Assembly (NCBI GenBank): GCA_044358835.1
Contig: JBIKNF010000002.1
Location: 9,909 to 73,908, forward strand
DNA length: 64,000 nucleotides
Source of the DNA: Vampirovibrionales bacterium
GTDB lineage: Bacteria; Cyanobacteriota; Vampirovibrionia; Vampirovibrionales; JAJTHC01
Direction: 5' to 3'
The notes under the pieces were generated by a model. That model saw nothing but the letters and a program-made list of their open reading frames with translations. It did no database searches and was not told the DNA's origin. This document shows positions 1 through 64,000 of this stretch, piece after piece. A program made the position numbers and the translations under genes. The stretch's first letter is position 1; the number at the start of each line of letters is the position of its first letter.

Positions 1-411
1 ACAAATTTAAACACCTTTCCTTTTTCTAAGGTGTTGGGGTACTGCGTTAACACGTTTGTTTTGGCTAAACTTAGCGCGATTGGAATAGAAGCCAAACCCG
101 CTACCACACCTGTTAATAAGCCCATTAGGGCGCCATCTAAAATGGAAAGGGCACGGTGTTTTTGACGATTTTCAATATAAGAAAGCACCACGGCTTCTTC
201 TTGGCTATGGGCGTCTTGGGGGGGGCGTGTTTCTAAATCCGCGATGATGTCTCTGGAAAGTCGAGCCGTGGGAAGTAAAATTTTGTCAACGAGCAGGGAT
301 TCAGGATCGACGGCGGGGGCTTCTGCAGACGTGGCCGTTTCCCCTTGGCGATGAAGCAAGGGGGGGGGCGGGGTCAGTCGTGTTTGGGTTGGGGGGGGTA
401 AGGCACGTTGC
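1..411 (-). CDS. Hypothetical protein, N-terminal part only; the gene continues past the window start. Pro-rich N-terminus (PPP stretches encoded by C8/C9/C8 tracts).
   Basis: Open minus-strand frame from ATG at 411 to position 1, no stop. I translated it by hand as MQRALPPPTQTRLTPPPP...AVDPESLLVDKILLPTARLSRDIIADLE...LSYIENRQKHRALSILDGALMGLL... It is absent from the ORF track, I assume because it runs off the window edge. Confidence 0.45.
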
Positions 412-810
412 ATGATAAAAAAAGCCACTTATGGAATCAGAACACAAATAGAAGTAATAGAATTATAATTCAATTCATATGCTTTGTATAGCATTTTAAT
501 CACAAGCCTTTGATGTAACAACTTTGCAACAAAAGGCACGAATTGCATTAAGATTGTTTTTATATATATGTAGCCACTTACACAAAGATGCCTACCTGTC
601 TCTCGTTGAATTTCCCTCTATGCTTTTCAAAAGAATTTCCTTAACACACACACACGACACCGTGTCTAACATGCTTTTTGCCGACTCCCTCTGCAATGGA
701 TTTTGTATAGACACGGATTTTTTTTCCTGCTTGCCGTGGTGTAAAATGCTTGACACTCTTTTTTGGTTTTCTCTTTATTTTTTTCTCTCTCACTATCTAG
801 AACAATAAGT

Positions 811-840
811 CCCTTTGAATACTTCAGAGGGCTTTTTTTT
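811..840 (+). terminator. Rho-independent terminator-like hairpin followed by T8
   Basis: ccctttgaa/ttcagaggg stem (9 bp with one G-U) followed by tttttttt at 833-840. It lies immediately after the stop of small ORF 524..808. Confidence 0.4.
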
Positions 841-930
841 GGCCACAACAGTGCGTGGGCTTTAAATAAGCCGTGAGTTTACGTTTACAAACCTTGCTAT
901 ATTTCTATAGTATCCGCTGACTTGACGCTT

Positions 931-1875
931 CTAAAACTGTGACTTTAGCGCTTCATGCACTTCATGAATCACCCAGTCTGGCGTTGAAGCCCCTGCCGTC
1001 AACCCGATGCGATTCGCCTTATTCAGCGCGTCCTTAATTTCAGAAGACTCAAGCTCTTGCGGGGTTTCAATGTGAAAAGCAGGCGTACCGATTTCCACAC
1101 ACAATTGAGCCAAGTGCGTGGTGTTGGAACTGTTTTTGCCCCCCACCACGACCATCACATCCACGTCGTGAGCGAGTTCAGCAGCGGCGTGTTGACGGAA
1201 AAACGTGGCGGGGCAAATCGTGTTATGCACCTTCAGTTCTTTGGCCACCATGCTTAAATGCTTCACCATGTCAAAGAAGCTGTCTTCCATTTGAGTGGTT
1301 TGAGACACCACCCCAATGCGACGACGGGGCAACTCTTTCAACGCGTCTTGAATGTCTCGCGGGTGTGAAATTGCCACGACTCTAGCCCCCTCGACTTCAA
1401 GGGCATAGGCCGTAATGCCAATGACTTCAGGGTGATTGGCTTTGCCCACAATCACCACGGTATAGCCTTCTTGAGCCAGTTCTACCGCCTTGTTCTGCAC
1501 CAAGCGAACGTCAGGGCAAGTGGCATCGCTAACGTGAATACCGCGCGCTTGGGCACGGTGAATCAGTTCAGGGGGCGCTCCATGCGTACGAATCACGCAC
1601 ACGGCACCATCGGGGACTTCGGCCAAGTCTTGCACGGTGTGAATGCCCATGGCAGCGAGGCGTTGAATTTCTTGCTGATTGTGAATCAGTTGCCCCAGCA
1701 CATAGGTAGGGCGATCTTCTTGCTGGTGAGTGTCGTGGGTTTCCACGGTTTTGTCGACGGCTTTTTTTACCCCGTGGCAAAAGCCCGCGTGTTTGGCCAT
1801 CTGAATCATTTTGCCTTGGGTGGTGGTGGCTTCAGTAGGAACGGTGGGGCTTTCAGAAGAAGTCGGTGTCGTCAT
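931..1875 (-). CDS. ispH: 4-hydroxy-3-methylbut-2-enyl diphosphate reductase (IspH/LytB)
   Basis: 314 aa with the LytB hallmarks GFCHGVKKAV, VIRTHG, VVSQTTQ, HNTICPAT and three conserved Cys. Confidence 0.93.
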   Translation of the reverse strand: MTTPTSSESPTVPTEATTTQGKMIQMAKHAGFCHGVKKAVDKTVETHDTHQQEDRPTYVLGQLIHNQQEIQRLAAMGIHTVQDLAEVPDGAVCVIRTHGAPPELIHRAQARGIHVSDATCPDVRLVQNKAVELAQEGYTVVIVGKANHPEVIGITAYALEVEGARVVAISHPRDIQDALKELPRRRIGVVSQTTQMEDSFFDMVKHLSMVAKELKVHNTICPATFFRQHAAAELAHDVDVMVVVGGKNSSNTTHLAQLCVEIGTPAFHIETPQELESSEIKDALNKANRIGLTAGASTPDWVIHEVHEALKSQF

Positions 1876-2167
1876 TGAAGTAACTCTTTCTAGGGTGAAT
1901 TTAGGGTGATTTTAGCACGAAACGAACAGGGGCTTAATGGAAGCTTGAGTTGCAAGCCTTAACCTAAGCATAACACAAGTCTTCGCATATTTCGACTCAC
2001 CCCGTGACGACTTTTCTTTTAAAAAAGTCTATGTTATGATAGCACAGCTTTTTCTTTTTTTGTTTTTGTGTGAATAACACGCCTAATGCAAAAAGTGGTA
2101 TGAAGTATGCAAAGGCTTTTTATTTTGTACTGACCCTAAAACTTCCCCTTCAGAAAGGACAGATGAT

Positions 2168-2983
2168 ATGAGTTCCAACATTTCAGTGGCATCCACCACG
2201 CCAACGGCTTCAGGCCTGCCTGTAAAAAAAACCACGGCATCTGATGTCGAACCCACCACGCCCACCCCGCAAACAGCGGAACCTCAACCAACGGCTATAG
2301 AATCTAAAACTTCTGCTGAAAAACCAGGGGCTAAACCTGTGGTAAGCGTGTATACTTATGAACAAGCGACTAAGGATTTTGAAACGGCTAAGAAGCTTAA
2401 GCCAGAAGCCTTTAAGCAATATGCCTTAGCCGGTTCTGACTTAAAGGCCGAAACAGTCCCCACCAAAGAAGGGCATTTAACTCGTTTTGAAACGGGTACC
2501 ATCGTCAAAGAAAGTAAAACGGGTGGCCCTGTAACCGTGAGCTCTCCCAATGGATTGGTGATTGAATCCGCCATTTTAAATAAGGCGGATGTTGAACAAC
2601 AGCTGGCCGAAATCGACAAAAAAGTCGATGCCCTTGACTCAAAAAGTCCGCAGGCTGAAATTAACGAAGTGACTGAAAAACAGTTGACGCATGATTTGGC
2701 GGAATCTGAAATTTGGGGCATTACGATGTCGGATCCCGATTCAGTGACCATTAATGAACAAACCGAAGACATTGATGTGACTACCCCTTCAGGTGATTTT
2801 CACTTAGACAAAAACGACAACATTCGCTTTGAACGTGCAGACAAAAAGGCCAAGATGGCCTTAACGCCTTCATTTAAGCCTGAAAAACCCCCTGTGGCCG
2901 AAACGCCTGAAGCCAAAGAAGTTTTTTTAGAACCTGTTGAAGAAGAGGCAAGCGAACCGAAGAAGCTTTCGCTCATGGCGTAG
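2168..2983 (+). CDS. Hypothetical acidic low-complexity protein (candidate secreted protein)
   Basis: 271 aa, rich in T/P/E/K/S, no recognisable catalytic motif. A good RBS-like aaaggacag lies upstream of the ATG. Confidence 0.5.
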   Translation: MSSNISVASTTPTASGLPVKKTTASDVEPTTPTPQTAEPQPTAIESKTSAEKPGAKPVVSVYTYEQATKDFETAKKLKPEAFKQYALAGSDLKAETVPTKEGHLTRFETGTIVKESKTGGPVTVSSPNGLVIESAILNKADVEQQLAEIDKKVDALDSKSPQAEINEVTEKQLTHDLAESEIWGITMSDPDSVTINEQTEDIDVTTPSGDFHLDKNDNIRFERADKKAKMALTPSFKPEKPPVAETPEAKEVFLEPVEEEASEPKKLSLMA

Positions 2984-3021
2984 TGAGAAAAAGCAGAACA
3001 AAAAATTGTAAACGACCTTAA

Positions 3022-3051
3022 ACGACGGTGTGAAAAGCTTCACGCCGTCGT
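3022..3051. terminator. 13 bp inverted repeat between the convergent genes 2168..2983 and 3103..3864
   Basis: acgacggtgtgaa-aagc-ttcacgccgtcgt, one wobble pair. No strong T-run follows on either strand. Confidence 0.25.
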
Positions 3052-3102
3052 TGGATTAAGGGCAGTTGAAGATGATGAACCCTGCAAGCAGAGAAACGAT
3101 GG

Positions 3103-3864
3103 CTAATAGACCGTCGAACGGTATTCAGACAAAAAGTGCGCGGATTCCATTTCTTCTTTCATACGCGTTAACGCCGACTGAACCACGCGACTGGCACGAC
3201 TGGCTGAAATACCAAATTCATCGCCAATTTCACGCATCCGCTTGTTCTTAAAATAACGGGCTTCTATGAGCTTGCGGTCACGCTCAGGCAGGCCGTCTAA
3301 GCACAGGCGCACCAATTTAGCCAATTCGTTGGATTCCGTTTTTTCGTCTGGGGTTTGGCTTTCATCGCGCAATTCATGCGGATTGTCCGCTTCCATAAGG
3401 CCGTCTACACTGAGTATGTTGGCATACATGGCTTCACGAACGGCACCTCGTTCAGGGGCAAGCTCATCGTCAAAGCCATTGAGATCTTCGTTGCCATCGG
3501 CGATTTCGGCATCGGTGTTGCGAAGGCTGTACCATTTGTAACGGTACCGCAATTCGTTACGCACGGCCCATTTAATCGCGGTAGACAAATAGGTGACGTT
3601 AAAATCACGTTCAGGGTATTTTTCAAACAACAGGTGCAGGGTCAAGGCCCCGATGTTGACGATTTCACTGGCGTCAATCAAATGGTTCGGCAAACGACTA
3701 TGTTCGACACGCGCCACCGTTTCAACCAGTTCCATGTAATCTTTAATGTCACGGCTTTTGAGTTTTTCAGGGGAAATACTGGCACTTAGTCCGTGACGAA
3801 CTTTTTTGCCGGTTCCTTTTTCAGCGGACTGTTTTTTAGAACGAAGGGGAGATTGAGACATCAT
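3103..3864 (-). CDS. RNA polymerase sigma factor, sigma-28 (FliA/WhiG) family
   Basis: 253 aa. It has sigma-70 region 2 and region 4 signatures, including the HTH block LPERDRKLIEARYFKNKRMREIGDEFGISASRASRVVQSALTRMK. The size matches chlamydial sigma-28. Confidence 0.75.
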   Translation of the reverse strand: MMSQSPLRSKKQSAEKGTGKKVRHGLSASISPEKLKSRDIKDYMELVETVARVEHSRLPNHLIDASEIVNIGALTLHLLFEKYPERDFNVTYLSTAIKWAVRNELRYRYKWYSLRNTDAEIADGNEDLNGFDDELAPERGAVREAMYANILSVDGLMEADNPHELRDESQTPDEKTESNELAKLVRLCLDGLPERDRKLIEARYFKNKRMREIGDEFGISASRASRVVQSALTRMKEEMESAHFLSEYRSTVY

Positions 3865-4391
3865 ACTTAGAAATTCCTTTTTCTAGGTATGCAAGAATCA
3901 CCAAGGCTTTATGTGTGACGTGAAGTTGCCAGAAATTTAAAAATAAGGTGCAAAAAGCAGCGCAACGAAGAAAAACATAAAGAATAGAGAGACTGCATTG
4001 TAATAAACTTGCTAAAAAGTAAAGAGTAAAGAAAAGAATCCGCATGCATCGTGTGCCAAAGCGAACACAAAATAATCTCAAAGGCACTGAAAGCCAGTGA
4101 AAAGTGGTTTAAAAACGTGTGTGCATTGAATAAACGAGCAACGAAATTAGTAGAGTATGTAAAACATCCAAACAGACTTGCGTAAACGTCAAGCAGGCCA
4201 TGCGTGATACATCTATTACTACAATAATAAAAGAAAGTCTTCAATCCTAATTGCGTTTTCATTACAAATCTTAATAAAACCTAAAGGTCCCGCTTGGTGG
4301 ATGCAACAATTTTTCAAAAAACGTTCGAAAATCAAAGGCTTGTGCTATGCTAAAAGGGTGAGAGACTCGTATTAAAGGACGCTTCATTGTT

Positions 4392-5516
4392 ATGTTACGT
4401 ATTGCGTTAAAAATGCTGTTTGGCGACAAAATGAAGTTTATGACCTTGGTGGTGGGCTTGACCTTTACGTGTTTTTTATTGACGCAACAAGGGTCTATTT
4501 TTTGTGGATTGATGTTGCGCACGGCCAGTAACATTTTTGAAACAGGGGCCCCGATTTGGGTCGTTGATTCAACGGCCACGAGCTTTAATGACGTGGTGGA
4601 TTTAAAATTAAGCGAAGTGGCGCGGGTGCGGAGTGTTTCAGGCGTGGCGTGGGCAGTTCCCATGAGCTTGCACGGGGCCATTGCGCAAAGTGATGAAGGC
4701 AAAACCGCTGCGGTGCAAATTGTGGGGGTGGACGATGAAAGCTTGATTGGCTTGCCTGCGGGGCTTAAAAATGCCCGTTATGAAGATCTCAACCAGCCCA
4801 ATGCGGTGATTATTTCTAAAACCCGCAGTGAACGCTACGGGGCGCCTCAAGTGGGGGGTGAATTTGAAATTAACGATCATCGCGTCAAAGTCGTGGGGGT
4901 GATTGATTCTAAAAAAACGTTTGCCCCGTTTCCTGTTATTTACACGGCGATTAGTCGCGTGCAAAGCCTTATGCCAGAAAAACAACGCATTGTTTCTTTT
5001 ATTTTAGCCAAGCCTAAAGCCGGGGTAGATCCTACCGCGTTATGCCAAAAAATTAACGAAGAAACGGGCATGAAGGCCATTCAACTGTGGGATTTTGTGT
5101 TTAGCACCATGCGGTTTTGGGCCGCCAATACGGGGATTCCTATTAATTTTGGCACCAACGTACTGATGGTGCTGATTATAGGAACCGTCATTTCAGCACA
5201 AACCTTATATGCCTTTATGCTTGAAAACATTCGACAATTCGGCACCTTTAAAGCCATTGGCATTACCAACGCTGAGCTGGCGCGCATGGTGTTTGTGCAA
5301 AGTATTACGGTGGGCTTAATTGGCTATGGTTTGGGGGTGGGCATGGCGTCACTATTTGGATTGTTCTTGCCCGATACGGCTCCTTTGGCCTATTACACTC
5401 CGCCTCAATTGATTTGGATTGTGCTATTCTTAGTCATGGGCTTTTGTGTGATTGCGTCATTCTTAAGTCTGTACCGTGTTTTACGTATTGATCCTGCTAT
5501 TGTGTTTAGAGGTTAA
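4392..5516 (+). CDS. ABC transporter permease, FtsX/MacB/DevC-type
   Basis: 374 aa with an N-terminal TM helix, a large periplasmic domain and a C-terminal cluster of three TM helices typical of the FtsX fold. It is the first gene of a four-gene operon. Confidence 0.8.
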   Translation: MLRIALKMLFGDKMKFMTLVVGLTFTCFLLTQQGSIFCGLMLRTASNIFETGAPIWVVDSTATSFNDVVDLKLSEVARVRSVSGVAWAVPMSLHGAIAQSDEGKTAAVQIVGVDDESLIGLPAGLKNARYEDLNQPNAVIISKTRSERYGAPQVGGEFEINDHRVKVVGVIDSKKTFAPFPVIYTAISRVQSLMPEKQRIVSFILAKPKAGVDPTALCQKINEETGMKAIQLWDFVFSTMRFWAANTGIPINFGTNVLMVLIIGTVISAQTLYAFMLENIRQFGTFKAIGITNAELARMVFVQSITVGLIGYGLGVGMASLFGLFLPDTAPLAYYTPPQLIWIVLFLVMGFCVIASFLSLYRVLRIDPAIVFRG

Positions 5517-5525
5517 TAAGGATTC

Positions 5526-6296
5526 TTGCCCATGCTTGCCACCCCTGCCTTAAAACCTTCCAAAGAACCGGCGATTGCCCTACGACATGTCTATAAAAGT
5601 TTTGACAATGAAGGTGAATCTCAAAGCGTTTTGCATGACATCACTCTGGACTTTCCCGCTGGGGCGATGACCTACGTTGTTGGCCCTAGTGGGTGCGGAA
5701 AAACCACGTTAATTAGTATTATTGCCGGCATTTTAACCCCTGATTCTGGAGAGATTAACGTCTTACACACCACCATCCACGCGTTTAATCAACAGCAAAA
5801 GGCCGAGTTTCGTCGTAATAATGTGGGCTTTATTTTTCAACAGTTTAACTTAATCAACACCATTAGTATTGCTGAAAATGTGGCGATTCCCTTGTTGATT
5901 CAAGGTGTTCCGCATGACAAAGCCATTGAAACGGCAATTGAATGGCTAGGTAAAGTCGGGTTGGGAGACAGACCCTACGCCACACCCAAAGACTTTTCAG
6001 GGGGTCAACAACAACGCGTGGCCATTGCCCGTGCCCTGGTTAATGACCCTAAACTACTGATTTGCGATGAACCCACTTCCGCGCTAGACGGTAAAACAGG
6101 CCGTCTGATTATGGAACTCTTAAAGAAGATCGCTCAACAAGAAGACCGCGCCGTGATCATCGTCACCCATGACAACCGCATCTACCAGTATGCCGATTAC
6201 CTCGTAGAAATGGAAGACGGACGCATTCTGGCCACCCATCAAGACGCCGAAGCTTGGGCCAAAGCCACTTCAAACACCTTGCCTTCAACGGCTTAG
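5526..6296 (+). CDS. ABC transporter ATP-binding protein (MacB/LolD/DevA-like)
   Basis: Walker A GPSGCGKTT, ABC signature FSGGQQQRVAIARAL, Walker B LLICDEPTSALD and an H-loop VTHD. Confidence 0.9.
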   Translation: MPMLATPALKPSKEPAIALRHVYKSFDNEGESQSVLHDITLDFPAGAMTYVVGPSGCGKTTLISIIAGILTPDSGEINVLHTTIHAFNQQQKAEFRRNNVGFIFQQFNLINTISIAENVAIPLLIQGVPHDKAIETAIEWLGKVGLGDRPYATPKDFSGGQQQRVAIARALVNDPKLLICDEPTSALDGKTGRLIMELLKKIAQQEDRAVIIVTHDNRIYQYADYLVEMEDGRILATHQDAEAWAKATSNTLPSTA

Positions 6297-6308
6297 ACGT
6301 CTCCTTAC

Positions 6309-7619
6309 TTGCCTAATCTTCCCTTGTCACGCCCCCCTTGTACTTCCCCGCTTAAAAAAGGACGCCTTCCGATGCTTAATCCCTTTCAGAAAAAAAACCT
6401 CAAGTCCCTTAACTGGAAACTGATTCCCTTTTCAAGAACGATTCCTATTGCGATTTTAGGCGTGTTGATTATGTTGTATTACGTCAATACCCAAGTGGTA
6501 GCAGAACCCGAACGCGAACCATCGCGTACGCCGGCTTCTTCCCCTTATGAAAATGCGGTTACAGGGGTGGGTATTGTAGAACCTGTTGATGAAGCTGTTA
6601 AGGTCGCGCCGTTTTATAGCGGAAAAGTCGTCGCGGTTTATGTGAAAGAAGATCAAGTCGTTAAAAAAGGGCAGGCCCTCTTCAAGCTAGATACCTCCAT
6701 TTTAGACGCCCAGCATCAACGTCTTTTGGCCGAAGCAACGGCGTCTAAATCTCGATTAACAGCCGCTCAAGCTCGCTTACATCGTTTGGGTTCAGAACCT
6801 CGAAACGTTAATCTGCCCCCGCTCAAGGCAAAAGTTGCGAGCTTACGCGCTAGTTTAAATAAAGAAAAAGACAAGCTCAAACGGCTTGAAAGCATCGCCG
6901 ACTCTCGCGCCATTAGTGAACAAGACTTGGCACAACAGCGCTTAAGCGTGGAAGTGACAACCGCTCAATTAGAAGAAGCCCAAGCCAATCTCAATGCGAC
7001 TTTAGCGGGCGCTTGGCAACCGGAATTAGATGAAGCCAAGGCCTTGGTCAATGAATCAAGTGCTTCAATGCAAAGCGTGTTGGCTCAAGTGAAGGAACTC
7101 GACGTGCAACTGGCGCAAGCCGTGATTAAAGCCCCTAAAGAAGGCACCATTCTTCAATTGAACGTGCGAGTAGGCGAGACCCTCCAGCTCATGCAAATGT
7201 CGGGCAAAAGCAGTGAACCCGCTATTTTAATGGGTAATGTAAAGGCCTTACAAGTGCGTGTGGATATTGATGAAGTGTTGGCCCCTCAAGTGCAAGCGGC
7301 TATGCAGGCCAAAGCCTTTATTAAGGGCAATAGTAAACTGTCGTTTCCCTTACAATTTGAACGCATTGAACCGTTTATGGTGCCGAAGGTTTCGTTGACT
7401 GGTGGAACCGCAGAACGTAATGATGTTAGAGTCTTGCAACTGATTTATCGTTTTACGCCTCCCGCCGATTTTAGCGTCTACCCCGGTCAACAAGTCGACG
7501 TCTACTTAAACGCCGATTCATTCAAGCCTCAACACACCGCTACCACTGGCGTAGACGACGACTTGGACTTCCCGCTAGAAGAAGCGTCCACCCCTAATCA
7601 CGCAGGAGCCACCCCATGA
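6309..7619 (+). CDS. Periplasmic adaptor / membrane fusion protein (HlyD family)
   Basis: 436 aa with an N-terminal TM helix, a long coiled-coil region (LLAEATASKSRLTAAQARL...) and a C-terminal beta domain. It overlaps the next gene by 4 nt. Confidence 0.7.
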   Translation: MPNLPLSRPPCTSPLKKGRLPMLNPFQKKNLKSLNWKLIPFSRTIPIAILGVLIMLYYVNTQVVAEPEREPSRTPASSPYENAVTGVGIVEPVDEAVKVAPFYSGKVVAVYVKEDQVVKKGQALFKLDTSILDAQHQRLLAEATASKSRLTAAQARLHRLGSEPRNVNLPPLKAKVASLRASLNKEKDKLKRLESIADSRAISEQDLAQQRLSVEVTTAQLEEAQANLNATLAGAWQPELDEAKALVNESSASMQSVLAQVKELDVQLAQAVIKAPKEGTILQLNVRVGETLQLMQMSGKSSEPAILMGNVKALQVRVDIDEVLAPQVQAAMQAKAFIKGNSKLSFPLQFERIEPFMVPKVSLTGGTAERNDVRVLQLIYRFTPPADFSVYPGQQVDVYLNADSFKPQHTATTGVDDDLDFPLEEASTPNHAGATP

Positions 7620-9172
7620 CCCACACGCCCTTTCAGTCCTTGACGCGAAGCGTCGGGGTGGTGTTGAGTGCTTGGGTCCTTTTAGGACCGATGGCGCTTG
7701 CTCAGCCCGATTTAAATGAACAGTACCCCCCTCTTCAGCCGACGCCTTTAATCAAACCTGCCCCTTCCCCTAGTCTCGCGCCCCCTGTTCCAGAAGAAAA
7801 CGCGATGGAGCCGTTGCACCCTCTCAATAAAGTGGTGCCCACGTATTTGACCCCCGAATTTTTGGTTTCCACCACGTGGTGGGACGCTTACGGTCGGGAT
7901 GATTTACGGGCCTTTGTCATTACCGCGTTGCTGAATAATTTGGAACTGCGAGCCAAAGAATTTGATTTAAAAGCCCAACAGCAAGCCCTTCGCAAGCAAT
8001 TTGCCCAAGAACTGCCCACCCTAAGCCTAGGCGCCAGCTGGATTAAGCAAAAAAATTCTAAAAACCTGATTTCCCCGCGTGCGTCGCAATTTAGTTCAGG
8101 CGGGGCCAACGTCTTTTCCCCCGGTTCGACGTTTAACATTTACAATTTGCCTTTAACCTTAAACTATGAAGTGGACTGGCTGGGTAAAAATCACTTGCAA
8201 ACTCAGGCCCTGCGCTTGCGTTATGAAGCTGAAGCCCTTAAGTTACGAGACATGGAATTGGCACTGGCTGAACATGCCGTTAATACAGCGATTCAATCCA
8301 TTGGAACAGAAAGTCGTTTAGAATTAAGCCGTCAACGCTTGACGGTGCTTGAAGAATGGGAACATCTTCAACGGGAAAATTACCAAGCAGGCCTTGAATC
8401 GAAAGACAATTTACTGCTTCGTAAGCAAGCGCTTGAAACGCTTAAAACGTCGATTACGGCCTTAAAAAATGATGCGGGCGTGTTGGAACATGAGGCGTCT
8501 TACTTGGCAGGCCAGCCGGTGAATGCCTTTGTGTGGAAGGATCCAAGCCTTGCCTCTACCGAATACCTCCGTCGCGTGGATTTAGCGCCCTTTTTGGCGT
8601 GGACGTCCATTGAGTCGGATCGTCTCTTACACCGCCCTGATGTGGCCATGAGTGAGCTACAGCTCCAAGCTGCGGGGGTGGATGTTAAGGTGGCTCGGCG
8701 AATATTTTTACCTAGTTTTACGCTGAGCGCTCAAGCCGGTTTGGCTTCAACAAAACTGAGCAACTGGTTTTCTTGGGACAGTCTCTTGGCGTCCGTTGGG
8801 GCGTCTTTGGCGCAACAATTATTTGCTGGGGGAGCCATTAAAGCCAACCTTAAACAGCAAAAAGCGATCTATGAATCGCTGGGGCGCTTGTATCAAAATC
8901 AACTGCTTTTGGCGGGTCGTAATGCTGAAAATGCGTTCATTGACTTAAAACAGCGTTTGGAAGCGGCGACACTGGCAGAATCTCAAGAGCAGATCGCTGA
9001 AGAACAGTACGTGCTGAGTCAAGTGCGATATAAGGCTGGGGTGACGTCGTATATTTTAACCTTAAGTCAGCAAGATGCCTTATTGCAAAAGCGTCTGGCA
9101 ACCGTTACGGCTCGGCAGGATGCCCTGATGGCGTGGAACCACCTTCAACGAGAACTAGGCGGAGGTTTTTAA
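7616..9172 (+). CDS. Outer membrane efflux protein (TolC-like)
   Basis: 518 aa with a signal-peptide-like N-terminus and two repeated helix/beta TolC-like halves (LELRAKEFDLKAQQQALR ... ). It is translationally coupled to the adaptor gene. Confidence 0.65.
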   Translation: MTHTPFQSLTRSVGVVLSAWVLLGPMALAQPDLNEQYPPLQPTPLIKPAPSPSLAPPVPEENAMEPLHPLNKVVPTYLTPEFLVSTTWWDAYGRDDLRAFVITALLNNLELRAKEFDLKAQQQALRKQFAQELPTLSLGASWIKQKNSKNLISPRASQFSSGGANVFSPGSTFNIYNLPLTLNYEVDWLGKNHLQTQALRLRYEAEALKLRDMELALAEHAVNTAIQSIGTESRLELSRQRLTVLEEWEHLQRENYQAGLESKDNLLLRKQALETLKTSITALKNDAGVLEHEASYLAGQPVNAFVWKDPSLASTEYLRRVDLAPFLAWTSIESDRLLHRPDVAMSELQLQAAGVDVKVARRIFLPSFTLSAQAGLASTKLSNWFSWDSLLASVGASLAQQLFAGGAIKANLKQQKAIYESLGRLYQNQLLLAGRNAENAFIDLKQRLEAATLAESQEQIAEEQYVLSQVRYKAGVTSYILTLSQQDALLQKRLATVTARQDALMAWNHLQRELGGGF

Positions 9173-9180
9173 GTCAGCGC

Positions 9181-9834
9181 ATGACGTTTATTGAAACGAC
9201 CCTTCAGCACCTGTTTCAAAAGCAAATCCCTGTTATACGCGCTTCTTCATTGAGTGACGCGCTTTGGACGGCGGAACAACTGCTTGAAACCCACTTCACG
9301 TGCGTTGAATTCACCTTCACCACCCCACAGATTAGCGCTTTCTTCAACGCCCCTCGCCCCCACTGGATTCCTCCCCATGTCCTTATTGGGCTAGGCACTT
9401 TAACAACCCCCTTGCAGGTTGAAACCGTGCTTGAAATGCCGTTTCCTCCGGATTTTGTGGCCAGCCCTGGGTTGTTGGAAGAAGCCCCCTTAAGGCAAGC
9501 CATTAAAGGCTTTAAGGAGAGAGATATTTTATATATGGCGGGTGTTGCCACACCTTCTGAATTGATGCACGCCTTGGCCTTAGGCGTTGAAGCCGTCAAA
9601 TGGTTCCCGGCCGAACCGCTTGGGGGTTCAAGTACCCTTAAAACCATGAAAGCCCCCTTCCCTGAAGCCAAACTAATGCCCTTTGGAGGGGTGCATCCTT
9701 CCCAAGTCACCCGCTATTTGGAAGCTGGCGCGTGGGCCGTTGGAATGGGCACTTGCCTGATGCCAAGCCCCGAGCAGTTAAAGGCGCGTGATTCTTCTGG
9801 CTTTCAGCGGGATTTAAAGGCTTTTCTTGCTTGA
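9181..9834 (+). CDS. eda: KDPG / KHG aldolase (Eda family)
   Basis: Aligns by eye to E. coli Eda: VEFTFTT (Glu), VLIGLGTL, SPGLLEE, and the Schiff-base region AVKWFPAEPLGG with PFGGV. The ORF is open from 9133, but 9181 avoids overlap with the TolC-like gene. Confidence 0.65.
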   Translation: MTFIETTLQHLFQKQIPVIRASSLSDALWTAEQLLETHFTCVEFTFTTPQISAFFNAPRPHWIPPHVLIGLGTLTTPLQVETVLEMPFPPDFVASPGLLEEAPLRQAIKGFKERDILYMAGVATPSELMHALALGVEAVKWFPAEPLGGSSTLKTMKAPFPEAKLMPFGGVHPSQVTRYLEAGAWAVGMGTCLMPSPEQLKARDSSGFQRDLKAFLA

Positions 9835-10103
9835 CGAAGCTTCCATAAACTTTATGTGGGCGTTCAATGTTTCACGATGTGCGACGCGTTCTTGAATCGT
9901 CTCCTCTACATGGGGGAATTTCGTTCAAAATAAGGCGCACCTGATGCTCTATTTGTTAAAGTAATAGTGTTGGAGGTGCTACTTAGGTAGCCCCTTATAA
10001 GGAAAAAGCGTCGTTTACTTACACCCCCTTGTAAGTGCGATGCCCCGCGTTCATGCCTTATTACAGCAAACCAAGTTGAACGCTTTAGTGTGATTGCAGA
10101 GAG

Positions 10104-10137
10104 AGGGATGCCTTAAAACAACATCCCCTTTTTTTCT
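10104..10137 (+). terminator. Intrinsic terminator-like hairpin with a T-run in the eda to heme-cluster spacer
   Basis: agggatg-N11-catccct followed by ttttttt. Confidence 0.3.
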
Positions 10138-10191
10138 GTTTGATTTTTCCGTCGCTGGTTTTTTTTATGGGCTTTAGGGTACAATAAAAAA

Positions 10192-11562
10192 ATGATGGAT
10201 TCACACACACACACGACTTCCCTTACTTCGCTGGCAGCCCCCGTGCTTATTGTTGGCGCAGGGCTTGCGGGCTTATCCTGTGCCAATACCTTACAACGTC
10301 ACGGCCTTGCCTTTATACTGATTGAAGCCGATTCTTCTGTTGGCGGGCGCATGCATAGCGATACGCATCACGGGTTTATTTTGGATCGCGGCTTTCAAGC
10401 GTTTAACACCGCTTATGAAGAAGCTCGCCATTTTTTAGATTTCAAAGCACTGAACTTGCAAGCCTTCTACGCAGGAGCCGTCATCCGCCACAACGGAGCC
10501 TTTCACCAAGTTGGCGACCCCTTTCGAGACTTCCGCCAATTATTTACAGGACTTTTTTCACCCATCGGCACTGTGAAGGACAAGCTACTTACCTTGAAAT
10601 TGTCCCTTTACGCCAAAGGCTTAGACGAATCCGCTATTTTCCAAACGCCCGAACAAACGACGCTCGATTTTTTACAACATTACGGCTTTAGCGAAACCTA
10701 TATTCAACAGTTTTTTAAGCCGTTTTACGGTGGCGTTTTTTTAGAAAGTACACTAAGCACCAGTGTGCGTAAGTTTTTGTACACGTTTAAGTGTTTCGCG
10801 CGTGGGCAGGTCGTGGTTCCGCGTATGGGAATGCAAGCCATCCCTCAGCAATTGCTCGAATCGCTTTCCCCTGAACAAGTCTGGCTGAACCAACGGGTGC
10901 AATCACTGGGCCCCTATGACCCTCAAAATCCTTCACCGCGAACCTTAACACTGGCCGATGGCACCGACGTTCAGGGGAGCTTTGTGGTATTGGCGACCCC
11001 CTTGGCCGAAACCTTTCGCCTGTTGAATGAAACCTTTGACGTCCCGCAACACGCTACCAAAAATCTCTATTTTTCCTTTGAAGGCCCATTGCCTCAGCAT
11101 GTGGTGGGTTCAGCCTTGTATTTAAATGGCGAAGCTTCAGGATGCATTGAACACCTCTGCTTTATTTCAGCCGTTTCGCCCGAATACGCCCCAACAGGCA
11201 AGCAGTTGGTGAGCGTGACGCTGAAAGACACCGCCCTTCAACAAAGCAACGCTTCCCTTGAAGTGGAGGTTCGCCGTCAGCTTCACGACTGGTTTGGGGC
11301 ATGCACGGCCTATTGGCAGAAAGAAGCCGAGTACGTGATTCCACACGCCTTGCCCGCTTCGACTGTGTTTTACGGTACAGAAGCCCCCGCCTTGCAAGAC
11401 GCCATCCACGCTTTACAGCACCAGTGGAACATTCAACTCGCAAGCGATGCACTCGATTCAGGCTCTATCAACGGGGCTTTGCGTTCAGGTCGTTTGGCCG
11501 CCTTACACGTTTTAAAACAACTTAACCTTTGCCCCACAACCCTTAAGGAAACTTCCCCATGA
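10192..11562 (+). CDS. FAD-dependent oxidoreductase of the amine-oxidase/protoporphyrinogen-oxidase fold (possible HemY-type PPO)
   Basis: N-terminal dinucleotide-binding motif VGAGLAGLSCA...IEADSSVGGR. It is 456 aa and sits upstream of a cbiX-like gene and hemB. Confidence 0.5.
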   Translation: MMDSHTHTTSLTSLAAPVLIVGAGLAGLSCANTLQRHGLAFILIEADSSVGGRMHSDTHHGFILDRGFQAFNTAYEEARHFLDFKALNLQAFYAGAVIRHNGAFHQVGDPFRDFRQLFTGLFSPIGTVKDKLLTLKLSLYAKGLDESAIFQTPEQTTLDFLQHYGFSETYIQQFFKPFYGGVFLESTLSTSVRKFLYTFKCFARGQVVVPRMGMQAIPQQLLESLSPEQVWLNQRVQSLGPYDPQNPSPRTLTLADGTDVQGSFVVLATPLAETFRLLNETFDVPQHATKNLYFSFEGPLPQHVVGSALYLNGEASGCIEHLCFISAVSPEYAPTGKQLVSVTLKDTALQQSNASLEVEVRRQLHDWFGACTAYWQKEAEYVIPHALPASTVFYGTEAPALQDAIHALQHQWNIQLASDALDSGSINGALRSGRLAALHVLKQLNLCPTTLKETSP

Positions 11563-12068
11563 CCCTATGGAATAGTCTATGGTCTTCACTAACAGCCCCC
11601 TTACCTCCGACACAAGTCACGTTTGTCGCCTTGTTGATTCAAACCTTTTGCACCTTTGCCATGACGGGTTTGATTTGGCTGATTCAAGGGGTGCATTACC
11701 CGCTTTTGGCGAAAATTGGGCCAAGCGAATTCACAGAATACGTGCATTTGCATGCCCGAAACATTACCTACATTGTGGGCCCTTTAATGATGATTGAAGT
11801 GATGACGGCCTTGGCGTGCCTTTATTGGGCGAAATCGCTCGGTGTGCCTGCCTGGGTGTTGTGGGCGGGTTTAGCCCTGTTGTTTGTGATTTGGGCCGCC
11901 ACCGCCTTTCTTTCTGTTCCCTGCCATGACGCCCTTTCACGAGGCTACGACTTAAGCGTGATTCATCGATTGGTCGAAACCAACTGGGTTCGCACCGTGG
12001 CCTGGACGATCCGCAGTGGGCTTTTATTGTGGACGCTTTGGCTGTTGTTGAGTAAGAAGGTGGTGTAA
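11559..12068 (+). CDS. Hypothetical 4-TM membrane protein inside the heme cluster
   Basis: 169 aa with four hydrophobic helices. Its start overlaps the upstream gene's stop by 4 nt (operon). Confidence 0.5.
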   Translation: MTLWNSLWSSLTAPLPPTQVTFVALLIQTFCTFAMTGLIWLIQGVHYPLLAKIGPSEFTEYVHLHARNITYIVGPLMMIEVMTALACLYWAKSLGVPAWVLWAGLALLFVIWAATAFLSVPCHDALSRGYDLSVIHRLVETNWVRTVAWTIRSGLLLWTLWLLLSKKVV

Positions 12069-12070
12069 TA

Positions 12071-12442
12071 ATGAGTTCAAACACCTTTACCCTGCTTGTC
12101 GCTCACGGCAGTCGAGACGAACGCTGGAAGCAACCCTTTCAAGCCCTCATCCAACGGATTAAACGTACGTCTCCCCATGCGTTGGTTGACCTGTGCTACA
12201 TGGAAATGACCACCCCCACCGCCGATGAGGTCCTTGCCACGCTCGACGTTTCACACTTGACGCATCTTCAGATTTTACCGATTTTTATGGCGGCAGGCGC
12301 CCATGTGGCTCACGAAATCGAAGAGATGAAGCTTTCGATTGCCCAACGCTTTCCGCACTTAAGCGTGGAAGTGTTGCCTCCGATCGGTGAGCACCCGCTG
12401 GTGCAAGACGCTTTTCAAGATATTATTTTAAAAACCCTTTAA
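12071..12442 (+). CDS. Small CbiX-type class II chelatase (sirohydrochlorin ferro/cobalto-chelatase-like)
   Basis: 123 aa with LLVAHGSRDERW, which is the CbiX/SirB N-terminal signature, and a second conserved His region. Confidence 0.65.
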   Translation: MSSNTFTLLVAHGSRDERWKQPFQALIQRIKRTSPHALVDLCYMEMTTPTADEVLATLDVSHLTHLQILPIFMAAGAHVAHEIEEMKLSIAQRFPHLSVEVLPPIGEHPLVQDAFQDIILKTL

Positions 12443-12454
12443 AAAGGAAAGCCC

Positions 12455-13444
12455 ATGTTTACTGGTATGTACCCCCTTGCTCGTAATCGTCGTATGCGGT
12501 CAGACGCGTGGAGCCGTGCGCTTATTCAAGAAACGCAACTCCTGCCCCAAAACCTCATTCAACCGCTCTTTATCATTGAAGGGTTTCAACAACGCGTTGA
12601 TATACCCAGTTTGCCTACAGTACAGCGTTATAGTGTGGATTGCGCTGTAGAAGTGGCCAAAGAAGCCGAAGCCCTAGGTATTCCCTGTGTGGCCTTGTTT
12701 GCTTGTGTGGAAGATTCGCTTAAATCAGAAGACGCCCAAGAAGCGTGGAACTCCAACAGCCTTGCCTGCCGAGCTATTCACGCCATTAAGCAAGCCTGCC
12801 CCAACTTGGGCATTATGGTGGATGTCGCCCTGGATCTTTACACCACCCATGGCCACGACGGCCTACTGGTGAATCACACCATTCATAACGATAAAACCAT
12901 TCAAGCCCTGATTAAACAAGGCCTGAACTACGCGCACGCAGGGGCAGATGCCCTAGGCCCTTCTGATATGATGGACGGTCGCATTCGGGGCTTGCGTGAA
13001 GCCCTTGAACACGCGCATTTTCACGACACTAAACTCTTTGCGTATACGGCGAAATACGCCTCCGCCCTGTATGGCCCGTTTCGAGAGGCAGTGGGCTCTT
13101 CGAGTCACTTGGGGGGGGCTTCTAAGCTCACTTACCAGCAGGATCCCGCCAATTTGCAAGAAGCCTTACGCGAAGCTCAGCAAGATATTCAAGAAGGCGC
13201 AGACATGCTGATGGTGAAACCGGGTACTTTTTACTTGGATGTGATTCAACTCTTGAAGCAAACGACTCAAATGCCCTTGCTCGCTTACCACGTCAGTGGT
13301 GAATATGCGATGATTCAAGCCGCCCACCAACTCGGTTACCTAGATGGTAAACGGGTGTTGTTCGAAGCGTTGTTGGCCTTAAAGCGCGCGGGGTGTAATG
13401 GAATTTTGACTTATGGGGCCATTGAAGTCGCAAAGGAACTTTAA
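12455..13444 (+). CDS. hemB: Porphobilinogen synthase (delta-aminolevulinic acid dehydratase), Asp-rich (Mg-type) active site
   Basis: SDMMDGRI, KLTYQQDPAN, MLMVKPG and AYHVSGEY are all present. DVALDLYTTHGHDG replaces the Zn-binding Cys triad. Confidence 0.92.
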   Translation: MFTGMYPLARNRRMRSDAWSRALIQETQLLPQNLIQPLFIIEGFQQRVDIPSLPTVQRYSVDCAVEVAKEAEALGIPCVALFACVEDSLKSEDAQEAWNSNSLACRAIHAIKQACPNLGIMVDVALDLYTTHGHDGLLVNHTIHNDKTIQALIKQGLNYAHAGADALGPSDMMDGRIRGLREALEHAHFHDTKLFAYTAKYASALYGPFREAVGSSSHLGGASKLTYQQDPANLQEALREAQQDIQEGADMLMVKPGTFYLDVIQLLKQTTQMPLLAYHVSGEYAMIQAAHQLGYLDGKRVLFEALLALKRAGCNGILTYGAIEVAKEL

Positions 13445-13446
13445 GC

Positions 13447-14169
13447 ATGCAAGCCGTCTTGCCCGAAGCGTTCATCGAACGGATTAAGCCCTATATACTG
13501 GATGCAGAACTCGACTTATATGAAGCGTATTCGGTTACTTCAACCAATGATTGGGCGTGGGAACATTATGAACAGGCCCAAAAGTATCAGGTGGTACGAC
13601 CCAGCTTATTTTTGGCTGAAACGCAAGAAAACGGCCGCGGCACACTCGGCCGCAAATGGCATTCCCCAGCGGGCAGTGGCATTTACGGTTCAATTTTGTT
13701 TCCTGTTCATCATAAATCATTTTCCACACGTCGTGTAGCCCATGGTTTTGTGCCGATGTATACCAGTATAGCGGGCCTTGCCACTTGGATTGTGTTGACG
13801 TCTATTTACCCGAGCCTAAGCCCTATTTTACGGATTAGAGGGGTGAACGATCTGTATGCGAAACACGCCAAGGTGGGGGGGGTTTTGGTCGAGACTCGGA
13901 TGTCTGCTGAAGGGGTGTTGAAAGCCGTCGTTACCGGGGTTGGTATTAATTTACATGAAAGTCCTGATTTAAAAATTGTGGACGAACGTCATTGCCCTAT
14001 GAGTATTGAAGCATTGTTACCCCCCGATGAGAGAGAAAATATGATGAGCCGTAAGCAAACGGCGTATTTGATAGGTAAATGTGTGGTGGGCCTATGCCAA
14101 ATGTTGAATGAAGGATTAATGCTAGAGTATGAAAGCGTTATAGAATGTATTCGAACAACGGGGTTTTAA
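13447..14169 (+). CDS. birA: Biotin--[acetyl-CoA-carboxylase] ligase (BirA, group I without HTH)
   Basis: QENGRGTLGRKWHSPAGSGIYGS matches the GRGRxGRxW biotin-binding loop. RGVNDLYAKHAKVGGVLVE matches the KWPND region. Confidence 0.75.
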   Translation: MQAVLPEAFIERIKPYILDAELDLYEAYSVTSTNDWAWEHYEQAQKYQVVRPSLFLAETQENGRGTLGRKWHSPAGSGIYGSILFPVHHKSFSTRRVAHGFVPMYTSIAGLATWIVLTSIYPSLSPILRIRGVNDLYAKHAKVGGVLVETRMSAEGVLKAVVTGVGINLHESPDLKIVDERHCPMSIEALLPPDERENMMSRKQTAYLIGKCVVGLCQMLNEGLMLEYESVIECIRTTGF

Positions 14170-14428
14170 AGGCTATTCTGTGTGTCGAAAATTAGGCCGT
14201 TTTTACTTCAAAAAGCTACTTTGTGAACAAAAAACGTAAAAAAATGCAAAAAAAAGGGTGTATATTCTAGAAGAATAAACACCACCTTTCTATCGGGAAA
14301 GAGAGAGAGAGAAAAAACAACTTTGTTCTGTTGAACTGTTGACTATGGTTTCGGCACGACCGCGTCGAACTTGCACCAGCCCCTTCAAATGGATGATTCC
14401 ACCTGCTAAAAGTCTTGTGTCTATGCTT

Positions 14429-15829
14429 TTACGCCATGCTGTGTAGGTGATCCATCTGCGGGTGCAGTTCTTGGAGTAGCGCTAAGAGTAACTCAAAGGT
14501 CTGGCCCCCTTGATCCGTATGCTTGCCTTCAATTTCATCTACAATACCGCCAACATTGGAAGAAGTGGTGTTTCTTGATTGCCGAAGCAGTGCTGTTACT
14601 GCTTGGGTGAGGTTTTTGCGAATACGAACTTGCTTATCGTCTGTGCCTTGTTGATTTAGGGCGTGGTAACCGTCCTTAGCCAAGGTATCTAAGGCCTCGA
14701 ATAGTTTGTTGTTTTCGCGGTTGTTTTGCAACTTGTGTGCCATAATCGTCTTGTATTCTTGAATGAACGACTTCCATTCATCGGGCTTAAAAAGCCGTAT
14801 GGGGCTGGTGTGGGTTTCACCAGCGTAGTCTTTTTCAACATTAGAAGCGATGTACAAGAATTCGCGCAACGCCCGTTCCGCCTCAAGCTTTCGAGCGTCC
14901 TTGTCCAACCACCCTCGGTAAATCAGCGACTTTATTTTCGGCAAATGCACCAATCGAGACAACAACGCCGTGCCTTCACCCATGGGGTAATTTGTAGGGT
15001 CAACTTTGTGGCGTTCAATGTAGGTTTTCAAAAACTCTTCGCTGATATTCGTTAGGGTTTGCACTTTTTCGTTATGCGTTAACCCACAACGACGGTAGTT
15101 TTCAATCAACGCCCGCAGGATGCTTTGGGTTTGATGCACGGCTTCGGCATGGGTTTTAAACCCAAACTCCAAGTGAAGATCTGGCTCAAATAGCTTGTCT
15201 TTCGTTGGGTCTCGCATCAATTCGCGCAGCAGGCGCATGACATCAAAGGCCTGTTCGCGTTTATTTTCTGAGGCATGGGCATTACGCATGCGATGCCACC
15301 CGTTTTTGCCATAATCGTCTTTCAAATAGTTGATAGCGTTCTGAACAAATGCAGTCCCCCCTTCCGCCGTCATTTTTCGAGACAATTGACGATATTTTTT
15401 GCGACTGGTGGCATGCCCCAGCCCCTGCGCCCAAAGAATAGAAATGGCGTTTTGATCGTCCTTAAACGGTTTGGCCAGTGGGTTTTTAATCCATTGCCAA
15501 ACCCTGTCCCACGCGCTGGGGGTGGTTTTCGCGGGTTGACGCGTCAACAACACCCATAACAGCACCAAACCGCTCAGGCCCACGCCTGCTTTTAGGGCAT
15601 CGTGGGCGTTTTGATCCTGCGTAAAACCAGGGGGCAATTGAAACGGCCCTACTTGATGCGGTTCTACAGGAACCGCCCCAGCAGACGCCACCACTGAAGG
15701 GTGCGTATTGATGTAGCGTGCATCTTCAATGCCGGTGTACGGATTGACCATGGCATTGGCGTCCCAACTGGCCTGCTGAAGAGGCATAGGCGGGTTGCCG
15801 TAATAAAAAGGGCTTCCGTAAGCGGACAT
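14429..15829 (-). CDS. Hypothetical protein with Pro/Tyr-rich N-terminus and one TM helix
   Basis: 466 aa. The N-terminus reads FYYGNPPMP..., followed by a hydrophobic segment LSGLVLLWVLL. No motif recognised. Confidence 0.55.
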   Translation of the reverse strand: MSAYGSPFYYGNPPMPLQQASWDANAMVNPYTGIEDARYINTHPSVVASAGAVPVEPHQVGPFQLPPGFTQDQNAHDALKAGVGLSGLVLLWVLLTRQPAKTTPSAWDRVWQWIKNPLAKPFKDDQNAISILWAQGLGHATSRKKYRQLSRKMTAEGGTAFVQNAINYLKDDYGKNGWHRMRNAHASENKREQAFDVMRLLRELMRDPTKDKLFEPDLHLEFGFKTHAEAVHQTQSILRALIENYRRCGLTHNEKVQTLTNISEEFLKTYIERHKVDPTNYPMGEGTALLSRLVHLPKIKSLIYRGWLDKDARKLEAERALREFLYIASNVEKDYAGETHTSPIRLFKPDEWKSFIQEYKTIMAHKLQNNRENNKLFEALDTLAKDGYHALNQQGTDDKQVRIRKNLTQAVTALLRQSRNTTSSNVGGIVDEIEGKHTDQGGQTFELLLALLQELHPQMDHLHSMA

Positions 15830-15875
15830 GTGTAAACTCTTTCATTGGGTGTTTTAATAAGACAAGATCAAGACC

Positions 15876-16193
15876 TTACATGGCAATTAACCACAGCACA
15901 AATAGACCAATTGCAGAAGTGGTAATAATAGACGACCATTCGTTAAGGCTTAAGTTAATGGAATGATCCAAATGACGGCGTTCAAACTGACTTTCTGGTG
16001 GGGTGAGGTAATCCGAATTAGGGGATTCATGAAAGCGTGGAGGCAACGGCATTGAATAACCTGCGGGCTTGCCTGTGCTATAGCCCCCTGCGGCCACGTA
16101 AGGCGACGCACCGGGGATGTAACCCGTAAAGGCCCCAACAGGCGGTAATGGATAGTAAGACGACATCATGCAGGCTTCCTTATCAGTGTCCAC
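15876..16193 (-). CDS. Hypothetical small tail-anchored protein, Pro/Tyr/Gly-rich
   Basis: 105 aa with YYPLPPVGAFTGYIPGASPY... and a C-terminal TM helix IITTSAIGLFVLWLIAM. Confidence 0.45.
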   Translation of the reverse strand: MDTDKEACMMSSYYPLPPVGAFTGYIPGASPYVAAGGYSTGKPAGYSMPLPPRFHESPNSDYLTPPESQFERRHLDHSINLSLNEWSSIITTSAIGLFVLWLIAM

Positions 16194-16469
16194 GTCGCAG
16201 AAAATGGTGGATCACACCCAAGTCTTTTAACGCTATAGGAATAAAAACAAAAACGCATTACTTTTGTGCGTGTTGGCTTTTGTGGTACAATAAAAGAGAT
16301 TAAAAGTGAGACATAAGTGTCACGGGTTTGGTGGTTGTTGGTGTGCATAAGCGCTTGCCTTAAGCATGGTTTTTGACGTTGGATTAACCAACGCTTACAA
16401 CGAATCTCCCTCCTGTGTACCTTTGACGGCGCTTGCGATTGTTTACCTCATTTATAAGGATGCATCTCC

Positions 16470-17735
16470 ATGAGTTTGATTCGTTTAGAAGATTTAACCC
16501 CCAATCAATTAGCAGGCAAGCGTGTTTTGGTGCGTGAAGACTTGAACGTGCCCATGAGCAACGGCACCATTGACGACGACAGCCGAATCGCCGCGGCCTT
16601 GCCTACGTTGAAGTACTTGATTCAAGCGGGGGCTAAAGTGATTGTGGTCAGCCATTTCGGACGACCCAAGCATGAAGTAAACGCGTCTGATTTAGGGGCG
16701 TCTTGCCAAGTAAATCAAACCGATCGTCAGCAATTAAGCATGACCCCTATTTCGCGTCACTTGGCTCAGTTGCTTGCGGGAACCCCCTTTATTCAAGCCA
16801 CTGATGTAGTGGGTGAAGATGCCCAAGCCAAAGTAAAGGCCTTAGAAAATGGACACGTGTTGGTGCTTGAAAATGTGCGTTTTGAAGTCGGTGAAGAGCA
16901 GAACGATCCAACTTTTGCCAAGGCCTTGGCCAGTTTGGCGGACGTTTACGTCAACGACGCGTTTGGAACATCCCATCGCGCGCATGCGTCTACAGAAGGG
17001 GTGGCTCATTTGGTGCCTTTAGCGGTTGCAGGATTGCTGATGAGCGCTGAAATTGAAGCCCTAGGCGGTATTTTAAGCAATGCGCCCAAACCGCTCACCG
17101 CCATTGTGGGAGGCTCCAAGGTGTCTACTAAAATTGCGGTGCTCATGAACTTGCTCGACAAAGTGGACAACATCGTCATTGGTGGAGGAATGGCCTACAC
17201 CTTCTTGCTGGCGCAAGGCTACAGCGTGGGTAAGTCCCTGTGTGAACCGGCCTTTGTGGACACTGCCAAAGACATTATGGCCAAAGCCCAAGCCAATGGC
17301 GTGAATCTTTACTTGTCTCAAGACATTGTGGTGGCCGATGCCTTTAGTGCTTCGGCGAATACTCAAATTGTGGATGCCACTGCTATTCCTGATGGTTGGG
17401 AAGGCATGGACATTGGGCCCAAATCTCGTCAAGCGTTTGCGGAAGTGATTTTAAAGAGTGCGTCTATTTTATGGAATGGCCCAGTGGGTGTTTTTGAATG
17501 GGATGCTTTTGCTGAAGGGACTAAAGCCCTTGCAGTTGCGGTAGCTCAAGCCACCCAAAACGGTTCAAAAACCGTCTTAGGCGGCGGAGACACCGTTTCT
17601 GCGGTAGAAAAATTCAAGTATCCCAAGTCCGCCTTTACCCATGTTTCAACGGGGGGTGGGGCAAGCTTAGAGTTTATTGAAGGCAAGGCCTTACCTGGTA
17701 TTGAAGCCCTAAAGGCATGTGCCGTTTCTATATAA
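16470..17735 (+). CDS. pgk: Phosphoglycerate kinase
   Basis: VLVREDLNVP, hinge and nucleotide-binding motifs GGGASLE. 421 aa. Confidence 0.95.
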   Translation: MSLIRLEDLTPNQLAGKRVLVREDLNVPMSNGTIDDDSRIAAALPTLKYLIQAGAKVIVVSHFGRPKHEVNASDLGASCQVNQTDRQQLSMTPISRHLAQLLAGTPFIQATDVVGEDAQAKVKALENGHVLVLENVRFEVGEEQNDPTFAKALASLADVYVNDAFGTSHRAHASTEGVAHLVPLAVAGLLMSAEIEALGGILSNAPKPLTAIVGGSKVSTKIAVLMNLLDKVDNIVIGGGMAYTFLLAQGYSVGKSLCEPAFVDTAKDIMAKAQANGVNLYLSQDIVVADAFSASANTQIVDATAIPDGWEGMDIGPKSRQAFAEVILKSASILWNGPVGVFEWDAFAEGTKALAVAVAQATQNGSKTVLGGGDTVSAVEKFKYPKSAFTHVSTGGGASLEFIEGKALPGIEALKACAVSI

Positions 17736-17752
17736 GGCGTTTGATCGTTTTT

Positions 17753-17797
17753 GAAGGGGGGACTTTTTCGTGAAGTCTCCCCTTCTCATTTTTTTTC
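17753..17797 (+). terminator. Rho-independent terminator of pgk
   Basis: gaaggggggact-loop-agtctccccttc followed by cattttttttt. Confidence 0.55.
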
Positions 17798-18186
17798 ACG
17801 ATGCTCCATTTTCTGATGGATCTCTTCACCAATTTCTTAAAAAAAACTTGCAAATGGCGTTGATGTGTTAGACTATAAGTAGAGATGCACTTTTGAGACA
17901 ATACACTTAGGGTGCTTTACGGAAGGGTTCGTGTTGCTTTTTGTCTAAATAATAGACCCTGCACCCGCAAGCCCTTTTATCAGCGAAGGCTTCTTCGCGC
18001 GTTTATGTAAAATGTTGTAAGTGTTTACGTTGTAAGTGTTGACTTATAACGTTTAGAGATGATTTTCATTCTGCTCATTTTTTCTTGCCCGTCAAAAAAG
18101 ACCTTCTTTTCTGAAGGCGTGTAACGTATGACGCATGGCCACTTAAATACCGAACTAAATCCCTTGAAGGTTAAAACTATTACTGT

Positions 18187-21100
18187 ATGAATAAACAAGC
18201 CCTTTCTGTTCCACAAACAGCCGCAAAATCGCCTAAGCAAAACCAACGTAAAAAAAACAATGCGTCTAAGCAAAATGGCAAGGCGCAAGCCCATTCCCAC
18301 AGCCAGGGAAAGAAGAAGTCCACGACGGCTCAACAACAACCGCCACAACACCTGCCCAAAGAACCGATCCCCCATATTTACCCCGTATGGATCAAAAACC
18401 AAGCCAAAGCGGGCAATTGGCGTCGTGGGCTTGAAATGCACCTTTCAGGTCATAAAATTATGAACTTGGACTTAGAACCCTTTGGCATTGTGGCACAAGT
18501 CAAAGGCAATTATAAATCCCATTACACCACCGAAATGCGCTTTAATACAGCGGGCATTGAACCACGATGTAACTGTGCTATTGAAGAAAAATGGTGTAAA
18601 CATGCGGTGGCCGTAGCCATGAGCATTGCCGAACAACGTTTGTGGGAAGTGTATTGGAACCTGCCTGAAGAAGATGCTGAGCTGATGCCTATAACTCACC
18701 CCATGGGTATTTTAAAGGTACAACTGCACTTGGCTTACAACAAAAGTAAAGGCGTGGGGGTGCGTTTAATTGAACGTGAACGAGACGCTTGGTGTGCGGA
18801 TCCTTCCAAATTGCTCAAGCGCGCGTTGACGGCTCAATACCCGGATGGCACCCCATGGCACCAGGTCAAAGAAGGCCGCGCGGACATTGCCGTGCTTCAA
18901 TTTTTGGAACAGCACCGCATTAAGCAGGTTTCAAATAATGGCTGGTTGTTGGTGCCCTTTGAGTTGTTTGAGGCGTTTTTTACTACGCTAAGCGCGTGTG
19001 AAGAAGTGCTGGATGAAAAAGGCCTTCGCCTTCAGGTGGAAGAACAGCCCTTAATGCCCCTGCTTGAAGTGAGTCAAAATAGTAATGGGCAAACAACCCT
19101 CGCCATGCACTGGAGTCAATTTGAAGCAACGCCTTCACTAGGGGAACCCATCACTACAGAAAAAGCCAAAACCGTTCTTGCCCTTGAAGAACTAGAGTTG
19201 TTGGATCCACAAGCGACATGGGGCAAGCACCTTCAGCGCATCTACCCGCTACAACCTGTTTTAGCAAAACTTCCCAAGGCGCTTAAAAAAAGCACGTTTA
19301 CGGATGTTCCCATGCAAGACAGCGGTAGCTTTTTGTTTGAAGTCTTGCCCAACTTACGCAAACTGTTGTTGGTGGATGACACCGCTGTGGCAGAAACGCT
19401 TAAAAAAATGTCGCAACCGCCTGCGCCTTCTTTAAACGTTGAAATGCTGGATCCTGCTGCGATGCGTCTTCGTTTAGTGCTTCACTTTAATTATGACAAA
19501 ACCCGAATCCCTTATGCCAAGCAAAACAAACAGGCCCCGTATTTAGCGTCTACCAATAAAAAGAAAAATAAAACCACCTGGTATAAGCGCGATTTTGCCT
19601 TTGAAGAAAAGGCGTATGAACGGGTGAATCAGGTGTCGTCTCAACTGATGCAGGCGCATGCGTTAATGTCTGAAGGGGATGAGGCGGTGGATTTGTACAA
19701 TGTGTACTTACCGCGATGGGAAAAAGAAGGCTGGATTATCAATATGATTAATCCGCAAGACATGACGCTTTTACAGGCGTCTCGTAACCCGTTGAGTATT
19801 GTGGCTCGGCTTGAATTTGATGAATCGGTGACGTTTTTTACCTTGAAGTTAGAAGCGCGCTTGGGTCAAAAAAGTATTTCAATGTCTGAAATTCAAAAGC
19901 ACATGGTGGCAGGCAAGAAGTATTTTTACGTGCAGGGAACAGGCTTTGTGGAAGTACCGTTGCATACGTTACTGGCTGTTGGGCGCACAATTCAAGCTTT
20001 TGAACCTGAGATTCTGGATGTGGACTTCTACAAAATCCCGACCTTTAAAGCCGGCTTGCTGATGGAATTGCTGGATGCCAAAGTCACGTTGGATATGTCT
20101 AAAAAGTTTCAGCGTTTTTGGGAAATTATGACCGCAGGCAAACCCATGGAAGAATTGAGTGTGCCCGCCAATGTGGAAGCGGAACTGCGCCCTTACCAAG
20201 AACGGGGCTTTCAATGGTTGTGGTTCTTGTATTCTTACGGCTTAAACGGTATTTTGGCGGACGACATGGGCCTCGGTAAAACGCTTCAAGCGCTGGTGGC
20301 CTTGCAACAAGCCCGCAACAAGCACGGGCAGTTTCCTTCTTTAATTGTATGCCCCACCACGCTGGTGCGAAATTGGCAGAATGAAATTTCGCGCTTTACC
20401 CCTGAACTCACCGTGCTCGACTTGACGGGATCGGATCGTTACGACAACTACCCCAAAATTAAAGACGCCGATATTGTCATTACCAGTTACGCCATTTTAC
20501 GCCGAGACATCAATGCCATTAAGGATTATGCCTTTCGCTTTGCGATTTTGGATGAATCCCAGCAGATTAAAAACTTCAGTTCGCAAACGGCTCAAGCGGC
20601 CAAACAACTGCAATCCCAACACCGTATTGCCCTTTCAGGTACGCCCATTGAAAATCGCTTGAGCGAATTATGGAGCGTGTTTGACTTTTTAATGCCGGGA
20701 TTTTTAGAAGACCACGACGATTTTCGGCGTCGCTATATTCAACCCATTGAAGAACGGGGTAGTTTGGATGCGGGGCATCGCTTGAAGAAGCAGGTGTCGC
20801 CCTTTATTTTGCGTCGCATGAAGCGTGATGTATTAAAAGACTTGCCCCCTAAAATGGAACAAGTCTTGTACTGCGATCTCACCGACAATCAACGCCAATT
20901 GTACTTGGATGTGCTTGAAAAAGCCCGCGAAGAATTGATGGAAGAAGCCATTTCACGGGGCGGTAAAATCAACCAGCAACACGTCTTTTCAGCCCTCACC
21001 AAATTGAGACAAGTCTGTAACCATCCCGCGCTATTAAGCAGTGAACTTTCTGCGGGCGTGCATGAATCAGGCAAGTTTGAACTGTTAAAGGAATTGCTTG

Positions 21101-21585
21101 AGAATGCCATTGCCAACGGGCATCGGATTTTAGTGTTTAGTCAATTTGTACGAATGCTTAAAATCATGGAAAAACACCTGAAAAAGAAAGGTATTTGCTA
21201 CGAAATTCTTACGGGGGAAACCAAATCCGAAGATCGACAAAACAAGGTGGATCACTTCAATACAGACGAGACCATTAAAATCTTTTTGGTGTCCCTAAAA
21301 GCGGGCGGTACGGGCTTAAACCTAACTGGAGCAGACATGGTTGTTCATTACGACCCATGGTGGAACCCTGCTGCAGAAGATCAAGCCACCGATCGGGTGC
21401 ACCGCATTGGGCAAACCAAAAGCGTGTTTGTGTATCGTCTCATTGCTCGTTCAACAGTTGAAGAGCGGATTATGCAACTCAAGTCGCAAAAGCGTGATTT
21501 GGTCGACAGCGTCATTTCAGCGGATCGTTCCATTACCAAAAAAATCAGTCTAGACGACCTGAAAGATATTCTTTCGTTGGATTAA
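18187..21585 (+). CDS. SNF2-family helicase/ATPase with an N-terminal Lys-rich tail and a SWIM zinc finger
   Basis: SWIM CxCx(n)CxH at CNCAIEEKWCKHAV. SNF2_N motif I GILADDMGLGKTLQ, DEAH-like box ILDESQQIKN, and a helicase C domain with motif VI QATDRVHRIGQ. Confidence 0.9.
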   Translation: MNKQALSVPQTAAKSPKQNQRKKNNASKQNGKAQAHSHSQGKKKSTTAQQQPPQHLPKEPIPHIYPVWIKNQAKAGNWRRGLEMHLSGHKIMNLDLEPFGIVAQVKGNYKSHYTTEMRFNTAGIEPRCNCAIEEKWCKHAVAVAMSIAEQRLWEVYWNLPEEDAELMPITHPMGILKVQLHLAYNKSKGVGVRLIERERDAWCADPSKLLKRALTAQYPDGTPWHQVKEGRADIAVLQFLEQHRIKQVSNNGWLLVPFELFEAFFTTLSACEEVLDEKGLRLQVEEQPLMPLLEVSQNSNGQTTLAMHWSQFEATPSLGEPITTEKAKTVLALEELELLDPQATWGKHLQRIYPLQPVLAKLPKALKKSTFTDVPMQDSGSFLFEVLPNLRKLLLVDDTAVAETLKKMSQPPAPSLNVEMLDPAAMRLRLVLHFNYDKTRIPYAKQNKQAPYLASTNKKKNKTTWYKRDFAFEEKAYERVNQVSSQLMQAHALMSEGDEAVDLYNVYLPRWEKEGWIINMINPQDMTLLQASRNPLSIVARLEFDESVTFFTLKLEARLGQKSISMSEIQKHMVAGKKYFYVQGTGFVEVPLHTLLAVGRTIQAFEPEILDVDFYKIPTFKAGLLMELLDAKVTLDMSKKFQRFWEIMTAGKPMEELSVPANVEAELRPYQERGFQWLWFLYSYGLNGILADDMGLGKTLQALVALQQARNKHGQFPSLIVCPTTLVRNWQNEISRFTPELTVLDLTGSDRYDNYPKIKDADIVITSYAILRRDINAIKDYAFRFAILDESQQIKNFSSQTAQAAKQLQSQHRIALSGTPIENRLSELWSVFDFLMPGFLEDHDDFRRRYIQPIEERGSLDAGHRLKKQVSPFILRRMKRDVLKDLPPKMEQVLYCDLTDNQRQLYLDVLEKAREELMEEAISRGGKINQQHVFSALTKLRQVCNHPALLSSELSAGVHESGKFELLKELLENAIANGHRILVFSQFVRMLKIMEKHLKKKGICYEILTGETKSEDRQNKVDHFNTDETIKIFLVSLKAGGTGLNLTGADMVVHYDPWWNPAAEDQATDRVHRIGQTKSVFVYRLIARSTVEERIMQLKSQKRDLVDSVISADRSITKKISLDDLKDILSLD

Positions 21586-21654
21586 CCCCTTGGTTAAATC
21601 CACAAAAGCAGGTATAATAGAAACGTTCCCTCTATTGAAAAGGCTCCCTTCCCC

Positions 21655-22437
21655 ATGCCAGACACCGAAAAAACCAGCGATTTTTGGGACGAATTCGACG
21701 AAGCTTCAACCGCTGTGGAAGACGCCGATTTGGGGGATGTCGTCGGGCGTGAGGATGACTTTCAAGCCTTTGAAGCCTCACAATCTAAAACGCCCCTACC
21801 GTCTGAAGCGCCCGCTCGCGAAGCGTCCCCCCCTGCGGATGATGACGCCCCCTGCCTAAAAGGCGAAATAGAAGCTTTGTTGTTTATGACAAGTCGTCCC
21901 CTGCACATGGAAGACATGGCCCTGTTATTGGAACGCCCCTTGGATCATGTGGTGGACGCGGTTTCAGAACTCTTGAGCGATTACAACTTTCGTGAAGCGT
22001 CTTCGCTTGAAATTGATGATAGTGAAGAAGGCTATATCCTGCAAGTTCGCAAGCCGTATCAACACTTAGTCAATAAAATGATACCCATGGAAATTAGCAC
22101 GGCGGCGTTACGCACGCTTAGTGTAATTGCGATTAAAGCCCCGTTATTGCAAAAGGAACTGATTGACTTGCGTGGGGCCACGGCGTATGATCACGTTAAA
22201 GAATTATTGAGCCATAAGTTGATTTCTAAAAACCGCAGTGGGGTGTCGTTTCGCTTGAATGTGACGCCGACTTTTCATCAACTGTTTAAACTTTCAGGCG
22301 ACAAAAAGGACTTAGACGTGTTGGTAGAAAGTGAATTGGGGCTTGAAAAAGAACAGCGTCAACAGGCGTTGAAAGCTCCGCTAGAAGACATCACGAGCTT
22401 GGATGATTTGGCTTTATCAGCGTCGTTGGATGATTAA
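21655..22437 (+). CDS. scpB: Segregation and condensation protein B (ScpB) with a 70 aa acidic N-terminal extension
   Basis: IEALLFMTSRPL and TAALRTLSVIAIKAPLLQKELIDLRGA align to the ScpB winged-helix repeats. No scpA is adjacent. Confidence 0.7.
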   Translation: MPDTEKTSDFWDEFDEASTAVEDADLGDVVGREDDFQAFEASQSKTPLPSEAPAREASPPADDDAPCLKGEIEALLFMTSRPLHMEDMALLLERPLDHVVDAVSELLSDYNFREASSLEIDDSEEGYILQVRKPYQHLVNKMIPMEISTAALRTLSVIAIKAPLLQKELIDLRGATAYDHVKELLSHKLISKNRSGVSFRLNVTPTFHQLFKLSGDKKDLDVLVESELGLEKEQRQQALKAPLEDITSLDDLALSASLDD

Positions 22438-22480
22438 AACCAAATGTACTTTCTTGAAAAAGCTTCCTTCTCTGGAAACC

Positions 22481-22963
22481 CTAGAAAACAAACCCTATTC
22501 TAGGAATTCCTTGTAACACTTTATAGCCTGGTAGTACCATACTTAAATAGGTTGGAGGGCCGTTTTGTGTCATATCTGCATTTACTCTAGCTTTTACCTC
22601 TTCAGAAACGGTCGGAATGGGCAATGACTGCCCCATAATTCTTTTTCGAGAATTTCGAGCTTCATTTCCTATTGTGTCTCGGGTAACAGTGGTCCACTTT
22701 CCGTAACCTGAAGATTTAAAACCATTTAAGTGTCTAGGCAGATATGTGTTAAAACATTCCTCTGCTTTGTTGGTCGGAGCAAAAATGTTTACGCGATCTG
22801 GCGGTTCCACGATGTCTAAACAAATTTTATGAACCCGTTCTAATGTTGCCTCAACACTAGAGTTAACGTGTAAACGACTTAGTATAGAAGGACTGTTAAA
22901 TACAGTTACAAGCCCAGCGAGAGCTCCATAACAGCCCAAATTTCGCAAAAAAAGCCTTTTCAT
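22481..22963 (-). CDS. Hypothetical secreted protein on a low-GC islet
   Basis: 160 aa with an N-terminal signal-peptide-like segment MKRLFLRNLGCYGALAGLVTV. Local GC is about 40%, against about 50% in the flanks. Confidence 0.5.
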   Translation of the reverse strand: MKRLFLRNLGCYGALAGLVTVFNSPSILSRLHVNSSVEATLERVHKICLDIVEPPDRVNIFAPTNKAEECFNTYLPRHLNGFKSSGYGKWTTVTRDTIGNEARNSRKRIMGQSLPIPTVSEEVKARVNADMTQNGPPTYLSMVLPGYKVLQGIPRIGFVF

Positions 22964-23130
22964 TTATTGATCCTTTTCTATTTTTCTTCAGTTAAGCACA
23001 TCCTAACCTTACTCATTTAATAACACTTGAAAACTAAAATATGCCACGGTTTTAAAAATCTTTACATTTTGTAACTTGGCTATGTTCGTACTAAACTAGA
23101 ACTATAATGAATTAAAAAAGGAAATGTGCC

Positions 23131-24306
23131 GTGAAAACATTGGGAAAGTTTGGTCGCTTTGGGGGGTGCTACGCCCCTGAATCCTTGATGCCTGCGCTTG
23201 AAGAGCTTGAAGCTGCGTTTTTAGACATTCAAAGCGATGACGCCTTTCAAGCAGAGTTCCATGACTTGTTACACCATTATGCGGGGCGTCCCACCGCGAT
23301 GTACCATGCCAAAAACTTGAGCCAACAGCTCGGTGGGGCGCAAATCTGGTTCAAGCGGGAAGATTTATTACATGGGGGGGCGCATAAAACCAACAACGCC
23401 ATTGGCCAAGCCTTGCTCGCCAAACGCATGGGCAAAACCCGTCTCATTGCGGAAACAGGCGCAGGTCAGCATGGGGTGGCCACCGCCATGGCAGGCGCCA
23501 TGATGGGCATGCCCACTGAAATCTACATGGGCGCGGTTGATGTGAAGCGTCAAGCCCCCAACGTCTTGCGTATGGAACTGCTGGGTGCCAAGGTGAATTC
23601 GGTAGAAAGTGGCGGAAAAACGCTAAAAGACGCGATTAACGACGCCATGCGCGACTGGATCGCCAATACCCACAACACGCACTATTTAATCGGTACGGTG
23701 GCAGGGCCTCACCCTTTTCCACAAATGGTGAAGTACTTTCATCAAGTCATTGGCCAAGAATCGCGTCAGCAAATGCTTGAACAAGCGGGCCGTTTGCCCG
23801 ATGCCGTGTTGGCTTGTGTGGGGGGTGGTTCTAACGCGATTGGTATTTTTCAAGGTTTTATGGATGACGCGGACGTGAAACTCATCGGCGTGGAACCTGC
23901 GGGTCACGGCGTGCATACCGATTTTCACGGAGCGGTTTTAGCAAAAGGCACCTTTGGCGTTTTGCAAGGCATGAAAAGCCTCATGCTTCAGACGGATGAC
24001 GGTCAAGTGTTGAATACACACAGTATTTCTGCTGGCTTAGATTATCCATCAGTGGGGCCTGAACATGCGTACCTGCAAGAAATCGGGCGAGCCAGCTATG
24101 TTTCCGCCACCGATGAAGAAGCCCTAGACGCCTTTAAAATCGTCAGCCGAACAGAAGGCATTTTGCCCGCCTTAGAAAGTAGTCACGCCTTATGGGAAGC
24201 AATTCGTCTGGCGCCGACTTTGCCGAAAGATTCCATTTTGCTGGTGAACTTGTCCGGTCGTGGAGACAAAGACCTTCCCACCATTCGTGAGGCGTTGGGG
24301 ATCTAG
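23131..24306 (+). CDS. trpB: Tryptophan synthase beta chain (TrpB1-type), no trpA adjacent
   Basis: [20 protein letters not shown]-lysine region [30 protein letters not shown]. Confidence 0.92.
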
Positions 24307-24941
24307 GAAGGCGTGTTCTTAGATTTTTTGAGGTTCTGAAACAAGGCCTTCTTTACCACAGGCGACGGTTGCTCCACAGGTAATGGCTCAATATCCTGAA
24401 AAGATAAGGACAGTTGCTGATAAGCTTCCGCAGAGAGGTTCGCCACTTGCCAAAGGCTTTGCTTGAGCAAGTCCAGCCGATGAGGCTCATGCAAGTACCA
24501 AAAGCCCACAAGGGCTTCAAAGCTGGTAGAAAGACGAGAAATCGCCTGCTTATTACGCCGATGGTTCGCCACGCCCACATTACGCCCACGACGCAGAATC
24601 TCCTGCTCCGCCTCGCTCAAGTCAGGCAAAAGGACTTGCAACAAGGTCGCTTGAAAAGCCCCACACGCCAAACGGATGCTTTCTTCATGAATCACTTTCA
24701 CCGACGCATTGGGAAACGTCCACATGACCCATTCACGCAACAATAGCTCATAGACGCCATCCCCCAAGTGAGCCAACACACGCAGGGGTAAATCGTGTAA
24801 ACCTAGACTGGCTTCAACGGCGTGTTGCGGTAAGGATCTCCCTAAAAAAGCGGGGGCTTCAGTCGTGTTACCCCCTTGGGCGAATAGGCTTGAAACGTCC
24901 TGCATTAGGGGGTTTCCATCGTGGAAGTGACCGTCGTCCAC
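24303..24941 (-). CDS. mrnC: Mini-ribonuclease III (MrnC/YazC-like) with an N-terminal extension
   Basis: [17 protein letters not shown]...[10 protein letters not shown]...[13 protein letters not shown] align to the Mini-III signature (AYIGDA..E.YVR / KRGRN / AFEALLGYL). It lies immediately downstream of cysS, as in Firmicutes. Confidence 0.7.
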
Positions 24942-26455
24942 CCGCCTGCGCGATCCACCAAGTGAAGCCCTTGGGCTTCTAGGGCGTGGCGAATGGCGTC
25001 GCTGGTGGCATAGTCTTTGGCGAGCTTGGCGTTACGGCGGGCGTCTAGCTGTTTAAGCAACTCAGGTTCTTTGGCCGAATTTACCCCGTGTAAGACGTGA
25101 AAAGCGCCTTCTAAGCGGGGTTCAGCTTCATTTAAATACGCCAAGGCCGGACGCAAATCAAAGCCCAGTACCCACGCTTCTTGCACCAGGGTGTTTAGCA
25201 GGGTTTTGGCCGTTTCAGCGTCCGACGTTTGTTTTAAGGCCTTAAAGCCTTGACCCCATTCGGCTAAGGCACGAGGGGTGTTCATGTCTTGTGCCATGAC
25301 AGCCACAAACTCAGGATGCGCTGCCCTTAAAGTCGCTTCGTTCACCGGCTGATTCACCACGCTTTCAAGCCACGCTTGAGAAACTTGGGCCACTTGCATG
25401 CCCTTGGCAAACTGTTGCAACAACTTATGCCAACGGATTTTCGCCCCATTCAGGGCGTCAGGCGTGAAATCCACTGGCATGCGGTAGTGATGCCCCAACA
25501 TAAAGTAACGTAAGGTGTTGGCGTCATAATGTTCGAGCAACTCTCGTACAGTGGAAAAATTACCGAGACTCTTACTCATCTTTTCACCGTCCACGTTCAC
25601 AAAACCATTGTGCATCCAGGTGTTGACAAAAGGATGTCCTGAACAACATTCACTTTGGGCGATTTCATTTTCATGGTGAGGAAACATTAAATCGGCTCCA
25701 CCAGCGTGAATATCAATTTGTTGCCCCAAATTTTGAAAAATCATGGCGGAACATTCAATGTGCCAACCGGGTCTGCCAAATCCCCACGGAGACGCCCAAC
25801 CATAGGCATCCGTCGATTCATCCACCCGCTTCCACAAGGCAAAATCAGCGGAATGACGCTTCTGCGTGTTGACATCCACCCGAGCGCCCGCTTGTAAGGC
25901 TTCAATCGGTTTGCGCGCCAATTTGCCGTAACTGGGCATCGAAGGCGTGTGAAAGTAAACGCCGTCTTCGCTGACATAGGCGTGATTTTTTTCAATCAAC
26001 GTGGCAATCATCCGGTGCATGGCTGCGATGTGTTCGGTGGCCTTGGGTTCAATCGTCGGCGAAAGCGTGTTGAGTCGCGCCAAATCTTCATGAAAACGAT
26101 GGGTGTAGGTTGTAGCCACGGCTTCAGGCGTGGTGCCTGTTTCAATCGCGCGTTGGATGATTTTATCGTCAACATCGGTTAAATTGCGCGCGTAGGTGAC
26201 GTCATAGCCAAAGCATTGTAGCGTGCGGAACAAGACGTCCCAAGTAATGTAGCATCGGGCATGACCGAGGTGCGCGTCATTGTAAACGGTTGGCCCACAC
26301 ACATAGAGCTTCACTTTGCCCGCTTCAAGCGGTTCAAAGCGTTCCACCTGTCGACTTTGTGAATTGTAGAACTGTAAGGGAAATTGAAGGGGTGCAGGGT
26401 GTGCAGGGTGTGAAGATGCGAGCATCAAGGCAATAGGATCCTTATACGGCGCCAC
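24905..26455 (-). CDS. cysS: Cysteine--tRNA ligase
   Basis: HLGHARCY (HIGH motif), KMSKSLGN, and Zn-binding Cys residues. Confidence 0.95.
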
Positions 26456-27376
26456 TTAGGACGCTGGCAACTGAAACGACGGCAGGCGAGGGGTTTTTTC
26501 GCTTGAAGGGCTAAAAGGAGCCATGCGCCAATTTAAAAAGGGCGAAGAAGGCTTGGCGGGCGAAATAATAGGGGCAGAAACCATGACTTCTGTGGCCGGG
26601 AAGCTCACGGGTTTAGGGCTAGGCACCACGTCATTAAACTGCTGTTGCACTTCAGGATGCCACGACACCACCACGGCGTCAATTTTGGCGCGTTCTTCAA
26701 GGGTTAAAAGCGCTTGAAGTTCTTGCAGGCGAAGCTTGAGGGTTTTGTCTGGCTTCTGGGAAGCGGCTTTAGCAGAAAGCGATTGTTTTTCGTTTTGCTT
26801 TTCAGCAATGCGAAACCATTGGTAGGCCAGTGGATGATTTTTACCTTGCAGGTAAAGGCTCGCCAGTTCCTTTTGGGCTTCGGTGTTGCCTTGCTTGGCG
26901 GATTTTTCAAACCAATAGCGCGCTAGAGTAAAATCCGGATTACCGCCTTGCCCGCTTTGATACAGGCGTGCCAAGTAGAGCTGGGCGTCTGCTTCGCCTT
27001 GCTTGGCCGATTGTTCTAGCCAGTAACGGGCTTGCACTTTGTCTTGCGGAATGTAGTCTTGGGCTTGGGCGTTTTTGACCTTAATGCCTTCATTAAAGGC
27101 CATGCCCAAGAAGAACTGCGCCTTGCCTTGCCCGCCTTTAGCAGATGCGTCTAAACAGGCGAAACCTTCGCCGTATTGAGGGGTTTGCCTAGGGGAAAAC
27201 AGCAGTTCTAGACTGCGTTGGTATTGATTTTCAGTGCCTTCAGCGGGGCAACGGTAGGCCAAATACGCGGGCGCCTTGGCGGGCAGGGATGCTTGCGAAG
27301 GATTCACTTCAGTGGTGGGGAACAGGCTCATAAAGAGCGTCATGAGGCTCATGCCCATGTAATAGCATTCGTTCAT
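26456..27376 (-). CDS. Sel1/TPR-repeat protein with signal peptide
   Basis: Repeated Sel1-like units (QFFLGMAFNEG..., ARYWLEQSAKQGEADAQLYLARLY, YWFEKSAKQGNTEAQKELASLY). Confidence 0.7.
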   Translation of the reverse strand: MNECYYMGMSLMTLFMSLFPTTEVNPSQASLPAKAPAYLAYRCPAEGTENQYQRSLELLFSPRQTPQYGEGFACLDASAKGGQGKAQFFLGMAFNEGIKVKNAQAQDYIPQDKVQARYWLEQSAKQGEADAQLYLARLYQSGQGGNPDFTLARYWFEKSAKQGNTEAQKELASLYLQGKNHPLAYQWFRIAEKQNEKQSLSAKAASQKPDKTLKLRLQELQALLTLEERAKIDAVVVSWHPEVQQQFNDVVPSPKPVSFPATEVMVSAPIISPAKPSSPFLNWRMAPFSPSSEKTPRLPSFQLPAS

Positions 27377-27601
27377 GTGGGAACCGCCTTTTTACTGAGT
27401 GTGACGCTAGCATGTAGCTAATTATACTACGAAACCTGTAAAGAAAAAAGCCTGTATTTCATTACGATTGTAACAAAATTAAAACAATCGTCAATTTTGG
27501 GAAGGCTTGTTTGTTTATTAAGGCATAGGAATCATTCAACCCTTGTTCACAGATGACTCCCCATTGTTCCCCCTTTAAGATACACAGAAAGAAAAAATAT
27601 T

Positions 27602-29266
27602 ATGATTAACATGCAATCATCCGTCCCAGTTAGGAATTTATTTTCAGGTGCTTCCGTTGCAGGACCACAAGTTAATGCGGCTGGTGCAGGAGGAACAGGC
27701 AAAACTGGTGGAAAAGCTTCGTTGCGAGCTGGAAAATCTGGTCAACAAGCACTCAAAACAGCCTTGGGTTCTGTTCAGAAGGCGAGTCCCGCTGTTGCAC
27801 AAAATAATAAAGTCAACTTTGATACATCTATGGCTTTTAATACTCAAGTAACAAAGGGGATTTCTAGCTTTCAAAGTAGCCTTGGTGCTGGAAGTCAACC
27901 GAGTTTTACGCTTCCTAGTAATGCGTTCAGTGCTAATGGATCTGAATCTATCTTTGACTTTACTAAGGCAAGTGAGGCTTTAAAGGGTTCTACCTCTGAT
28001 TATACAGCAAATTTATTGGGAGATACTCAAACAACCAAGGGCAGTATCACTCAAGCAAACAATTGGGGTGAGGCAACAGGTGATGCACTTGAAACGGCAG
28101 GTGACGCGATTGGTGGTGGCTTGGGTAAAGTGGTTTCGGGTACAGGGGAAGTGACTGCTGGTATAACTGGTGCTTCTGCTGTAGGTTGGACTGGTATTGG
28201 TTTGGCTCCTTTCTTGGCTATGATAGCCAAAGGAGTTGTTCAAATTGGTGGAGGATTGACTGAAGGTAGTGGCGGACAAGAAACAGCTAGACGTGCACAA
28301 ACGGATACTGCCCACCAGTCAGAAAAGGCCTACCAAGATGCTGCACTAAACATGGCTGCTATAGATGCTAGCAATAAGGCTATGCAAGAATTGTATCAAG
28401 GTTTAAATGCACAAGCGTTTCCTGCTCTGAATGGCGCTCAACAAGGTGTCAACGGATTAAATGGTTTGTTGGCACAAATTAATCCTAGTGCTAATGCTGG
28501 CCTCTTGAATGGTTCAGGTGGTACTTCTACGCCCCTTGCTACTCCTGCAATAGACACTTCTTGGAACACCCCAGCAACTCCCACGCCACCTACCACGGCA
28601 TCTTCGAACTCACCAGCTGGTTCTACACTGACAGCTAGTACTTGGAATACAGCCCCCAGTTCGCCAGACCTCGCTTCTTCTGCTAATGGTCCAGAAGATC
28701 CTCAATTAGCGATGAAACAGCAATTTGTTACAGCTTTTGAAGAGCAACAAGGTAATGGTAATCAAGCCACGGCTTTAGCACAAGACCTGATTGCAAAAGC
28801 ACCATCAAAGTTTAATGGAAGCAATATGGGTCCTCTCGCCGTTCAAGATGCGGGTCAAAATCCTCAATTGGTTCAAAAATACGAACAATTTAAAGCTGAA
28901 CTAGAAGCCCAAAAGAACGGAGCCAACCAACCTGACGCTGGACTCCTCCAAGCCTCCGCCAACCCCATGGCTCCAGCAGGTGGCGAGGGTGCTAACACCG
29001 CGGATGCAAACAGTCCACAGGGTCAAGCAGTCGCTGGCAACGCTCAAAATCCTCAAGGCTCTGTAGCAAACGCTCCAGTCGCCACGGCTCAAGCTCAACC
29101 AGGTCAACAACCGACCACGTCGGTTGCGTCCGCCCCAGCAGTCGCTGATGCTTCTTGGGGAGCTTCCGCCCCTCCAACCGCACCTGGCCTCACGATTCCT
29201 GGGCAGCCAGTCGCTAAAGCATTAGCCACTCCAGCGCCTACCGCGACGCTTGGTTCTTTCGCCTAA
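27602..29266 (+). CDS. Hypothetical low-complexity protein (G/A/T/Q/P-rich), candidate secreted protein
   Basis: 554 aa with no catalytic motif. Composition is strongly biased and includes long PT/AP/NG runs. Confidence 0.55.
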   Translation: MINMQSSVPVRNLFSGASVAGPQVNAAGAGGTGKTGGKASLRAGKSGQQALKTALGSVQKASPAVAQNNKVNFDTSMAFNTQVTKGISSFQSSLGAGSQPSFTLPSNAFSANGSESIFDFTKASEALKGSTSDYTANLLGDTQTTKGSITQANNWGEATGDALETAGDAIGGGLGKVVSGTGEVTAGITGASAVGWTGIGLAPFLAMIAKGVVQIGGGLTEGSGGQETARRAQTDTAHQSEKAYQDAALNMAAIDASNKAMQELYQGLNAQAFPALNGAQQGVNGLNGLLAQINPSANAGLLNGSGGTSTPLATPAIDTSWNTPATPTPPTTASSNSPAGSTLTASTWNTAPSSPDLASSANGPEDPQLAMKQQFVTAFEEQQGNGNQATALAQDLIAKAPSKFNGSNMGPLAVQDAGQNPQLVQKYEQFKAELEAQKNGANQPDAGLLQASANPMAPAGGEGANTADANSPQGQAVAGNAQNPQGSVANAPVATAQAQPGQQPTTSVASAPAVADASWGASAPPTAPGLTIPGQPVAKALATPAPTATLGSFA

Positions 29267-29300
29267 GCCTTACAAAAGGGGTTGTAACATCCAACGCATC

Positions 29301-29331
29301 AAATGTGGTTTCACCCGAAGCCACATTTTTT
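29301..29331 (+). terminator. Rho-independent terminator after 27602..29266
   Basis: aaatgtgg-N12-ccacattt followed by ttt. TATAAT-like tgtataatg follows immediately. Confidence 0.45.
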
Positions 29332-29432
29332 GTATAATGAAAGAAGCTTCTGAACATGACAAACCCGCGCATTGTTTTTAATTCAAAATGCGTTTATGCT
29401 TATAAAGACAACACCCCCCTCCCTTCACAAGG

Positions 29433-30641
29433 ATGCTCCCCCCGATGCACGGCCATTCCCCTGCCCACCCTGAATCCCTTCGCCCCCGCCACAGCGAAGC
29501 CATGGGTATGTCTCAACAGCTTTTTCCCACTGAAGCGCTTAATGGCCTTATGCCTCCGCAAGTGGACCCCAACGGTCGCATTATTTTACCCAGCGTGCCT
29601 GAAGGCCTGCCTGTGGAAACGTACATTCCCTTGCTTCATTTGTACACCAGCATTTTAGAAGCTGAGCGCCTGATGCATCCCTTCCGCAAAAGCTTAAGTT
29701 TGCGTCCCAAAGAAATTGGCACAGCGGTGCTTTCAAGCGCGGTAACCGCCCTAGAAGCAAGTCCACTGCTTGAAAATCTCTACTTCAAGCGCGAAGATCA
29801 AACCATTATTAAGGCCTATAAAATGCGTGGCGCCTTTTGCGGGATGCGTCGGGCCATGCAGTCTTACGGGCAAACGCAATTTATTGCCGTTTCTACGGGC
29901 AATCATGCCATGGGCATTTTAAAGGCGGCGGAGCTGTTGCGCCCAAAATCGGTGCAAATTGTGGTGCCGAATAATACGTCCGAACTCAAGCTCAAAAACA
30001 TCAATAGTAAGATTCTTGCCGTGCGTCACCGAGGTGTGGACGCCAGCGTGCTGTACATCGGCGATACCTTCGACGAAGCCCGCGCCTGGGCCATTGAACA
30101 AAGCTTGGGCGGTGAAGGCTATTATTTGGATCCCTATAGCAATCCGTGGGTGGTGGCGGGGCAAGGCACCATTGGCCTAGAATTGTTTCGTCAACTTACG
30201 CCGATTTTGGCGAAAAACCCTGCGATTAAAGAAGTGGTGCTGATTTGCCCCATTGGCGGGGGGGGCTTACTGGCGGGAACGGCCACTGCACTTGCGATGG
30301 CCGCCGCGTGGGACGCTCGCTTTAAGTCGATTGATCTGAAGTTTGTGGGTTTGCGACTTCAAAATATGTCCACCAAATACGGCGATGCGGTTCGAGTCAA
30401 GTCCCCTGCCGAAGGGAATCAGGCGATTTTTAATGCCTTAAACGTTATTCCTGCCAAAATGAATGACGAACAAATGGCGTGGGGCATGAAGGAAACGTTT
30501 CGTCATTTGGGCGATCGGGTGGAAGGGCCTTCGGGGGCGCCGTTGTTTATGGCCACGCACATTGATGCATGGAAGCCCACCAGAGAGCGTCTGGTGATTT
30601 GCATGGTCAGTGGGGGCAATGTGAGCGTGTTTCCTAGTTAA
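29433..30641 (+). CDS. Threonine/serine dehydratase-like PLP enzyme (no ACT regulatory domain)
   Basis: FKREDQTIIKAYKMRGAF (PLP-Lys), GGGGL glycine loop, SGGN. The start is ambiguous (29433, or ATGGGTATG at about 29505). Confidence 0.75.
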   Translation: MLPPMHGHSPAHPESLRPRHSEAMGMSQQLFPTEALNGLMPPQVDPNGRIILPSVPEGLPVETYIPLLHLYTSILEAERLMHPFRKSLSLRPKEIGTAVLSSAVTALEASPLLENLYFKREDQTIIKAYKMRGAFCGMRRAMQSYGQTQFIAVSTGNHAMGILKAAELLRPKSVQIVVPNNTSELKLKNINSKILAVRHRGVDASVLYIGDTFDEARAWAIEQSLGGEGYYLDPYSNPWVVAGQGTIGLELFRQLTPILAKNPAIKEVVLICPIGGGGLLAGTATALAMAAAWDARFKSIDLKFVGLRLQNMSTKYGDAVRVKSPAEGNQAIFNALNVIPAKMNDEQMAWGMKETFRHLGDRVEGPSGAPLFMATHIDAWKPTRERLVICMVSGGNVSVFPS

Positions 30642-30957
30642 GTTCATCAGGGCTTTGGAGCGTGAGTTCAAGGGCGTGAACAGGGCCTTGCATTTCTTCT
30701 TTAAGCACTTCATGCACCATGCGGTGTCGTTTTAAGGTGGGCACTGCGCGAAAGGCGTCGCTGGTGATGCGAATGGCCAAGTGGCTCCCGCCCATCGTGT
30801 TACCCGCATGTCCTGCGTGTTGCCAGCTGTTGTCAATCAGTTCAAAGGCTTGGGGGGCAAAGGCTTCTTGTAATTTTTGGGTGACGCGTTCAACGGTTTT
30901 TGAGGTCATGGCAAGGCTCCTGTATGAAGGGGGGTACCCTTCCATGATAACATTCAC
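30634..30957 (-). CDS. BolA-family protein
   Basis: 107 aa with GGSHLAIRITSDAF...RHRMVHEVLKEEM (BolA motif GG-H...RHR.V). Confidence 0.8.
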   Translation of the reverse strand: MNVIMEGYPPSYRSLAMTSKTVERVTQKLQEAFAPQAFELIDNSWQHAGHAGNTMGGSHLAIRITSDAFRAVPTLKRHRMVHEVLKEEMQGPVHALELTLQSPDELN

Positions 30958-31069
30958 AAAACGGATTTGAACGAGTTAATCGTTTTAATTTGAGAGTTTT
31001 TATAGACCCCTTAGTTGGTTTGCGTTACAATAAGGAAACGATATTTACAGTTGTGGAAAAGGTAGATCT

Positions 31070-32890
31070 ATGAACGCCACCCCTTCGCTTGCCTTATTTA
31101 ACTCTTCTCAAAAACGAAGCCATTGGGCAGGTCACGTCCGCCCTAGTGATGTTGGCCAACGCATTACCCTAAACGGTTGGGTAGCGGTTAATCGTGATTT
31201 AGGCGGTATTACCTTCATTGAATTGCGTGATCGCACCGGGTTGTTTCAACTGGTGGCGGATCCTCAACACAACCCTGACGTTCATGCCGTTTTGGGCACG
31301 TTAAAAAGTGAATCCGTTATTAGTGTCACAGGCTTGGTGAGCTTGCGTCCAGAAGAAACGATCAATGAAAAATTACCCACCGGCATCATTGAAATATATC
31401 CTGAAAGCGTCACGGTGCTGAGTCGTGCCAAAACCCTCCCCTTCCCCTTAGACGAAGCCGAACACGTCGATGAAGCCCTTCGCCTAAAACACCGTTACTT
31501 AGATTTACGACGCCCCCAAATGTATCAAAACCTTGAATTGCGCCATCGTTTGGCACAGGCCATGCGTGAATACCTCAATGGCGAAGGCTTTTTAGAAATT
31601 GAAACGCCTGTTTTGATTAAATCCACCCCTGAAGGCGCCAGAGATTACTTGGTGCCCAGCCGTGTGAATCCTGCCCATGTCTATGCGTTGCCTCAGTCTC
31701 CGCAATTGTTTAAGCAGATTTTAATGATGTCTGGCATGGAACGCTATTACCAGTTGGCCCGTTGCTTTCGAGACGAAGATTTGCGTGCGGATCGTCAACC
31801 AGAGTTCACGCAAATTGACTTAGAAATGAGTTTCGTCACCCAAGAAGACGTCATGGCCACCATGGAAGGGTTGATTCGTCACATGTTTAAGCAGGCCAAT
31901 GTTCATTTGCCGACGCCTTTCCCTCGTTTAACGTGGCAACAAGCCATGGAAACGTACGGAAGCGACAAGCCCGATTTGCGTTTTGGGCTGACCTTTACGA
32001 ACTTAACGGATGTGTTTAAAGACACCGATTTTGCCGTCTTTAAAGAAGCCGCACAAAAAGGGATTGTCCTTGCCTTAAGAGTGCCTGATGCGGCGAGCTA
32101 CAGCCGTAAAGAACTGGACGACCTGCAAAAACAGGCGCGTCAATATGGGGCCAAAGGCTTGGCGTATATTTTATTAAGTGAAGAAGAAGGCCTTAAATCC
32201 CCGATTTTAAAGTTTTTTAGTGAAGCCGAAACCCAAGCGGTTCTTGAAAAAACACAGGCCCAAACAGGTGATGCCATTTTCTTTATGGCAGACAATCACT
32301 TTAACAAGGCGTGTGAAACACTTGGGCGTTTTCGTCTTCATTTTGCTAAGCGTCACCAGTTAATTGATGAAAACAACCCTCAAATTACGTGGGTCGTGGA
32401 TTTTCCCATGTTTGAAGTCGATGAAGAATCGGGGGCGTTGTCGCCGTGTCATCATCCCTTCACCTCGCCCCACCCTGATGATATGCACTTGCTTGACACC
32501 GATCCCGCGCGTGTGCGGAGCCTGGGCTATGATTTGGCTTACAACGGCGCCGAAATTGGGGGAGGCTCCATTCGGATTCACCAAAGCGAGCTACAAGCCA
32601 AATTGTTGAGTCTGATTGGCTTTACTCCTGAAGAAGCACACAATCAATTTGGCTTTTTGCTCGATGCCCTTGATTTTGGCGCTCCACCCCATGGGGGCTT
32701 GGCCTTTGGGATGGACCGTATTGTGCAGATGCTCACGAATGCTCAAAGCATTCGTGAAGTCATTGCGTTCCCGAAAAACAACGCGGCGCAATGCCTCTTG
32801 ACTTCATCTCCTAGCCTGCCAGATTCCCAACAGCTGGGTGATCTGTACATGCAGTTTGTGCTTCCTCAAAAGGAAGAAACCCCTGTTTAA
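31070..32890 (+). CDS. aspS: Aspartate--tRNA ligase
   Basis: OB-fold N-terminus and class II motifs FRDEDLRADRQPEFTQID and GGGSIRIH, plus a GAD insertion domain. Confidence 0.95.
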   Translation: MNATPSLALFNSSQKRSHWAGHVRPSDVGQRITLNGWVAVNRDLGGITFIELRDRTGLFQLVADPQHNPDVHAVLGTLKSESVISVTGLVSLRPEETINEKLPTGIIEIYPESVTVLSRAKTLPFPLDEAEHVDEALRLKHRYLDLRRPQMYQNLELRHRLAQAMREYLNGEGFLEIETPVLIKSTPEGARDYLVPSRVNPAHVYALPQSPQLFKQILMMSGMERYYQLARCFRDEDLRADRQPEFTQIDLEMSFVTQEDVMATMEGLIRHMFKQANVHLPTPFPRLTWQQAMETYGSDKPDLRFGLTFTNLTDVFKDTDFAVFKEAAQKGIVLALRVPDAASYSRKELDDLQKQARQYGAKGLAYILLSEEEGLKSPILKFFSEAETQAVLEKTQAQTGDAIFFMADNHFNKACETLGRFRLHFAKRHQLIDENNPQITWVVDFPMFEVDEESGALSPCHHPFTSPHPDDMHLLDTDPARVRSLGYDLAYNGAEIGGGSIRIHQSELQAKLLSLIGFTPEEAHNQFGFLLDALDFGAPPHGGLAFGMDRIVQMLTNAQSIREVIAFPKNNAAQCLLTSSPSLPDSQQLGDLYMQFVLPQKEETPV

Positions 32891-32927
32891 ATCCATCTAT
32901 TTGAAGAAGAGTGAGTGACCCCTTACT

Positions 32928-34763
32928 ATGCGTATGACCCGACTATTTGCCAGTACCCTTAGAGACGTCCCCGCTGAAGCCGAAGTCGTCAGTCATCAGT
33001 TGCTGTTGCGCGCGGGTTACATTCGCCGAGTTTCAAGTGGTATCTATAACTTTTTGCCCTTAATGTGGCGCGTGTTAATGAACATTGAACAGATTATTCG
33101 TGAAGAAATGAATGCGGCACAAGCCCAAGAACTGCTGTTGCCCGTGGTGCAACCCGCCACGTTGTGGGAAGCTTCTGGCCGTTGGGCCACTTACGGTAAG
33201 GAACTGCTTCGCTTTACGGACAGGCATGATCGTCCAGGGTGTTTTGCCCCCACCGGTGAAGAAGTCATTACCGCGCTAGGGGGAGCAGAATTGAAGTCGT
33301 ATCGTCAATTGCCCGTGAACTTGTATCAAATCGGCACAAAGTTTCGAGATGAAGTGCGTCCTCGTTTTGGGTTGTTGCGGGGGCGTGAGTTTATTATGAA
33401 AGACGCCTACAGCTTCCATGCCACCCCAGAATGCTTGCAAAAAGAATACGAGGTGATGGCGGATGTGTACAAACGCATTTTTGAGCGTTGTGGCCTAGAA
33501 ACCAAAATGGTGCGTTCAGATTCAGGGGCCATTGGCGGGGATGTAAGCCACGAGTTTATGATGCTTACGAAAGAAGATGCCAATGGCCAAAAATCGGGGG
33601 AAAATGATGTGATTCACTGCCCCACTTGTGGGTATGCTGCAAATGTTGAAAAAGCCGAAGGCGGCTTATGCACCCCCACCACGCTGGATGGCGCCACTCT
33701 CGGCTATGAGCAAGAAGCCATTGTTCCCACCAAAAAAACTACCACCATTGAACTCTTAGAAAAGTGCTTAAATGTGCCCGCCACCTTAATTGCCAAGCAT
33801 TTACTTTATATCGTCAATGAAGAAGTCCCCGTGTTGGTGGTGATTCGTGGCGATCGTCATGTTGAACCAACCAAGCTTAAAAATGCCTTGCACACGGCTG
33901 AACGCCCCGTGCATGAAATACGCCTAGCAAGCGCTGAAGAACTCAAAGAACGCTTTAACACCATTAAAGGCTTTTTAGGGGTGGCTCACCTACAGCAGGC
34001 CATTGTGGAAGCCTCGCCTTCTGAACAACGTTTTAATGAAGCCTTGCAACTGGTGCTAGAACATGGTGAGCGTCTGCCTTTTTTGGTGGAAGCTTCGGTG
34101 GTGGGGATGCACCATTTTGTGATTGCGCATAATAAGTATGACGAGCACACGGTTGGCTTTAATTGGTCTACTACACTTGCCACTTGGGTAAAGACTCACG
34201 CTCAGCCTTTGTATGCGGTTCAAGCCGGCGATGCGTGCCCTGATTGTGCCAGCCCTGTTGCCGTAAGCCGTGGGATTGAAGTTGGCAACATATTTCAACT
34301 AGGCACCAAATACACCGCACCCATGGGTTACACCTTTACGGATGAAGCAGGTAGTGAACAACACGCCCTAATGGGGTGCTACGGCATTGGAGTAACGCGC
34401 GTGGCAGCCGCAACGGTAGAACAGCATCACGATGAGTGGGGCATTATTTGGCCGGCTTCGATTGCCCCTTATAAAATCACGGTAGTGGTGGCCAACACCA
34501 ACGATGAAACGCAAATGCAGGTGGGTGAAGCGGTGTATCAGTCGCTTGCTTGCCATTACCCCGACGGCGTAATTTTAGATGATCGAGATGAACGCGCTGG
34601 CGTAAAGTTTAAGGATGCCGATCTCATGGGATTCCCCATTCGTGTGACGGTGGGTAAGTTTGCGGGCCAAGCTCAGGTGGAAGTGAAACATCGACGTGCC
34701 AAAGAAGCGGAACTGGTGACTGTTGATCATGTTTTAGAGACCGTAAAATCCTTGCTCGCCTAA
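32928..34763 (+). CDS. proS: Proline--tRNA ligase (bacterial type with INS editing domain)
   Basis: LRAGYIRRVSSGIYNFLPLMWRV, class II motif 2/3 and a C-terminal anticodon-binding domain. 611 aa. Confidence 0.95.
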   Translation: MRMTRLFASTLRDVPAEAEVVSHQLLLRAGYIRRVSSGIYNFLPLMWRVLMNIEQIIREEMNAAQAQELLLPVVQPATLWEASGRWATYGKELLRFTDRHDRPGCFAPTGEEVITALGGAELKSYRQLPVNLYQIGTKFRDEVRPRFGLLRGREFIMKDAYSFHATPECLQKEYEVMADVYKRIFERCGLETKMVRSDSGAIGGDVSHEFMMLTKEDANGQKSGENDVIHCPTCGYAANVEKAEGGLCTPTTLDGATLGYEQEAIVPTKKTTTIELLEKCLNVPATLIAKHLLYIVNEEVPVLVVIRGDRHVEPTKLKNALHTAERPVHEIRLASAEELKERFNTIKGFLGVAHLQQAIVEASPSEQRFNEALQLVLEHGERLPFLVEASVVGMHHFVIAHNKYDEHTVGFNWSTTLATWVKTHAQPLYAVQAGDACPDCASPVAVSRGIEVGNIFQLGTKYTAPMGYTFTDEAGSEQHALMGCYGIGVTRVAAATVEQHHDEWGIIWPASIAPYKITVVVANTNDETQMQVGEAVYQSLACHYPDGVILDDRDERAGVKFKDADLMGFPIRVTVGKFAGQAQVEVKHRRAKEAELVTVDHVLETVKSLLA

Positions 34764-34955
34764 TGCTTAGAGGTTCTTTAGAGCAAACGCGATTCAATCT
34801 TTAAACGGTATAAAAGACTCTAGGAGTCCCCACTAGCAACAAGTGGGACTCAAATGGTTTTCATGCTTATACAAGTCTTTTAGACTGTTTTTTAATGTAG
34901 GGCCATCACGTTTCAGGCGTCAAGGGTGGCCTAGCAAGCATAAAGGTTTTTCACT

Positions 34956-37790
34956 ATGGGTTCGGTTAATGCCAGTTCATCAAACAATCCAAACATGCCA
35001 CTGAACCCTTATAATTTACAAGCGGTTGAAAATATCGCGGGAACAGCCCTTGACAAAGTCAATGAAGAGGGCCAATCACTTTCTCAAAAAATGCTTGACA
35101 TGGCTTTAACCATGCAGTTTATGGACGCTGAATCTTCTGAGCGCTTGACTTTGCCTGAAAAAGGGGGTGCGGTGGGATTGGGTCTGGTGTCGTTTTTGGC
35201 GTTTACGCAAATTGCGCATCGTTTAGCGGGATTGGATGCCAACCTTGGCACCCTAACCCCAGAAAGTAAAGCCACCGCCAAAAATAGCCTCATGGGTAAG
35301 CTTGCCCGTGCCGTCGACAAATTTGGCCCCCAAGAAGGACGTTTTAAAAATCTGCCTACGTGGTTAAGGGTCTATATCGGGGATCTACCCACGAATGAAT
35401 ACATGGATCACTGGCTTTTAAATCACGAACATGCGGTGAATGCGACGGCCAGTAAGTTGAGCAAGCATTTAACCACGCCCCCACAACCCAAGTGGCTCAG
35501 TCGATTTTCTCCGCCAAAGCCAGAAAACCCAAATGCCTTTACAAAAGGTTCAGAACTGCCTGAAGGGAGTTTGTTGCAACGCTATATTGCCCAATATACC
35601 GATGTGCACAAGAGGCTAGAAAAGGCGCATGCAGGAAGAAATTATTTCACCCCTTTTCAGGATATTCTTTCTGGCGAACAACAAAAAAAGCTGACGCTTT
35701 CATTGCTCCACCCTTTAATGGAAGCGGACCCTCGTGGTAATTTAGTGCTAGAAGAAAGCACTACGTTTTACCCACACTTTAAAGCATTGTATGAAGAAGC
35801 CTTAGCACACGCTAAACAAAGCCAAAGCCATGACGCCTTGTGGCCATTCCGTCGGCCGAATTCTGGGGTGGGTCACCCCTTGCTGGGGTGGTTTAGACAA
35901 AAAGGGCCAGACGCTTTAACATTTGAGCAATTCATCAAAGAATGTCCGTCTCATTCGTTGAACCATGAAATGAAGCAGATTCTAGAGCTCGTGCCTCATG
36001 ACTCTAAACACTTCCAAGCCCTACAAACAGATGTGCTGAACGACGTACACAAGATCAATCCCTTAAGCGTTAAACGTGCGGTTTTAGAAGCGGTGCATCA
36101 CAATTTGTACCGCAGAAGCCAGATGATTGACCTAGCGCAAGCTCGATTTGTGCCAAAACACGCGCAACAAACCGACGTAAAGGTGGATGTAAAAACACTT
36201 CGAGACTCTATTTTAAGCGTGCAAAGAATTGGCGACAAGGACCACTGGATCCCCTTTAGTCGCTTTGTTTCCAAGCTCTTCACCTCTGATGCCAAACTTA
36301 AGACATTAAGAACCCAAGCAATTAAGGAAATAGAATCCAACCGATCCCATTGGGAACAGTTGCTAGGTCCAGAGGTCGTGCAAAAACACCTTGACGCATT
36401 AGATCTCGCAAATCCCATGAGCAAAGGCGAATTCTTTAAGCGCAATTTAGAATTTGGTAAATATGCCCGTGCACACCTAGAAAGCTTCCAAAAAATACAC
36501 GAAGTCTTGCCTCGTTCCATTAAGCGTTTGGTTCAAAACATTGCGGAACACGAGCAGTTCATCCACAATCAGAAAGAACTTTCTGAAGCATGGGGCGTAA
36601 GTGGTTTGGGTCGCAGTGTGGCATCACTGTGGCGAGGGATGATTGACTTAGTCAAGGTGGGTTTACATGAAACCCCTGAAGAAGTCTTGAAAAACAAGGC
36701 CTTGGCCATGGCGGATTTAAAAAGAGGGGCCACACACCCACTTTCAAACATGTTACAAAGCATTAAAGACCCTCGGTACATGGCCTTCTTTCTATTCGCA
36801 ATGACAGCCTTTAGTGCGGGGTGGGCTGCATTTATGGCAGCGGGTAAGCCTACAAAAGCCAAAGCTTTGCAAGGGCCACAGGCCAAGGCCCCAGTGCCAG
36901 CAACGGCTCAAGCCAAGGCTTCGCAGGCAAGCACCCCTGCGGTGCGTTCAGGCACGGCTGTCTTTCAAGCGCAACCCACGGCTCAACCCACGACGCAAGC
37001 GTCAAAAACGCCTGTGGCAGTCGCTAAAAGTTCACCAGCAAAGGAAGATCGCTTTGTGCTAGGTGAACAGCTCAAAGCAGGCGTACGTTCCTTTTTAGGC
37101 ATGGCGTTGCCCCTGGTAGGTGGCCACCAGCTGATTATGTTCCTTAACCGTGGTAACCCCTTGGGGAAACTAATGGGGGGGCATTACTTAACAAGTTTTA
37201 AGTTCCCTTTTGGTGTAGCTGGTTTACATTGGTTAACAGCAACTGGAGCCGTCATTACTATTGGAAACATGCTGTTTCTTTCAAACCTTTTAGGCCAAGG
37301 GGCTAAAAAAGTGCAAGACAAAAGCGTCGGCAAACCCACGTACTTGGTGGAATATGAAGAACGTGAAAAGGCGGTTTCTGCGCTTGAAGCGATTAAGAAT
37401 CGTCAGTTTAGCGACTTAAAAAAGGAAGACATTGCCCTTATTGCCAAATATCCTGAAGCATCCAAAAAGGCCAAGATTCAGTTGACGCCTGCTCAAATTG
37501 AAGAAGCCTTTCGTTTAGCCGGCCATAAACCTGTTAGAGAAATCGACCCCAAGGAAGCCGCCTTGTTGTACGCCTTGGCACAAAGTGCCAAGAACCCTAC
37601 AGCGACTGAATCTACAGGAATTGGTAAAACATTAACCGCTCAAGAAGCCGCTTTGTTGTATACTTTGGCTCAGCAAGGAAGCGCTTCTACGGGGCCAGCC
37701 GTAGGGGGAACAAAACCTTTGACGGCGCAAGAAGCGGCCTTATTGTACACCTTAGCCCAACCCCCACAAAGTACCCCCAAAAGTATTTAG
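34956..37790 (+). CDS. Large hypothetical membrane-associated protein with C-terminal tandem peptide repeats (effector/Inc-like candidate)
   Basis: 944 aa with hydrophobic segments GGAVGLGLVSFLAFTQIA, YMAFFLFAMTAFSAGWAAFMAAG and GVAGLHWLTATGAVITIGNMLFLSNLLG. The C-terminus carries three copies of (L)TAQEAALLY(A/T)LAQ. Confidence 0.6.
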   Translation: MGSVNASSSNNPNMPLNPYNLQAVENIAGTALDKVNEEGQSLSQKMLDMALTMQFMDAESSERLTLPEKGGAVGLGLVSFLAFTQIAHRLAGLDANLGTLTPESKATAKNSLMGKLARAVDKFGPQEGRFKNLPTWLRVYIGDLPTNEYMDHWLLNHEHAVNATASKLSKHLTTPPQPKWLSRFSPPKPENPNAFTKGSELPEGSLLQRYIAQYTDVHKRLEKAHAGRNYFTPFQDILSGEQQKKLTLSLLHPLMEADPRGNLVLEESTTFYPHFKALYEEALAHAKQSQSHDALWPFRRPNSGVGHPLLGWFRQKGPDALTFEQFIKECPSHSLNHEMKQILELVPHDSKHFQALQTDVLNDVHKINPLSVKRAVLEAVHHNLYRRSQMIDLAQARFVPKHAQQTDVKVDVKTLRDSILSVQRIGDKDHWIPFSRFVSKLFTSDAKLKTLRTQAIKEIESNRSHWEQLLGPEVVQKHLDALDLANPMSKGEFFKRNLEFGKYARAHLESFQKIHEVLPRSIKRLVQNIAEHEQFIHNQKELSEAWGVSGLGRSVASLWRGMIDLVKVGLHETPEEVLKNKALAMADLKRGATHPLSNMLQSIKDPRYMAFFLFAMTAFSAGWAAFMAAGKPTKAKALQGPQAKAPVPATAQAKASQASTPAVRSGTAVFQAQPTAQPTTQASKTPVAVAKSSPAKEDRFVLGEQLKAGVRSFLGMALPLVGGHQLIMFLNRGNPLGKLMGGHYLTSFKFPFGVAGLHWLTATGAVITIGNMLFLSNLLGQGAKKVQDKSVGKPTYLVEYEEREKAVSALEAIKNRQFSDLKKEDIALIAKYPEASKKAKIQLTPAQIEEAFRLAGHKPVREIDPKEAALLYALAQSAKNPTATESTGIGKTLTAQEAALLYTLAQQGSASTGPAVGGTKPLTAQEAALLYTLAQPPQSTPKSI

Positions 37791-37980
37791 TTCAAATCTT
37801 TCGTTTTGCATCAAAATCTTTATTTTCTTTCGTTTATTTATTTTATTTAGTTAATCTTTATTCTTTCGTTTTAAATCTTTCGTTTTTGCCTTAAAATCTT
37901 TAGTTTATTTATTTTCTTTCGTTTCTTTCGTTTCTTTCGTTTCTTTAGTTTTGGTTCTAAATGTTTCGTTTTTAGTTGGA
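37791..37980. repeat. AT-rich degenerate tandem repeat tract. It includes 4x TTTCTTTCG 9-mers (37913-37948) and 4-5 copies of (A)AATCTTTCGTTTT.
   Basis: Read directly. The tract lies between the stop of 34956..37790 and the GTG start of 38007..38336. Confidence 0.8.
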
Positions 37981-38006
37981 AGTTTTTTATTTAAGGAAAG
38001 TCTACC

Positions 38007-38336
38007 GTGCCTGATTCACCCAAAAACCCAAACCCTTCTTCACCTGAACAAACGGCGGACTTGTCGGATCTCCCTTCCCCGCCGGATTTAAGCAAGCGAA
38101 ATGACGCTTCTTCAGAACAAGAAGGAGAAAAAGGTTCACCCAAACCCATTTACCCTAGCACTTACCCACTTTCGCCACAAGCACTCGCTGAACGTTTGCA
38201 GTCGTGGGTGAAAAATCCTCAAGATCCCTTTGACAGGTTAAATCGCTTGCCACAGGTGGATTTGCCTCCTGAAAACATCGCTTACCAAAGTCCCTTTTTA
38301 TTTTACAAAGGCGCCACCCTGAAACCCCCCATGTAA
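38007..38336 (+). CDS. Hypothetical small Pro/Ser-rich protein (GTG start)
   Basis: 109 aa with a biased composition. It is kept because of an upstream RBS-like aaggaaag and because it sits in an ORFan cluster. Confidence 0.35.
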   Translation: MPDSPKNPNPSSPEQTADLSDLPSPPDLSKRNDASSEQEGEKGSPKPIYPSTYPLSPQALAERLQSWVKNPQDPFDRLNRLPQVDLPPENIAYQSPFLFYKGATLKPPM

Positions 38337-38345
38337 TAGGTATAG

Positions 38346-38370
38346 TATAGATAAAATACTATACGGACTG
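38346..38370 (+). repeat. Copy of the recurring intergenic motif (TATAGATAAAA...CGGACTG, with a 7 nt insertion) inside a 9 bp palindrome gtatagtat/atactatac
   Basis: Compared by eye with the sites at 39885, 42766 and 51582. Confidence 0.5.
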
Positions 38371-38377
38371 CCGTTTT

Positions 38378-39802
38378 TTACGGTCGAGGTTTTGCATTGT
38401 TTGCGTGGGGGCGAAAATCTGCCCCGTTGTAGTCAAAGCGTTGTTTCGTAAGGGGTTTTAGGCGAATGTCGAAAGCCAACATAAATGAATCGCCTAGGAA
38501 TCGGGCAAAACCGTTAAATGGCGAGGGCACCAGCGAAGTGACAAATTGCATCAGGGTTGCAAAACCTCCATTGGCCAGCGTGGCGTACGTTTCATTAAAC
38601 AGGTTATGCAAAAACCAAATAAACCCTTTGGCGGGATTTAAACACTGGGCAATGTCAAACATCGAACGTAAGGCCATCCCATCAACGTCATGCCATACTT
38701 TTAACAGCATGCCTAAATCTTTATGGGCATATAAATCAAAGAAGGTTTTATACAGCGCCAAGCGAACGGCCGTTTGCTTTTCATGACGAGAAAGCAGGTG
38801 TAAGTATTCTTTAAAGGTGGCTTCGTTTTGCTGGAGCAAAGGCAAGGGCGTTGGCAAGTGCTGATTCTTTTCAGTAATGCCTTCGTTTAGTCGCTTAATA
38901 TGCCGTATAAAATCCTGCCAATGGCTCAATTTAAGATCTTCCATATGGCCTTTGGGATCGGTTCTAAAGTAAAGATCTTTGGCTTTTGAAAGGGCTTTGG
39001 CTTTGGCATCCAACACGGCGCCAAAAACGGGGATATTACTGATCCAACTATCGACTTGATCTAACGTTCCGCGTTTGCCGTCGACTTTTGGGACGAAGGC
39101 CATAAACAGGGGGGTACTGCTTACCCAACGAACAGGGGCAAAATGAAGTAGACTGTTAATGCCACGGGCTAAAAAGGGCATGTCTTTTTTTTGTTGAAAG
39201 TGAAAGGCGAGCATGGCCTTGGCTTGTTGATCCGGTGTAAGATGCCGAGCGTTTTGAACGCGGTGTTGATAGGTGCTTAGCGCCTTTTGCATTAAGGCCT
39301 GTTGTTTTTTACCCTGTTCGTAGGGTTTAACCGCGTCAAACAAGCCCAACCAATGCCCGCCCAAGTGATTGACTTGCTTTAAGAAGTATTCATACTTACT
39401 GCGGTACTTTTCTTTTCCCTTAATGACGGTGGTGCCTAGTTCAGCGTAGCCTTGTTCATCTAGCAGTAGGCCTGAAAAATCGGCGTTGTTTAAATTCATC
39501 AGTAGTGTTGAGGTCACTGAAGTTGTGGGGGGGTGGTGGGTGAGGTCTTTCATCAATGCTTTGGCCAGTAAGCCACCGCCATAGCTAATGCCCAGGCCAC
39601 CTACTACTAAAGGCCATGACATCACATTATAAACGCTGGCGCCAGACGCCGTAGCCAGCCCAAAAGGCACCCCAAACTTTAGTAAAGTCGCCGTAAGAAG
39701 CTTGCTTTGCTGAGCCATGTTTTTGGGATTAAAGCCACTGCGTTGCAACGCCAAACGCGGCGAAGTGTTGAAAGAAGGTGGCGTTGAAGAAATTTTATAC
39801 AT
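38378..39802 (-). CDS. Hypothetical membrane protein (ORFan)
   Basis: 474 aa with an N-terminal Gly-rich hydrophobic segment LATASGASVYNVMSWPLVVGGLGISYGGGLLAKA and further hydrophobic stretches. Confidence 0.55.
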   Translation of the reverse strand: MYKISSTPPSFNTSPRLALQRSGFNPKNMAQQSKLLTATLLKFGVPFGLATASGASVYNVMSWPLVVGGLGISYGGGLLAKALMKDLTHHPPTTSVTSTLLMNLNNADFSGLLLDEQGYAELGTTVIKGKEKYRSKYEYFLKQVNHLGGHWLGLFDAVKPYEQGKKQQALMQKALSTYQHRVQNARHLTPDQQAKAMLAFHFQQKKDMPFLARGINSLLHFAPVRWVSSTPLFMAFVPKVDGKRGTLDQVDSWISNIPVFGAVLDAKAKALSKAKDLYFRTDPKGHMEDLKLSHWQDFIRHIKRLNEGITEKNQHLPTPLPLLQQNEATFKEYLHLLSRHEKQTAVRLALYKTFFDLYAHKDLGMLLKVWHDVDGMALRSMFDIAQCLNPAKGFIWFLHNLFNETYATLANGGFATLMQFVTSLVPSPFNGFARFLGDSFMLAFDIRLKPLTKQRFDYNGADFRPHANNAKPRP

Positions 39803-39884
39803 AAAACGTGTTTATTGTGCCTGAAAGTAACGGTCAATACAAGGGGACTCATGGGCATAAAGGCATGAACATAAATGGGTGTGC

Positions 39885-39901
39885 TATAGATAAAACGGTC
39901 T
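39885..39901 (+). repeat. Recurring intergenic motif TATAGATAAAACGGTCT, 83 bp upstream of the start codon of 38378..39802
   Basis: Read directly. Confidence 0.6.
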
Positions 39902-40052
39902 GTAATCTGCAAAAAAGAAGTTTAAACCTATTGTAATCAAATGTAACAAAACAAGCACTTACTAAAGCCTCGTGTTTTTATTAGTTTGAGCCTTACATAC
40001 TAAAATTGCTTAGAGACAAACCATATATTCGACATAGAGAGGAACAACTTAC

Positions 40053-41090
40053 ATGAATAACACCACGAGAGTGTTGCCGTTTGATTTTGAACGCTATTTT
40101 TATGGACAAACAAACACTTCAGATTCCAATTACAACGCCACTTCAATTCCCCAAACACCTTACTGGGGTAAAACATTGAATACTTCTAAAAAAAATACGT
40201 CTGTCCCTTCTTTCGAACCATCCAATGAAACGAAAAAATGGGGGATGATGCTTGCCCTTTTTGGTAAAAATAAGACTTTAAAAACACCGAGTCTTCCAAA
40301 GGCTTCAGCAGCAGTGGTTAAACCCGCTGTTTCTAAAAAGGATGAAGACCTCTTAAGCTTACCTCTTTTGGGAGGGGACTTTATTTCAACGCCTGTGGTT
40401 ATGAAACCTAAGAATCCTGCTAAGCCTAAACTTCCTAAAAACGATGTTACCCTTCCTATTTTTGGGGGAGGAGACCTAAGTACACCGAAACCAACCGGCC
40501 CATTCTTGAGCCCTTCATTAAATGACCTTTTTCAGACGCTTACCTTTAAAGGCACCGTAGCAACGGGGCAACGTTCAGGGTACTGGGGTGACCCTCATGT
40601 GCTTGATGCCGAAAGTGCTAATAATCATTTTATCGTCACTGGTCCGGGTACTTATAACTTGTTAAAAGACAAAAACATTGCCCTTTCCGCTGAACATAAA
40701 AAATATGATCGTTGGGCTATTGAAGTGACCAATCAAATTAATCTCGCCTTAGGTACTTCTAACGTGGTATTTAATGCTTACGGAACACCGACCCTTAACG
40801 GTCAAGCCTTGGAACAAGGTAAGCTGATGACCTTACCTGATGGGTCTAGTGTCAATTGGAACGGAACGACCTTAAGTGTGAAGAATGCCAATTTTGGCGA
40901 ATATAATTTAGATGTGACTCGTCAACAAGCTGGCGGTGGAGTCAATTACCTAGACACCTGGATTAACAGCACGTACAAAGGCGTCTTTTCAGACGGCATT
41001 CTACCCACCGGTATTTTAGGTGAAGGCTTTGACATGGACAACCTCGTTCGTACCAAGTTAAACTTTGGCCTTGAAACGTACAAAGTCTAA
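40053..41090 (+). CDS. Hypothetical protein with a GDPHV motif, resembling the metal-ion-inducible autocleavage (MIIA/DUF1521) domain of T3SS effectors such as NopE1
   Basis: 345 aa. The N-terminal half is S/T/K/P-rich. The C-terminal domain contains SGYWGDPHVLDAESANNHF. Confidence 0.5.
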   Translation: MNNTTRVLPFDFERYFYGQTNTSDSNYNATSIPQTPYWGKTLNTSKKNTSVPSFEPSNETKKWGMMLALFGKNKTLKTPSLPKASAAVVKPAVSKKDEDLLSLPLLGGDFISTPVVMKPKNPAKPKLPKNDVTLPIFGGGDLSTPKPTGPFLSPSLNDLFQTLTFKGTVATGQRSGYWGDPHVLDAESANNHFIVTGPGTYNLLKDKNIALSAEHKKYDRWAIEVTNQINLALGTSNVVFNAYGTPTLNGQALEQGKLMTLPDGSSVNWNGTTLSVKNANFGEYNLDVTRQQAGGGVNYLDTWINSTYKGVFSDGILPTGILGEGFDMDNLVRTKLNFGLETYKV

Positions 41091-41131
41091 ACGTGCTTGG
41101 CTTTGCAATTTAGTATAAATCTGTTACAGTA

Positions 41132-42331
41132 GTGGGCATGGAAACATTCTATTCCCACTACTTTGATTATGCGGCCACCACCCCTGTGCATCCTGAGGTG
41201 TTAGAAGCCATGCTTCCTTTTTTAGGGGGGCATTTTGCCAATGCCCATAGTCCGCATCACGCAGGGCAAGCGGCTAAAAAAGCGGTAGAAACGGCTCGCT
41301 CGCAAATCGCCACTTACTTGAATGTGAATCCTTCAGAATTGATTTTTACCAGTGGCGGGACTGAAAGTAACAATCTAGGAATTATGGGGGTTATGCGTGC
41401 CTTGAAAGTCCAAGGCGAACGTCGAGGCCTCATCGTTTCTAGTACCGAACATAGTGCCGTGCTGGAAGCGGCTCGCTACATGGCTCGTTATGAAGGCGTT
41501 CCTTTGTTGGAAGTGAACCCCAATAGCCAAGGCATTATTGTATGTGACGCCTTAGAAGAGGCCTTACAATCGCAACCCACCGCGTTGGTGTCCATTATGC
41601 ATGCCAATAACGAAACAGGGGCGTTGAATGATATTCAAGCCCTTTCTGCACTAACGCATCGTTATCAGGCGTTTTTTCATACGGATGCTGTTCAAAGTCT
41701 AGGCAAAGTTTCCCTTGATTTAACCCAGAACTTGCCTGCGGTGGATTACCTAACCGCCACCGCACACAAGATTTACGGCCCTAAGGGGGTTGGGCTTTTC
41801 TTTAGTCGTAAGATCGCCTTCAAGCCTCACCCCGTGATTATGGGCGGGGGGCAAGAAAACGGCTTTCGAGGGGGGACGCTCAATACACCCGCTATTGTTG
41901 GTTTTGGCAAGGCGGTAGAACTTTTAAAAACGCATGAAGTAGAACGTCAAGCTCACTTAAAAGACTTAACCGCTTTTTTAATTCAGGGGATTCAAAATCT
42001 CAATACCCATGGGCTAAGCAAAGGGAAACTTCATTTAAACACGCCTTTAGAAGAAGACAAGCGAGTCCCAGGGATTGTGAACGTTTCGGTTGAAGGGGTG
42101 AGCGGTGATAAAATGGTGATGCAACTGGACATGCAAAACATCGCTGTTTCAAGTGGTTCAGCCTGCCATGCGGATCAACTTTCGCCCAGCCATGTGGTTT
42201 TGGCACAAGGTGGGAATGAAGCCTTGGCAAAATCTACCTTACGCATGAGTTTAGGGCAGTATAGTACTATAGATGGGGTAAACGATTTGCTGAATATTTT
42301 AGCCGTTCGTTTGGCACGTTGGCATGGGTAG
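41132..42331 (+). CDS. Cysteine desulfurase (IscS/NifS class V aminotransferase)
   Basis: FDYAATTPV, SGGTESNN, PLP-Lys region ATAHKIYGPKGVG, and the catalytic Cys loop SSGSACHA. Confidence 0.85.
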   Translation: MGMETFYSHYFDYAATTPVHPEVLEAMLPFLGGHFANAHSPHHAGQAAKKAVETARSQIATYLNVNPSELIFTSGGTESNNLGIMGVMRALKVQGERRGLIVSSTEHSAVLEAARYMARYEGVPLLEVNPNSQGIIVCDALEEALQSQPTALVSIMHANNETGALNDIQALSALTHRYQAFFHTDAVQSLGKVSLDLTQNLPAVDYLTATAHKIYGPKGVGLFFSRKIAFKPHPVIMGGGQENGFRGGTLNTPAIVGFGKAVELLKTHEVERQAHLKDLTAFLIQGIQNLNTHGLSKGKLHLNTPLEEDKRVPGIVNVSVEGVSGDKMVMQLDMQNIAVSSGSACHADQLSPSHVVLAQGGNEALAKSTLRMSLGQYSTIDGVNDLLNILAVRLARWHG

Positions 42332-42420
42332 ACCACGTTTTTCTTGACAGGTCGTGAGTATTCTACTACAATAGTCTTACGTGAGGCGTCTTACTGTGTA
42401 AAGTCAAGGAGGAATAGGCC

Positions 42421-42750
42421 ATGGGTTTAGCGACTGCGTCTTTTATGAATCAATTTTCCATGATGCAAGCCATGAATGCACAGTACAGCTTAATGACGGG
42501 TGCTCAAAGTTTGATGGCGCTCAGCAATCAAGCCAGCCAAGTGGCCATGGCAAACCCCACCGCGATTGAAAATGGATACGGCCCAGGTGCTTATATGACG
42601 AATCTCTTTCAAAGCGAACGGGCTTTACTGTTAAACCAATCTCGTCAACAAACGAACTTAAAAATGTATGAAGCCATGCAGGAATCTTCCAAAAAACTGG
42701 CCGACAAAAAAGCCAGTGAAGTGGGCCGATATTTAGATGTCACGGGCTAG
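42421..42750 (+). CDS. Hypothetical small Q/M/N/A-rich protein
   Basis: 109 aa, with the RBS aaggaggaa 8 nt upstream of the ATG. No motif recognised. Confidence 0.45.
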   Translation: MGLATASFMNQFSMMQAMNAQYSLMTGAQSLMALSNQASQVAMANPTAIENGYGPGAYMTNLFQSERALLLNQSRQQTNLKMYEAMQESSKKLADKKASEVGRYLDVTG

Positions 42751-42765
42751 TGTATAGTATTGGCT

Positions 42766-42779
42766 AGATAAAACGGTCT
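42766..42779 (+). repeat. Recurring intergenic motif TAGATAAAACGGTCT, 16 nt after the stop of 42421..42750
   Basis: Read directly. Confidence 0.6.
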
Positions 42780-42873
42780 AGGGTCTCTTCGTTGTTGCGA
42801 CGATTTTGCTTGCTTATGTACTTTTGTGCTCACGCCCGCACAAAAAACCCAAGGTTCCTAGTATAGCTTCATC

Positions 42874-42896
42874 GCCTGTTTCATCTTTCGAACACT
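42874..42896 (+). repeat. 23 nt direct repeat copy 1 (gcctgtttcatctttcgaacact)
   Basis: Matches 44984..45006 with 1 mismatch. Confidence 0.7.
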
Positions 42897-42920
42897 ATTT
42901 TGTGAAAAGACGTGATAAAG

Positions 42921-42955
42921 AAAGCCTCTTTGTTGAATTTCAGCAAAGAGGCTTT
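42921..42955. terminator. Perfect 12 bp inverted repeat (aaagcctctttg / caaagaggcttt). Likely a bidirectional terminator between convergent genes.
   Basis: Read directly. The loop is 11 nt. Confidence 0.5.
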
Positions 42956-42975
42956 AGGTTTTGATGCTGCCCTAT

Positions 42976-44634
42976 TTAAAAATCAAGTTCACGCATAAGT
43001 GATTCTATTTCAGCGGGAGCCAGTTCCTGAGTTTGATCATTTAAATACAAGGCTTCTTGAAATAAGGGTTTGGCTAAATGCACTTGGTCTAGCTTTATCA
43101 ATGTGCGTCCCAAATTAAAGCGAGCCATTGCATAAGTGGCATCTAAGCGTTGGGCTTCTTCAAAATACTTACGTGCTTCCTTAAAGTCTTGCCAAACATC
43201 CAAGTACAGTACCCCTAAGTTATTTAAGGCAATGGGGTTTTGTTTGTTCAGAAAAATAGCCTTTTTATAGGATTTTTCCGCTTCTTGGTGGCGCCCTGCT
43301 TGCCAGTACAGGTAGCCTAAAAATCCGTAGACTTCTGCATTTTCTGGTTGAAAACGTAGGATTTTTTGATACACATCTACCGCTTCATCATAGCGTTCGG
43401 CTTTGCAATGGGCTTCTGCCAAACTAAACAAATCGTTGATGTTCGCAGGTTCAAGTTCTTGAGCCAATTGCAAGCAGGCAAAGGCATGATCAGTATCCCC
43501 CTTATGCGCTTCGTAAATGCGCGCGAGTTGACGAGACACTTGTGCTGTCCACAAGGGGTCAATCCCAAAGGTGATGGCGGTTTTATACGCTTCAATACAT
43601 CCGTCAATGTCATCCATTGATTTTAAGACTTCACCCATGTGGTAGTAACTTTTGGCGTGATGAGGCATCGTGTTTAAGGCGACTCTTAAATGATATAACG
43701 CCTTGGTGAAGGCCCCATGATTTTGAAGGATTTTTGCCAATTCAAAGTGTAAGTCTCCTTCATTGGGGTGTCGTGCAATGCGGGCTTCCATGACACGAAT
43801 GGCTTCGTCAATTTCGTTGGCATCTAGCAAAGCGCTTACTTCATCTTGCTCGCTTGAAGGAGACTGTTTAGGAAACGAGTGAGTTTCAAACGCATCAGTC
43901 AACGCTTCAAAAAAGGGAGCATGTTCCTTGTGTTCAAATCCAGAAGCCAATCTCTCGTCAAAGTCTTTTGTATACGTCTTGGAATGAACCCCTGTGTGAT
44001 GCCCGTTCACCGATTCTTTGAATAAAGTCGTCTTAATACGTTGAGAAGTCCCCAAGCGGTTATACCCCAGTAGGTTGAGCAGGGGTTGAATGCTTTCTGC
44101 AAGTAAGAGCAAAAAGCTGTGTTGTAAGACGCGAAGGCTTAAGAGATTTTCTTGTAAGGCCCATGTCGTCACGAGCTGACGTGTATGACTATTAAACACA
44201 GGGGCTAACGCTAACGCGTGCTGAGCAGAGGTTTGAGCAGGAGCCTTTAAGCCACATTCCCACTGAAAAAAGGCCAAAAAGTGCCACGCTTCAGCACATT
44301 GTGGATCTTCTTCCACCAATCGCTGTAAGGTGCCTAAGCCTTCCATCAACACCATGGTTCCAGTCAGCCATGTGGCCCACGTATAACGCGCTTGGTGTAA
44401 GGTGCTTTCTAATAGTCGTTGGCCTTGATTGTTGTAAAACCCCAGCAACGCATCTAAGTCTTGCACAGACGCTTGTTTAAGCAGTCTGCCCCACACTTGA
44501 TTCGCCTGCGCTTCAGAAAGTATTGTAAAGACAGATGAAAACCCATGAACATTGAGTGAAGTCGAGACCCGAGAGGGAGAAGACGATTTCAACGCGTTGC
44601 GTTGGGCATGAAAAGAATGCTGAGGAAGATTCAT
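42976..44634 (-). CDS. TPR-repeat protein
   Basis: 552 aa with multiple TPR-like units (AEVYGFLGYLYWQAGRHQEAEKSYKKAIFLNKQN, ALNNLGVLYLD...). Confidence 0.75.
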   Translation of the reverse strand: MNLPQHSFHAQRNALKSSSPSRVSTSLNVHGFSSVFTILSEAQANQVWGRLLKQASVQDLDALLGFYNNQGQRLLESTLHQARYTWATWLTGTMVLMEGLGTLQRLVEEDPQCAEAWHFLAFFQWECGLKAPAQTSAQHALALAPVFNSHTRQLVTTWALQENLLSLRVLQHSFLLLLAESIQPLLNLLGYNRLGTSQRIKTTLFKESVNGHHTGVHSKTYTKDFDERLASGFEHKEHAPFFEALTDAFETHSFPKQSPSSEQDEVSALLDANEIDEAIRVMEARIARHPNEGDLHFELAKILQNHGAFTKALYHLRVALNTMPHHAKSYYHMGEVLKSMDDIDGCIEAYKTAITFGIDPLWTAQVSRQLARIYEAHKGDTDHAFACLQLAQELEPANINDLFSLAEAHCKAERYDEAVDVYQKILRFQPENAEVYGFLGYLYWQAGRHQEAEKSYKKAIFLNKQNPIALNNLGVLYLDVWQDFKEARKYFEEAQRLDATYAMARFNLGRTLIKLDQVHLAKPLFQEALYLNDQTQELAPAEIESLMRELDF

Positions 44635-44983
44635 GTGAAGGATTTCCTTTAAGTCTTGCCAGCCGTGGGCGAGGCAAAGAAGCAGGTAATATAAAGATAT
44701 TGCCTACAAAGTGAATCCATCCACTAGTGTGAGGTGTTGAAGGTAAACGCAAGTTTTCCGTCACTTGCGGTGAAGTATGCACTCGTTATCGCGTATCCAC
44801 GTTTTCTAGGTGATACAAAGCGCGTTGGTGAGTATATTGACTTCACAAAGAAGGTTTCGGAAGGAACCCCCTCACACTAAAGTAGCGTCCTTAATCTGGA
44901 GGAGTCCTTAAACGATGAGCCAATGAGAGGTGAAGGGTTTGTTTGAGTGTTTGCTTTTTCAAAACGCCTTTTTCACGCCAAAG

Positions 44984-45006
44984 GCCTGTTTCATCTTTTG
45001 AACACT
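44984..45006 (+). repeat. 23 nt direct repeat copy 2 (gcctgtttcatcttttgaacact)
   Basis: Matches 42874..42896. Confidence 0.7.
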
Positions 45007-45103
45007 CTAGATCGGTTGATTCCACTGTTACAAAACTTCATAACCAATCAAAATCGCTAGACACCCCTTTATTAGGTGCTATACTATTTGTATCAAAATA
45101 ACC

Positions 45104-45730
45104 ATGAGGCTACTTTTCATGTTACCTACACTTTCTTCAGGCTTTTCACCCATTACCCAACGCCAAGGCCTTGTGCTGATGAAGAACATTCCAGAAGAGG
45201 ATTTGAGCACGGTTTTAGACGCCACCAAGAAATCTATACTCACTTCTGAATCAGAACCTTACCAACCTGAAGCAAACGATTTAAGAAACAAAAGTTCCAC
45301 GCAACGCTACTTGCATAAAAAACATGTGATTTACCAACTGGTGCAGGCGTCTAAAACCAGCGACACCTTTACCATGGCGCTTCTTTCGGTGCCCACGCAC
45401 GTCAACGAAGAAAAAAGTCACGACATTGAAGTCAACGCTCGTAAGAAGGAAAATGTTTTACTCAGTAATTTAAAAGCCCAACTTGAAGGCAAGCACCTGT
45501 TGCAACATTACATTTCAAGTGACGGTACATTGAATAATCTGTATTACAAGAATTCTTCCCCTATTGATTTTAAGACGGGAGCGGAATACATGAAGAATGA
45601 AAAGCATCAGCGCTTGGTGGATGTATTGGAAGATCCGAGTTATGATTTGGCGCTTATTTCTAAGAAAGAAGATCGACTCTTTTTCCCCATTGGGCATGAG
45701 CCTGCCGATTTATTGAATCACCTTAATTAA
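45104..45730 (+). CDS. Hypothetical protein (ORFan), about 42% GC
   Basis: 208 aa. No motif recognised. Confidence 0.45.
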   Translation: MRLLFMLPTLSSGFSPITQRQGLVLMKNIPEEDLSTVLDATKKSILTSESEPYQPEANDLRNKSSTQRYLHKKHVIYQLVQASKTSDTFTMALLSVPTHVNEEKSHDIEVNARKKENVLLSNLKAQLEGKHLLQHYISSDGTLNNLYYKNSSPIDFKTGAEYMKNEKHQRLVDVLEDPSYDLALISKKEDRLFFPIGHEPADLLNHLN

Positions 45731-45739
45731 GCTTGTTTT

Positions 45740-46480
45740 GTGTGTTGTATGAATGATTCCCCCTTCCCCCGATGCATCGCGTGCTTTGCCAGTTCAGTGG
45801 ACGGCAAAATCAGCGCCCCCCCCCAGCCCAGCGATCCCAACGCTTGGGTCAAGCTCGGCACCCCCCGCGATCTTCAGCGCCTTTTTCACCTGCGTGATTC
45901 TGCCGATGTACTCTGCTTTGGGGCGTCTACCTTTAGGGCGTGGCCTAGTGTGCGTCGTGGGTTGCGGCATCAGGCAAACACGTCTTTAGCACCGCCAGTG
46001 CCTGTCTTGTTCACCCAGTCGTGGGCGTTGGATTGGCAGGCCCCCTGTTTTAGCGAATGGCACACCTACCGCGATTCATGGCCCCCTTTCTTTGTGGCAT
46101 CCACCCAAGCACCCCCAGCATCACTTCCTTCAACATTGCGGGAGTTCCTTCAGCCCATTCATTTGGATGCGTCCCACTCGCCCGCACAACAGCTCCACGC
46201 CGTTAAAACCGCCGTCAACCCCAGCCTTATAAACCCCCACACCGCCACCTGGATGCTCGAAGGCGGGGGGCAGCTGTTTGACTTTTTTCTACACGCCCAC
46301 GCGGTGGATGAATTACATTTAACCCTCACTCCCCAGTTGATTGGAGGCACAAACACGCCTGCTTTGGTAGGGGGTACTGGCTTTTCGCCAGAATCGTGGG
46401 CCACCGTTTCTTGGCGAATGGTGGAACATCACCCGCCGGAACTTTTTTTGGTAGGTGAATTGCAATACCCCACGACTTGA
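45740..46480 (+). CDS. RibD C-terminal (reductase) domain / DHFR-like protein on a high-GC segment
   Basis: CIACFASSVDGKISAP and MLEGGGQLFDFFLHAHAVDELHLTLTPQLIGG match RibD_C signatures. Local GC is about 58%. A C9 homopolymer lies at 45816-45824. Confidence 0.55.
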   Translation: MCCMNDSPFPRCIACFASSVDGKISAPPQPSDPNAWVKLGTPRDLQRLFHLRDSADVLCFGASTFRAWPSVRRGLRHQANTSLAPPVPVLFTQSWALDWQAPCFSEWHTYRDSWPPFFVASTQAPPASLPSTLREFLQPIHLDASHSPAQQLHAVKTAVNPSLINPHTATWMLEGGGQLFDFFLHAHAVDELHLTLTPQLIGGTNTPALVGGTGFSPESWATVSWRMVEHHPPELFLVGELQYPTT

Positions 46481-46568
46481 CACATCAACTTTTGCCGTTG
46501 TGTTCTTGTCTTCTTTCACTTCTTTGCTATAATAGCATGCATACACTAGTAAAAAGGACTCGCCTTCT

Positions 46569-47354
46569 ATGATATTTCATCGTTTGTTTTTAGTACTTGC
46601 CTTGGTGTACACGGCAGGTGTGTGTCTTGCCCCTGCGCTTGTGCAGGCTGAAGAATACGGCCCGTTTTTACCCCCTTCTGTGGTGAAGGAAAAGCAAGTG
46701 GCTAAGCAAAAAGCCACCCCAGCTGAACCTAGTAAGGGTAAGGCTTCTAGTACGGGTGAAAAAGTCATCAACAACTTAAGCACCTTGTTTAAGCCCACCC
46801 CTGTTTCACCAGAACCCAAAACGCTGAATGCGCCTGTAGAACGCGCCCCCTTTATTTCTACCACTGCCCCTAATTTGCCCGAAGTCCCGCCCTTGGTGGA
46901 AGATGATCCCCTGCCCAAGTTGCCTGCCCACACCCGAGTGGACAATCCCACCAATAAAATGGGCTTGGCCTTTGCCGCAGAAGAATTAAACAAGGTGATG
47001 GATCTTCAAAAAAAAGGCCAAACCGTGCAAGCTGTCGTTCTTTCTAAAGATTTAGACGCCTGGTTGATTGACGCCACTGAAACGCATATTGAACTGTACC
47101 AAGTGCTCACCCGTGTGCCTTCGGCTCGTGTGCAAGCGGCGTTTGAAAAAAAGCTTGGGCTTGAATTTGCCAAATTACGAGACCGTAACCTGTTGGCGCT
47201 TGCGCAGTTGTATCGGGATTTGGGGCAAGACAGAAAGGCTGTTCGCCCTTTGGTGCAGTTGATTCAGTCGCAAAGTCGCACAGAATTGGGTTTGCAAGCC
47301 TACAAACTCTTGCAAGACATGGGCTTTACTGAAGAGCTTTCGCTCACCAATTAG
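46569..47354 (+). CDS. Hypothetical secreted protein
   Basis: 261 aa with the signal peptide MIFHRLFLVLALVYTAGVCLAPALVQA. Confidence 0.5.
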   Translation: MIFHRLFLVLALVYTAGVCLAPALVQAEEYGPFLPPSVVKEKQVAKQKATPAEPSKGKASSTGEKVINNLSTLFKPTPVSPEPKTLNAPVERAPFISTTAPNLPEVPPLVEDDPLPKLPAHTRVDNPTNKMGLAFAAEELNKVMDLQKKGQTVQAVVLSKDLDAWLIDATETHIELYQVLTRVPSARVQAAFEKKLGLEFAKLRDRNLLALAQLYRDLGQDRKAVRPLVQLIQSQSRTELGLQAYKLLQDMGFTEELSLTN

Positions 47355-47368
47355 GATTTTCCCCACCC

Positions 47369-48079
47369 ATGACGCCACAGCCCCCTCGTGAAACCCTTCA
47401 TTTTTACTTTTTGACGCTGTTCCCCGATGCCATTCACGCTTACCTCGATAGTAGCCTGATGAAGCGCGCCATTGAAAAAGGCCTTTTTCAAGTGACGGTG
47501 CTAAATATTCGGGACTTTACCACGAGCGCCCACCACAAAGTGGACGACACCCCCTACGGCGGGGGGGCAGGCATGGTGCTGATGTGCCAACCCGTGTTGG
47601 ATGCCTTTCGTTCCATTGAAGGTGATTTACGTCAAGGACGCAGCAAAGTCTTGATGACCAGCCCCGCTGGAGCCGTTTTTCAACATAAAACGGCCAAAGC
47701 TTTTGCCGAAACCGCCTTAGATGTCGTCTTTTTTTGTGGGCATTATGAAGGCTTTGACGCGCGTTTGCTGGAATTGATTCCGGGGATTGAGGAAGTGAGC
47801 GTGGGCGATTTTGTGTTGACAGGAGGCGAATTGCCTGCTTTGGCGATGTTGGATGCCGTGGCGCGTTTTATTCCACAAGTGGTGAAAGAAGCGTCGAGCG
47901 TGGAAAATGATTCGTTTTATAATGGCTTGCTTGATTTTCCGCATTATACAAAACCTGCGGTGTTTGAAGGGGTGGCGGTGCCTGCGGTGTTGTTAAGTGG
48001 CAACCATGCCGCCATTGACGCGTGGCGCCAGAACGAAGCCCTAAAAAAAACCCAGCGCGTGCGCCCTGATTTGTTGTAA
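47369..48079 (+). CDS. trmD: tRNA (guanine37-N1)-methyltransferase
   Basis: YGGGAGMVLMCQPVLDAF, the trefoil-knot SAM site GHYEGFDAR and SVGDFVLTGGELPA. Confidence 0.92.
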   Translation: MTPQPPRETLHFYFLTLFPDAIHAYLDSSLMKRAIEKGLFQVTVLNIRDFTTSAHHKVDDTPYGGGAGMVLMCQPVLDAFRSIEGDLRQGRSKVLMTSPAGAVFQHKTAKAFAETALDVVFFCGHYEGFDARLLELIPGIEEVSVGDFVLTGGELPALAMLDAVARFIPQVVKEASSVENDSFYNGLLDFPHYTKPAVFEGVAVPAVLLSGNHAAIDAWRQNEALKKTQRVRPDLL

Positions 48080-48146
48080 ACCCGTGCAATAAGCAAGGGG
48101 CGTTTGAAGATTCAAACGCCCCTCGGTATTTTGGTAAAAAGTCTTT

Positions 48147-49088
48147 CTAGTCGGTCTGGAATAATGGTTTAGTGCTATTAGTAGCGGGTATCTTGTATTT
48201 TTTGAAATCTAAACCTTCGATTTTGAAATTAGGATCGAATACGTTTAATAGGTTTGGCGTTTTCAATGCTTTGGCATAGGGGTTAGCGTTTTGTTCGGGC
48301 TTCTTAGTTTTTTCAAGATGCTTTTTAATAGCGGTCTCGTATTTTGCTATAGCGCGTTGTGCTTTTTGAGCATTTTTAAAGGTTTTGCCTTCAGTAACAC
48401 CTTTTATTGGAGCTTTGACGCTATAGCCTGTTTCGGAATCATACGTCACGCTGATGTTATAGGCTGGATTCTCTGGAAACGTTACAACGTCTGTAGCTTG
48501 ACCTGCAATTAGCGTTTTACCCATAAATGTAGTGGCGAATTTAGTGGCTTTAGGGTCTAAGAATCTAGAGGCAGATTCTGAAATAGGGACTGAAAAACGG
48601 TTGTCTGTATCATCGTTTGAGGCTGATGCTGGTTGTTCACCAGGACGAGAAAGTTTAGCACCTTTAATCGCGGAGTTCGCAGCGACAAACTTTCTATCAC
48701 TAAAACGTAACGCTTCTTCTTCCCAAGCTGTAATAGTGCTTTCGATTCTTGTTTTATCATTAGCGCTAATTGTTCCATCTTCATTTGTATTAATCTCTAA
48801 ACGCTCGTTGAAGTTAGCTCTGTTCCATAATACGAGTTTTTTCCCATCCGTACTACTTTTAAGCATAATATCATGAAAGTTTTCATCGGCATGATTTTTT
48901 CCGCTTGACGTAATATAGTTCCAAGACCGTTCTTTTGGGGTTCCGTTTTTATCTTTAAAGTCCGCTATAGAAGAGTAATTGCTACGAGTATTGAAATCGC
49001 GCAAACGAACTGTAGAACCATCTAGCTTAATTGGGGTGCCATGTAAGTTCAGTGTTTTGGTAGTAGAAGTATTTGTTTTAGTCATCAT
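48147..49088 (-). CDS. Hypothetical protein (ORFan) on a low-GC islet
   Basis: 313 aa with no TM and no motif. GC is about 38-40%. Confidence 0.5.
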   Translation of the reverse strand: MMTKTNTSTTKTLNLHGTPIKLDGSTVRLRDFNTRSNYSSIADFKDKNGTPKERSWNYITSSGKNHADENFHDIMLKSSTDGKKLVLWNRANFNERLEINTNEDGTISANDKTRIESTITAWEEEALRFSDRKFVAANSAIKGAKLSRPGEQPASASNDDTDNRFSVPISESASRFLDPKATKFATTFMGKTLIAGQATDVVTFPENPAYNISVTYDSETGYSVKAPIKGVTEGKTFKNAQKAQRAIAKYETAIKKHLEKTKKPEQNANPYAKALKTPNLLNVFDPNFKIEGLDFKKYKIPATNSTKPLFQTD

Positions 49089-49295
49089 AATATCATATCC
49101 TTTTTAATTTCATCAGGGGGGGTAAGGGGGTAGGGGTAACACACACAGGGAATCGGTTCTTGAGAAGAACGTCATTCTGCTGTGTCTTAATAAAAACAAT
49201 TCAGCACGAAAAATGATGCATTCGTAACATTTATTTACAAAAACAAGCACCCCCCTTAGGCTCAGCAAGGGGGGGATTCGTTCTGTTCGGCTGGC

Positions 49296-49880
49296 TTATG
49301 GCAAGAAGGGGTGCTTGCCTTCAGGTGGATGCGTCCAAATGGCTTGGTTGATGTTGATTCGTTGAAAGGGTTTGGCACTGCCAAAGGGGGTTACTTGGCT
49401 AGAAATGGGGTGATTCTTCGGTGGGGAGGGTGTTTTTATGGATCGGGGTTTTGGCGGGGTTTTGGCGTCTTGTTTCAATGGCGGACGTTGATACTGAGGC
49501 AACCACGCCTTACCTTGCAAGGCTTTTACGTACAGCGGGGTTATTTTCACTTGTGAAGGGGGCGGCGGTTGCGCTTCAAAGGAAGTTAAATCCTGCCACG
49601 ACTTACCAGCGTTCAGCTGCACAATTGCGTTTTGCATGGCGCTACATTGCGGTGGGGTAAAAAATACGCCGTCCTTTTGAATGGCCTTGCTGAGGTAATT
49701 GCCTGAAGTATGAGGCTGTTCCCCTGAAAAAAAGCCCAAACGACTGGCCAATCGCAATACCAAGTAAGTCGGTACATTTAACTGATGCGCCACCACCCGC
49801 AACGGTATTTCGACCTGAGCCGTTCGCCATGATGTGGAGGGAGGTATTGGAGGGGCTTCACGCGTTGTGGCTTGCATCAT
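49296..49880 (-). CDS. Hypothetical Pro-rich protein
   Basis: 194 aa. The C-terminal half is PPPP/PKP-rich. Confidence 0.4.
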   Translation of the reverse strand: MMQATTREAPPIPPSTSWRTAQVEIPLRVVAHQLNVPTYLVLRLASRLGFFSGEQPHTSGNYLSKAIQKDGVFFTPPQCSAMQNAIVQLNAGKSWQDLTSFEAQPPPPSQVKITPLYVKALQGKAWLPQYQRPPLKQDAKTPPKPRSIKTPSPPKNHPISSQVTPFGSAKPFQRININQAIWTHPPEGKHPFLP

Positions 49881-49986
49881 GTTCCTTACTGGCGGGATTT
49901 TAGAATGTTTGCTTCTTTTATTGTATGATGTTTTTAAAATTTGGCATACAGGGCCTAGGCAAATTGTAACAAAGGTAACACCTTAC

Positions 49987-51465
49987 ATGAAGACACCGAT
50001 AAAAGGGCAAAATTACATCAACGGCCACTGGCAAGACGCCCAGTCTGGTGCTTGCTTTGAAAACCGTAGCCCCAACCAACCGCAAGATCTCATCGGGGTG
50101 TTTCCTGCGTCTACCAGTGAAGATGTGGATCAAGCCGTTCAATCGGCCCAACGCGCCTTTCAGCAATGGAAGGCGACGCCTGCGCCTCAGCGCGCGAAAG
50201 TGTTGCTCAAAGTCGCCCAATTACTCGAACGTGACAAGCCCACGTTGACCCAAGAAATGACCCGAGAAATGGGGAAAAGCCTCATTGAAGCCGGCGGAGA
50301 CATTCAAGAAGCCATTGATATGGCGTACTTTGTGGCAGGCGAAGGGCGAAGGTTGTATGGGCAAACCACGCCGTCTGAATTACCGCACAAATGGGCGATG
50401 ACGATGCGTCAGCCTGTGGGCGTTTGTGGCTTGATTACCTCGTGGAACTTCCCAATTGCCGTACCCAGCTGGAAGATTTTACCCTGTTTACTGGCGGGCA
50501 ACACCATTGTGTTTAAACCGGCGGAAGAGGCTCCCTTAATGGCACAACGTTTTGTAGAACTGTTTGAAGAAGCCGGCTTGCCTAAAGGGGTCTTAAACTT
50601 GGTGCAAGGCCCAGGGGAAACGACCGGTCAAGCCGTGGTGAATCATCCTGACATCAGGCTGATTAGTTTTACAGGTTCTAGTGAAGCGGGGGCGATGATT
50701 GCGGCACAATGTGGATCGCAACTCAAGCGAGTCGCCCTTGAGCTCGGCGGAAAAAATGCGTGTATCGTTATGGAAGACGCCGATTTAGCACTCGCCGCAC
50801 AAGGCATTGCCTGGGGAGCCTTTGGTACCAGCGGTCAACGATGCACCGCCACCAGTCGCCTGCTGGTGCATCATTCAGTAAAAAAACGCTTGCTCGATTT
50901 ACTGCTTAAAGAAACCGAAAAACTAGTCGTTGGCAATACCCTTGAAGGATCGGATATTGGACCAATTATCAATCCGACACAGCTTAAGCGTGTGTTGGAC
51001 TACATCGCCATTGCCCAAGCCGAAGGAGCCACGCTCTTATGTGGGGGGCATCCGATTGAATTGGACGGTTACTTTGTGGCTCCCACGATTTTGGACGGGG
51101 TCACGCCCACCATGCGAATCGCGCAAGAAGAGGTGTTTGGTCCTGTGCTTGCCGTCATGGATTTCAACACGCTAGAAGAAGCCATTACAATTGCTAATGG
51201 GGTAGAATACGGGTTGTCTTCCGCGATATTTACCACGAATATGAGCTCCGCCTTTCAAGCCGTCGAACAACTGGAAGCGGGGATTACTTACGTGAACGCC
51301 CCTAGTATTGGGGCGGAAGTTCACTTGCCTTTTGGAGGCGTGAAGAAAACGGGCAATGGGCATCGAGAAGCGGCAAGCCAAGCCTTTGACGTGTTTACGG
51401 AATGGAAGACCGTGTATATTGACTATAGCGGTCAACTTCAAAAGGCTCAGATTGACAATAATTGA
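49987..51465 (+). CDS. NAD(P)-dependent aldehyde dehydrogenase
   Basis: Catalytic Glu in ELGGKNA, catalytic Cys in GQRCTA, and the NAD-binding motif GSSEAG. The start was chosen at ATG 49987 (MKTPIKGQNYINGHW) to avoid the upstream overlap. Confidence 0.88.
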   Translation: MKTPIKGQNYINGHWQDAQSGACFENRSPNQPQDLIGVFPASTSEDVDQAVQSAQRAFQQWKATPAPQRAKVLLKVAQLLERDKPTLTQEMTREMGKSLIEAGGDIQEAIDMAYFVAGEGRRLYGQTTPSELPHKWAMTMRQPVGVCGLITSWNFPIAVPSWKILPCLLAGNTIVFKPAEEAPLMAQRFVELFEEAGLPKGVLNLVQGPGETTGQAVVNHPDIRLISFTGSSEAGAMIAAQCGSQLKRVALELGGKNACIVMEDADLALAAQGIAWGAFGTSGQRCTATSRLLVHHSVKKRLLDLLLKETEKLVVGNTLEGSDIGPIINPTQLKRVLDYIAIAQAEGATLLCGGHPIELDGYFVAPTILDGVTPTMRIAQEEVFGPVLAVMDFNTLEEAITIANGVEYGLSSAIFTTNMSSAFQAVEQLEAGITYVNAPSIGAEVHLPFGGVKKTGNGHREAASQAFDVFTEWKTVYIDYSGQLQKAQIDNN

Positions 51466-51581
51466 GGTTCGATAGATAAACAGGCGATGAGGCTATTCTA
51501 GCAGCCTAGATTTTTTGTGCGGGCGTGTACATAGACGTACAGAACCAAGCAAAAAAGTCGTAGCGACAACGAAGAGACCAT

Positions 51582-51597
51582 AGACCGTTTTATATAG
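51582..51597 (-). repeat. Recurring intergenic motif in reverse orientation (revcomp CTATATAAAACGGTCT), about 55-95 bp upstream of 51651..53144
   Basis: Read directly. Confidence 0.55.
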
Positions 51598-51650
51598 CGG
51601 AGACTATAATTGAAAAATAGATACATTTTGTAACACATTACCCACGTCGT

Positions 51651-53144
51651 TTGACGCTTCGGTTTTTGACTTTCCCGTTTTTTTGTGAAAAAATGAAAAG
51701 TAGTGTTTTATGTATTACATCTCTCGCGATTACATCAGAACGATTCAAGGCCATAAAGGATTTTCTCTTGGCACGCCCCCCTGCTTTTTTTAATGAAACA
51801 CCATGGCTTAAGTCTATGCGCCATAGACTTGCCAAGGGGCTTCATTTTATTGAAAAAAATCAGTTTTACGGGAGCTTATTTACCGAAGTGGTGGGCTGTA
51901 ACTTCCCCAAAGTGATGATGGTGGGGGGTGAAAAAGAACGGCGTGAACAGTTTATTATGCAGTTCTTTAATACATCCGTGATTTGGGGGGTTGGCAGCTT
52001 TTATGACAAATTCTTAGAAAATACGATCTTTAAATCTTCCGCGCATTATGAGAAGGTGATGAAAGGCCTCGATCAGAGTGAGCAGATAAAACAGGCCAAA
52101 GAATGGCACGCCATCGGTAAAAGCGCTGGTATGTTTGGGCTTATTATGCCTTGGATGTTTACCCTGCCTTGTTTGCGAAATGCGTTTACGGTGTGGCAGT
52201 CTGGGGCGACGAACTTTGCTCAAATGTCAGGTTTGCAAGCCTATGATCGTAAGGATCCCAAACATAAAGAACAAGAAAAAAAGGCACTACATAAAAATTT
52301 GAGCATTTCTATAGGGGCCAACGTCGGGGGGCTGGCCTTGGGGCTGGTTGGGGCGCTGGCTGCTCGCAGAGGGATGGATAGAGCCATGGAAGGCAAAGCT
52401 CTTTCAGGAGCGTTGAAAGGCTACCAATCCGCCGTAAGTGGATTTAACGAACATTTTAAAAGTTTGCCTTTTATCGGGAGCAAAAAACCTGAAGACAGCA
52501 TTTTATTTAAGGACGGACAGTTCAGCAATTTTGCAGGCTTACCTCTAGTTCTTTCGTGGATTTTACCGGGGTACTTAGGCTATCTCGCCTTCATTCGTGA
52601 CCCCTTAGAAGCCTTTGAAGCCGTCTTGGGTACGGCAGTAGCCTTATTTTCTTTTGAAGCGGGACCCAAGGCCTTACGGGCCATGATTCAGAAAGCCCTG
52701 ACCAATCATCCGAATCATCCCTTGGTGCAGGCGGCCATTAAAAATTTTGGAGGCGTTGAAAACACAGGTCAACTTTCTAAAATGCTTATTTCAACCACGC
52801 TTTACGGTATGTTGCCCACAGGCTTAAGTCTAGTGACGCGCCCCCTACGCGCCAAAAAGGGAGGCATTCAAGCCAAAGAAGGCGGCGCTACCACAAGCTC
52901 GCCTCCCCCCACCTATGCAGACGCTGAGCCTAACACAAGCCAGCCTGACATCACGCAAGACGGCCTCACCACATTGTTTCCTACCTTTCACTATGCGTCT
53001 AGTCCGAATGACTCAACCCCTTATCCAAAACTATACTCACCAAATTCAAAGCAACAGATCCTTCCCCAGAAAAACCACAGGGGCTCCTTACCCATGAGCA
53101 AATATCAGTGCGTCGCTAATCACTTAAAAGCGCTTTCTATATAG
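51651..53144 (+). CDS. Hypothetical membrane protein (ORFan)
   Basis: 497 aa, with several hydrophobic helices including the Gly-rich ISIGANVGGLALGLVGALAA. The alternative start is MKSSVL at about 51693. Confidence 0.5.
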   Translation: MTLRFLTFPFFCEKMKSSVLCITSLAITSERFKAIKDFLLARPPAFFNETPWLKSMRHRLAKGLHFIEKNQFYGSLFTEVVGCNFPKVMMVGGEKERREQFIMQFFNTSVIWGVGSFYDKFLENTIFKSSAHYEKVMKGLDQSEQIKQAKEWHAIGKSAGMFGLIMPWMFTLPCLRNAFTVWQSGATNFAQMSGLQAYDRKDPKHKEQEKKALHKNLSISIGANVGGLALGLVGALAARRGMDRAMEGKALSGALKGYQSAVSGFNEHFKSLPFIGSKKPEDSILFKDGQFSNFAGLPLVLSWILPGYLGYLAFIRDPLEAFEAVLGTAVALFSFEAGPKALRAMIQKALTNHPNHPLVQAAIKNFGGVENTGQLSKMLISTTLYGMLPTGLSLVTRPLRAKKGGIQAKEGGATTSSPPPTYADAEPNTSQPDITQDGLTTLFPTFHYASSPNDSTPYPKLYSPNSKQQILPQKNHRGSLPMSKYQCVANHLKALSI

Positions 53145-53207
53145 GTTAGCTGTGTGATTTTATGTTAAACTGATTTAAAATCCCTTTTGCTATAGGAAAT
53201 CTCGCTT

Positions 53208-54116
53208 ATGTCTACGCTTCCCACCCCTAATGGCCTACCCTTTCAAGACGTCCTGCTTCGCTTACAACAGTTTTGGGCCGAACAAGGATGCGTGATTCAA
53301 CAGCCCTTTGATGTTGAAAAAGGCGCCAGCACCATGAATCCTGCCACCTTCCTACGAGTGCTGGGCCCAGAGCCGTGGAACTTAGCCAATGTGGATCCGT
53401 GCCGTCGCCCCACAGACGGTCGTTACGGGCAGAACCCCAACCGCTTGCAACACTACTTTCAATTTCAAGTGATTATGAAGCCGTCGCCGTCGAACATTCA
53501 AGAATTGTACTTGGAAAGCTTGAAAGTTCTGGGGATTGTGCCTGAAGAGCATGACGTGCGTTTTGTGGAAGACAACTGGGAATCGCCGACGCTTGGGGCG
53601 TGGGGTGTGGGCTGGGAAGTCTGGCTCGATGGCATGGAAATTACGCAGTTTACTTACTTTCAGCAGGCAGGCGGCATTGATGTGAAGCCCTGTGCGGTGG
53701 AAATCACTTACGGATGCGAGCGTATTGCGATGTATCTGCAAAATGTGGACAGCGTCTACGACCTGCGTTGGAACGAGCAATTGAGCTACGGCGACCTTTA
53801 CATGCAAAATGAAATTGAAAGTAGCACCTACAACTTTGAAGTCAGTAGCCGTGAGCGTTTGACGCAACGTTACGATCTCTACGCTGCGGAAGCCGTCGAT
53901 TGCCTTGAAGCCAAGCTGGTGATGCCTGCGTATGAGCATGTGTTGAAATGTTCGCACACCTTTAACTTGATGGACGCCCGTGGGATGTTGAGCCGTGACG
54001 AGCGAACGAATTACATTTTGCGCATTCGCCGTATGGCGGAAGGCGTGGCAAAGGCGTATGTTGAACAGCGAGAAGCCTTGGGTTACCCGTTGTTGAAGCG
54101 GGCATCGGTGGTTTAG
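53208..54116 (+). CDS. glyQ: Glycine--tRNA ligase alpha subunit (stand-alone, no glyS adjacent)
   Basis: [35 protein letters not shown]. 302 aa, colinear with E. coli GlyQ. Confidence 0.93.
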
Positions 54117-55525
54117 CGTTTGACCTTATTGCGGATCGCCGCCCCGATTTGGAAGAGCAAGTACCCTTGAATGAGGTGTTGCAGGATGTAGAGTGGATAA
54201 AACCACCACCAGTTTTCTTTGATGGCGATTAAAGCAATTGTATTTTGAATCGTGTCTATATCATTAAACACAAAGGGAATACTCGCACTCAAACTCACTA
54301 AAAAGCCTTCTCGAAATGAATGTAAAGCAGTCATCATGTAGAAGAGAGCAAACGCAAATAAATAGGCGGTAAAATAAAACAAAGGTAATTTGAAATTTAA
54401 CCCATAAGTGGAACTACACAAATAGATTTCATTAAAATTACAAAAGGGTGGCTGGTGTTCTACTCTCTGAAAATACTGTTGCCAAAAAAAGTAGTCGTTA
54501 CCAAGTTGCCTTTCCCCTTTTTCATCCGCTTTCGCTTTTAGGTTTGCGTAAATAGACGCCCACATTTTTAGTTTGTTTTCTGGAAGTTTCCTATTTTTAT
54601 GGATAGCTTGAAATTGACAGTGTATAGGAAAGCCTAAACATCCTAATGTAATTGTTAGTGGTGTTGGGTCTAAATAGCCAAAGTCAAACCCTTTCGCAAG
54701 TGTTCCTCCTTCAATGTTAATTTTCTCAAAGTCTACGTGTCTTAAAACAACATTTTCACCATGAAAATTACAATCCGTAAAATGTACTTTTACACCTGAA
54801 TCAGATTTAAGATTTCGTAGCTTAATGCAAGTCTTTTTTTCGTCCATTTCTATATTTTTGAAGGAAACTATACCTTTACTTTCGGGGGAACACTGTTCTA
54901 AATCAACGACAAGTGAACGTTTGTCTGATTCAAGATTAGGCGTCTGAATCTCGATTTTACCCTGTAGTTCTTTAGGTGATAATAAAAAAGCATCATGGAA
55001 AGTAGTCGTGGCAAACATCGCTCCCTTTTTGAAGGTGGTACTATCAAAAGCGGCGTATCCCTTGAATATGGTGTTGAAGAATAATGCTTCTTCGTTGAAA
55101 GTACAACGGATAAATTCGGCATTTTTCTCAAAAATCGCCCCTGCAAAATCTACTTGTTCAGTAAAAGTAATATCACTATATTGCCTCTTTGAGTAATCAG
55201 GGTAAAACGTTACAAATGACTTAAAAAAATGTGCATTCTTAGCTTTTAATATAAAGGGGCATCTAATAGTTTGGCGAATAAAGTTATGAAAATCAGGATC
55301 TTTAACGCTTGGTAATAATAAATCGTATTCTAGATATTCCTGTAATATCTCAGCCAAATTAAAATCTATTTCAATCTTACAGTCTGATATATCCAATACA
55401 CGATTCCCGCTAGTCCTTAATGCTTCCTCTATCAAAGGACGCAAATGTGATTTATCCTTAATGATAAGGCTGTCAGGGGCAGGGGCGTCCTCGGTGATAA
55501 TGACATTGTCGATATTTGAGTTCAC
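54113..55525 (-). CDS. Pentapeptide-repeat protein with a C-terminal polytopic membrane domain, on a low-GC islet
   Basis: 5-residue periodicity ([41 protein letters not shown]...). C-terminal TM helices [19 protein letters not shown] and [22 protein letters not shown] is about 37%. Confidence 0.55.
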
Positions 55526-55574
55526 AGGGTCGTCCTTCTTGCGTTGGGGGCTAGCCCTAGTTTAGCATGAAAAC

Positions 55575-55800
55575 GCTGTTCCCTCTCCTAATTTTAGGAG
55601 AGGGAACAGCGCAAGAACCCTCTCCCTTAGGGAGAGGGCAGGGGTGAGGGATTCGAGAGGCCCGTCTAGAGCGGGTGTCCCTCCTCCTAGCCTCCTCCCT
55701 AAGGGAGGAGGAACAAGACCCCCTCACCCCACCCCTCTCCCAGAGGGAGAGGGGACAGGACACGAGCAAAAACGCAAAAACCCCCTCCATAAGGAGAGGG
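55575..55800. repeat. Array of five GC-rich palindromic hairpins sharing a CCCTCTCC...GGAGAGGG core, with a nested long-range inverted repeat ggggtgaggg/ccctcacccc
   Basis: Hairpins at 55575-55610 (17 bp perfect stem), 55618-55638, 55691-55711, 55732-55754 and 55781-55799 (imperfect). The array lies between the mdh stop and the start of 54113..55525. Confidence 0.8.
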
Positions 55801-55823
55801 AATCGTGCAATTAATCCTAAAAC

Positions 55824-56759
55824 TTAAACAAACGCCTTGAGTTTGTCTACATTTTCAGCGACATCATTCACCGAAATGCTTAACGCCGCCTTCTCTTCAG
55901 CGGTGAGTTCTAGTTCAATAATCTGCAATAAACCGCCAGCACCAAGCTTACAAGGCACGCCCACATATAAACCATCCACGCCATATTCACCCTGCAAATA
56001 CGCCGCCGCTGGCAAAATGCGTTTCTTGTCTTTCACGATGCTTTCCACCATGTCAAGCACAGACGCCGCAGGGGCATAAAACGCCGAACCCGTCTTCAAA
56101 TGCTTGACGATTTCGGCGCCGCCATTTCTGGCACGCAACACGATTTCATCCAACTTGTCTTGGGCAATAAACTTGTCGAGCGGAATGCCTGCAATCGAGC
56201 TATAACGAACCAATGGCACCATGCTGTCTCCGTGACCGCCAAGCACGAAGGCTTGCACATCTTTCACCGAAACATCGGCGGCTTCGGCAATGAAGGTGCG
56301 GAAGCGAGACGTATCCAAGACGCCCGCCATCCCGATGACACGCTCTTTGGGGAAGCCTGTGGCTTCAAGAGCCACGTGGCACATGACATCCAGCGGATTC
56401 GACACTACAATCACAATCGAATCAGGTGCCACACGCTTAATTTCTTGGCAAACGGATCGCATAATTTTGGCGTTGGTTTCGAGCAAATCGTCGCGACTCA
56501 TACCGGGTTTACGAGCAATCCCTGCGGTAATAATCACCAGGTTTGCCCCTGTTACTTCGTCATAGCCGTTACTGCCGATGAGTTGCGTGTCATACCCATA
56601 AACAGGGCCACTTTGAGCGAGATCCAAGGCTTTACCTTGGGGAATGCCTTCAGCGACATCGACCAACACAACGGTTTTAGCCAGTTCTGCTTCAGCAATA
56701 CGTTGCGCTGTGGTGGCACCAACATTTCCCGCACCGATCACGGCAATTTTAGTAAACAT
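55824..56759 (-). CDS. mdh: Malate dehydrogenase (LDH-like family)
   Basis: [13 protein letters not shown] Rossmann motif, catalytic His in GGHGDSMVP, substrate Arg residues. The ATG at 56759 has a GAAGGGA RBS. The track's ORF starts earlier, at a TTG. Confidence 0.92.
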
Positions 56760-57019
56760 AATCCATCCCTTCAATATAAATAAAACTACGCTTTTATTAT
56801 ACGCTCAATCTAAAAACCCTGCAAGTCAACGCCAGCCTTTTTGATTAGAAAGGAGACAGAATCTTCTGAGGTCTTAAAAATAGGTTGGCGGGTTTAAACG
56901 TCCTGAGCTTTGGTGGGCATGCTCTGTATTAGAAATGTTAAAAAAAGCTTTATTCTTTTGTCGTCCTTTGCTACAATAAAAAAAGTCACCTCTATGAGTT
57001 ATGAGAAAGATTTTTTACA

Positions 57020-57616
57020 ATGTCTATTCCGATGTTTGAACAAGCCGTGTTAACTGAGCAAAATAGTACGGATGCCTCCAAAGACAATGCATCTGGCCTT
57101 GCCGTAAGCGATGCCCAAAGCCAAGACGAAGCGGATCCCTTTGATTCGTTGGCTCAAGAGCTAAAAGCCTTGCAATCAAACGCTAAAAACATCGCCTTAA
57201 TTGGAAGTCGAAACGTGCCGTTGCCTCATCAAAACTTGGTGGAAGGCTTGGCTTATAGCTTGGTGAAAGACGGCAATACCTTGATTACATCGGGGGGGGC
57301 TTCAGGCATTAACGCGGCGGCCATTCGTGGTGCGATGAAGGCGAACCCAAACTTTTTAAAAGTGATTTTGCCGCAAACGATTGGGCATCAGCCGAGCGAA
57401 GTGCAGGATGAATTGATCGGCATACCCAAAATTGAAGAGCATCCTGAATGGGACAAGATGAAGTTGTCTGATGCCTCTCGCTTGTGCAACCGTGCCATTG
57501 TCGATGCCTGCGATCAGCTCATCGTGTTTTTATTCCATGATTCGACAACGCTTCAAAAGGCGATTGATTATGCGGAAGAGACGCATAAGATCGTCACCCG
57601 CTTTTATCTCGATTGA
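57020..57616 (+). CDS. DprA/Smf-like (SLOG superfamily) single-domain protein
   Basis: IALIGSRNVP...LITSGGASGINAAAIRGAMKA...NRAIVDACDQLIVFL match the DprA Rossmann domain. It has no C-terminal WH domain. 198 aa. Confidence 0.6.
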   Translation: MSIPMFEQAVLTEQNSTDASKDNASGLAVSDAQSQDEADPFDSLAQELKALQSNAKNIALIGSRNVPLPHQNLVEGLAYSLVKDGNTLITSGGASGINAAAIRGAMKANPNFLKVILPQTIGHQPSEVQDELIGIPKIEEHPEWDKMKLSDASRLCNRAIVDACDQLIVFLFHDSTTLQKAIDYAEETHKIVTRFYLD

Positions 57617-57641
57617 ACGAAGGTTATTTCACCCGTAAGGG

Positions 57642-57669
57642 TTGACACCCTTGATTGATGCGGTATTCT
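57642..57669 (+). promoter_or_regulatory. Sigma-70-like promoter candidate upstream of the tRNA cluster (TTGACA-N16-TATTCT)
   Basis: Read directly, about 75 bp upstream of the first tRNA. Confidence 0.3.
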
Positions 57670-57741
57670 AAAAACATGGATGTTGAGAGATTTGGTGATT
57701 GGGTTCATCCGATTTTGAAGCGTTTTTTCTGCCCTTTTCAA

Positions 57742-57814
57742 GCTGGTGTAGCTCAATTGGCAGAGCAACGGTTTTGTAAACCGTAGGTTGTGGGTTCGAT
57801 TCCTATCACCAGCA
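57742..57814 (+). tRNA. tRNA-Thr (anticodon TGT)
   Basis: Cloverleaf folded by hand: acceptor GCTGGTG/CACCAGC, anticodon loop ttTGTaa, T-arm GTGGG-TTCGATT-CCTAT (as in E. coli thrU). No encoded CCA. Confidence 0.85.
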
Positions 57815-57850
57815 ATTTGTACTTTTAAAATAGACTTCTGTCTTCTAAAT

Positions 57851-57931
57851 GGGTAGGTGCTCGAGTGGTTAATGAGGGTGGTCTGTAAAACCACTGCTTC
57901 GGCTACGTTGGTTCGAATCCAACCCTGCCCA
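57851..57931 (+). tRNA. tRNA-Tyr (anticodon GTA), long variable arm
   Basis: Acceptor GGGTAGG/CCTGCCC (one G-U), anticodon loop ctGTAaa, 12 nt variable arm, T-arm GTTGG-TTCGAAT-CCAAC. Confidence 0.85.
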
Positions 57932-57976
57932 TTTTTCTTTTTCTTCTGCTTACACAGTGGTTTTTGATGGTTGTTT

Positions 57977-58048
57977 GCCCACATGGCGCAGTGGTAGCGC
58001 ACTCCCTTGGTAAGGGAGAGGCCACGAGTTCGAATCTCGTTGTGGGCA
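57977..58048 (+). tRNA. tRNA-Thr (anticodon GGT)
   Basis: Acceptor GCCCACA/TGTGGGC, D-stem GCGC/GCGC, anticodon loop ttGGTaa, T-arm ACGAG-TTCGAAT-CTCGT. Confidence 0.88.
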
Positions 58049-58063
58049 TATTTTTTATGTGAT

Positions 58064-59077
58064 TTAACTGATTTTGCCGGTCGATTTTTTCGCTTCTTGA
58101 GAAGGCTCGATTTTCTTACGCTCGTGACGTTTTTTCCAATCCAAAAACCAGCCCAAGCCGTAACCCAGCCCGCCAACCAGTAACATACCGACAAATATAT
58201 TCTGGCCAAAGGTCTTTTCTTGTGCCTGTAAACCTTCTTTTAGCTGGTTGATGTAAGCGGGGACATTTTGCATCATGGTCTCTAGCTCAGAGAAGGGCTT
58301 TTTAAAGATGACAGGCAAGCCATTTAAAGCTGCTATGGTGGAGCTGTGGATTTCACCTTTCTCATTTAGGGCAACTGTCATGTAATTCCCTTCCTTTATG
58401 AAAAGTTTTGCTGTTTTAGAGCTTTCACCTCCATGAAATAACACCAGTGGTGCCTCGACGGGGGGGGCTTCCGTTTCTAAGGCGATAGGTTTGTTTAGTT
58501 GGAGTTGAACGAAGTGAGTCATGCCTGTTAATGCGGATATTTCTTTTTCTTCAGCGGGAATAGGCGCTTCACACCAAGCCCGTACTGGTGAATCGACCCG
58601 AAATTCACGGCCTCGAATTAATCCCCTATCATCAAGAAAGACCCGTTCGTAGTCTATCTCCGTCAAGTCTGGTGATGGGGTTTCAAATAAAGGGATTTTT
58701 GCTTCATAGCCGTTCCCCCCTGCTTTTAGTGTAAACGTATCATGAAAAAACTCCCTTGGCTTAGAATTTGGGGGATCTATATAATGAGCGTAACTGGCAT
58801 AAGCCAGGGGCTTATTACCTTGCTTATAATCGTGGACTGTTAAGCATTTTGTTGCCCCATCAGGGTCCGTTCCAGTGTATACATCAGGTCTTAAGCTTGT
58901 GTGAATGAATCCACCCAAGCTACCTAACACAAGCCCACCAGTACCTAAGGCGAAGGGGTATGTCTTATAAAACGGGGTGTCTTCTGCGGTATTTTCATTA
59001 CTGGGTTGTGCTTGAACCGCCACACGCGACGCTGGCACAGTTCTTAAGACATTTGAATCTGAAATTGGAGAAGCCAT
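58064..59077 (-). CDS. Hypothetical protein with a C-terminal membrane anchor
   Basis: 337 aa with a hydrophobic C-terminal segment NIFVGMLLVGGLGYGLGWFL. It begins 16 bp after the tRNA-Thr. Confidence 0.5.
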   Translation of the reverse strand: MASPISDSNVLRTVPASRVAVQAQPSNENTAEDTPFYKTYPFALGTGGLVLGSLGGFIHTSLRPDVYTGTDPDGATKCLTVHDYKQGNKPLAYASYAHYIDPPNSKPREFFHDTFTLKAGGNGYEAKIPLFETPSPDLTEIDYERVFLDDRGLIRGREFRVDSPVRAWCEAPIPAEEKEISALTGMTHFVQLQLNKPIALETEAPPVEAPLVLFHGGESSKTAKLFIKEGNYMTVALNEKGEIHSSTIAALNGLPVIFKKPFSELETMMQNVPAYINQLKEGLQAQEKTFGQNIFVGMLLVGGLGYGLGWFLDWKKRHERKKIEPSQEAKKSTGKIS

Positions 59078-59147
59078 AAAAAATCCTCTATTAAGAAATA
59101 AGAGATACTTATTTTATATCATAAAAGCCCCTAAACTTAAAAAAATG

Positions 59148-60275
59148 CTAGCCTTTTTTGTAACGAAGCAAGCCTAGAAAAAAGATCAACAACAATACAA
59201 TCGGGAAAAAGGCCGCAATTCCTCCATGAATCGCCCCTGTACTGGCCAATTGAGTGGCCAAGGGCTTAGAAACCAAGAACAAAAACAAGGCGATGGTGGC
59301 GAAAGCCAACGGCTGAATGCTCCGTTTACGAGGCTCTTCTAACGCAATGGGAATGCCCAAAAGCATTAACAAGGGTAAGGCAAGTGGCGTGGCAACGCGA
59401 TCCCACAAGTGATTGTCAACACTTCCAAGCGTATGCCATTGACGATACTGACGCAACACCCGTCGAGCGTTTAAAAGCACCTGAACCGTTTGCCCCTTCG
59501 GCTCTAGGCTCATCACTTCTAACAAGGGCTTAAGCGGCGCAAAAAGTTTCGCTTCAAGCAAGGGCTGGTAAATCACTTGAGACACTTGACCCCCCGCGTC
59601 AATGGTGACACGACGACTATTTTCAAGCGTGGCACTGGGTAAGTGGTTCAAGGTAAGACGCTCCGATTTTGTCCATCGGCACAGTTTAACAGAGTGGGTG
59701 GGATTTGCTTCACGACAGAACTCCAGCCAAAGTAAGTCCGACGCTTGATTGGGGCTGTACACATCGCCAATCAATAAAAGGTTGGGATGCGTATTTTGAA
59801 CATCCGAATCGAGCGAAACCAAGGCACTAATTGGGGTTTTGGATCGAATTTGATACTGAATCAGTTTTTGTTTCAGCGTTGGAAAGCTCAAGGGCATAAG
59901 CACATTTTGAATAAACACCATCGCCCCCATCAGCAAAAATCCCACCCCGATAAAAGGGCGAATCACCCGATTCCACGGCACACCTAGGGCAAAAAACGAC
60001 ACCCACTCTAAATCTTGATTCAACCGGCGTACCAAAAATACGCTGGCCATTAAGCTGGCCATCGGTAGGGCTTGAATGAGAATGTCAGGCACTTGCAAGG
60101 CCAAAACAATCAGCCCTTCATGAAAGGGTAGATTACCATTTTGAATCGCCTGCACCACTTTGAAGAAGGCTTCAGGCGCCATCCAAATCAAGGTAAAAAT
60201 TAGCACCGCCACGCAAACATTCCACAGCAAGGGACGAATTAAATAGTCTTCCACCTTTGAAACCAGCCGAAACAT
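59148..60275 (-). CDS. LPS export permease, LptF/LptG (YjgP/YjgQ) family
   Basis: 375 aa with six TM segments and a periplasmic beta-jellyroll insert. It is coupled to lptB by an overlap. Confidence 0.6.
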   Translation of the reverse strand: MFRLVSKVEDYLIRPLLWNVCVAVLIFTLIWMAPEAFFKVVQAIQNGNLPFHEGLIVLALQVPDILIQALPMASLMASVFLVRRLNQDLEWVSFFALGVPWNRVIRPFIGVGFLLMGAMVFIQNVLMPLSFPTLKQKLIQYQIRSKTPISALVSLDSDVQNTHPNLLLIGDVYSPNQASDLLWLEFCREANPTHSVKLCRWTKSERLTLNHLPSATLENSRRVTIDAGGQVSQVIYQPLLEAKLFAPLKPLLEVMSLEPKGQTVQVLLNARRVLRQYRQWHTLGSVDNHLWDRVATPLALPLLMLLGIPIALEEPRKRSIQPLAFATIALFLFLVSKPLATQLASTGAIHGGIAAFFPIVLLLIFFLGLLRYKKG

Positions 60276-60994
60276 TAAATTGAAAATCCTTCGCCTAAGT
60301 AGCTTTTACGCACCAAATCACTTTGGGCCACTTCTTGGCTACTGCCATGAAACAGGACTTTACCGTCGAACATCACATAGGCACGGGAAACAATGTTTAA
60401 CGTGGCTTGTGGGTTGTGGTCCGTAATAAGAATCCCTAAGCCCCGTTCTTGTAAGTGGGCAATAAGCTTCTGTAATTCTTCAATGGTTATAGGGTCAATA
60501 CCGGTAAAGGGCTCGTCTAACAACAGGTACTTGGGGTTGGCGGCCAAAGCGCGGGCAATTTCAAGGCGACGGCGTTCCCCACCAGAAAGTTTAATGGCAG
60601 GCGCGTCTTTCAGACGTAAAATGCCAAATTCTTCTAACAAGGCATTACGACGTTCTTGACGTTCAAGCTCCGTGTAGGGTTGAAATTCAAGCACCAAGTC
60701 GAGATTTTCACCCACAGTTAAGCCCCTAAAAATGGACGATTCCTGCGGAAGGTACCCCAAGCCAAGGGAAGCTCTTTCATGAATGGGCAACTGTTCTACA
60801 GGCACATTGTCAATACGAATGGTGCCTTCATCCGGGCGAATAACCCCGACCACTGAATAAAAACTGGTCGTTTTTCCGGCTCCATTGGGCCCGAGTAAGC
60901 CGACCACTTCCCCAGGATTCACCGTAAAGCTAACATCATCCACCACGTTACGTTCGCCGTATGATTTTTTTAAATGTTCAGCCACTAGCATCAT
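60275..60994 (-). CDS. lptB: LPS export ABC transporter ATP-binding protein LptB
   Basis: GPNGAGKTT Walker A, LSGGERRRLEIARAL signature, LLLDEPFTGID Walker B. 239 aa. Confidence 0.85.
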   Translation of the reverse strand: MMLVAEHLKKSYGERNVVDDVSFTVNPGEVVGLLGPNGAGKTTSFYSVVGVIRPDEGTIRIDNVPVEQLPIHERASLGLGYLPQESSIFRGLTVGENLDLVLEFQPYTELERQERRNALLEEFGILRLKDAPAIKLSGGERRRLEIARALAANPKYLLLDEPFTGIDPITIEELQKLIAHLQERGLGILITDHNPQATLNIVSRAYVMFDGKVLFHGSSQEVAQSDLVRKSYLGEGFSI

Positions 60995-62151
60995 GTTTGA
61001 TCTGCATCTCCCGTTTTAAATGGGCCCAAGTCGAAGTCTTTACTATTGTATTCGTCTTCTTCGGTGACGGTGTGCCCTTTTTTGGTGGCACGGGCTACGC
61101 CATTTTTTAGCGTCTTGCTGGAACGACTGGCTGTTGAGGCCTTTGGCTTTTGAATGAGCTTGGTTTTTACGTTACCGCGGGCGTCAAAGTGCCGAGGGTT
61201 CATGGTCACTTCAATAATATCAGCCGTGACTTGCCGAATCTGTCCTTCCTTGATGGTGGAGCGACCTGAAAAAACCGCCCGTTCCAGATCCATGTTCTTG
61301 CCTTTGCTCATGTAAAACACCGCTTTGGGGCCACGTGCCTTGTACGCTTCAAAATCTAAATCCACTGAACCACTTGCAATAAGCAATCCCTGTTGGCGAT
61401 CAAACTGTTGGTAGGCCGCACGCAATAGAATAGGCTTAGGATTACCGGCCTGAATAACGCGGGTAAAGGCATTGCCTTCGGCCATAAAGATGTTTTGCTT
61501 AGGAACCAGAATAATTTGATGGGCGTAGACGTCGGCGTCTTTTTGGTGAAGCTTGGCCTCGCCTGTAAAGGTAATGCGTTCTGCGGAATTGTTGGCCCCT
61601 AAAACAAGCAAGGCTTGTGCAGCCGTGGCGTTGGCTTCGCTACTGGTGATGCGTACATCGCCTGAAGCCAACATTTGAGCACGTGATTTAAGGTACTGTT
61701 GCATGCTAGACTGAATACGAACGGGCGATTTTCCTTCTGGCGTAATGAAGGTGTCTACATTTCCACTCGCGGTAAAGGCTTCTTTTTTGAAGTCAAAAAT
61801 CAAACCTTCACTATTGAGTGAATCCTTGCCTTTATTGACACTCACACCCCCTTCAAATTGAGCCACTGACGGTTGAGCATTAGCATCCATCAACACTTTA
61901 CCACGGGGGGCTTTAATCGTTGTTTCGCCTGAACGAACAATGACGTTACCCTTAAAATAGCTAATGTTATTTTTTAAATCAACGGTCTGTTCATTGGCTT
62001 CAATCACCACAGCATTACCCATGGCTAAAAACTGTTCCGCCGCTTGTACGGGACGAGGTTCCAGCGGGGGCACCATGAACATGAAGCTAAAAAGGCCACA
62101 AACGCCAAGAAGACTGCTAATCCAAGCCTTCCACGATTTTGTTAAGTTCAT
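60991..62151 (-). CDS. Extended LptA/OstA-family periplasmic protein with an N-terminal anchor
   Basis: 386 aa with the repeated OstA-like beta-jellyroll pattern (FKGNVIVRSGETTIKAPRGKV...). An N-terminal hydrophobic segment is present. Confidence 0.55.
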   Translation of the reverse strand: MNLTKSWKAWISSLLGVCGLFSFMFMVPPLEPRPVQAAEQFLAMGNAVVIEANEQTVDLKNNISYFKGNVIVRSGETTIKAPRGKVLMDANAQPSVAQFEGGVSVNKGKDSLNSEGLIFDFKKEAFTASGNVDTFITPEGKSPVRIQSSMQQYLKSRAQMLASGDVRITSSEANATAAQALLVLGANNSAERITFTGEAKLHQKDADVYAHQIILVPKQNIFMAEGNAFTRVIQAGNPKPILLRAAYQQFDRQQGLLIASGSVDLDFEAYKARGPKAVFYMSKGKNMDLERAVFSGRSTIKEGQIRQVTADIIEVTMNPRHFDARGNVKTKLIQKPKASTASRSSKTLKNGVARATKKGHTVTEEDEYNSKDFDLGPFKTGDADQT

Positions 62152-62226
62152 AAACAGGGAGACCTCAAAGTAAACGTCATGACCCTGTTATTCTAGCACA
62201 GAAACAAAATAAAGCGAGAACTCGCC

Positions 62227-62646
62227 CTAATTCTCTGATTCTAGTAAGCGACGTGTTTCGGCGTCTAATTGCGAAACAAGGGCTTCTTTGGCTCGCGCCG
62301 CTTGGCTATGGCCCGATTGTTCGGCCAAGCTTAACCAGTGGTAAGCGTCCTTGACGTTACGAACCACCCCCCAGCCCTTCATGTACATTAAGCCGAGTTG
62401 ATATTGAGATTCTGCATGCCCGGCTTGAGCAGCGTTGGTGAAGAGTTGAACGGCCTTGGTTTTGTCTCCGTTTGCGAAAGCGGTTTTGGCTTGCGAATAG
62501 GTGCTTTCAAGATTGATTTCATCTCTGGCGGAAGCGATTGTTTCTGGCAAGAAAAACAGGACGCCTAAAACACTAAAAAGAAGCGCAGTACCTAAAAACC
62601 ACTGAATGGGATTGCTTTTTTTAGACATGAAAACAGACTCCTTCAA
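62227..62646 (-). CDS. Small Sel1/TPR-repeat protein with an N-terminal TM/signal segment
   Basis: 139 aa with two Sel1-like units (AVQLFTNAAQAGHAESQYQLGLMYMKGWGV). Confidence 0.55.
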   Translation of the reverse strand: MKESVFMSKKSNPIQWFLGTALLFSVLGVLFFLPETIASARDEINLESTYSQAKTAFANGDKTKAVQLFTNAAQAGHAESQYQLGLMYMKGWGVVRNVKDAYHWLSLAEQSGHSQAARAKEALVSQLDAETRRLLESEN

Positions 62647-62790
62647 AACTCTCGTGATGTTGATTGGATCGCCTTGTTAGTTTAGACAATTTATGAACGC
62701 TTTGTCAAGACTTAGGCGAATGCGCTTGAAATCTTACAACAGGCGGGGGAATGGTGTACAAAAAACACCATGAAAGATATTCCGCAAAAA

Positions 62791-63456
62791 TTAATCCTGA
62801 GTCTGCTGAAAATACAGACGCATGAGTTGACGTTGACGTTTATAATCAGGGCAATACCGTGCGACTAAAGCCCAAAAACGTTTACTGTGGTTGGCTTCCT
62901 GAAAATGAGCCAGTTCATGCAAAATGAGGTATCGAAAGGCTTCTGCTGGAATGGCTTGCCCCAAACAATAACGAGACACCGTCATCACCCCGATCCGTAA
63001 ATTGACTTGAGCCAAGTGTGACACTTTTGAACGCCCTATTTTGACGTCCTTTAAAGGGGCTTGAAAGGTGCTTGCATTTAACTGGTGAACATAGGCCTTG
63101 AGTTCAGAAAGGGTTTGAATGGAAAGGCTTGGCGCACCATGGGCCAGATCTTCAGCGTGCAAGGATTCCATAGACAACCGATGCCGTTGCTGTTTAAAAT
63201 GAACGTGCGAAAGTTTGATCACCAATTCATCAATGGCATGTTGTTTCAAGCGTTTGGACCAATGGGGCGGAAGGGTGATAACGGCCGTGTTTCCTAAAAT
63301 ACGCCCTGAAGCCCGCTTGGCTCGCGCGGATTCCTTGAGTGAAACCGGTAAGCCCGTATGAAGCACCAAGGCTTTAAGGGGGAATTCTTCCTGCTCTTTA
63401 GACGCGTGAAAGGAGGAAAGAACGGGTTGTAAAAACGACAGTAACGACTGTTGCAT
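62791..63456 (-). CDS. YgjP-like metal-dependent hydrolase (DUF45/WLM, zincin fold)
   Basis: HELAHFQEANHSKRFWALVARYCPDYKRQRQ matches the DUF45 HExxH...NHS.RFW motif. Confidence 0.7.
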   Translation of the reverse strand: MQQSLLSFLQPVLSSFHASKEQEEFPLKALVLHTGLPVSLKESARAKRASGRILGNTAVITLPPHWSKRLKQHAIDELVIKLSHVHFKQQRHRLSMESLHAEDLAHGAPSLSIQTLSELKAYVHQLNASTFQAPLKDVKIGRSKVSHLAQVNLRIGVMTVSRYCLGQAIPAEAFRYLILHELAHFQEANHSKRFWALVARYCPDYKRQRQLMRLYFQQTQD

Positions 63457-63461
63457 TCGCC

Positions 63462-64000
63462 TTATACCTCTACAATACTTCTACAGTCAAGGGGCATTAA
63501 CCCCTGTTGTGGATGCTCCCGATGCCACGCGCGGGCTTTTTCAACGTCCTGCGTGATTTGGCGGGTCAGGGCCTCCACATTTTCAAAGCGAATTTCGTCT
63601 CTTAAACGCTGGTGAAAAACGACTTCGGCGGGTTGTTGCCACCAATTTTCATAGGCAAAGACTTCCAGCACGTGGGATTCTATCTTGACAGAAGAGCCTT
63701 CATTCACGGTGGGGGCAGTGCCTACGTTGGTGACACTTTTAAATACCTGCCCCGCCGTAATCGTATGGGTGATATACACACCATTTTTGGGAATAATTTT
63801 TTCCGCTTCAGTGGGTTGAATGTTGAGCGTAGGGAATCCAAGTGTTCGGCCTAATTGACGCCCTGCTTGGGTTTTGCCTAAAACGCGATAGGCCCTACCC
63901 AGTAAAAGGCTCGCTTCTTTTACATCGCCTTTGCCAAGAAGATGGCGAATCCAGGTGCTGGAAATGGCCAGCGTATTTGATTCTTCCGCCAAATGCGTAG
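63462..64000 (-). CDS. ribF: Bifunctional riboflavin kinase/FMN adenylyltransferase, C-terminal riboflavin-kinase domain (gene continues past the window end)
   Basis: GRTLGFPTLNIQP...VTNVGTAPTV...E(S)HVLEV... is the riboflavin kinase signature. The reading frame is open to position 64000. Confidence 0.8.
   Translation of the reverse strand, partial: THLAEESNTLAISSTWIRHLLGKGDVKEASLLLGRAYRVLGKTQAGRQLGRTLGFPTLNIQPTEAEKIIPKNGVYITHTITAGQVFKSVTNVGTAPTVNEGSSVKIESHVLEVFAYENWWQQPAEVVFHQRLRDEIRFENVEALTRQITQDVEKARAWHREHPQQGLMPLDCRSIVEV

What the first reader, a model, noticed from the sequence alone, without database searches (positions are those of the whole stretch)
38346..51597. Recurring 15-17 nt intergenic motif TA(T)AGATAAAACGGTCT at four sites flanking ORFan genes
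Near-identical copies occur at 39885-39901 (TATAGATAAAACGGTCT), 42766-42779 (TAGATAAAACGGTCT), 51582-51597 (reverse complement CTATATAAAACGGTCT) and 38346-38370 (TATAGATAAAA-tactata-CGGACTG, carrying a 7 nt insertion and embedded in a 9 bp palindrome). Two copies lie 55-95 bp upstream of the start codons of 38378..39802 and 51651..53144. In both cases the motif has the same orientation relative to the gene, and both genes encode about 480-500 aa ORFan membrane proteins. The other two copies sit 10-16 nt after the stops of two 109 aa ORFs, 38007..38336 and 42421..42750. A motif this long is unlikely to recur four times in 64 kb by chance. It could be an operator for a dedicated regulator, for example one tied to effector expression. 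It could also be the end of a small mobile or recombination element. One pair of copies directly flanks the gene 38378..39802.
Basis: seen in the sequence. Interest (0 to 1): 0.55.

Follow-up and report, generated by a model that had tools for sequence, protein, structure and literature searches.

The report
Terminal repeat of a small transposon
The recurring 15-base motif is part of the inverted end-repeat of a roughly 150-base non-coding mobile element (a MITE) scattered through genomes of Vampirovibrionales bacteria, so it marks ordinary selfish DNA and is not a dedicated gene switch.

Summary
Three of the four motif copies are real and far above chance. The fourth (38346-38370) is weak and varies between strains.

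Two copies (42765-42779 +, 51582-51596 -) are positions 13-27 of the left terminal inverted repeat of a ~150-nt element. That element is present in full at 42753-42900 (+) and 51467-51608 (-). The copy at 39887-39901 is a solo 25-nt piece of the same terminal repeat. A matching right-end fragment lies at 44980-45009.

The element is a MITE:
- A scan of 185,579 species genomes put 65 of 83 pattern hits in six related MAGs, five labelled Vampirovibrionales. The window is syntenic with these MAGs.
- 58 copies give a 151-nt consensus (TATAGTATCCGCTATATAAAACGGTCT...GAACACTATA) with ~30-nt imperfect inverted ends.
- Two nested insertions show a TA target duplication.
- None of 61 full copies interrupts a long ORF.

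TA duplication plus inverted ends point to mobilisation in trans by an IS630/Tc1-mariner-type transposase. No such gene was found, so this step is inferred.

The closest analogue is the Neisseria Correia element (same size, TA target, TATAGT termini, no known transposase), but the window element is not a member of that family.

The regulator-operator idea is not supported. One copy does offer a promoter-like and a terminator-like site to its neighbouring genes.

The parts
42753..42900 (+). Full copy of the ~150-nt MITE (family A). Right terminal repeat is about 42870-42900. It lies directly after the stop of ORF 42421..42750.
   Evidence: The nhmmer profile of 58 copies matches model positions 1-149 with E 2.3e-37. 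It is an inverted repeat with 51467-51608. It is present and near-identical in all nine strain contigs that cover it.
51467..51608 (-). Second copy of the same MITE, in the opposite orientation. The left terminal repeat (with the motif at 51582-51596) faces gene 51651..53144. The right end abuts the stop of the aldehyde dehydrogenase gene (51465) and has lost about 10 terminal bases.
   Evidence: nhmmer matches model positions 1-144 with E 3e-43. Strain L001 keeps the complete right end, and there the dehydrogenase ORF reads 8 codons into the element.
39882..39907 (+). Solo 25-nt fragment of the left terminal repeat (model positions 8-33), containing the exact 15-mer at 39887-39901. It has no element body on either side.
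   Evidence: nhmmer E 0.032 in the window and a terminal-repeat-only profile E 0.83. The 15-mer is identical to the one at 42765. It is conserved in all strains, and in L007 another MITE is inserted at its TATA.
44980..45009 (+). Solo fragment of the right terminal repeat (model positions 121-150), GCCTGTTTCATCTTTTGAACACTCTA.
   Evidence: 22 of 23 bases match 42874-42896 (family D5). nhmmer E 0.67 and the terminal-repeat profile E 0.023.
38340..38370 (+). It is a short palindrome, GTATAGTA-TAGATAAAA-TACTATAC, made of element-terminus-like TATAGTA/TACTATA arms. It is doubtful as a relic and is not a scored member of the family.
   Evidence: Not detected by the family profile at E<=10. The 11 nt GTATAGTATAG are absent in strains L001 and L007. 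In L007 a second MITE type is inserted at TACTATA|CGG.
51581..51610 (+). Outward-facing sigma-70-like promoter match, TAGACC-18 nt-TATAAT. The first hexamer lies inside the reverse complement of the motif. The second spans the element terminus and flank. It sits 41 nt before ORF 51651..53144.
   Evidence: The consensus scan scores 10 of 12. This is a pattern match only. Among family copies the flank bases that complete the second hexamer are not enriched.
51490..51507 (+). Terminator-like hairpin AGGCTATTCTAGCAGCCT followed by AGATTTTTTG, formed by the reverse strand of the element core, 25 nt after the aldehyde dehydrogenase stop.
   Evidence: It is the only terminator-like site in 51000-52000. 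The hairpin (H3) and the T-run are part of the family consensus.

Best explanation
The motif is not an independent signal. [quoted passage not shown] This MITE is dispersed in genomes of Vampirovibrionales, non-photosynthetic relatives of cyanobacteria, to which the window's organism belongs.

The window holds two old, slightly decayed full copies (42753-42900 + and 51467-51608 -) and two solo end fragments (39882-39907 and 44980-45009).

Shown:
- A multi-copy family confined to this lineage.
- Inverted ends.
- TA target-site duplication.
- Strictly intergenic location.
- Nested insertions.
- No coding capacity.

Inferred:
- The element is moved in trans by an IS630/Tc1-mariner-type DDE transposase. 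The helix-turn-helix domain of such a transposase would bind the terminal repeat, so the 15-mer would be the core of the transposase-binding site.
- The terminal TAG/CTA next to the duplicated TA would be the cleavage site.
- The window copies (mutated duplication, missing terminus) are most likely immobile fossils.

Secondary and only pattern-based: the copy at 51467-51608 may have been co-opted. Its reverse strand offers a hairpin plus T-run behind the aldehyde dehydrogenase gene and a TAGACC-18-TATAAT promoter-like site in front of ORF 51651.

The confidence of 0.85 is for the statement that the motif is part of a MITE terminal repeat. For the inferred IS630/Tc1-mariner-type mobilisation alone I would give about 0.55.
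For: 1. Extent. The similarity between the two window sites runs ~150 nt, not 15.

2. Family. A scan of one genome per species (185,579 species) with TAKATAAAACGGTCTNNNNTCT gave 83 loci.
- 64 of the 80 loci listed lie in six MAGs: five 'Vampirovibrionales bacterium' and one labelled Gammaproteobacteria whose MITE-bearing loci are orthologous to theirs.
- L090 also carries the element.
- The rest are single hits in unrelated taxa.

3. Consensus. 58 copies align to a 151-nt consensus with sharp conservation boundaries at TATAGT...ACTATA. The profile finds the window copies at E 3e-43 and 2e-37. It gives 113 non-overlapping hits in the fetched loci, 68 of them full length.

4. Inverted ends. The left end is TATAGTATCCGCTATATAAAACGGTCTATGG. 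The reverse complement of the right end is TATAGTGTTCGATAGATGAAACAGGCTATG. 24 of 30 positions pair in most copies.

5. TA duplication.
- A copy nested in another copy (L030:2785-2933) shows a 2-nt overlap of its flanks against about 40 uninterrupted copies.
- A sister-family element nested in the left end of the L031 copy, compared with the uninterrupted orthologous copy in L075, also resolves only with TA.

6. Location. None of 61 full copies overlaps an ORF of 120 aa or more by over 30 nt. Ends often lie within a few bases of stop codons.

7. Presence and absence between species at orthologous sites: L075 filled versus L067 not. L088 has a copy between the orthologues of window genes 45104..45730 and 45740..46480, which are 10 nt apart in the window.

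8. Taxon. The window is syntenic at 50-90% amino-acid identity with five of these MAG loci.

9. The 15-mer occurs only inside elements in 449 kb of related DNA.

10. Established knowledge. IS630/Tc1/mariner elements insert almost exclusively at TA and duplicate it, and ISY100 transposase protects the whole 24-bp inverted repeat (PMC2170065).
Against: - No autonomous partner was found. There is no transposase-sized ORF between terminal-repeat pairs and no multi-copy protein family in the fetched MAG loci. No transposase domain was found among the 40 window ORFs scanned. Nothing but element pieces appeared in the 7 metagenome contigs that carry the terminal-repeat pattern. The assignment to IS630/Tc1-mariner therefore rests on the TA duplication and inverted ends alone.
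- No clean empty allele of either window copy was found. All nine strains carry the 42753 copy.
- The solo fragment at 39882-39907 is only marginally significant on its own (E 0.03). A stand-alone function for it cannot be excluded.
- Compensatory base changes in internal hairpins show some constraint on structure that a purely selfish, decaying repeat would not need.
- The fetched loci were selected by the motif itself, so copy statistics are biased towards this family.
Confidence: 0.85

Rival explanations
1. The motif is an operator or promoter element bound by a dedicated transcription factor that co-regulates the neighbouring ORFan genes.
For: - Two copies lie 54-83 nt upstream of ORFan genes in the same relative orientation.
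- The reverse complement of the motif contains a -35-like TAGACC that belongs to a 10-of-12 promoter match at 51581-51610.
Against: - In related genomes the 15-mer is found only inside the 150-nt repeat (66 of 67, the last being a split copy).
- Copies face gene stops (30 left ends, 17 right ends) as often as gene starts (18 and 25).
- The neighbouring proteins are unrelated.
- No promoter match exists at the 39887 copy.
- The flank bases that complete the -10 hexamer are not enriched across copies.
Confidence: 0.03
2. The ~150-nt unit is a family of small structured RNA genes, and the motif is the 5' part of the terminal stem of the transcript, not a transposon end.
For: - A TATAGT -10-like hexamer lies 6 nt upstream of the motif in both full copies.
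- The ends can pair.
- Internal hairpins keep pairing through changes on both sides. In H2, pair 72-79 is G-C in 48 copies and C-G in 37. In H4, pair 58-93 is T-A in 76 and G-C in 15, and pair 59-92 is G-C in 75 and A-T in 18.
Against: - There is no Rfam match even at E<=1.
- Folding energy is unremarkable, with z -1.46 and -1.27.
- RNAalifold gave no consensus structure on 97 copies.
- TA target duplications and copies nested inside copies are transposition signatures.
- Truncated copies and solo end fragments are common.
- Copies occur in either orientation relative to neighbours.
- The paired changes separate subfamilies, so they may reflect a few ancestral events.
Confidence: 0.06
3. The copies are transposon relics that the host has co-opted as a portable terminator and promoter cassette. 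This is compatible with the best explanation and concerns present function only.
For: - A terminator-like hairpin plus T-run lies at 51490-51507, 25 nt after the aldehyde dehydrogenase stop, and a promoter-like site at 51581-51610 lies before ORF 51651.
- The forward strand carries a hairpin plus T-run at 42789-42803.
- Element ends often lie within a few nt of stop codons, with a median of 5 nt for left ends facing stops.
- Correia and other bacterial MITEs are documented to supply promoters and processing sites (PMC10969869).
Against: - These are consensus matches only, with 4-5-bp stems.
- A separate strong 16-bp terminator hairpin already follows the 42753 copy at 42921-42955.
- Sister families replace the T-run stem by an unrelated sequence.
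- Closeness to stop codons may simply reflect insertion at TA.
Confidence: 0.25

Closest known systems
Correia repeat-enclosed elements (CREE / NEMIS) of Neisseria
   Same: - Non-coding and 104-157 bp long.
- ~26-nt terminal inverted repeats that begin TATAG[CT].
- TA target site.
- Dozens to hundreds of mostly intergenic copies.
- No transposase ever identified.
- Can supply promoters at their ends (PMC2649163; PMC10969869).
- The element here has the same TATAGT...ACTATA termini, the same size class, a TA duplication and an A-run followed by CGGT inside the terminal repeat.
   Different: - Beyond the first 6-7 bases the terminal repeats do not match. Correia is TATAG[CT]GGATTAACAAAAATCAGGAC; here it is TATAGTATCCGCTATATAAAACGGTCT.
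- The core is unrelated.
- The host is a different phylum.
- No IHF site or RNase III processing was tested here.
IS630 / Tc1-mariner insertion sequences (e.g. ISY100 of Synechocystis) and the MITEs derived from them
   Same: - Terminal inverted repeats of 24-30 bp.
- Near-exclusive insertion at TA with 2-bp duplication.
- The transposase binds the whole repeat through N-terminal helix-turn-helix motifs (PMC2170065).
- This is the mechanism proposed here.
   Different: - No transposase gene with these ends was found.
- No sequence comparison with any IS630-family end could be made.
- The link is by transposition signature, not by homology.
Cyanobacterial MITEs (e.g. Nezha; Microcystis and Anabaena MITEs)
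   Same: They are abundant short inverted-repeat elements in the sister lineage of the host (PMC10969869). Cyanobacteria are among the most MITE-rich bacteria (PMC11602168).
   Different: No sequence relation was tested. The surveys read do not mention Vampirovibrionales or Melainabacteria.

Membership tests
MITE (miniature inverted-repeat transposable element) | Short (about 50-800 bp) and without coding capacity | tested here: met
   The consensus is 151 nt. No ORF is possible. Window copies are 148 and 142 nt.
MITE (miniature inverted-repeat transposable element) | Terminal inverted repeats | tested here: met
   The imperfect inverted ends are ~30 nt. 24 of 30 positions pair in most copies. 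The reverse strand of each end matches the model of the other end (hits 3 and 6).
MITE (miniature inverted-repeat transposable element) | Target-site duplication | tested here: met
   TA is flanked on both sides in about 80-98% of copies. Two nested insertions resolve only as a 2-bp TA duplication.
MITE (miniature inverted-repeat transposable element) | Many dispersed copies at unrelated loci within a genome | tested here: met
   There are 17, 21, 9, 7, 6 and 4 loci with the exact 22-nt pattern in six MAGs, and 113 non-overlapping profile hits with different flanks.
MITE (miniature inverted-repeat transposable element) | Insertion polymorphism between related genomes | tested here: inconclusive
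   Between species, L075 is filled and L067 not (the junction is not clean), and L088 has a copy where the window has a 10-nt spacer. Within the window's species all nine strains share the 42753 copy.
MITE (miniature inverted-repeat transposable element) | A cognate autonomous element with the same ends | tested here: inconclusive
   None was found in the fetched MAG loci, in the window, or in 7 metagenome contigs. Whole MAGs could not be scanned, and IS copies are usually lost from short-read MAGs.
IS630/Tc1-mariner-mobilised element | Insertion at TA with 2-bp duplication | tested here: met
   The family property is taken from PMC2170065.
IS630/Tc1-mariner-mobilised element | Ends recognised by a DDE transposase of that family | not testable with these tools
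   No candidate transposase was identified. Testing needs complete genomes or binding assays.
Correia element (CREE) family | Terminal repeat matches TATAG[CT]GGATTAACAAAAATCAGGAC or its three variants with at most 3 mismatches (the search rule of PMC2649163) | tested here: not met
   Only the first 6-7 bases and an AAAAC-GG stretch agree (consensus against the patterns quoted).
Transcription-factor operator / regulon motif | Stand-alone copies at conserved positions upstream of a coherent gene set | tested here: not met
   66 of 67 occurrences in related DNA are inside the 150-nt repeat. There is no orientation or position rule. The neighbouring genes are unrelated.
Known structured RNA family (Rfam) | Match to a curated covariance model | tested here: not met
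   Only three tRNAs reach the gathering score in the window. Nothing reaches E<=1 in 38200-52000.

The most novel reading that the evidence does not exclude
The ~85-nt core of the element (TCTCTTCGTTGTCGCTACGA...CTAGGCTCCTAGAATAGCC) may be a selected functional module rather than passive cargo. Candidate functions are a structured RNA or DNA hairpin, or a two-way terminator. In the same genomes the core is carried between at least four or five unrelated pairs of terminal repeats, and its hairpins keep pairing through changes on both sides. That would make it a functional cassette spread by several transposition systems. A second, weaker reading follows from the Correia-like TATAGT termini plus TA duplication in a distant phylum. 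It suggests a widespread, still unidentified transposase type that also moves the Neisseria elements.
Probability: 0.15. Interest if true: 0.5.

Novelty: new member of a known kind. Interest (0 to 1): 0.22.

Why it matters
For annotation, the result removes a false lead. The motif should be masked as repeat DNA, not treated as a regulatory signal for ORFan or 'effector' genes.

For biology, it documents a MITE family, with sister families that share its core, in Vampirovibrionales. This is an uncultured-dominated lineage for which I found no description of such elements in the searchable literature.

Such repeats are useful as lineage markers. The 22-nt pattern picks out these genomes among 185,579 species, and it flags one MAG labelled Gammaproteobacteria as probably mislabelled.

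The repeats also explain assembly breaks. They may supply promoters and terminators to neighbouring genes, as Correia elements do.

Tried and rejected
- Paralogous small RNA genes. This was my first idea on seeing the 150-nt repeat with a TATAGT box. I rejected it as the main explanation after Rfam found nothing, folding z-scores were weak, and the family showed TA duplications, nesting and truncations. RNAalifold on 97 copies returned an empty structure, so hairpins were counted by hand.
- Segmental duplication of gene plus upstream region. Rejected because the flanking proteins are unrelated.
- Search for the autonomous partner. I looked for inverted 13-mers 0.7-3 kb apart, multi-copy ORFs, what lies beside solo terminal repeats in L025, L037, L075, L060 and L087, Pfam domains in 40 window ORFs, and a metagenome scan with a terminal-repeat-only pattern. 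No transposase turned up.
- The ~1-kb strain-specific insertion in L002/L003/L005. It was checked as a possible insertion sequence, but it lacks the element's terminal repeats. It carries two small ORFs that were not run against any protein library, so what it is remains open.
- Viral contigs. There were 5 pattern hits and none carries the element.
- Clean empty sites for the window copies. None was found among nine strains.
- Excision-footprint readings of TACTATA (38357-38363) and of the extra TA at 39885. I considered both and left them open, because the sequence arithmetic does not fit a simple TA model.
- A conserved sequence behind a solo terminal repeat in L075/L060. It was tested against Rfam with no match.

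Full report
**1. The observation**

- TATAGATAAAACGGTCT is at 39885-39901.
- TAGATAAAACGGTCT is at 42765-42779.
- Its reverse complement, with one mismatch, is at 51582-51596.

Allowing two mismatches, the window has three matches where shuffles give 0.11. No shuffle out of 100 reached three.

The fourth site, 38346-38370, needs a 7-nt insertion and further mismatches. It is not detected by a profile of the family. Part of it (GTATAGTATAG) is absent in two of seven strains of the same organism. I count it as doubtful.

**2.

Reading the flanks shows that the copies at 42765 and 51582 are the beginnings of a much longer repeat.
- 42753-42900 on the plus strand and 51467-51608 on the minus strand align over ~150 nt at 77-85% identity.
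- The far end of each repeat carries a degenerate inverted version of the motif. These are AAGATGAAACAGGCG (reverse complement of 42878-42892) and TAGATAAACAGGCG (51473-51486).
- A 23-nt piece of that far end recurs at 44984-45006, matching 22 of 23 bases.

The two ~480-aa ORFs give E 0.18, and the two 109-aa ORFs give no alignment.

**3. Where the repeat occurs**

I scanned one genome for each of 185,579 species with TAKATAAAACGGTCTNNNNTCT. This pattern fits all three good window copies. It returned 83 loci.
- Of the 80 loci listed, 64 lie in six MAGs. Five are named 'Vampirovibrionales bacterium' (17, 21, 9, 7 and 6 loci).
- The sixth is named Gammaproteobacteria (4 loci). Its MITE-bearing loci are orthologous to those of the other five, with flanks 84-94% identical.
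- L090 also carries the element.
- The remaining hits are singletons in unrelated taxa. My own estimate for a pattern of this information content in 596 Gb is about 35 chance hits.

The window shares syntenic blocks at 50-90% amino-acid identity with five of these MAG loci. Its organism therefore belongs to the same lineage. Nine metagenome contigs hold near-identical strains of it.

**4. Anatomy of the family**

Fifty-eight copies align to a 151-nt consensus. Conservation drops abruptly outside TATAGT...ACTATA:

TATAGTATCCGCTATATAAAACGGTCTATGGTCTCTTCGTTGTCGCTACGATTTTTTTGTTTGGTTATGTAGGTCTATCTACACGCCCGCACAAAAAAATCTAGGCTCCTAGAATAGCCTCATAGCCTGTTTCATCTATCGAACACTATAG

A profile built from this alignment gives the following.
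- The two window copies score E 3e-43 and 2.3e-37.
- 39882-39907 matches model positions 8-33 (E 0.03).
- 44980-45009 matches positions 121-150 (E 0.67).
- Across all fetched DNA there are 113 non-overlapping hits, 68 of them full length.

The two ends are imperfect inverted repeats of about 30 nt.

In 449 kb of related DNA, 66 of 67 occurrences of the 15-mer lie inside such elements. The last one is the split end of a copy that hosts a nested insertion.

**5. Evidence of transposition**

- Copies have different flanks at every locus.
- None of 61 full copies overlaps a long ORF.
- The outermost TA is present on both sides in most copies.
- A copy inserted into another copy (L030:2785-2933) can be compared with about 40 uninterrupted copies. 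Its left and right flanks overlap by exactly two bases, TA.
- In L031 a sister-family element sits inside the left end of a copy whose uninterrupted orthologue is in L075. The junctions again resolve only as a TA duplication.
- Orthologous sites differ between species. L075 has a copy where L067 has none. L088 has a copy between two genes that are 10 nt apart in the window.
- Truncated copies and solo end fragments are common.

These are the defining properties of a MITE.

**6. Mechanism**

The TA-specific 2-bp duplication together with 24-30-nt inverted ends is the signature of the IS630/Tc1/mariner superfamily. For the cyanobacterial member ISY100, the transposase alone performs excision and integration. 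It inserts almost exclusively at TA and protects the entire inverted repeat through N-terminal helix-turn-helix motifs (PMC2170065).

I therefore propose three things.
- The element is mobilised in trans by such a transposase.
- The 15-mer is the core of its binding site.
- The terminal TAG/CTA is the cleavage site.

All of this is inferred. I found no transposase gene between terminal-repeat pairs and no multi-copy ORF in the fetched MAG loci. No transposase domain was found among the 40 window ORFs scanned. Only element fragments appeared in the seven metagenome contigs matching a terminal-repeat-only pattern. Short-read MAGs typically lose insertion sequences, so their absence here is weak evidence.

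**7. State of the window copies**

Both look old.
- The 42753 copy ends ACTAT|TT instead of ACTA|TA.
- The 51467 copy has lost about ten terminal bases compared with strain L001. In L001 the aldehyde dehydrogenase ORF runs eight codons into the element.
- The 39882-39907 and 44980-45009 pieces are solo end fragments without an element body.

**8. Possible side effects on neighbouring genes**

On the plus strand, the 51467-51608 copy provides two sites.
- The only terminator-like site of the region: AGGCTATTCTAGCAGCCT followed by AGATTTTTTG, 25 nt after the dehydrogenase stop.
- A 10-of-12 promoter match, TAGACC-18-TATAAT. Its first hexamer lies in the reverse complement of the motif. Its second spans the element terminus.

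These are consensus matches only. Across the family, the flank bases that complete the second hexamer are not enriched. Correia and other bacterial MITEs are known to donate promoters in this way (PMC10969869).

**9. Rival readings**

- An operator for a dedicated regulator is contradicted.
- A family of structured RNA genes is disfavoured by the absence of any Rfam match, ordinary folding energies and the transposition signatures.
- Internal hairpins do keep pairing through changes on both sides between subfamilies. This leaves room for a structural constraint at the RNA or DNA level.

**10. Comparison with known systems**

The nearest analogue is the Neisseria Correia element.
- It is 104-157 bp long.
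- Its ~26-nt ends begin TATAG[CT].
- It has a TA target and no known transposase (PMC2649163).

The element here works like it and even shares the TATAGT terminus. It fails the sequence rule used to define Correia repeats, so it is not a member. I found no description of MITEs in Vampirovibrionales or Melainabacteria in the searchable literature.

**11. Unexplained extra**

Other repeats in the same MAGs share the ~85-nt core at high identity. They carry unrelated ends, for example ATACCAATTAAACGATTAAATAGCG, TATAGTGTTTTAAATAATTTCCCCTACAGTG and TATAGCCGAGTTTAGAGTTTCCTGTACAG. I could not decide whether the ends were swapped by recombination among nested copies or whether the core is itself under selection.

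**12. Verdict**

The 'mobile element end' reading is right and the 'operator' reading is not. The thing is a new family of a well-known kind of element. Interest is low to moderate.

Noticed in passing
L007:1010-1194 and L007:2713-2899 (sites equivalent to window 38363 and 39888): In one strain, two ~180-nt copies of a different MITE flank the 474-aa ORFan in inverted orientation. Its ends are TATAGAAGGCTCTGCAAAAG...CTTTTGCAGAGCCTTCTATA and its interior has GC-rich hairpins. Strains without them keep TATA, so the apparent duplication is 4 bp, unlike the TA of the main family.
   Followed up: partly
window 55570-55800: There is a cluster of five GC-rich REP-like hairpins (CCCTCTCC-loop-GGAGAGGG and variants) in the spacer between two minus-strand genes (54113..55525 and 55824..56774). 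It is about 90% identical over 75 nt to the interior of the second MITE type. Related pieces occur in several Vampirovibrionales MAG loci.
   Followed up: partly
L030, L031, L019, L066, L069, L086, L087, L090 and others: At least four or five repeat families share one conserved ~85-nt core but have unrelated terminal inverted repeats. Core hairpins keep pairing through changes on both sides between families.
   Followed up: partly
window 37808-37978: About 19 tandem, imperfect 9-nt T-rich units (TCTTTCGTT and variants) fill the spacer before ORF 38007..38336.
   Followed up: no
L002:13311-14336 (also L003 and L005); window 45730-45740: Some strains carry a ~1-kb insertion with two small ORFs (112 and 139 aa) between genes that are 10 nt apart in the window. 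The region lacks the MITE's terminal repeats, and the two ORFs were not run against any protein library. The orthologous spacer in L088 holds a related small ORF region and a MITE copy.
   Followed up: partly
L046, L052, L075, L080 (MAG JBEISK01): A MAG labelled Gammaproteobacteria carries the same MITE family. It has loci orthologous (84-94% nt in flanks) to Vampirovibrionales MAGs, so its label is probably wrong.
   Followed up: partly
L025:6043-6071 and L025:6933-6948: Two right-type terminal-repeat fragments in inverted orientation flank a single 280-aa gene that I did not identify (6068..6910, minus strand). Similarly, the window fragments at 39885 (+) and 45009 bracket a 5.1-kb block of four genes. 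This is probably coincidence or the remains of two decayed copies.
   Followed up: no
L075:7229-7400 and L060:5646-5820: A solo terminal-repeat fragment sits directly before a ~150-nt non-coding stretch that is conserved between two species (GCAGACGTCCAAGCACTAAATCCGAGCGGGTGAGCGAATTGCG...). It has no Rfam match at gathering score.
   Followed up: partly
L011, L024, L033, L091: Several of the unrelated single hits of the 22-nt pattern fall in the same conserved ~650-aa protein gene of Clostridia/Bacilli MAGs. They are therefore coding-sequence coincidences, not repeats.
   Followed up: no

Follow-up and report, generated by a model that had tools for sequence, protein, structure and literature searches.

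A bacterial VWD-like domain with a conserved GDPH motif and no cysteines in an uncharacterised protein of Vampirovibrionales

Studies of self-cleavage at GDPH motifs, between the aspartate and the proline residues (GD/PH), have dealt almost exclusively with animal mucins, FCGBP and RGMs, and a separate line of work with the MIIA domains of rhizobia and Vibrio. In FCGBP every VWD domain that bears GDPH is autocatalytically cleaved in the ER, and the replacement of the aspartate by alanine abolishes this cleavage. Cleavage leaves an Asp anhydride, most of which undergoes hydrolysis (PMC8267560). Ca2+ sites have also been mentioned for animal VWD domains (PMC11796319, PMC11933400).

The MIIA domains are encoded in or near type 3 secretion system (T3SS) clusters. 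They contain 42 acidic and 21 basic residues in 171 aa and are intrinsically disordered until Ca2+ binds, and the addition of Ca2+ leads to cleavage after the Asp of GDPH (PMC6506597). Another bacterial Asp-Pro autoproteolysis is that of the FrpC/ApxIVA self-processing module (SPM; 'NeissLock'), which is triggered by Ca2+, generates a reactive C-terminal anhydride and belongs to proteins exported without a Sec signal (PMC7846742). The likeness of the SPM to the protein described below is one of principle; its fold is different and the GDPH context is absent. Neither sequence nor profile searches of the PDB brought up an FrpC chain at E≤1-10, and the SPM is an analogue and not a relative of this protein.

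The window analysed here, a stretch of 64,000 nucleotides from a Vampirovibrionales bacterium, contains the open reading frame for which the original prediction had been made, and the ORF list gives it with the same limits, strand and length (Table 1). An in-frame TAG precedes the gene, so that the N-terminus of the 345-aa protein cannot be longer than annotated, and the other strand of the same interval harbours no competing ORF of 60 or more aa. Public collections hold one protein that is 100% identical, and homologues with 50-98% identity share both the length and the N-terminus. The protein is composed of a probably disordered N-terminal tail and a cysteine-free bacterial VWD-like domain with GDPH. 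The kind of domain is known, although this member is uncharacterised, and the protein is neither an orphan gene product nor a demonstrated MIIA/T3SS effector.

Table 1. Position of the GDPH-protein gene, its parts and its neighbours within the window
Feature	Position	Strand	Basis or remark
Gene of the GDPH protein, complete, 345 aa + stop	40053..41090	+	ORF list
Shine-Dalgarno-like GAGAGGA	40037..40043	+	9 nt 5' of ATG; direct sequence reading
In-frame TAG stop	40035-40037	+	Six-frame segment begins at 40038
N-terminal region, aa 1-157, basic, low-complexity, presumably disordered	40053..40523	+	Composition and hydropathy
N-terminal motif MNNTTRVLPFDFERYFYGQ, orthologue consensus MNNxTxxxPFNFxRYxYGQ	40053..40109	+	Alignment A1
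Repeated motif, copy 1, SLPLLGGDFISTP, pattern LP[LI]xGGxD[FL]xSTP	40356..40394	+	Sequence
Repeated motif, copy 2, TLPIFGGGDLSTP, orthologue consensus TLPIxGGxDxSTP	40449..40487	+	Sequence and alignment A1
Predicted VWD-fold beta-sandwich domain, aa 158-345, 0 cysteines	40524..41087	+	Predicted structure and profile evidence
GDPH of the SGYWGDPHVLDAES motif, aa 179-182, predicted scissile bond D180-P181	40587..40598	+	Conservation and FCGBP alignment
Codons of the scissile bond, D180 and P181	40590-40592 and 40593-40595	+	Predicted
Loop motif PTGILGEGFDMD, towards the C-terminal end of the domain	41004..41039	+	Invariance in alignments
NifS/IscS-like cysteine desulfurase (Aminotran_5)	41132..42331	+	NCBIfam and Pfam matches; 41 nt downstream
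474-aa protein, divergent neighbour	38378..39802	-	Partly conserved

With respect to the C-terminal part of the protein, aa 158-345 are predicted to form a divergent bacterial VWD-fold domain. The AF2 model obtained from a 43-sequence alignment is a beta-sandwich with a pLDDT of 94.8, and it replaced an earlier AF2 model, built from 14 close sequences, in which the pLDDT was 60. The VWD-type proteins listed for this domain are MUC5B, the VWF D assemblies, FCGBP, MUC2 and MUC5AC and, further, vitellogenin, Cypridina luciferase, an insect VWD-type pigment protein and a C-terminal fragment of RGMB. Two profiles were used in the comparisons: A4, formed by 43 diverse members of the family with the window protein as the first row, and A2, a narrow profile of the Vampirovibrionales subfamily. 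Profile A4 matches mouse FCGBP with E=3.6e-26 summed over five VWD domains (best single-domain i-E of 2e-4, over about 105 columns), and in this alignment 'wGDPHvadaDgekydvqG' lies on 'GDPHYvTFDGrrFDFmG'. The Pfam VWD model is matched by 44 out of 106 relatives at E≤0.01, the best E value being 2e-8. The window protein itself has no PF00094 match in Pfam even at E≤1 and no NCBIfam match, a direct sequence search of the PDB with the protein returned nothing relevant, and the A2 profile found neither a VWD chain nor a relative in the PDB. Since the direct PF00094 search and the A2 search of the PDB were negative, the homology with VWD rests on structure prediction and on transitive profile evidence. 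Additional domains were not detected in the protein with Pfam.

The resemblance to animal VWD domains, such as those of FCGBP, MUC2, MUC5AC, MUC4 and RGM, consists in a GDPH at the start of the domain followed by the succession x-x-D-G...F-x-V-x-G...Y-x-L-L. Animal VWD domains depend both on disulfides and on flanking C8/TIL modules. In contrast to the animal D assembly, the whole window protein has no cysteines and hence no disulfides, and the C8/TIL/E modules are absent as well; the cysteine framework and C8/TIL are defining features of the D assembly of metazoans, not of the VWD fold as such. The window protein also differs in being bacterial, in lacking a signal peptide and in being too divergent for detection by PF00094, and its domain is fused to a disordered basic tail and not to mucin or adhesive modules.

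Close to the C-terminal end of the domain, P318-D327 and D329 are invariant in alignments A1 and A2, and the sequences of A4 have G163, G166 and D170 (domain numbering) as conserved positions. The loop PTGILGEGFDMD may be the counterpart of the GLCGNxNG / Ca2+-site loop of animal VWD domains. The conserved acidic residues D185, E187, D206, E283, D314, D327 and D329 are compatible with a putative Ca2+ site; at the position of E187 at least 90% of the relatives carry D.

The string SGYWGDPHVLDAESANNHF, to which the original prediction had drawn attention, is present in the protein and includes GDPH at residues 22-25 of the 188-aa domain, that is, at its N-terminal edge. None of 21 homologues departs from D, P or H, and all four residues of GDPH are without variation in the 43 diverse members that constitute A4. 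From 268 collected proteins, 281 domain instances were obtained, 252 of which cover the motif column; the exact GDPH is found in 236 of these 252 (94%), and the motif must therefore be under strong selection. About eight of the 16 instances without exact GDPH have no motif altogether (for instance, GNGK or GAGN) and the others deviate by a single residue; SDPH or DDPH occurs in three of the 252. In the HMM alignment, the motif is in register with the GDPH of the five FCGBP VWD domains. This part of the original prediction was well founded: the motif is real, strongly conserved and situated at the canonical self-cleavage position of a family in which GD/PH autoproteolysis has been well documented. 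A chance match is ruled out by the conservation in A4 and among the collected instances.

The gene had also been regarded as an ORFan situated in a run of ORFans, a view that the searches contradict for the gene itself and do not confirm for the run. A search of 5.8 billion proteins recovered 23 homologues with E values from 1e-230 to 1e-42, one of them named Vampirovibrionales. Among 1.84 billion cluster representatives, a profile of the C-terminal domain recognised 279 proteins at a threshold of E≤1e-3, of which 132 also passed E≤1e-10. A scan of GTDB genomes provided 25 loci, almost every one of which bears the label Vampirovibrionales, Vampirovibrio or Melainabacteria, and each genome has 2-4 copies. 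Within the window there is no second copy of the VWD-like domain. As for the supposed run of ORFans, the divergent 474-aa neighbour has no Pfam or NCBIfam match, and homologues that are 75-78% identical are present in three other loci: L003 and L009 keep the divergent arrangement, and in L020 the homologue lies close to a paralogue. Judging from the profile matches, the family of the C-terminal domain is bacterial and comprises at least 279 clusters at 50% identity. In the alignment of the close homologues the last ~190 residues are strongly conserved, Y-W-G-D-P-H-V-x-D-A and P-T-G-I-L-G-E-G-F-D being invariant or nearly so.

A profile search in a second database found relatives with precomputed PF00094 matches. 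Some bear the name 'VWD domain-containing protein' (NCBI/JGI; Pseudomonadota MAGs), others that of 'von Willebrand factor type D domain', and hypothetical proteins of Paracoccus, Thiofilum flexile, Thiolinea and Melainabacteria were also found. In certain relatives the domain is fused to Big_9, cadherin-like, PA-IL lectin, PKD, dockerin, EF-hand or DUF4214 domains. Cysteines are absent from 105 of the 197 full-length relatives, and a Sec-like N-terminus, defined as a hydrophobic 10-mer with a Kyte-Doolittle mean of at least 2.2 in the first 40 residues (a crude heuristic, not a signal-peptide predictor), occurs in 2 of these 197; it is lacking also in the cultured members from Paracoccus and Thiofilum. 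The homology of the window protein with these bacterial VWD domain-containing proteins is clear (the 279 clusters mentioned above), and both share the same architecture, a low-complexity N-terminus of 100-200 aa that is followed by one WGDPH domain of ~180 aa, mostly cysteine-poor and without a Sec signal. The Vampirovibrionales subfamily is distinguished from the other bacterial VWD proteins by the signatures GDPHVxDA(D/E) and GILGEGFD and by its own N-terminal motif, and it is missed by Pfam, in contrast to the many proteobacterial members for which a PF00094 match has been precomputed. This bacterial VWD-like branch is uncharacterised and already partly labelled as VWD in public annotation.

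A further element of the original prediction was membership of DUF1521/MIIA. The profile search proposed there as a check gave no Pfam DUF1521 match for the window protein even at E≤1. The MIIA domains of VIC_001052, NopE1 and NopE2, taken from the supplement of PMC6506597 (machine-read text from which obvious duplicated letters were removed), served as positive control and matched Pfam DUF1521 with values up to E=5e-88; none of these sequences had a VWD match. The comparison of A2 with MIIA by hhalign gave a probability of 1.7%, out of register. With A4 and five MIIA domains the probability was 38.6% (E=3.2e-4), a weak and local match that extends over 61 of ~170 columns and is centred on GDPH. 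Membership of DUF1521 was thus rejected on the Pfam negative and the A2 probability. DUF1521 (PF07481) is matched by 10 of the 106 relatives at E≤0.01 (best 8e-7), always at HMM positions ~36-100. One of these relatives, P0085, matches DUF1521 (26.2 bits, cut-off 23.6, HMM 36-100) and VWD on the same stretch, GDPH on GDPH. It may be that DUF1521 branched off remotely from this GDPH-bearing superfamily; a literature search found no paper linking DUF1521/MIIA with VWD.

Both the window protein (GDPHV, aa 179-183) and the MIIA domains contain GDPH(V/F)D followed by D-G and a F-D-F-like segment, and both are bacterial and devoid of a signal peptide. However, the window domain, with 18 D/E and 14 K/R in 188 aa, is near neutral and predicted to be folded, whereas MIIA is highly acidic and disordered without Ca2+. 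About 165 aa would follow the cut in the window protein, compared with ~127 in MIIA, and the window gene is located among housekeeping genes and not in a T3SS cluster.

The N-terminal region is rich in lysine, proline, threonine, serine and asparagine (K18, P19, T16, S15 and N12 of 157 residues), contains no cysteine and has a pI of 9.8. Neither a Sec-type hydrophobic core nor a TM segment is present in aa 1-157, where the highest 15-residue Kyte-Doolittle mean is 1.33. The low-complexity, S/T/K/P-rich character that had been attributed to the N-terminus is borne out by this composition, and composition and hydropathy together support a disordered region without a signal peptide. The region is weakly conserved and its length varies among orthologues (alignment A1). 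Three elements are shared in this otherwise variable half: the start motif, a short hydrophobic patch that is weakly conserved among homologues, and the LPIxGGxDxSTP motifs. The start motif, MNNTTRVLPFDFERYFYGQ, is a candidate targeting or recognition signal. Orthologues show from one to three copies resembling LPIxGGxDxSTP (alignment A1), and in the window protein the second copy, TLPIFGGGDLSTP, is better conserved than the first, SLPLLGGDFISTP.

All the orthologous loci that were examined (L001-L009) have the cysteine desulfurase gene directly downstream of the GDPH-protein gene, on the same strand and with a gap of 40-55 nt, while the genes on the upstream side vary. In the 41-nt gap of the window there is no terminator-like site, and the desulfurase is a possible operon partner. 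Other genes of the window code for ProRS, and then CysRS, AspRS, GlyRS-alpha, TrmD, PGK, MDH/LDH and LptF/G; an aldehyde dehydrogenase, a SNF2 helicase and Sel1 and TPR proteins are also encoded. The slightly AT-richer segment of the original prediction exists, with a GC content of 42.3% in the gene and 45.0% in 34956-41090, but the dip is modest in comparison with the window mean of 47.3%. The segment does not have the look of an island, because in all the orthologous loci the gene keeps its place beside a housekeeping gene. Horizontal acquisition as an island or effector locus was rejected: the orthologues are syntenic with the desulfurase and the neighbourhood is a housekeeping one. Nor did the setting expected for a T3SS effector emerge, since no T3SS genes were found among the 20 scanned neighbours in the window or in the orthologue loci. 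Around 19 paralogue loci, 115 ORFs were inspected and proved to be mostly housekeeping genes, with TPR proteins in six cases. A flagellar FHIPEP was the single secretion-related gene among them, which does not amount to an enrichment of secretion systems. The neighbours of two distant relatives are unrelated genes.

In the reading that we prefer, with a probability of about 0.7, the protein has two parts, a disordered tail and a cysteine-free homologue of VWD that cuts itself at GD/PH. By analogy with the GDPH-bearing domains of animals and with MIIA (PMC6506597), a VWD-type autocatalytic Asp-Pro cleavage would probably take place between D180 and P181, and the chemistry expected is the same, that is, Asp-Pro scission via an Asp anhydride (PMC8267560). 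The beta-sandwich would fold first and the side chain of D180 would then attack the D180-P181 peptide bond. The N-terminal fragment (aa 1-180; predicted 19.6 kDa, basic, pI 9.7) would end in a transient Asp anhydride, and the C-terminal fragment (predicted 18.0 kDa, acidic, pI 5.3) would start with PHVLDAES. The disulfide tether of the cleaved animal fragments is absent here because the protein has no cysteines; the two pieces could either stay joined via RSGYW, the beta-strand that precedes the cut, or separate. Folding or cleavage may depend on Ca2+, and the anhydride, or the tail once it is free, may have a role of its own. The newly formed Asp of FCGBP lies buried and undergoes simple hydrolysis (PMC8267560, PMC11796319), so that cleavage may only stabilise the fold, without release or ligation.

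Alternatively, the VWD-fold domain could remain uncleaved and keep GDPH for structure or metal binding, the protein working in one piece, with its flexible tail, in binding or adhesion. The evidence on fold and homology is the same for this alternative as for self-cleavage, many VWD domains (for instance, those of VWF) function without being cleaved, and cleavage in the absence of a disulfide could destabilise the protein; the 16 instances without exact GDPH would also fit. However, in the VWD contexts examined GDPH has always been found cleaved, at all sites of FCGBP and in MUC2 and MUC5AC (PMC8267560), and packing alone can hardly explain the conservation of four exact residues, including a labile Asp-Pro, in 94% of the instances, so that an uncleaved domain appears unlikely. 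An effector of the MIIA/DUF1521 type, like NopE1 or VIC_001052, would be a disordered acidic protein, secreted by a T3SS, that folds and is cleaved at GD/PH upon contact with host Ca2+. It would account for the shared GDPH(V)D, the lack of a signal peptide, the DUF1521 matches of 10 in 106 distant relatives, the double match of P0085 and the local similarity of A4 with MIIA (E=3.2e-4 over 61 columns), and Vampirovibrionales do encode a flagellar type III export gate, one FHIPEP adjoining a paralogue. Nevertheless, this possibility is to be considered very improbable, given that the window protein has no DUF1521 match, that the hhalign probabilities reach just 38.6% with A4 and 1.7% with A2, and that the MIIA domains themselves do not match VWD. 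The near-neutral domain with its confidently predicted sandwich and the longer segment after the cut also argue against it, as do the presence of only housekeeping genes in the window, the behaviour of the gene as a syntenic core gene with 2-4 paralogues per genome and the occurrence of relatives in Paracoccus and Thiofilum.

The adjacency of the desulfurase suggests another function, namely that of a cytoplasmic protein that works with this enzyme, for instance in sulfur/Fe-S trafficking or regulation. The constant short distance on the same strand in spite of varying upstream genes, the gap without a terminator-like site and the scarcity of Sec-like N-termini in the family (2 of 197) are in agreement with such a partnership. 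However, paralogues and distant relatives do not adjoin cysteine desulfurases, the partner domains present in relatives are typical extracellular modules, and the protein offers no cysteine to accept a persulfide. The genomes compared are, moreover, fairly close (their desulfurases are 81-93% identical), and the synteny may be merely inherited. To our knowledge, no VWD-fold protein participates in sulfur metabolism, and a role of this kind seems extremely remote.

With respect to localisation, the extracellular-type domains found in relatives favour an export of the 345-aa protein that would not depend on Sec, although a cytoplasmic location is still conceivable. A broader proposal is that the cysteine-free bacterial WGDPH domains, with the Vampirovibrionales subfamily among them, and DUF1521/MIIA form one VWD-derived superfamily, characterised by export without Sec signals and by Ca2+-triggered self-cleavage. 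In a probably predatory lineage the anhydride created by cleavage after export might then covalently tether the tail to hydroxyls or amines of the prey or the cell surface, or the tail might be released as an effector. Such tethering can be likened to the heavy chains of the inter-alpha-inhibitor, which are esterified to glycans. This proposal is speculative and we give it little credence.

Taken alone, the identification of the domain improves annotation rather than being a surprise. Its value lies in a compact, cysteine-free model for GD/PH chemistry and in a hint of kinship between MIIA and VWD. The bacterial family stands out in that it combines a VWD fold and a GDPH that is exact in 94% of the instances with the lack of disulfides, in having almost no Sec signals, and in that both the VWD and the DUF1521 models recognise some of its members. 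Should cleavage prove true, the domain would represent a minimal cysteine-free VWD autoprocessing module of ~165 aa that could be produced in E. coli for the study of the mechanism. It might also find use in ligation, by generating an anhydride as NeissLock does, and it would point to a derivation of MIIA from VWD. As regards Vampirovibrionales biology, the analysis flags the 2-4 paralogues of each genome as candidate non-classically exported proteins. The von Willebrand domains reported in the Vampirovibrio genome paper are of the VWA type, not VWD.

A possible relation between the GDPH self-cleavage domain DUF1521/MIIA and the VWD domain is illustrated by P0085, one of the 268 collected proteins of the bacterial WGDPH/VWD-like family. 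A common stretch of this protein (aa 419-494) is matched by both the Pfam DUF1521 and VWD models, and the DUF1521 score (26.2 bits) is above the cut-off of the model. Intermediates such as P0085, which match both models, suggest DUF1521/MIIA to be a VWD-type domain that has diverged, a relation stated in no paper found in the literature search.

The N-termini of the family (P0001-P0268) are of low complexity and polar, being rich in N, Q, S, T, G, P and Y. According to a hydropathy heuristic, a Sec-type N-terminus is absent from 195 of the 197 full-length members. Many members carry a short amphipathic helix-like patch, one per protein, for instance LLAMIMQLLQQLMG; a further example, DLMSYVEMLLVQDYD, is present in P0078, P0103, P0106, P0116 and P0153.

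Features around the GDPH gene and the relative P0085 (window positions unless a locus is named)
Feature	Position	Strand	Length	Remarks
ORF	34956-37790	+	944 aa	A/P/Q/T-rich linker, hydrophobic segments
Protein	38378-39802	-	474 aa	hydrophobic segments near aa 35-85
NifS/IscS-like cysteine desulfurase	41132-42331	+		directly 3' of GDPH gene
ORF	42421-42750	+	109 aa	Q/M/N/A-rich
TPR protein	42976-44634	-	552 aa	2 kb downstream of GDPH gene
P0085	L030:2805-5249		814 aa	additional DUF4214 domain

Each GDPH orthologue, in the window and in the orthologous loci L001-L009, is followed immediately downstream by the cysteine desulfurase gene, with a gap of 41-55 nt, whereas the genes located upstream vary from genome to genome. 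This adjacency may reflect an operon or merely inherited synteny. The 109-aa ORF is kept in L006 (94%) and L009 (74%), and its only matches, weak and sub-threshold, are to YfbU and to EspB_PPE, a domain of an ESX secretion-associated protein. The 474-aa protein, which had no match in family searches, has counterparts of 75-78% identity in L003, L009 and L020; those of L003 and L009 occupy the same divergent position adjoining the GDPH orthologue, and that of L020 is found near a paralogue of the GDPH gene. In the 944-aa ORF, which has no match in Pfam or NCBIfam, the sequence (L)TAQEAALLY(T/A)LAQ is repeated three times at the C-terminal end. Since no homologue was found flanking any of the GDPH-gene loci, even at L006 with its 93% identity, this stretch of the window may be a lineage-specific insertion. 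A homologue of the 552-aa TPR protein (55% identical) is situated about 4 kb from a paralogue at locus L021, and 6 of the 19 paralogue loci have TPR proteins nearby, probably just because TPR genes are abundant in these genomes.

Paralogues can also be clustered. The complete genome of Vampirovibrio sp. OL03a (CP050876.1) carries two copies (L012 and L023) approximately 11 kb apart, in the region at about 1.152-1.176 Mb, and Thiofilum flexile possesses three paralogues (P0245, P0247 and P0248) on one 105-kb contig. Three copies of the Vampirovibrionales subfamily are present on JBEISK01 contigs (L005, L015 and L019) from a MAG labelled 'Gammaproteobacteria bacterium'. The gene order of this MAG is that of the Vampirovibrionales loci, and its desulfurase shows 86% identity; probably the bin has been mislabelled or is mixed. 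On the Vampirovibrionales-type contig of L001, the GDPH orthologue is followed at a distance of 2 kb by a RuBisCO_large-family gene (401 aa, L001:11041-12246, minus strand); its product is presumably a RuBisCO-like protein, because members of this lineage reportedly do not photosynthesise.

Follow-up and report, generated by a model that had tools for sequence, protein, structure and literature searches.

Repeats described in Escherichia coli under the names BoxC, PIT and TMECO share an intrastrand triplex motif, CCCTCNCCC-N3-6-GGGNGAGGG-N3-GGGNGAGGG (Holder et al. 2015, PMC4666352), which has been recorded in 262 proteobacterial genomes, plus triplex-rich cyanobacteria (Holder et al., PMC4666352). 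Evidence from CD and NMR indicates that the isolated E. coli strand forms a triplex, the NMR data identifying the E. coli oligonucleotide as a triplex and not a quadruplex, and in vivo DMS footprinting detected no stable triplex (PMC4666352). No transposase or integrase remnants were found near TMECO motifs by Holder et al. (PMC4666352), nor do the main publications on BoxC describe a mobility gene associated with it, and PIT elements are summarised in PMC4666352 as having neither promoter nor terminator activity in E. coli. BoxC DNA has also been described as a hairpin/G-quadruplex switch, under the names HPG1 and HPG2 (Kaplan et al. 2016, PMC5100583).

Here we analyse a cluster of related sequences in an uncultured freshwater Vampirovibrionales bacterium, contained in a 64-kb stretch of DNA (the window, from whose first letter all positions are counted). 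The cluster occupies the 298-nt intergenic spacer between two genes of the minus strand: mdh on the upstream flank (55824..56759; 311 aa from ATG; Pfam Ldh_1_N and Ldh_1_C) and, on the downstream flank, a low-GC gene for a pentapeptide-repeat/membrane protein (54113..55525; 470 aa; Pfam Pentapeptide_3). It consists of five hairpins. H1 (55574-55611) is a plain palindrome with a CCCTCTCC/GGAGAGGG core; H2 (55618-55638), H3 (55691-55711) and H4 (55732-55754) each have a 10-bp stem; and H5 (55781-55800) has an 8-bp stem that includes one G-T pair. A first-pass annotation of this DNA had located all five inverted repeats correctly, and it was also right that H1 is a perfect palindrome, but the stem that it gave as 17 bp measures 18 bp. 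The long-range pair that it had noticed, GGGGTGAGGG with CCCTCACCCC, is real and forms part of a larger 33-nt inverted repeat, 88% complementary, between 55618-55650 and 55721-55753. Our joint reading of the locus, to which we assign a probability of roughly 0.7, is that a BoxC-type cluster lies between related plain hairpins, that H5 is the mdh terminator, and that the repeat family has a DUF559 protein as its partner.

The five-hairpin cluster is far above chance. All seven copies of CCCTCTCC in the 64-kb window fall inside 55581-55800, and shuffled windows contain a mean of 0.92 copies, with none of 100 shuffles reaching seven. Perfect hairpins with stems of at least 8 bp number 15 in the window, and four of them are in the array. 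Folding of the 298-nt spacer, one of the checks that had been proposed for it, gave -167.2 kcal/mol as RNA compared with -119.4 +/- 5.4 for dinucleotide shuffles (z = -8.9); folded as DNA, the spacer reached z = -8.5 against the same type of reference. The minimum-energy folds pair 55618-55650 with 55721-55753 instead of forming five local hairpins, implying that the stretch 55618-55753 forms a single near-palindrome of 136 nt centred on H3. Exact, mismatch-tolerant and structure-based searches found no further copy of the repeat in the 64-kb window. Against Rfam, the only gathering-level matches in the whole window were three tRNAs, and a permissive scan of 54500-57000 returned only chance-level miRNA and snoRNA matches, far under their gathering scores.

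The repeat had been taken for a simple GGGAGAGGG palindrome. It is instead a three-stem element: H2, H3 and H4 each carry a third stem that the earlier description lacked. Unit A (55618..55650, plus strand) reads CCCTCTCCC-TTA-GGGAGAGGG-CAG-GGGTGAGGG, the three blocks being a C-stem, purine stem 1 and purine stem 2, and unit B (55753-55721, minus strand) reads CCCTCTCCC-TCT-GGGAGAGGG-GTG-GGGTGAGGG. The unit at H3 (55711-55679, minus strand) is a variant, CCTCCTCCC-TTA-GGGAGGAGG-CTA-GGAGGAGGG, whose stem 3 is the mirror image of its stem 2. Unit A and the variant unit face inward across a 28-nt spacer (55651..55678), in which there is a small hairpin, CCCG-TCTAGAG-CGGG (55661-55675). Units A and B match the TMECO pattern with 0 mismatches, where up to one mismatched triplet is allowed for membership. 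A custom three-stem finder scored unit A at 0 Watson-Crick and 0 Hoogsteen mismatches, and the Hoogsteen count was also 0 in unit B and in the variant. The finder returned exactly these three units in the window and 0 in 30 shuffled windows, and it found no third stem on H1 or H5. Judged by their sequence, units A and B are members of the BoxC/PIT/TMECO motif, and the variant unit is a stem variant under the same pairing rules.

The first-pass annotation had looked to H1 for the end of mdh transcripts. H1 is the far end of the array, and it is H5 that adjoins mdh and carries a T-run. On the minus strand (55767..55800) H5 reads CCCTCTCC-TTAT-GGAGGGGG then TTTTTGCGTTTTTG, 24 nt past the mdh stop codon, with TTTTTGCGTTTTT next on the coding strand. 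A terminator consensus scan matched at 55800-55781, with the tail TTTTTGCGTT, and both the H5 stem and the T-run are kept in three related contigs, L127, L128 and L129. Because H5 is the only strong terminator-like site, it is the candidate mdh terminator, and from these features it is likely to be an intrinsic one. Its stem has the same CCCTCTCC / GGAG(A/G)GGG core as the repeats, and H5 may thus be what is left of a repeat doublet that collapsed, as with the plain hairpin of L127 described below.

The suggested comparison with related strains drew on these three contigs, which span the syntenic mdh-pentapeptide-glyQ locus with flanks 91-99% identical at the nucleotide level. It revealed three structural versions of the array and establishes that the locus is polymorphic. 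In L127 and L128, H5 and H1 are kept and a single plain hairpin, CCCCTCTCCC-TAA-GGGAGAGGG, replaces unit A, the variant unit and unit B. The difference from the window is an indel of 115 nt, at whose edges stand the direct CCCTCTCCC repeats of units B and A; slippage or recombination between repeats would be expected to give exactly this product. H1 in L127/L128 has one change in each arm, T>C and A>G, and its stem stays perfect. In L129, H5 is again present and H1 is missing, and there is a single unit, whose second loop is TTA; the L129 spacer aligns collinearly to the complementary strand of the window spacer, which points either to inversion between the inverted arms or to an independent insertion. 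Such differences agree with the variable surroundings that Holder et al. (PMC4666352) reported for TMECO sites.

The neighbouring pentapeptide-repeat gene is itself variable. Apart from a C-terminus that is the same in both, most of its product is 36% identical to the equivalent protein of L127, and blastn against the close relatives gave no match over 54308-55521, though the flanks are 91-99% identical. This hypervariability implies that the array borders a segment that has been replaced or evolves fast. Proteins identical to the window's Mdh occur in five other assemblies, and the identical mdh is found in assemblies of freshwater metagenomes. Proteins with at least 90% identity to the window's GlyQ carry the name Vampirovibrionales bacterium in NCBI. 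Six independent short-read contigs end inside the array: the five with identical mdh stop after H4 or after H3, and the sixth, coming from the glyQ side, ends in H3 by its coordinates. BoxC-type arrays thus break short-read assemblies, and they also generate spurious ORFs. The 77-aa ORF at 55557..55790 on the minus strand, already dismissed as an artefact in the first-pass annotation, is read through the repeats; its repeat-coded translation (PLSLWERGGVRG...PLPKGEG) is without a Pfam match, and the 115-nt indel breaks it in L127/L128.

These observations bear on a reading in which the whole array is a transcriptional device, its RNA hairpins terminating mdh and insulating the pentapeptide-repeat gene. 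Such a device would account for the very stable fold of the transcribed strand (z = -8.9), for the T-run at H5, for the TTTTC that follows H1 on the minus strand, and for the two-arm change through which the L127 H1 stem was kept perfect. Units A, B and the variant, however, are without a T-run, and relatives in which the units are missing or rearranged nonetheless conserve H5 and the gene flanks. A terminator would have no use for the conserved third stem, and PIT elements are inactive as terminators or promoters in E. coli, according to the summary in PMC4666352. For the array as a whole we consider this reading unlikely. A repetitive extragenic palindrome cluster, and not a set of redundant terminators, is what the first-pass annotation had favoured, and on this point our analysis agrees with it.

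In a BoxC-type cluster the second purine stem should mirror the first. Treated as a mirror, the variant unit has 0 mismatches, compared with 4 for a direct repeat in the same register, although the GGAGG-type variant of the window (GGAGGAGG) is periodic and by itself does not separate a mirror from a shifted direct repeat. Among 168 non-self-mirror perfect hairpins in the fetched genome loci, selected on the perfect pyrimidine/purine hairpin only, stem 3 was a perfect mirror in 47 and a perfect direct repeat in 2, some of these counts being shifted frames of the symmetric core. With 47 perfect fits against 2, we adopted the mirror rule and rejected the view that stem 3 simply repeats the purine stem directly. 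Distinct stem variants obey this rule: GGGGGAAGG is followed by GGATGGGGG, GGGAGAAGG by GGATGAGGG, and AGGGGAGGG by GGGTGGGGA.

The mirror rule also affects how we weigh an HPG1/HPG2-type switch (Kaplan et al.), in which the G-tracts would compete with the C-stem hairpin to form a quadruplex and so regulate the neighbouring gene. The array does lie upstream of the pentapeptide-repeat gene, units A and B hold the canonical four-tract motif GGG-AGA-GGG-CA-GGGG-TGA-GGG, and CD studies favour a hairpin/quadruplex equilibrium for the E. coli motif (PMC5100583). Yet the pairs GGGGGAAGG / GGATGGGGG and GGGAGGAGG / GGAGGAGGG weaken the G-tracts while keeping the mirror rule, so that a triplex or three-stem constraint fits better than a quadruplex, and for the E. 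coli oligonucleotide the NMR result is likewise the triplex (PMC4666352). A regulatory switch is also at odds with an array that varies among relatives in which the sequence between H1 and the start of the pentapeptide-repeat gene is conserved. We regard this switch as very unlikely.

The BoxC-type units of the window have relatives in many bacteria. When one genome from each bacterial species was scanned for the hairpin alone, CCCTCTCCC-NNN-GGGAGAGGG, at least 150 matches were obtained in at least 120 stretches. Among the matches listed, the hosts include Pseudomonas, Xanthomonas, Sphingomonas, Enterobacteriaceae and Acinetobacter, and further ones are Planctomycetota, Chloroflexota, Acidobacteriota, Verrucomicrobiota, Omnitrophota, Myxococcota, Ignavibacteria, cyanobacteria and others. 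Nearly all of the matches listed have (G)GGGTGAGGG 2-3 bases past the hairpin on one side, a feature that lay outside the search pattern. A Hoogsteen-compatible third stem was found in 120 of 150 among the matches listed, compared with 264 of 24000 positions drawn at random from the same loci. Of 5426 complete E. coli genomes, 4854 contain matches to the window's ~33-nt unit, with a median of 6 sites per genome, none of which is annotated. The phyletic spread observed here far exceeds the 262 proteobacterial genomes known for TMECO.

The arrangement of units is also shared. Neighbouring pairs of units in other genomes are inverted in 49 of 58 cases, and the gaps of (+,-) doublets have their main mode at 15-47 nt, a range that includes the 28-nt gap between unit A and the variant unit. 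Two units lie less than 8 kb apart in another Vampirovibrionales genome (L013). Unit A and the variant unit are shared with the window by L124, a contig assigned to Gammaproteobacteria by binning, over 102 nt at 81% identity; this match takes in nearly the whole variant unit together with its flank AACAAGAC, which points to a recent common origin of the doublet. The expectation that the palindrome family recurs beyond this array was therefore borne out, across many phyla and in E. coli. The accompanying suggestion of an undescribed REP family of this lineage was not: the repeat is an exact fit to the published BoxC/PIT/TMECO motif (PMC4666352) and occurs in many phyla, a distribution that, by sequence comparison, largely refutes the lineage-specific view.

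Clustering of the ORFs within 2.5 kb of repeats across all fetched loci identified one cross-phylum cluster directly beside the repeats. Its member in locus L017 contains Pfam DUF559, a Vsr-like PD-(D/E)xK nuclease domain, which in this case lies in frame inside a MetRS ORF, between the anticodon-binding and the C-terminal tRNA-binding domains, with a repeat on each side. A six-frame profile search found DUF559 genes in seven loci that had been chosen by repeat (L014, L017, L032, L038, L047, L162 and L184), each no more than 450 nt from a repeat. Where repeats lie on both sides in these repeat-selected loci, the order is always repeat(+)-gene-repeat(-), with third stems inward. The same type of search found no DUF559 gene in the 64-kb window or in the related loci retrieved, and for this genome DUF559 therefore remains a candidate partner. 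Capsid, portal, tail-tube and Mu Gp36 genes also occur near repeats in viral contigs; these contigs carry related prophage-like clusters, so we read the proximity as shared ancestry of the contigs and rejected a functional link.

The association held when the search was reversed. DUF559 homologues were collected from metagenome contigs by two protein patterns only, [IV]ELDGGQH and KFRRQH, and the best 80 of 579 were analysed. A three-stem unit lies within 300 nt in 63 of these best 80 of 579, and on both sides in 35; the other 17 of the 80 are without a nearby unit, some of them having flanks shortened by contig ends. Over the best 80 of 579 loci, unit density was 2.0 per kb within 250 nt of DUF559 and 0.08 per kb at 250-2000 nt. 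In the typical layout, the (+) unit ends 2-100 nt before the DUF559 match and the (-) unit covers the last 8-9 nt of the match, and the C-terminus of the ORF (...SPSP, ...PHP) is encoded by the right-hand repeat. Two-sided elements could be resolved in 32 cases from the best 80 of 579, with a median length of 432 nt (range 386-618). Left and right repeats of these 32 have the same stem variant, and stem 3 always mirrors stem 2. The DUF559-repeat architecture is thus a direct observation in other genomes.

The repeat-framed DUF559 genes are free-standing ORFs of about 105-117 aa. Compared with the PDB, the DUF559 profile matched 3hrl at E = 7e-35 and the mobile-intron homing endonuclease 3r3p at E = 3e-4, and the repeat-framed proteins share invariant acidic, histidine and arginine positions with 3hrl/3r3p. 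A published survey of PD-(D/E)xK nucleases puts Vsr, DUF559 and the I-Bth0305I-type homing endonuclease in one group, and Caulobacter VsrA, a DUF559 protein, is a proposed mismatch-repair nuclease. The correspondence between protein similarity and repeat stem variant is weak: the observed value was reached in 48 of 2000 permutations. As a candidate sign of mobility we considered near-identical DUF559 genes in unrelated contexts, and set it aside: there were few pairs, at 80-85% identity, whose flanks were unrelated but short. Similar DUF559 genes are mostly syntenic and single-copy, and no target-site duplication was seen around the 32 gene-containing units, so transposition by DUF559 is unsupported. 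It is highly improbable that the array is a REP/BIME family confined to this lineage and moved by a RAYT transposase, or what remains of a conventional MITE, in spite of its clustered short extragenic palindromes, the 33-nt terminal inverted repeats around a 136-nt block and the breaking of assemblies at the array, as at multi-copy repeats: the motif is near-identical across phyla, the GT(A/G)G head is absent beside all five hairpins, no other copy exists in the 64 kb, the gene recurrently framed by repeats in other genomes encodes DUF559 and not a Y1 transposase, and target-site duplications are lacking around the 32 units, the direct CCCTCTCCC repeats at the indel edges establishing none because they belong to the repeat itself.

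The association of BoxC-type repeats with DUF559 extends to E. coli. For E. coli K-12, one motif was placed between fabI and "yjcD" (Kaplan et al. Table 1, PMC5100583). In the RefSeq record, the gene beside this fabI-side motif is ycjD, annotated as "DUF559 domain-containing protein YcjD". The K-12 repeat lies 168 nt past the 3' end of ycjD, and a decayed repeat overlaps the ycjD stop codon. BoxC was first described in this fabI (envM) region. K-12 has one ycjD gene and 23 repeats, the unit beside ycjD being of the commonest type ("A mm"), and 3378 of 5426 complete E. coli genomes carry ycjD. When the ranking was sampled at even spacing, ycjD+ chromosomes had 15-32 further repeat matches (median 21, n = 37) and ycjD- chromosomes 2-20 (median 6.5, n = 22), a contrast that rests on few evolutionary events because ycjD presence follows phylogroup. 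The gene is found in phylogroups A, B1 and C, with eefRABCD at that site elsewhere (PMC12817139). Independent replacements between eef and ycjD are represented by ST69 and ST182. In a literature search that covered mostly journals outside subscription, we found nothing linking DUF559 or ycjD to BoxC-type repeats.

Overall, these data suggest the following model. The locus holds three BoxC/PIT/TMECO units, two of them canonical and one a mirror-symmetric variant, in the usual inverted arrangement and flanked by plain hairpins. Each unit comprises a pyrimidine stem, the purine stem that complements it and another purine stem mirroring that one; when single-stranded, it could fold back twice, through Watson-Crick pairs and reverse-Hoogsteen G*G-C, A*A-T and T*A-T triads, and we infer that this triplex may form in vivo. 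The array is non-coding and dispensable at its site; in close relatives it is collapsed, rearranged or partly inverted. The repeats, in turn, would be the cis-elements of a small selfish system whose protein is a YcjD-like DUF559 (Vsr-like PD-(D/E)xK) nuclease, encoded between inward-facing repeats and presumably acting on them. Gene-less doublets such as 55618-55753 would stand to it as REPINs do to RAYTs, persisting and rearranging through fold-back structures and recombination between repeats. The family is probably maintained together with the DUF559 nuclease, and the window array looks like a gene-less doublet of a DUF559 element. To the full proposal, that BoxC repeats and DUF559 constitute an unrecognised cross-phylum selfish system with a core of ~430 nt (repeat(+), YcjD-like gene, repeat(-)), of which 55618-55753 is a non-autonomous derivative, we would give even odds.

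As a locus, the array is one more instance of a repeat family known from E. coli since the early 1990s. Its value lies in showing BoxC-type repeats in a freshwater Vampirovibrionales bacterium, with their predicted instability directly visible at one site. The link to DUF559 is new relative to the literature that we found, and it may explain the origin of BoxC, which, like its function, has been a question for about thirty years; through ycjD, that question becomes testable in E. coli K-12. If the full proposal is true, this would be a second REPIN-RAYT-like system, with another nuclease fold and a three-stem DNA structure.

How the locus compares with described systems depends on which of its parts is considered. 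H5 resembles an intrinsic (Rho-independent) terminator in having a GC-rich 8-bp stem, followed by a T-run, after the mdh stop, and in being conserved; unlike an ordinary terminator, its stem shares the CCCTCTCC / GGAG(A/G)GGG core of the repeats. HPG1/HPG2 (PMC5100583) have the same purine half, GGGAGAGGG-NN(N)-GGGGTGAGGG, the same preceding complementary C-rich arm and, as here, units that often form pairs on opposite strands. They are the same DNA under another structural model, and the variant unit and the other stem variants fit the mirror rule better. On the protein side, the Vsr-fold I-Bth0305I (PDB 3r3p) and the DUF559 structure 3hrl have profile similarity to the repeat-framed proteins. 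These putative nucleases differ from I-Bth0305I in that their ORFs sit between inverted repeats and not inside a group I intron.

REP/BIME sequences and the REPIN-RAYT system (Bertels and Rainey 2011, PMC3116915) share with these repeats the extragenic palindromes, the inverted doublets and the dispersal of gene-less doublets. As with RAYTs, the repeat-framed, nuclease-type gene is single-copy and mostly vertically inherited. The units here nevertheless have three stems where REPs have two, and they have no GTAG head. The framed gene encodes a DUF559 / Vsr-like PD-(D/E)xK nuclease and not an HUH Y1 transposase, and mobilisation by DUF559 is put forward solely as a proposal. REPs are lineage-specific, whereas the BoxC-type repeat sequence is common to many phyla. 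The BoxC/PIT/TMECO elements themselves (Bergler 1992; Hoyne and Maher 2000; Holder et al. 2015, PMC4666352) have the same three-stem pattern and the same stem sequences, and they likewise occupy intergenic sites, form inverted doublets, combine variable loops with conserved stems and lie in locally variable regions of the genome. The array described here differs from them in its host, an uncultured freshwater Vampirovibrionales bacterium, and in being a triple cluster that combines a GGAGG-type variant unit with two plain hairpins of the same core.

These repeats break assemblies. Six of six independent short-read metagenome contigs (L001-L005 and L126, aligned to window positions 55687-55753) end inside the array, and they derive from different samples and different assemblers. 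The first hairpin of the array, H1 (55574-55611), differs from its counterpart in L127, a relative spanning the syntenic mdh-pentapeptide-glyQ locus, by T>C on one arm and A>G on the other, two changes that together leave the 18-bp stem perfect. H1 looks like the remnant of a repeat doublet that collapsed via deletion between direct CCCTCTCCC repeats, and the single plain hairpin of L127 looks like the product of the same kind of doublet collapse between these direct repeats.

Separately, we observed that the pentapeptide-repeat gene beside the array (window 54308-55521, about 38% GC; L127:7122-8715; also L129, a second such relative) is hypervariable among close relatives. In contrast to mdh, glyQ and the other flanks, which are 91-99% identical to those of the relatives, 54308-55521 found no nucleotide match in them by blastn. 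The window and L127 proteins have the same C-terminal tail and are 36% identical over most of the rest. The gene encodes 470, 595 and 566 aa in the window, L127 and L129, respectively. The window also contains a tRNA-Thr(TGT), tRNA-Tyr(GTA), tRNA-Thr(GGT) cluster (57742-58049), 1 kb beyond mdh, and a DprA-like gene (57020-57616) adjoining that cluster.

The doublet formed by unit A and the variant unit (window 55618-55719) recurs in a contig binned as Gammaproteobacteria (L124:1542-1642). The match covers nearly all of the variant unit, including its flank AACAAGAC. The likeness extends over 102 nt at 81% identity. The match suggests that the doublet may have spread horizontally, or else that the contig has been mis-binned. 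In Pseudomonas, the three-stem triplex unit lies within longer repeats, either tandem or dispersed, that measure about 110-150 nt and 850-930 nt (L007:244-744; L025:2796-3058; L096:3813-5590) and have flanking sequence in common (...gaccgaggtg...ctacgccgacctgaaa...). These long repeats are larger composites built around the triplex unit.

Repeats also frame genes for the Vsr-like nuclease domain DUF559. In the MAG of an uncultured betaproteobacterium (L017), the methionyl-tRNA synthetase ORF (1777-4515, minus strand) holds an in-frame repeat-DUF559-repeat unit of about 540 nt, with the anticodon-binding domain on one side and the C-terminal tRNA-binding domain on the other, as if an entire unit had inserted into a coding gene. 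Of 5426 complete E. coli genomes, 3378 carry ycjD, the DUF559 gene of that species. Sampled chromosomes that carry it have a median of 21 repeat matches, versus 6.5 in those that lack it, a roughly 3-fold contrast that is confounded by phylogroup. In the K-12 region NC_000913.3 1349500-1353500, the 3' part of a DUF559 gene occurs as a duplicated fragment between ycjD and BoxC.

Holder et al. (PMC4666352), who described the BoxC / PIT / TMECO triplex motif, report no phage association. The repeat hairpin has at least 153 matches in IMG/VR viral contigs (L130-L249), and 112 of the 153 listed include the third stem. Among these listed matches, the hairpins often occupy intergenic gaps next to genes for capsid, portal and tail-tube proteins and Mu Gp36, as at L134:7225-10485 and at L170:2604-3914, and the surrounding gene clusters are related to one another and prophage-like or GTA-like.
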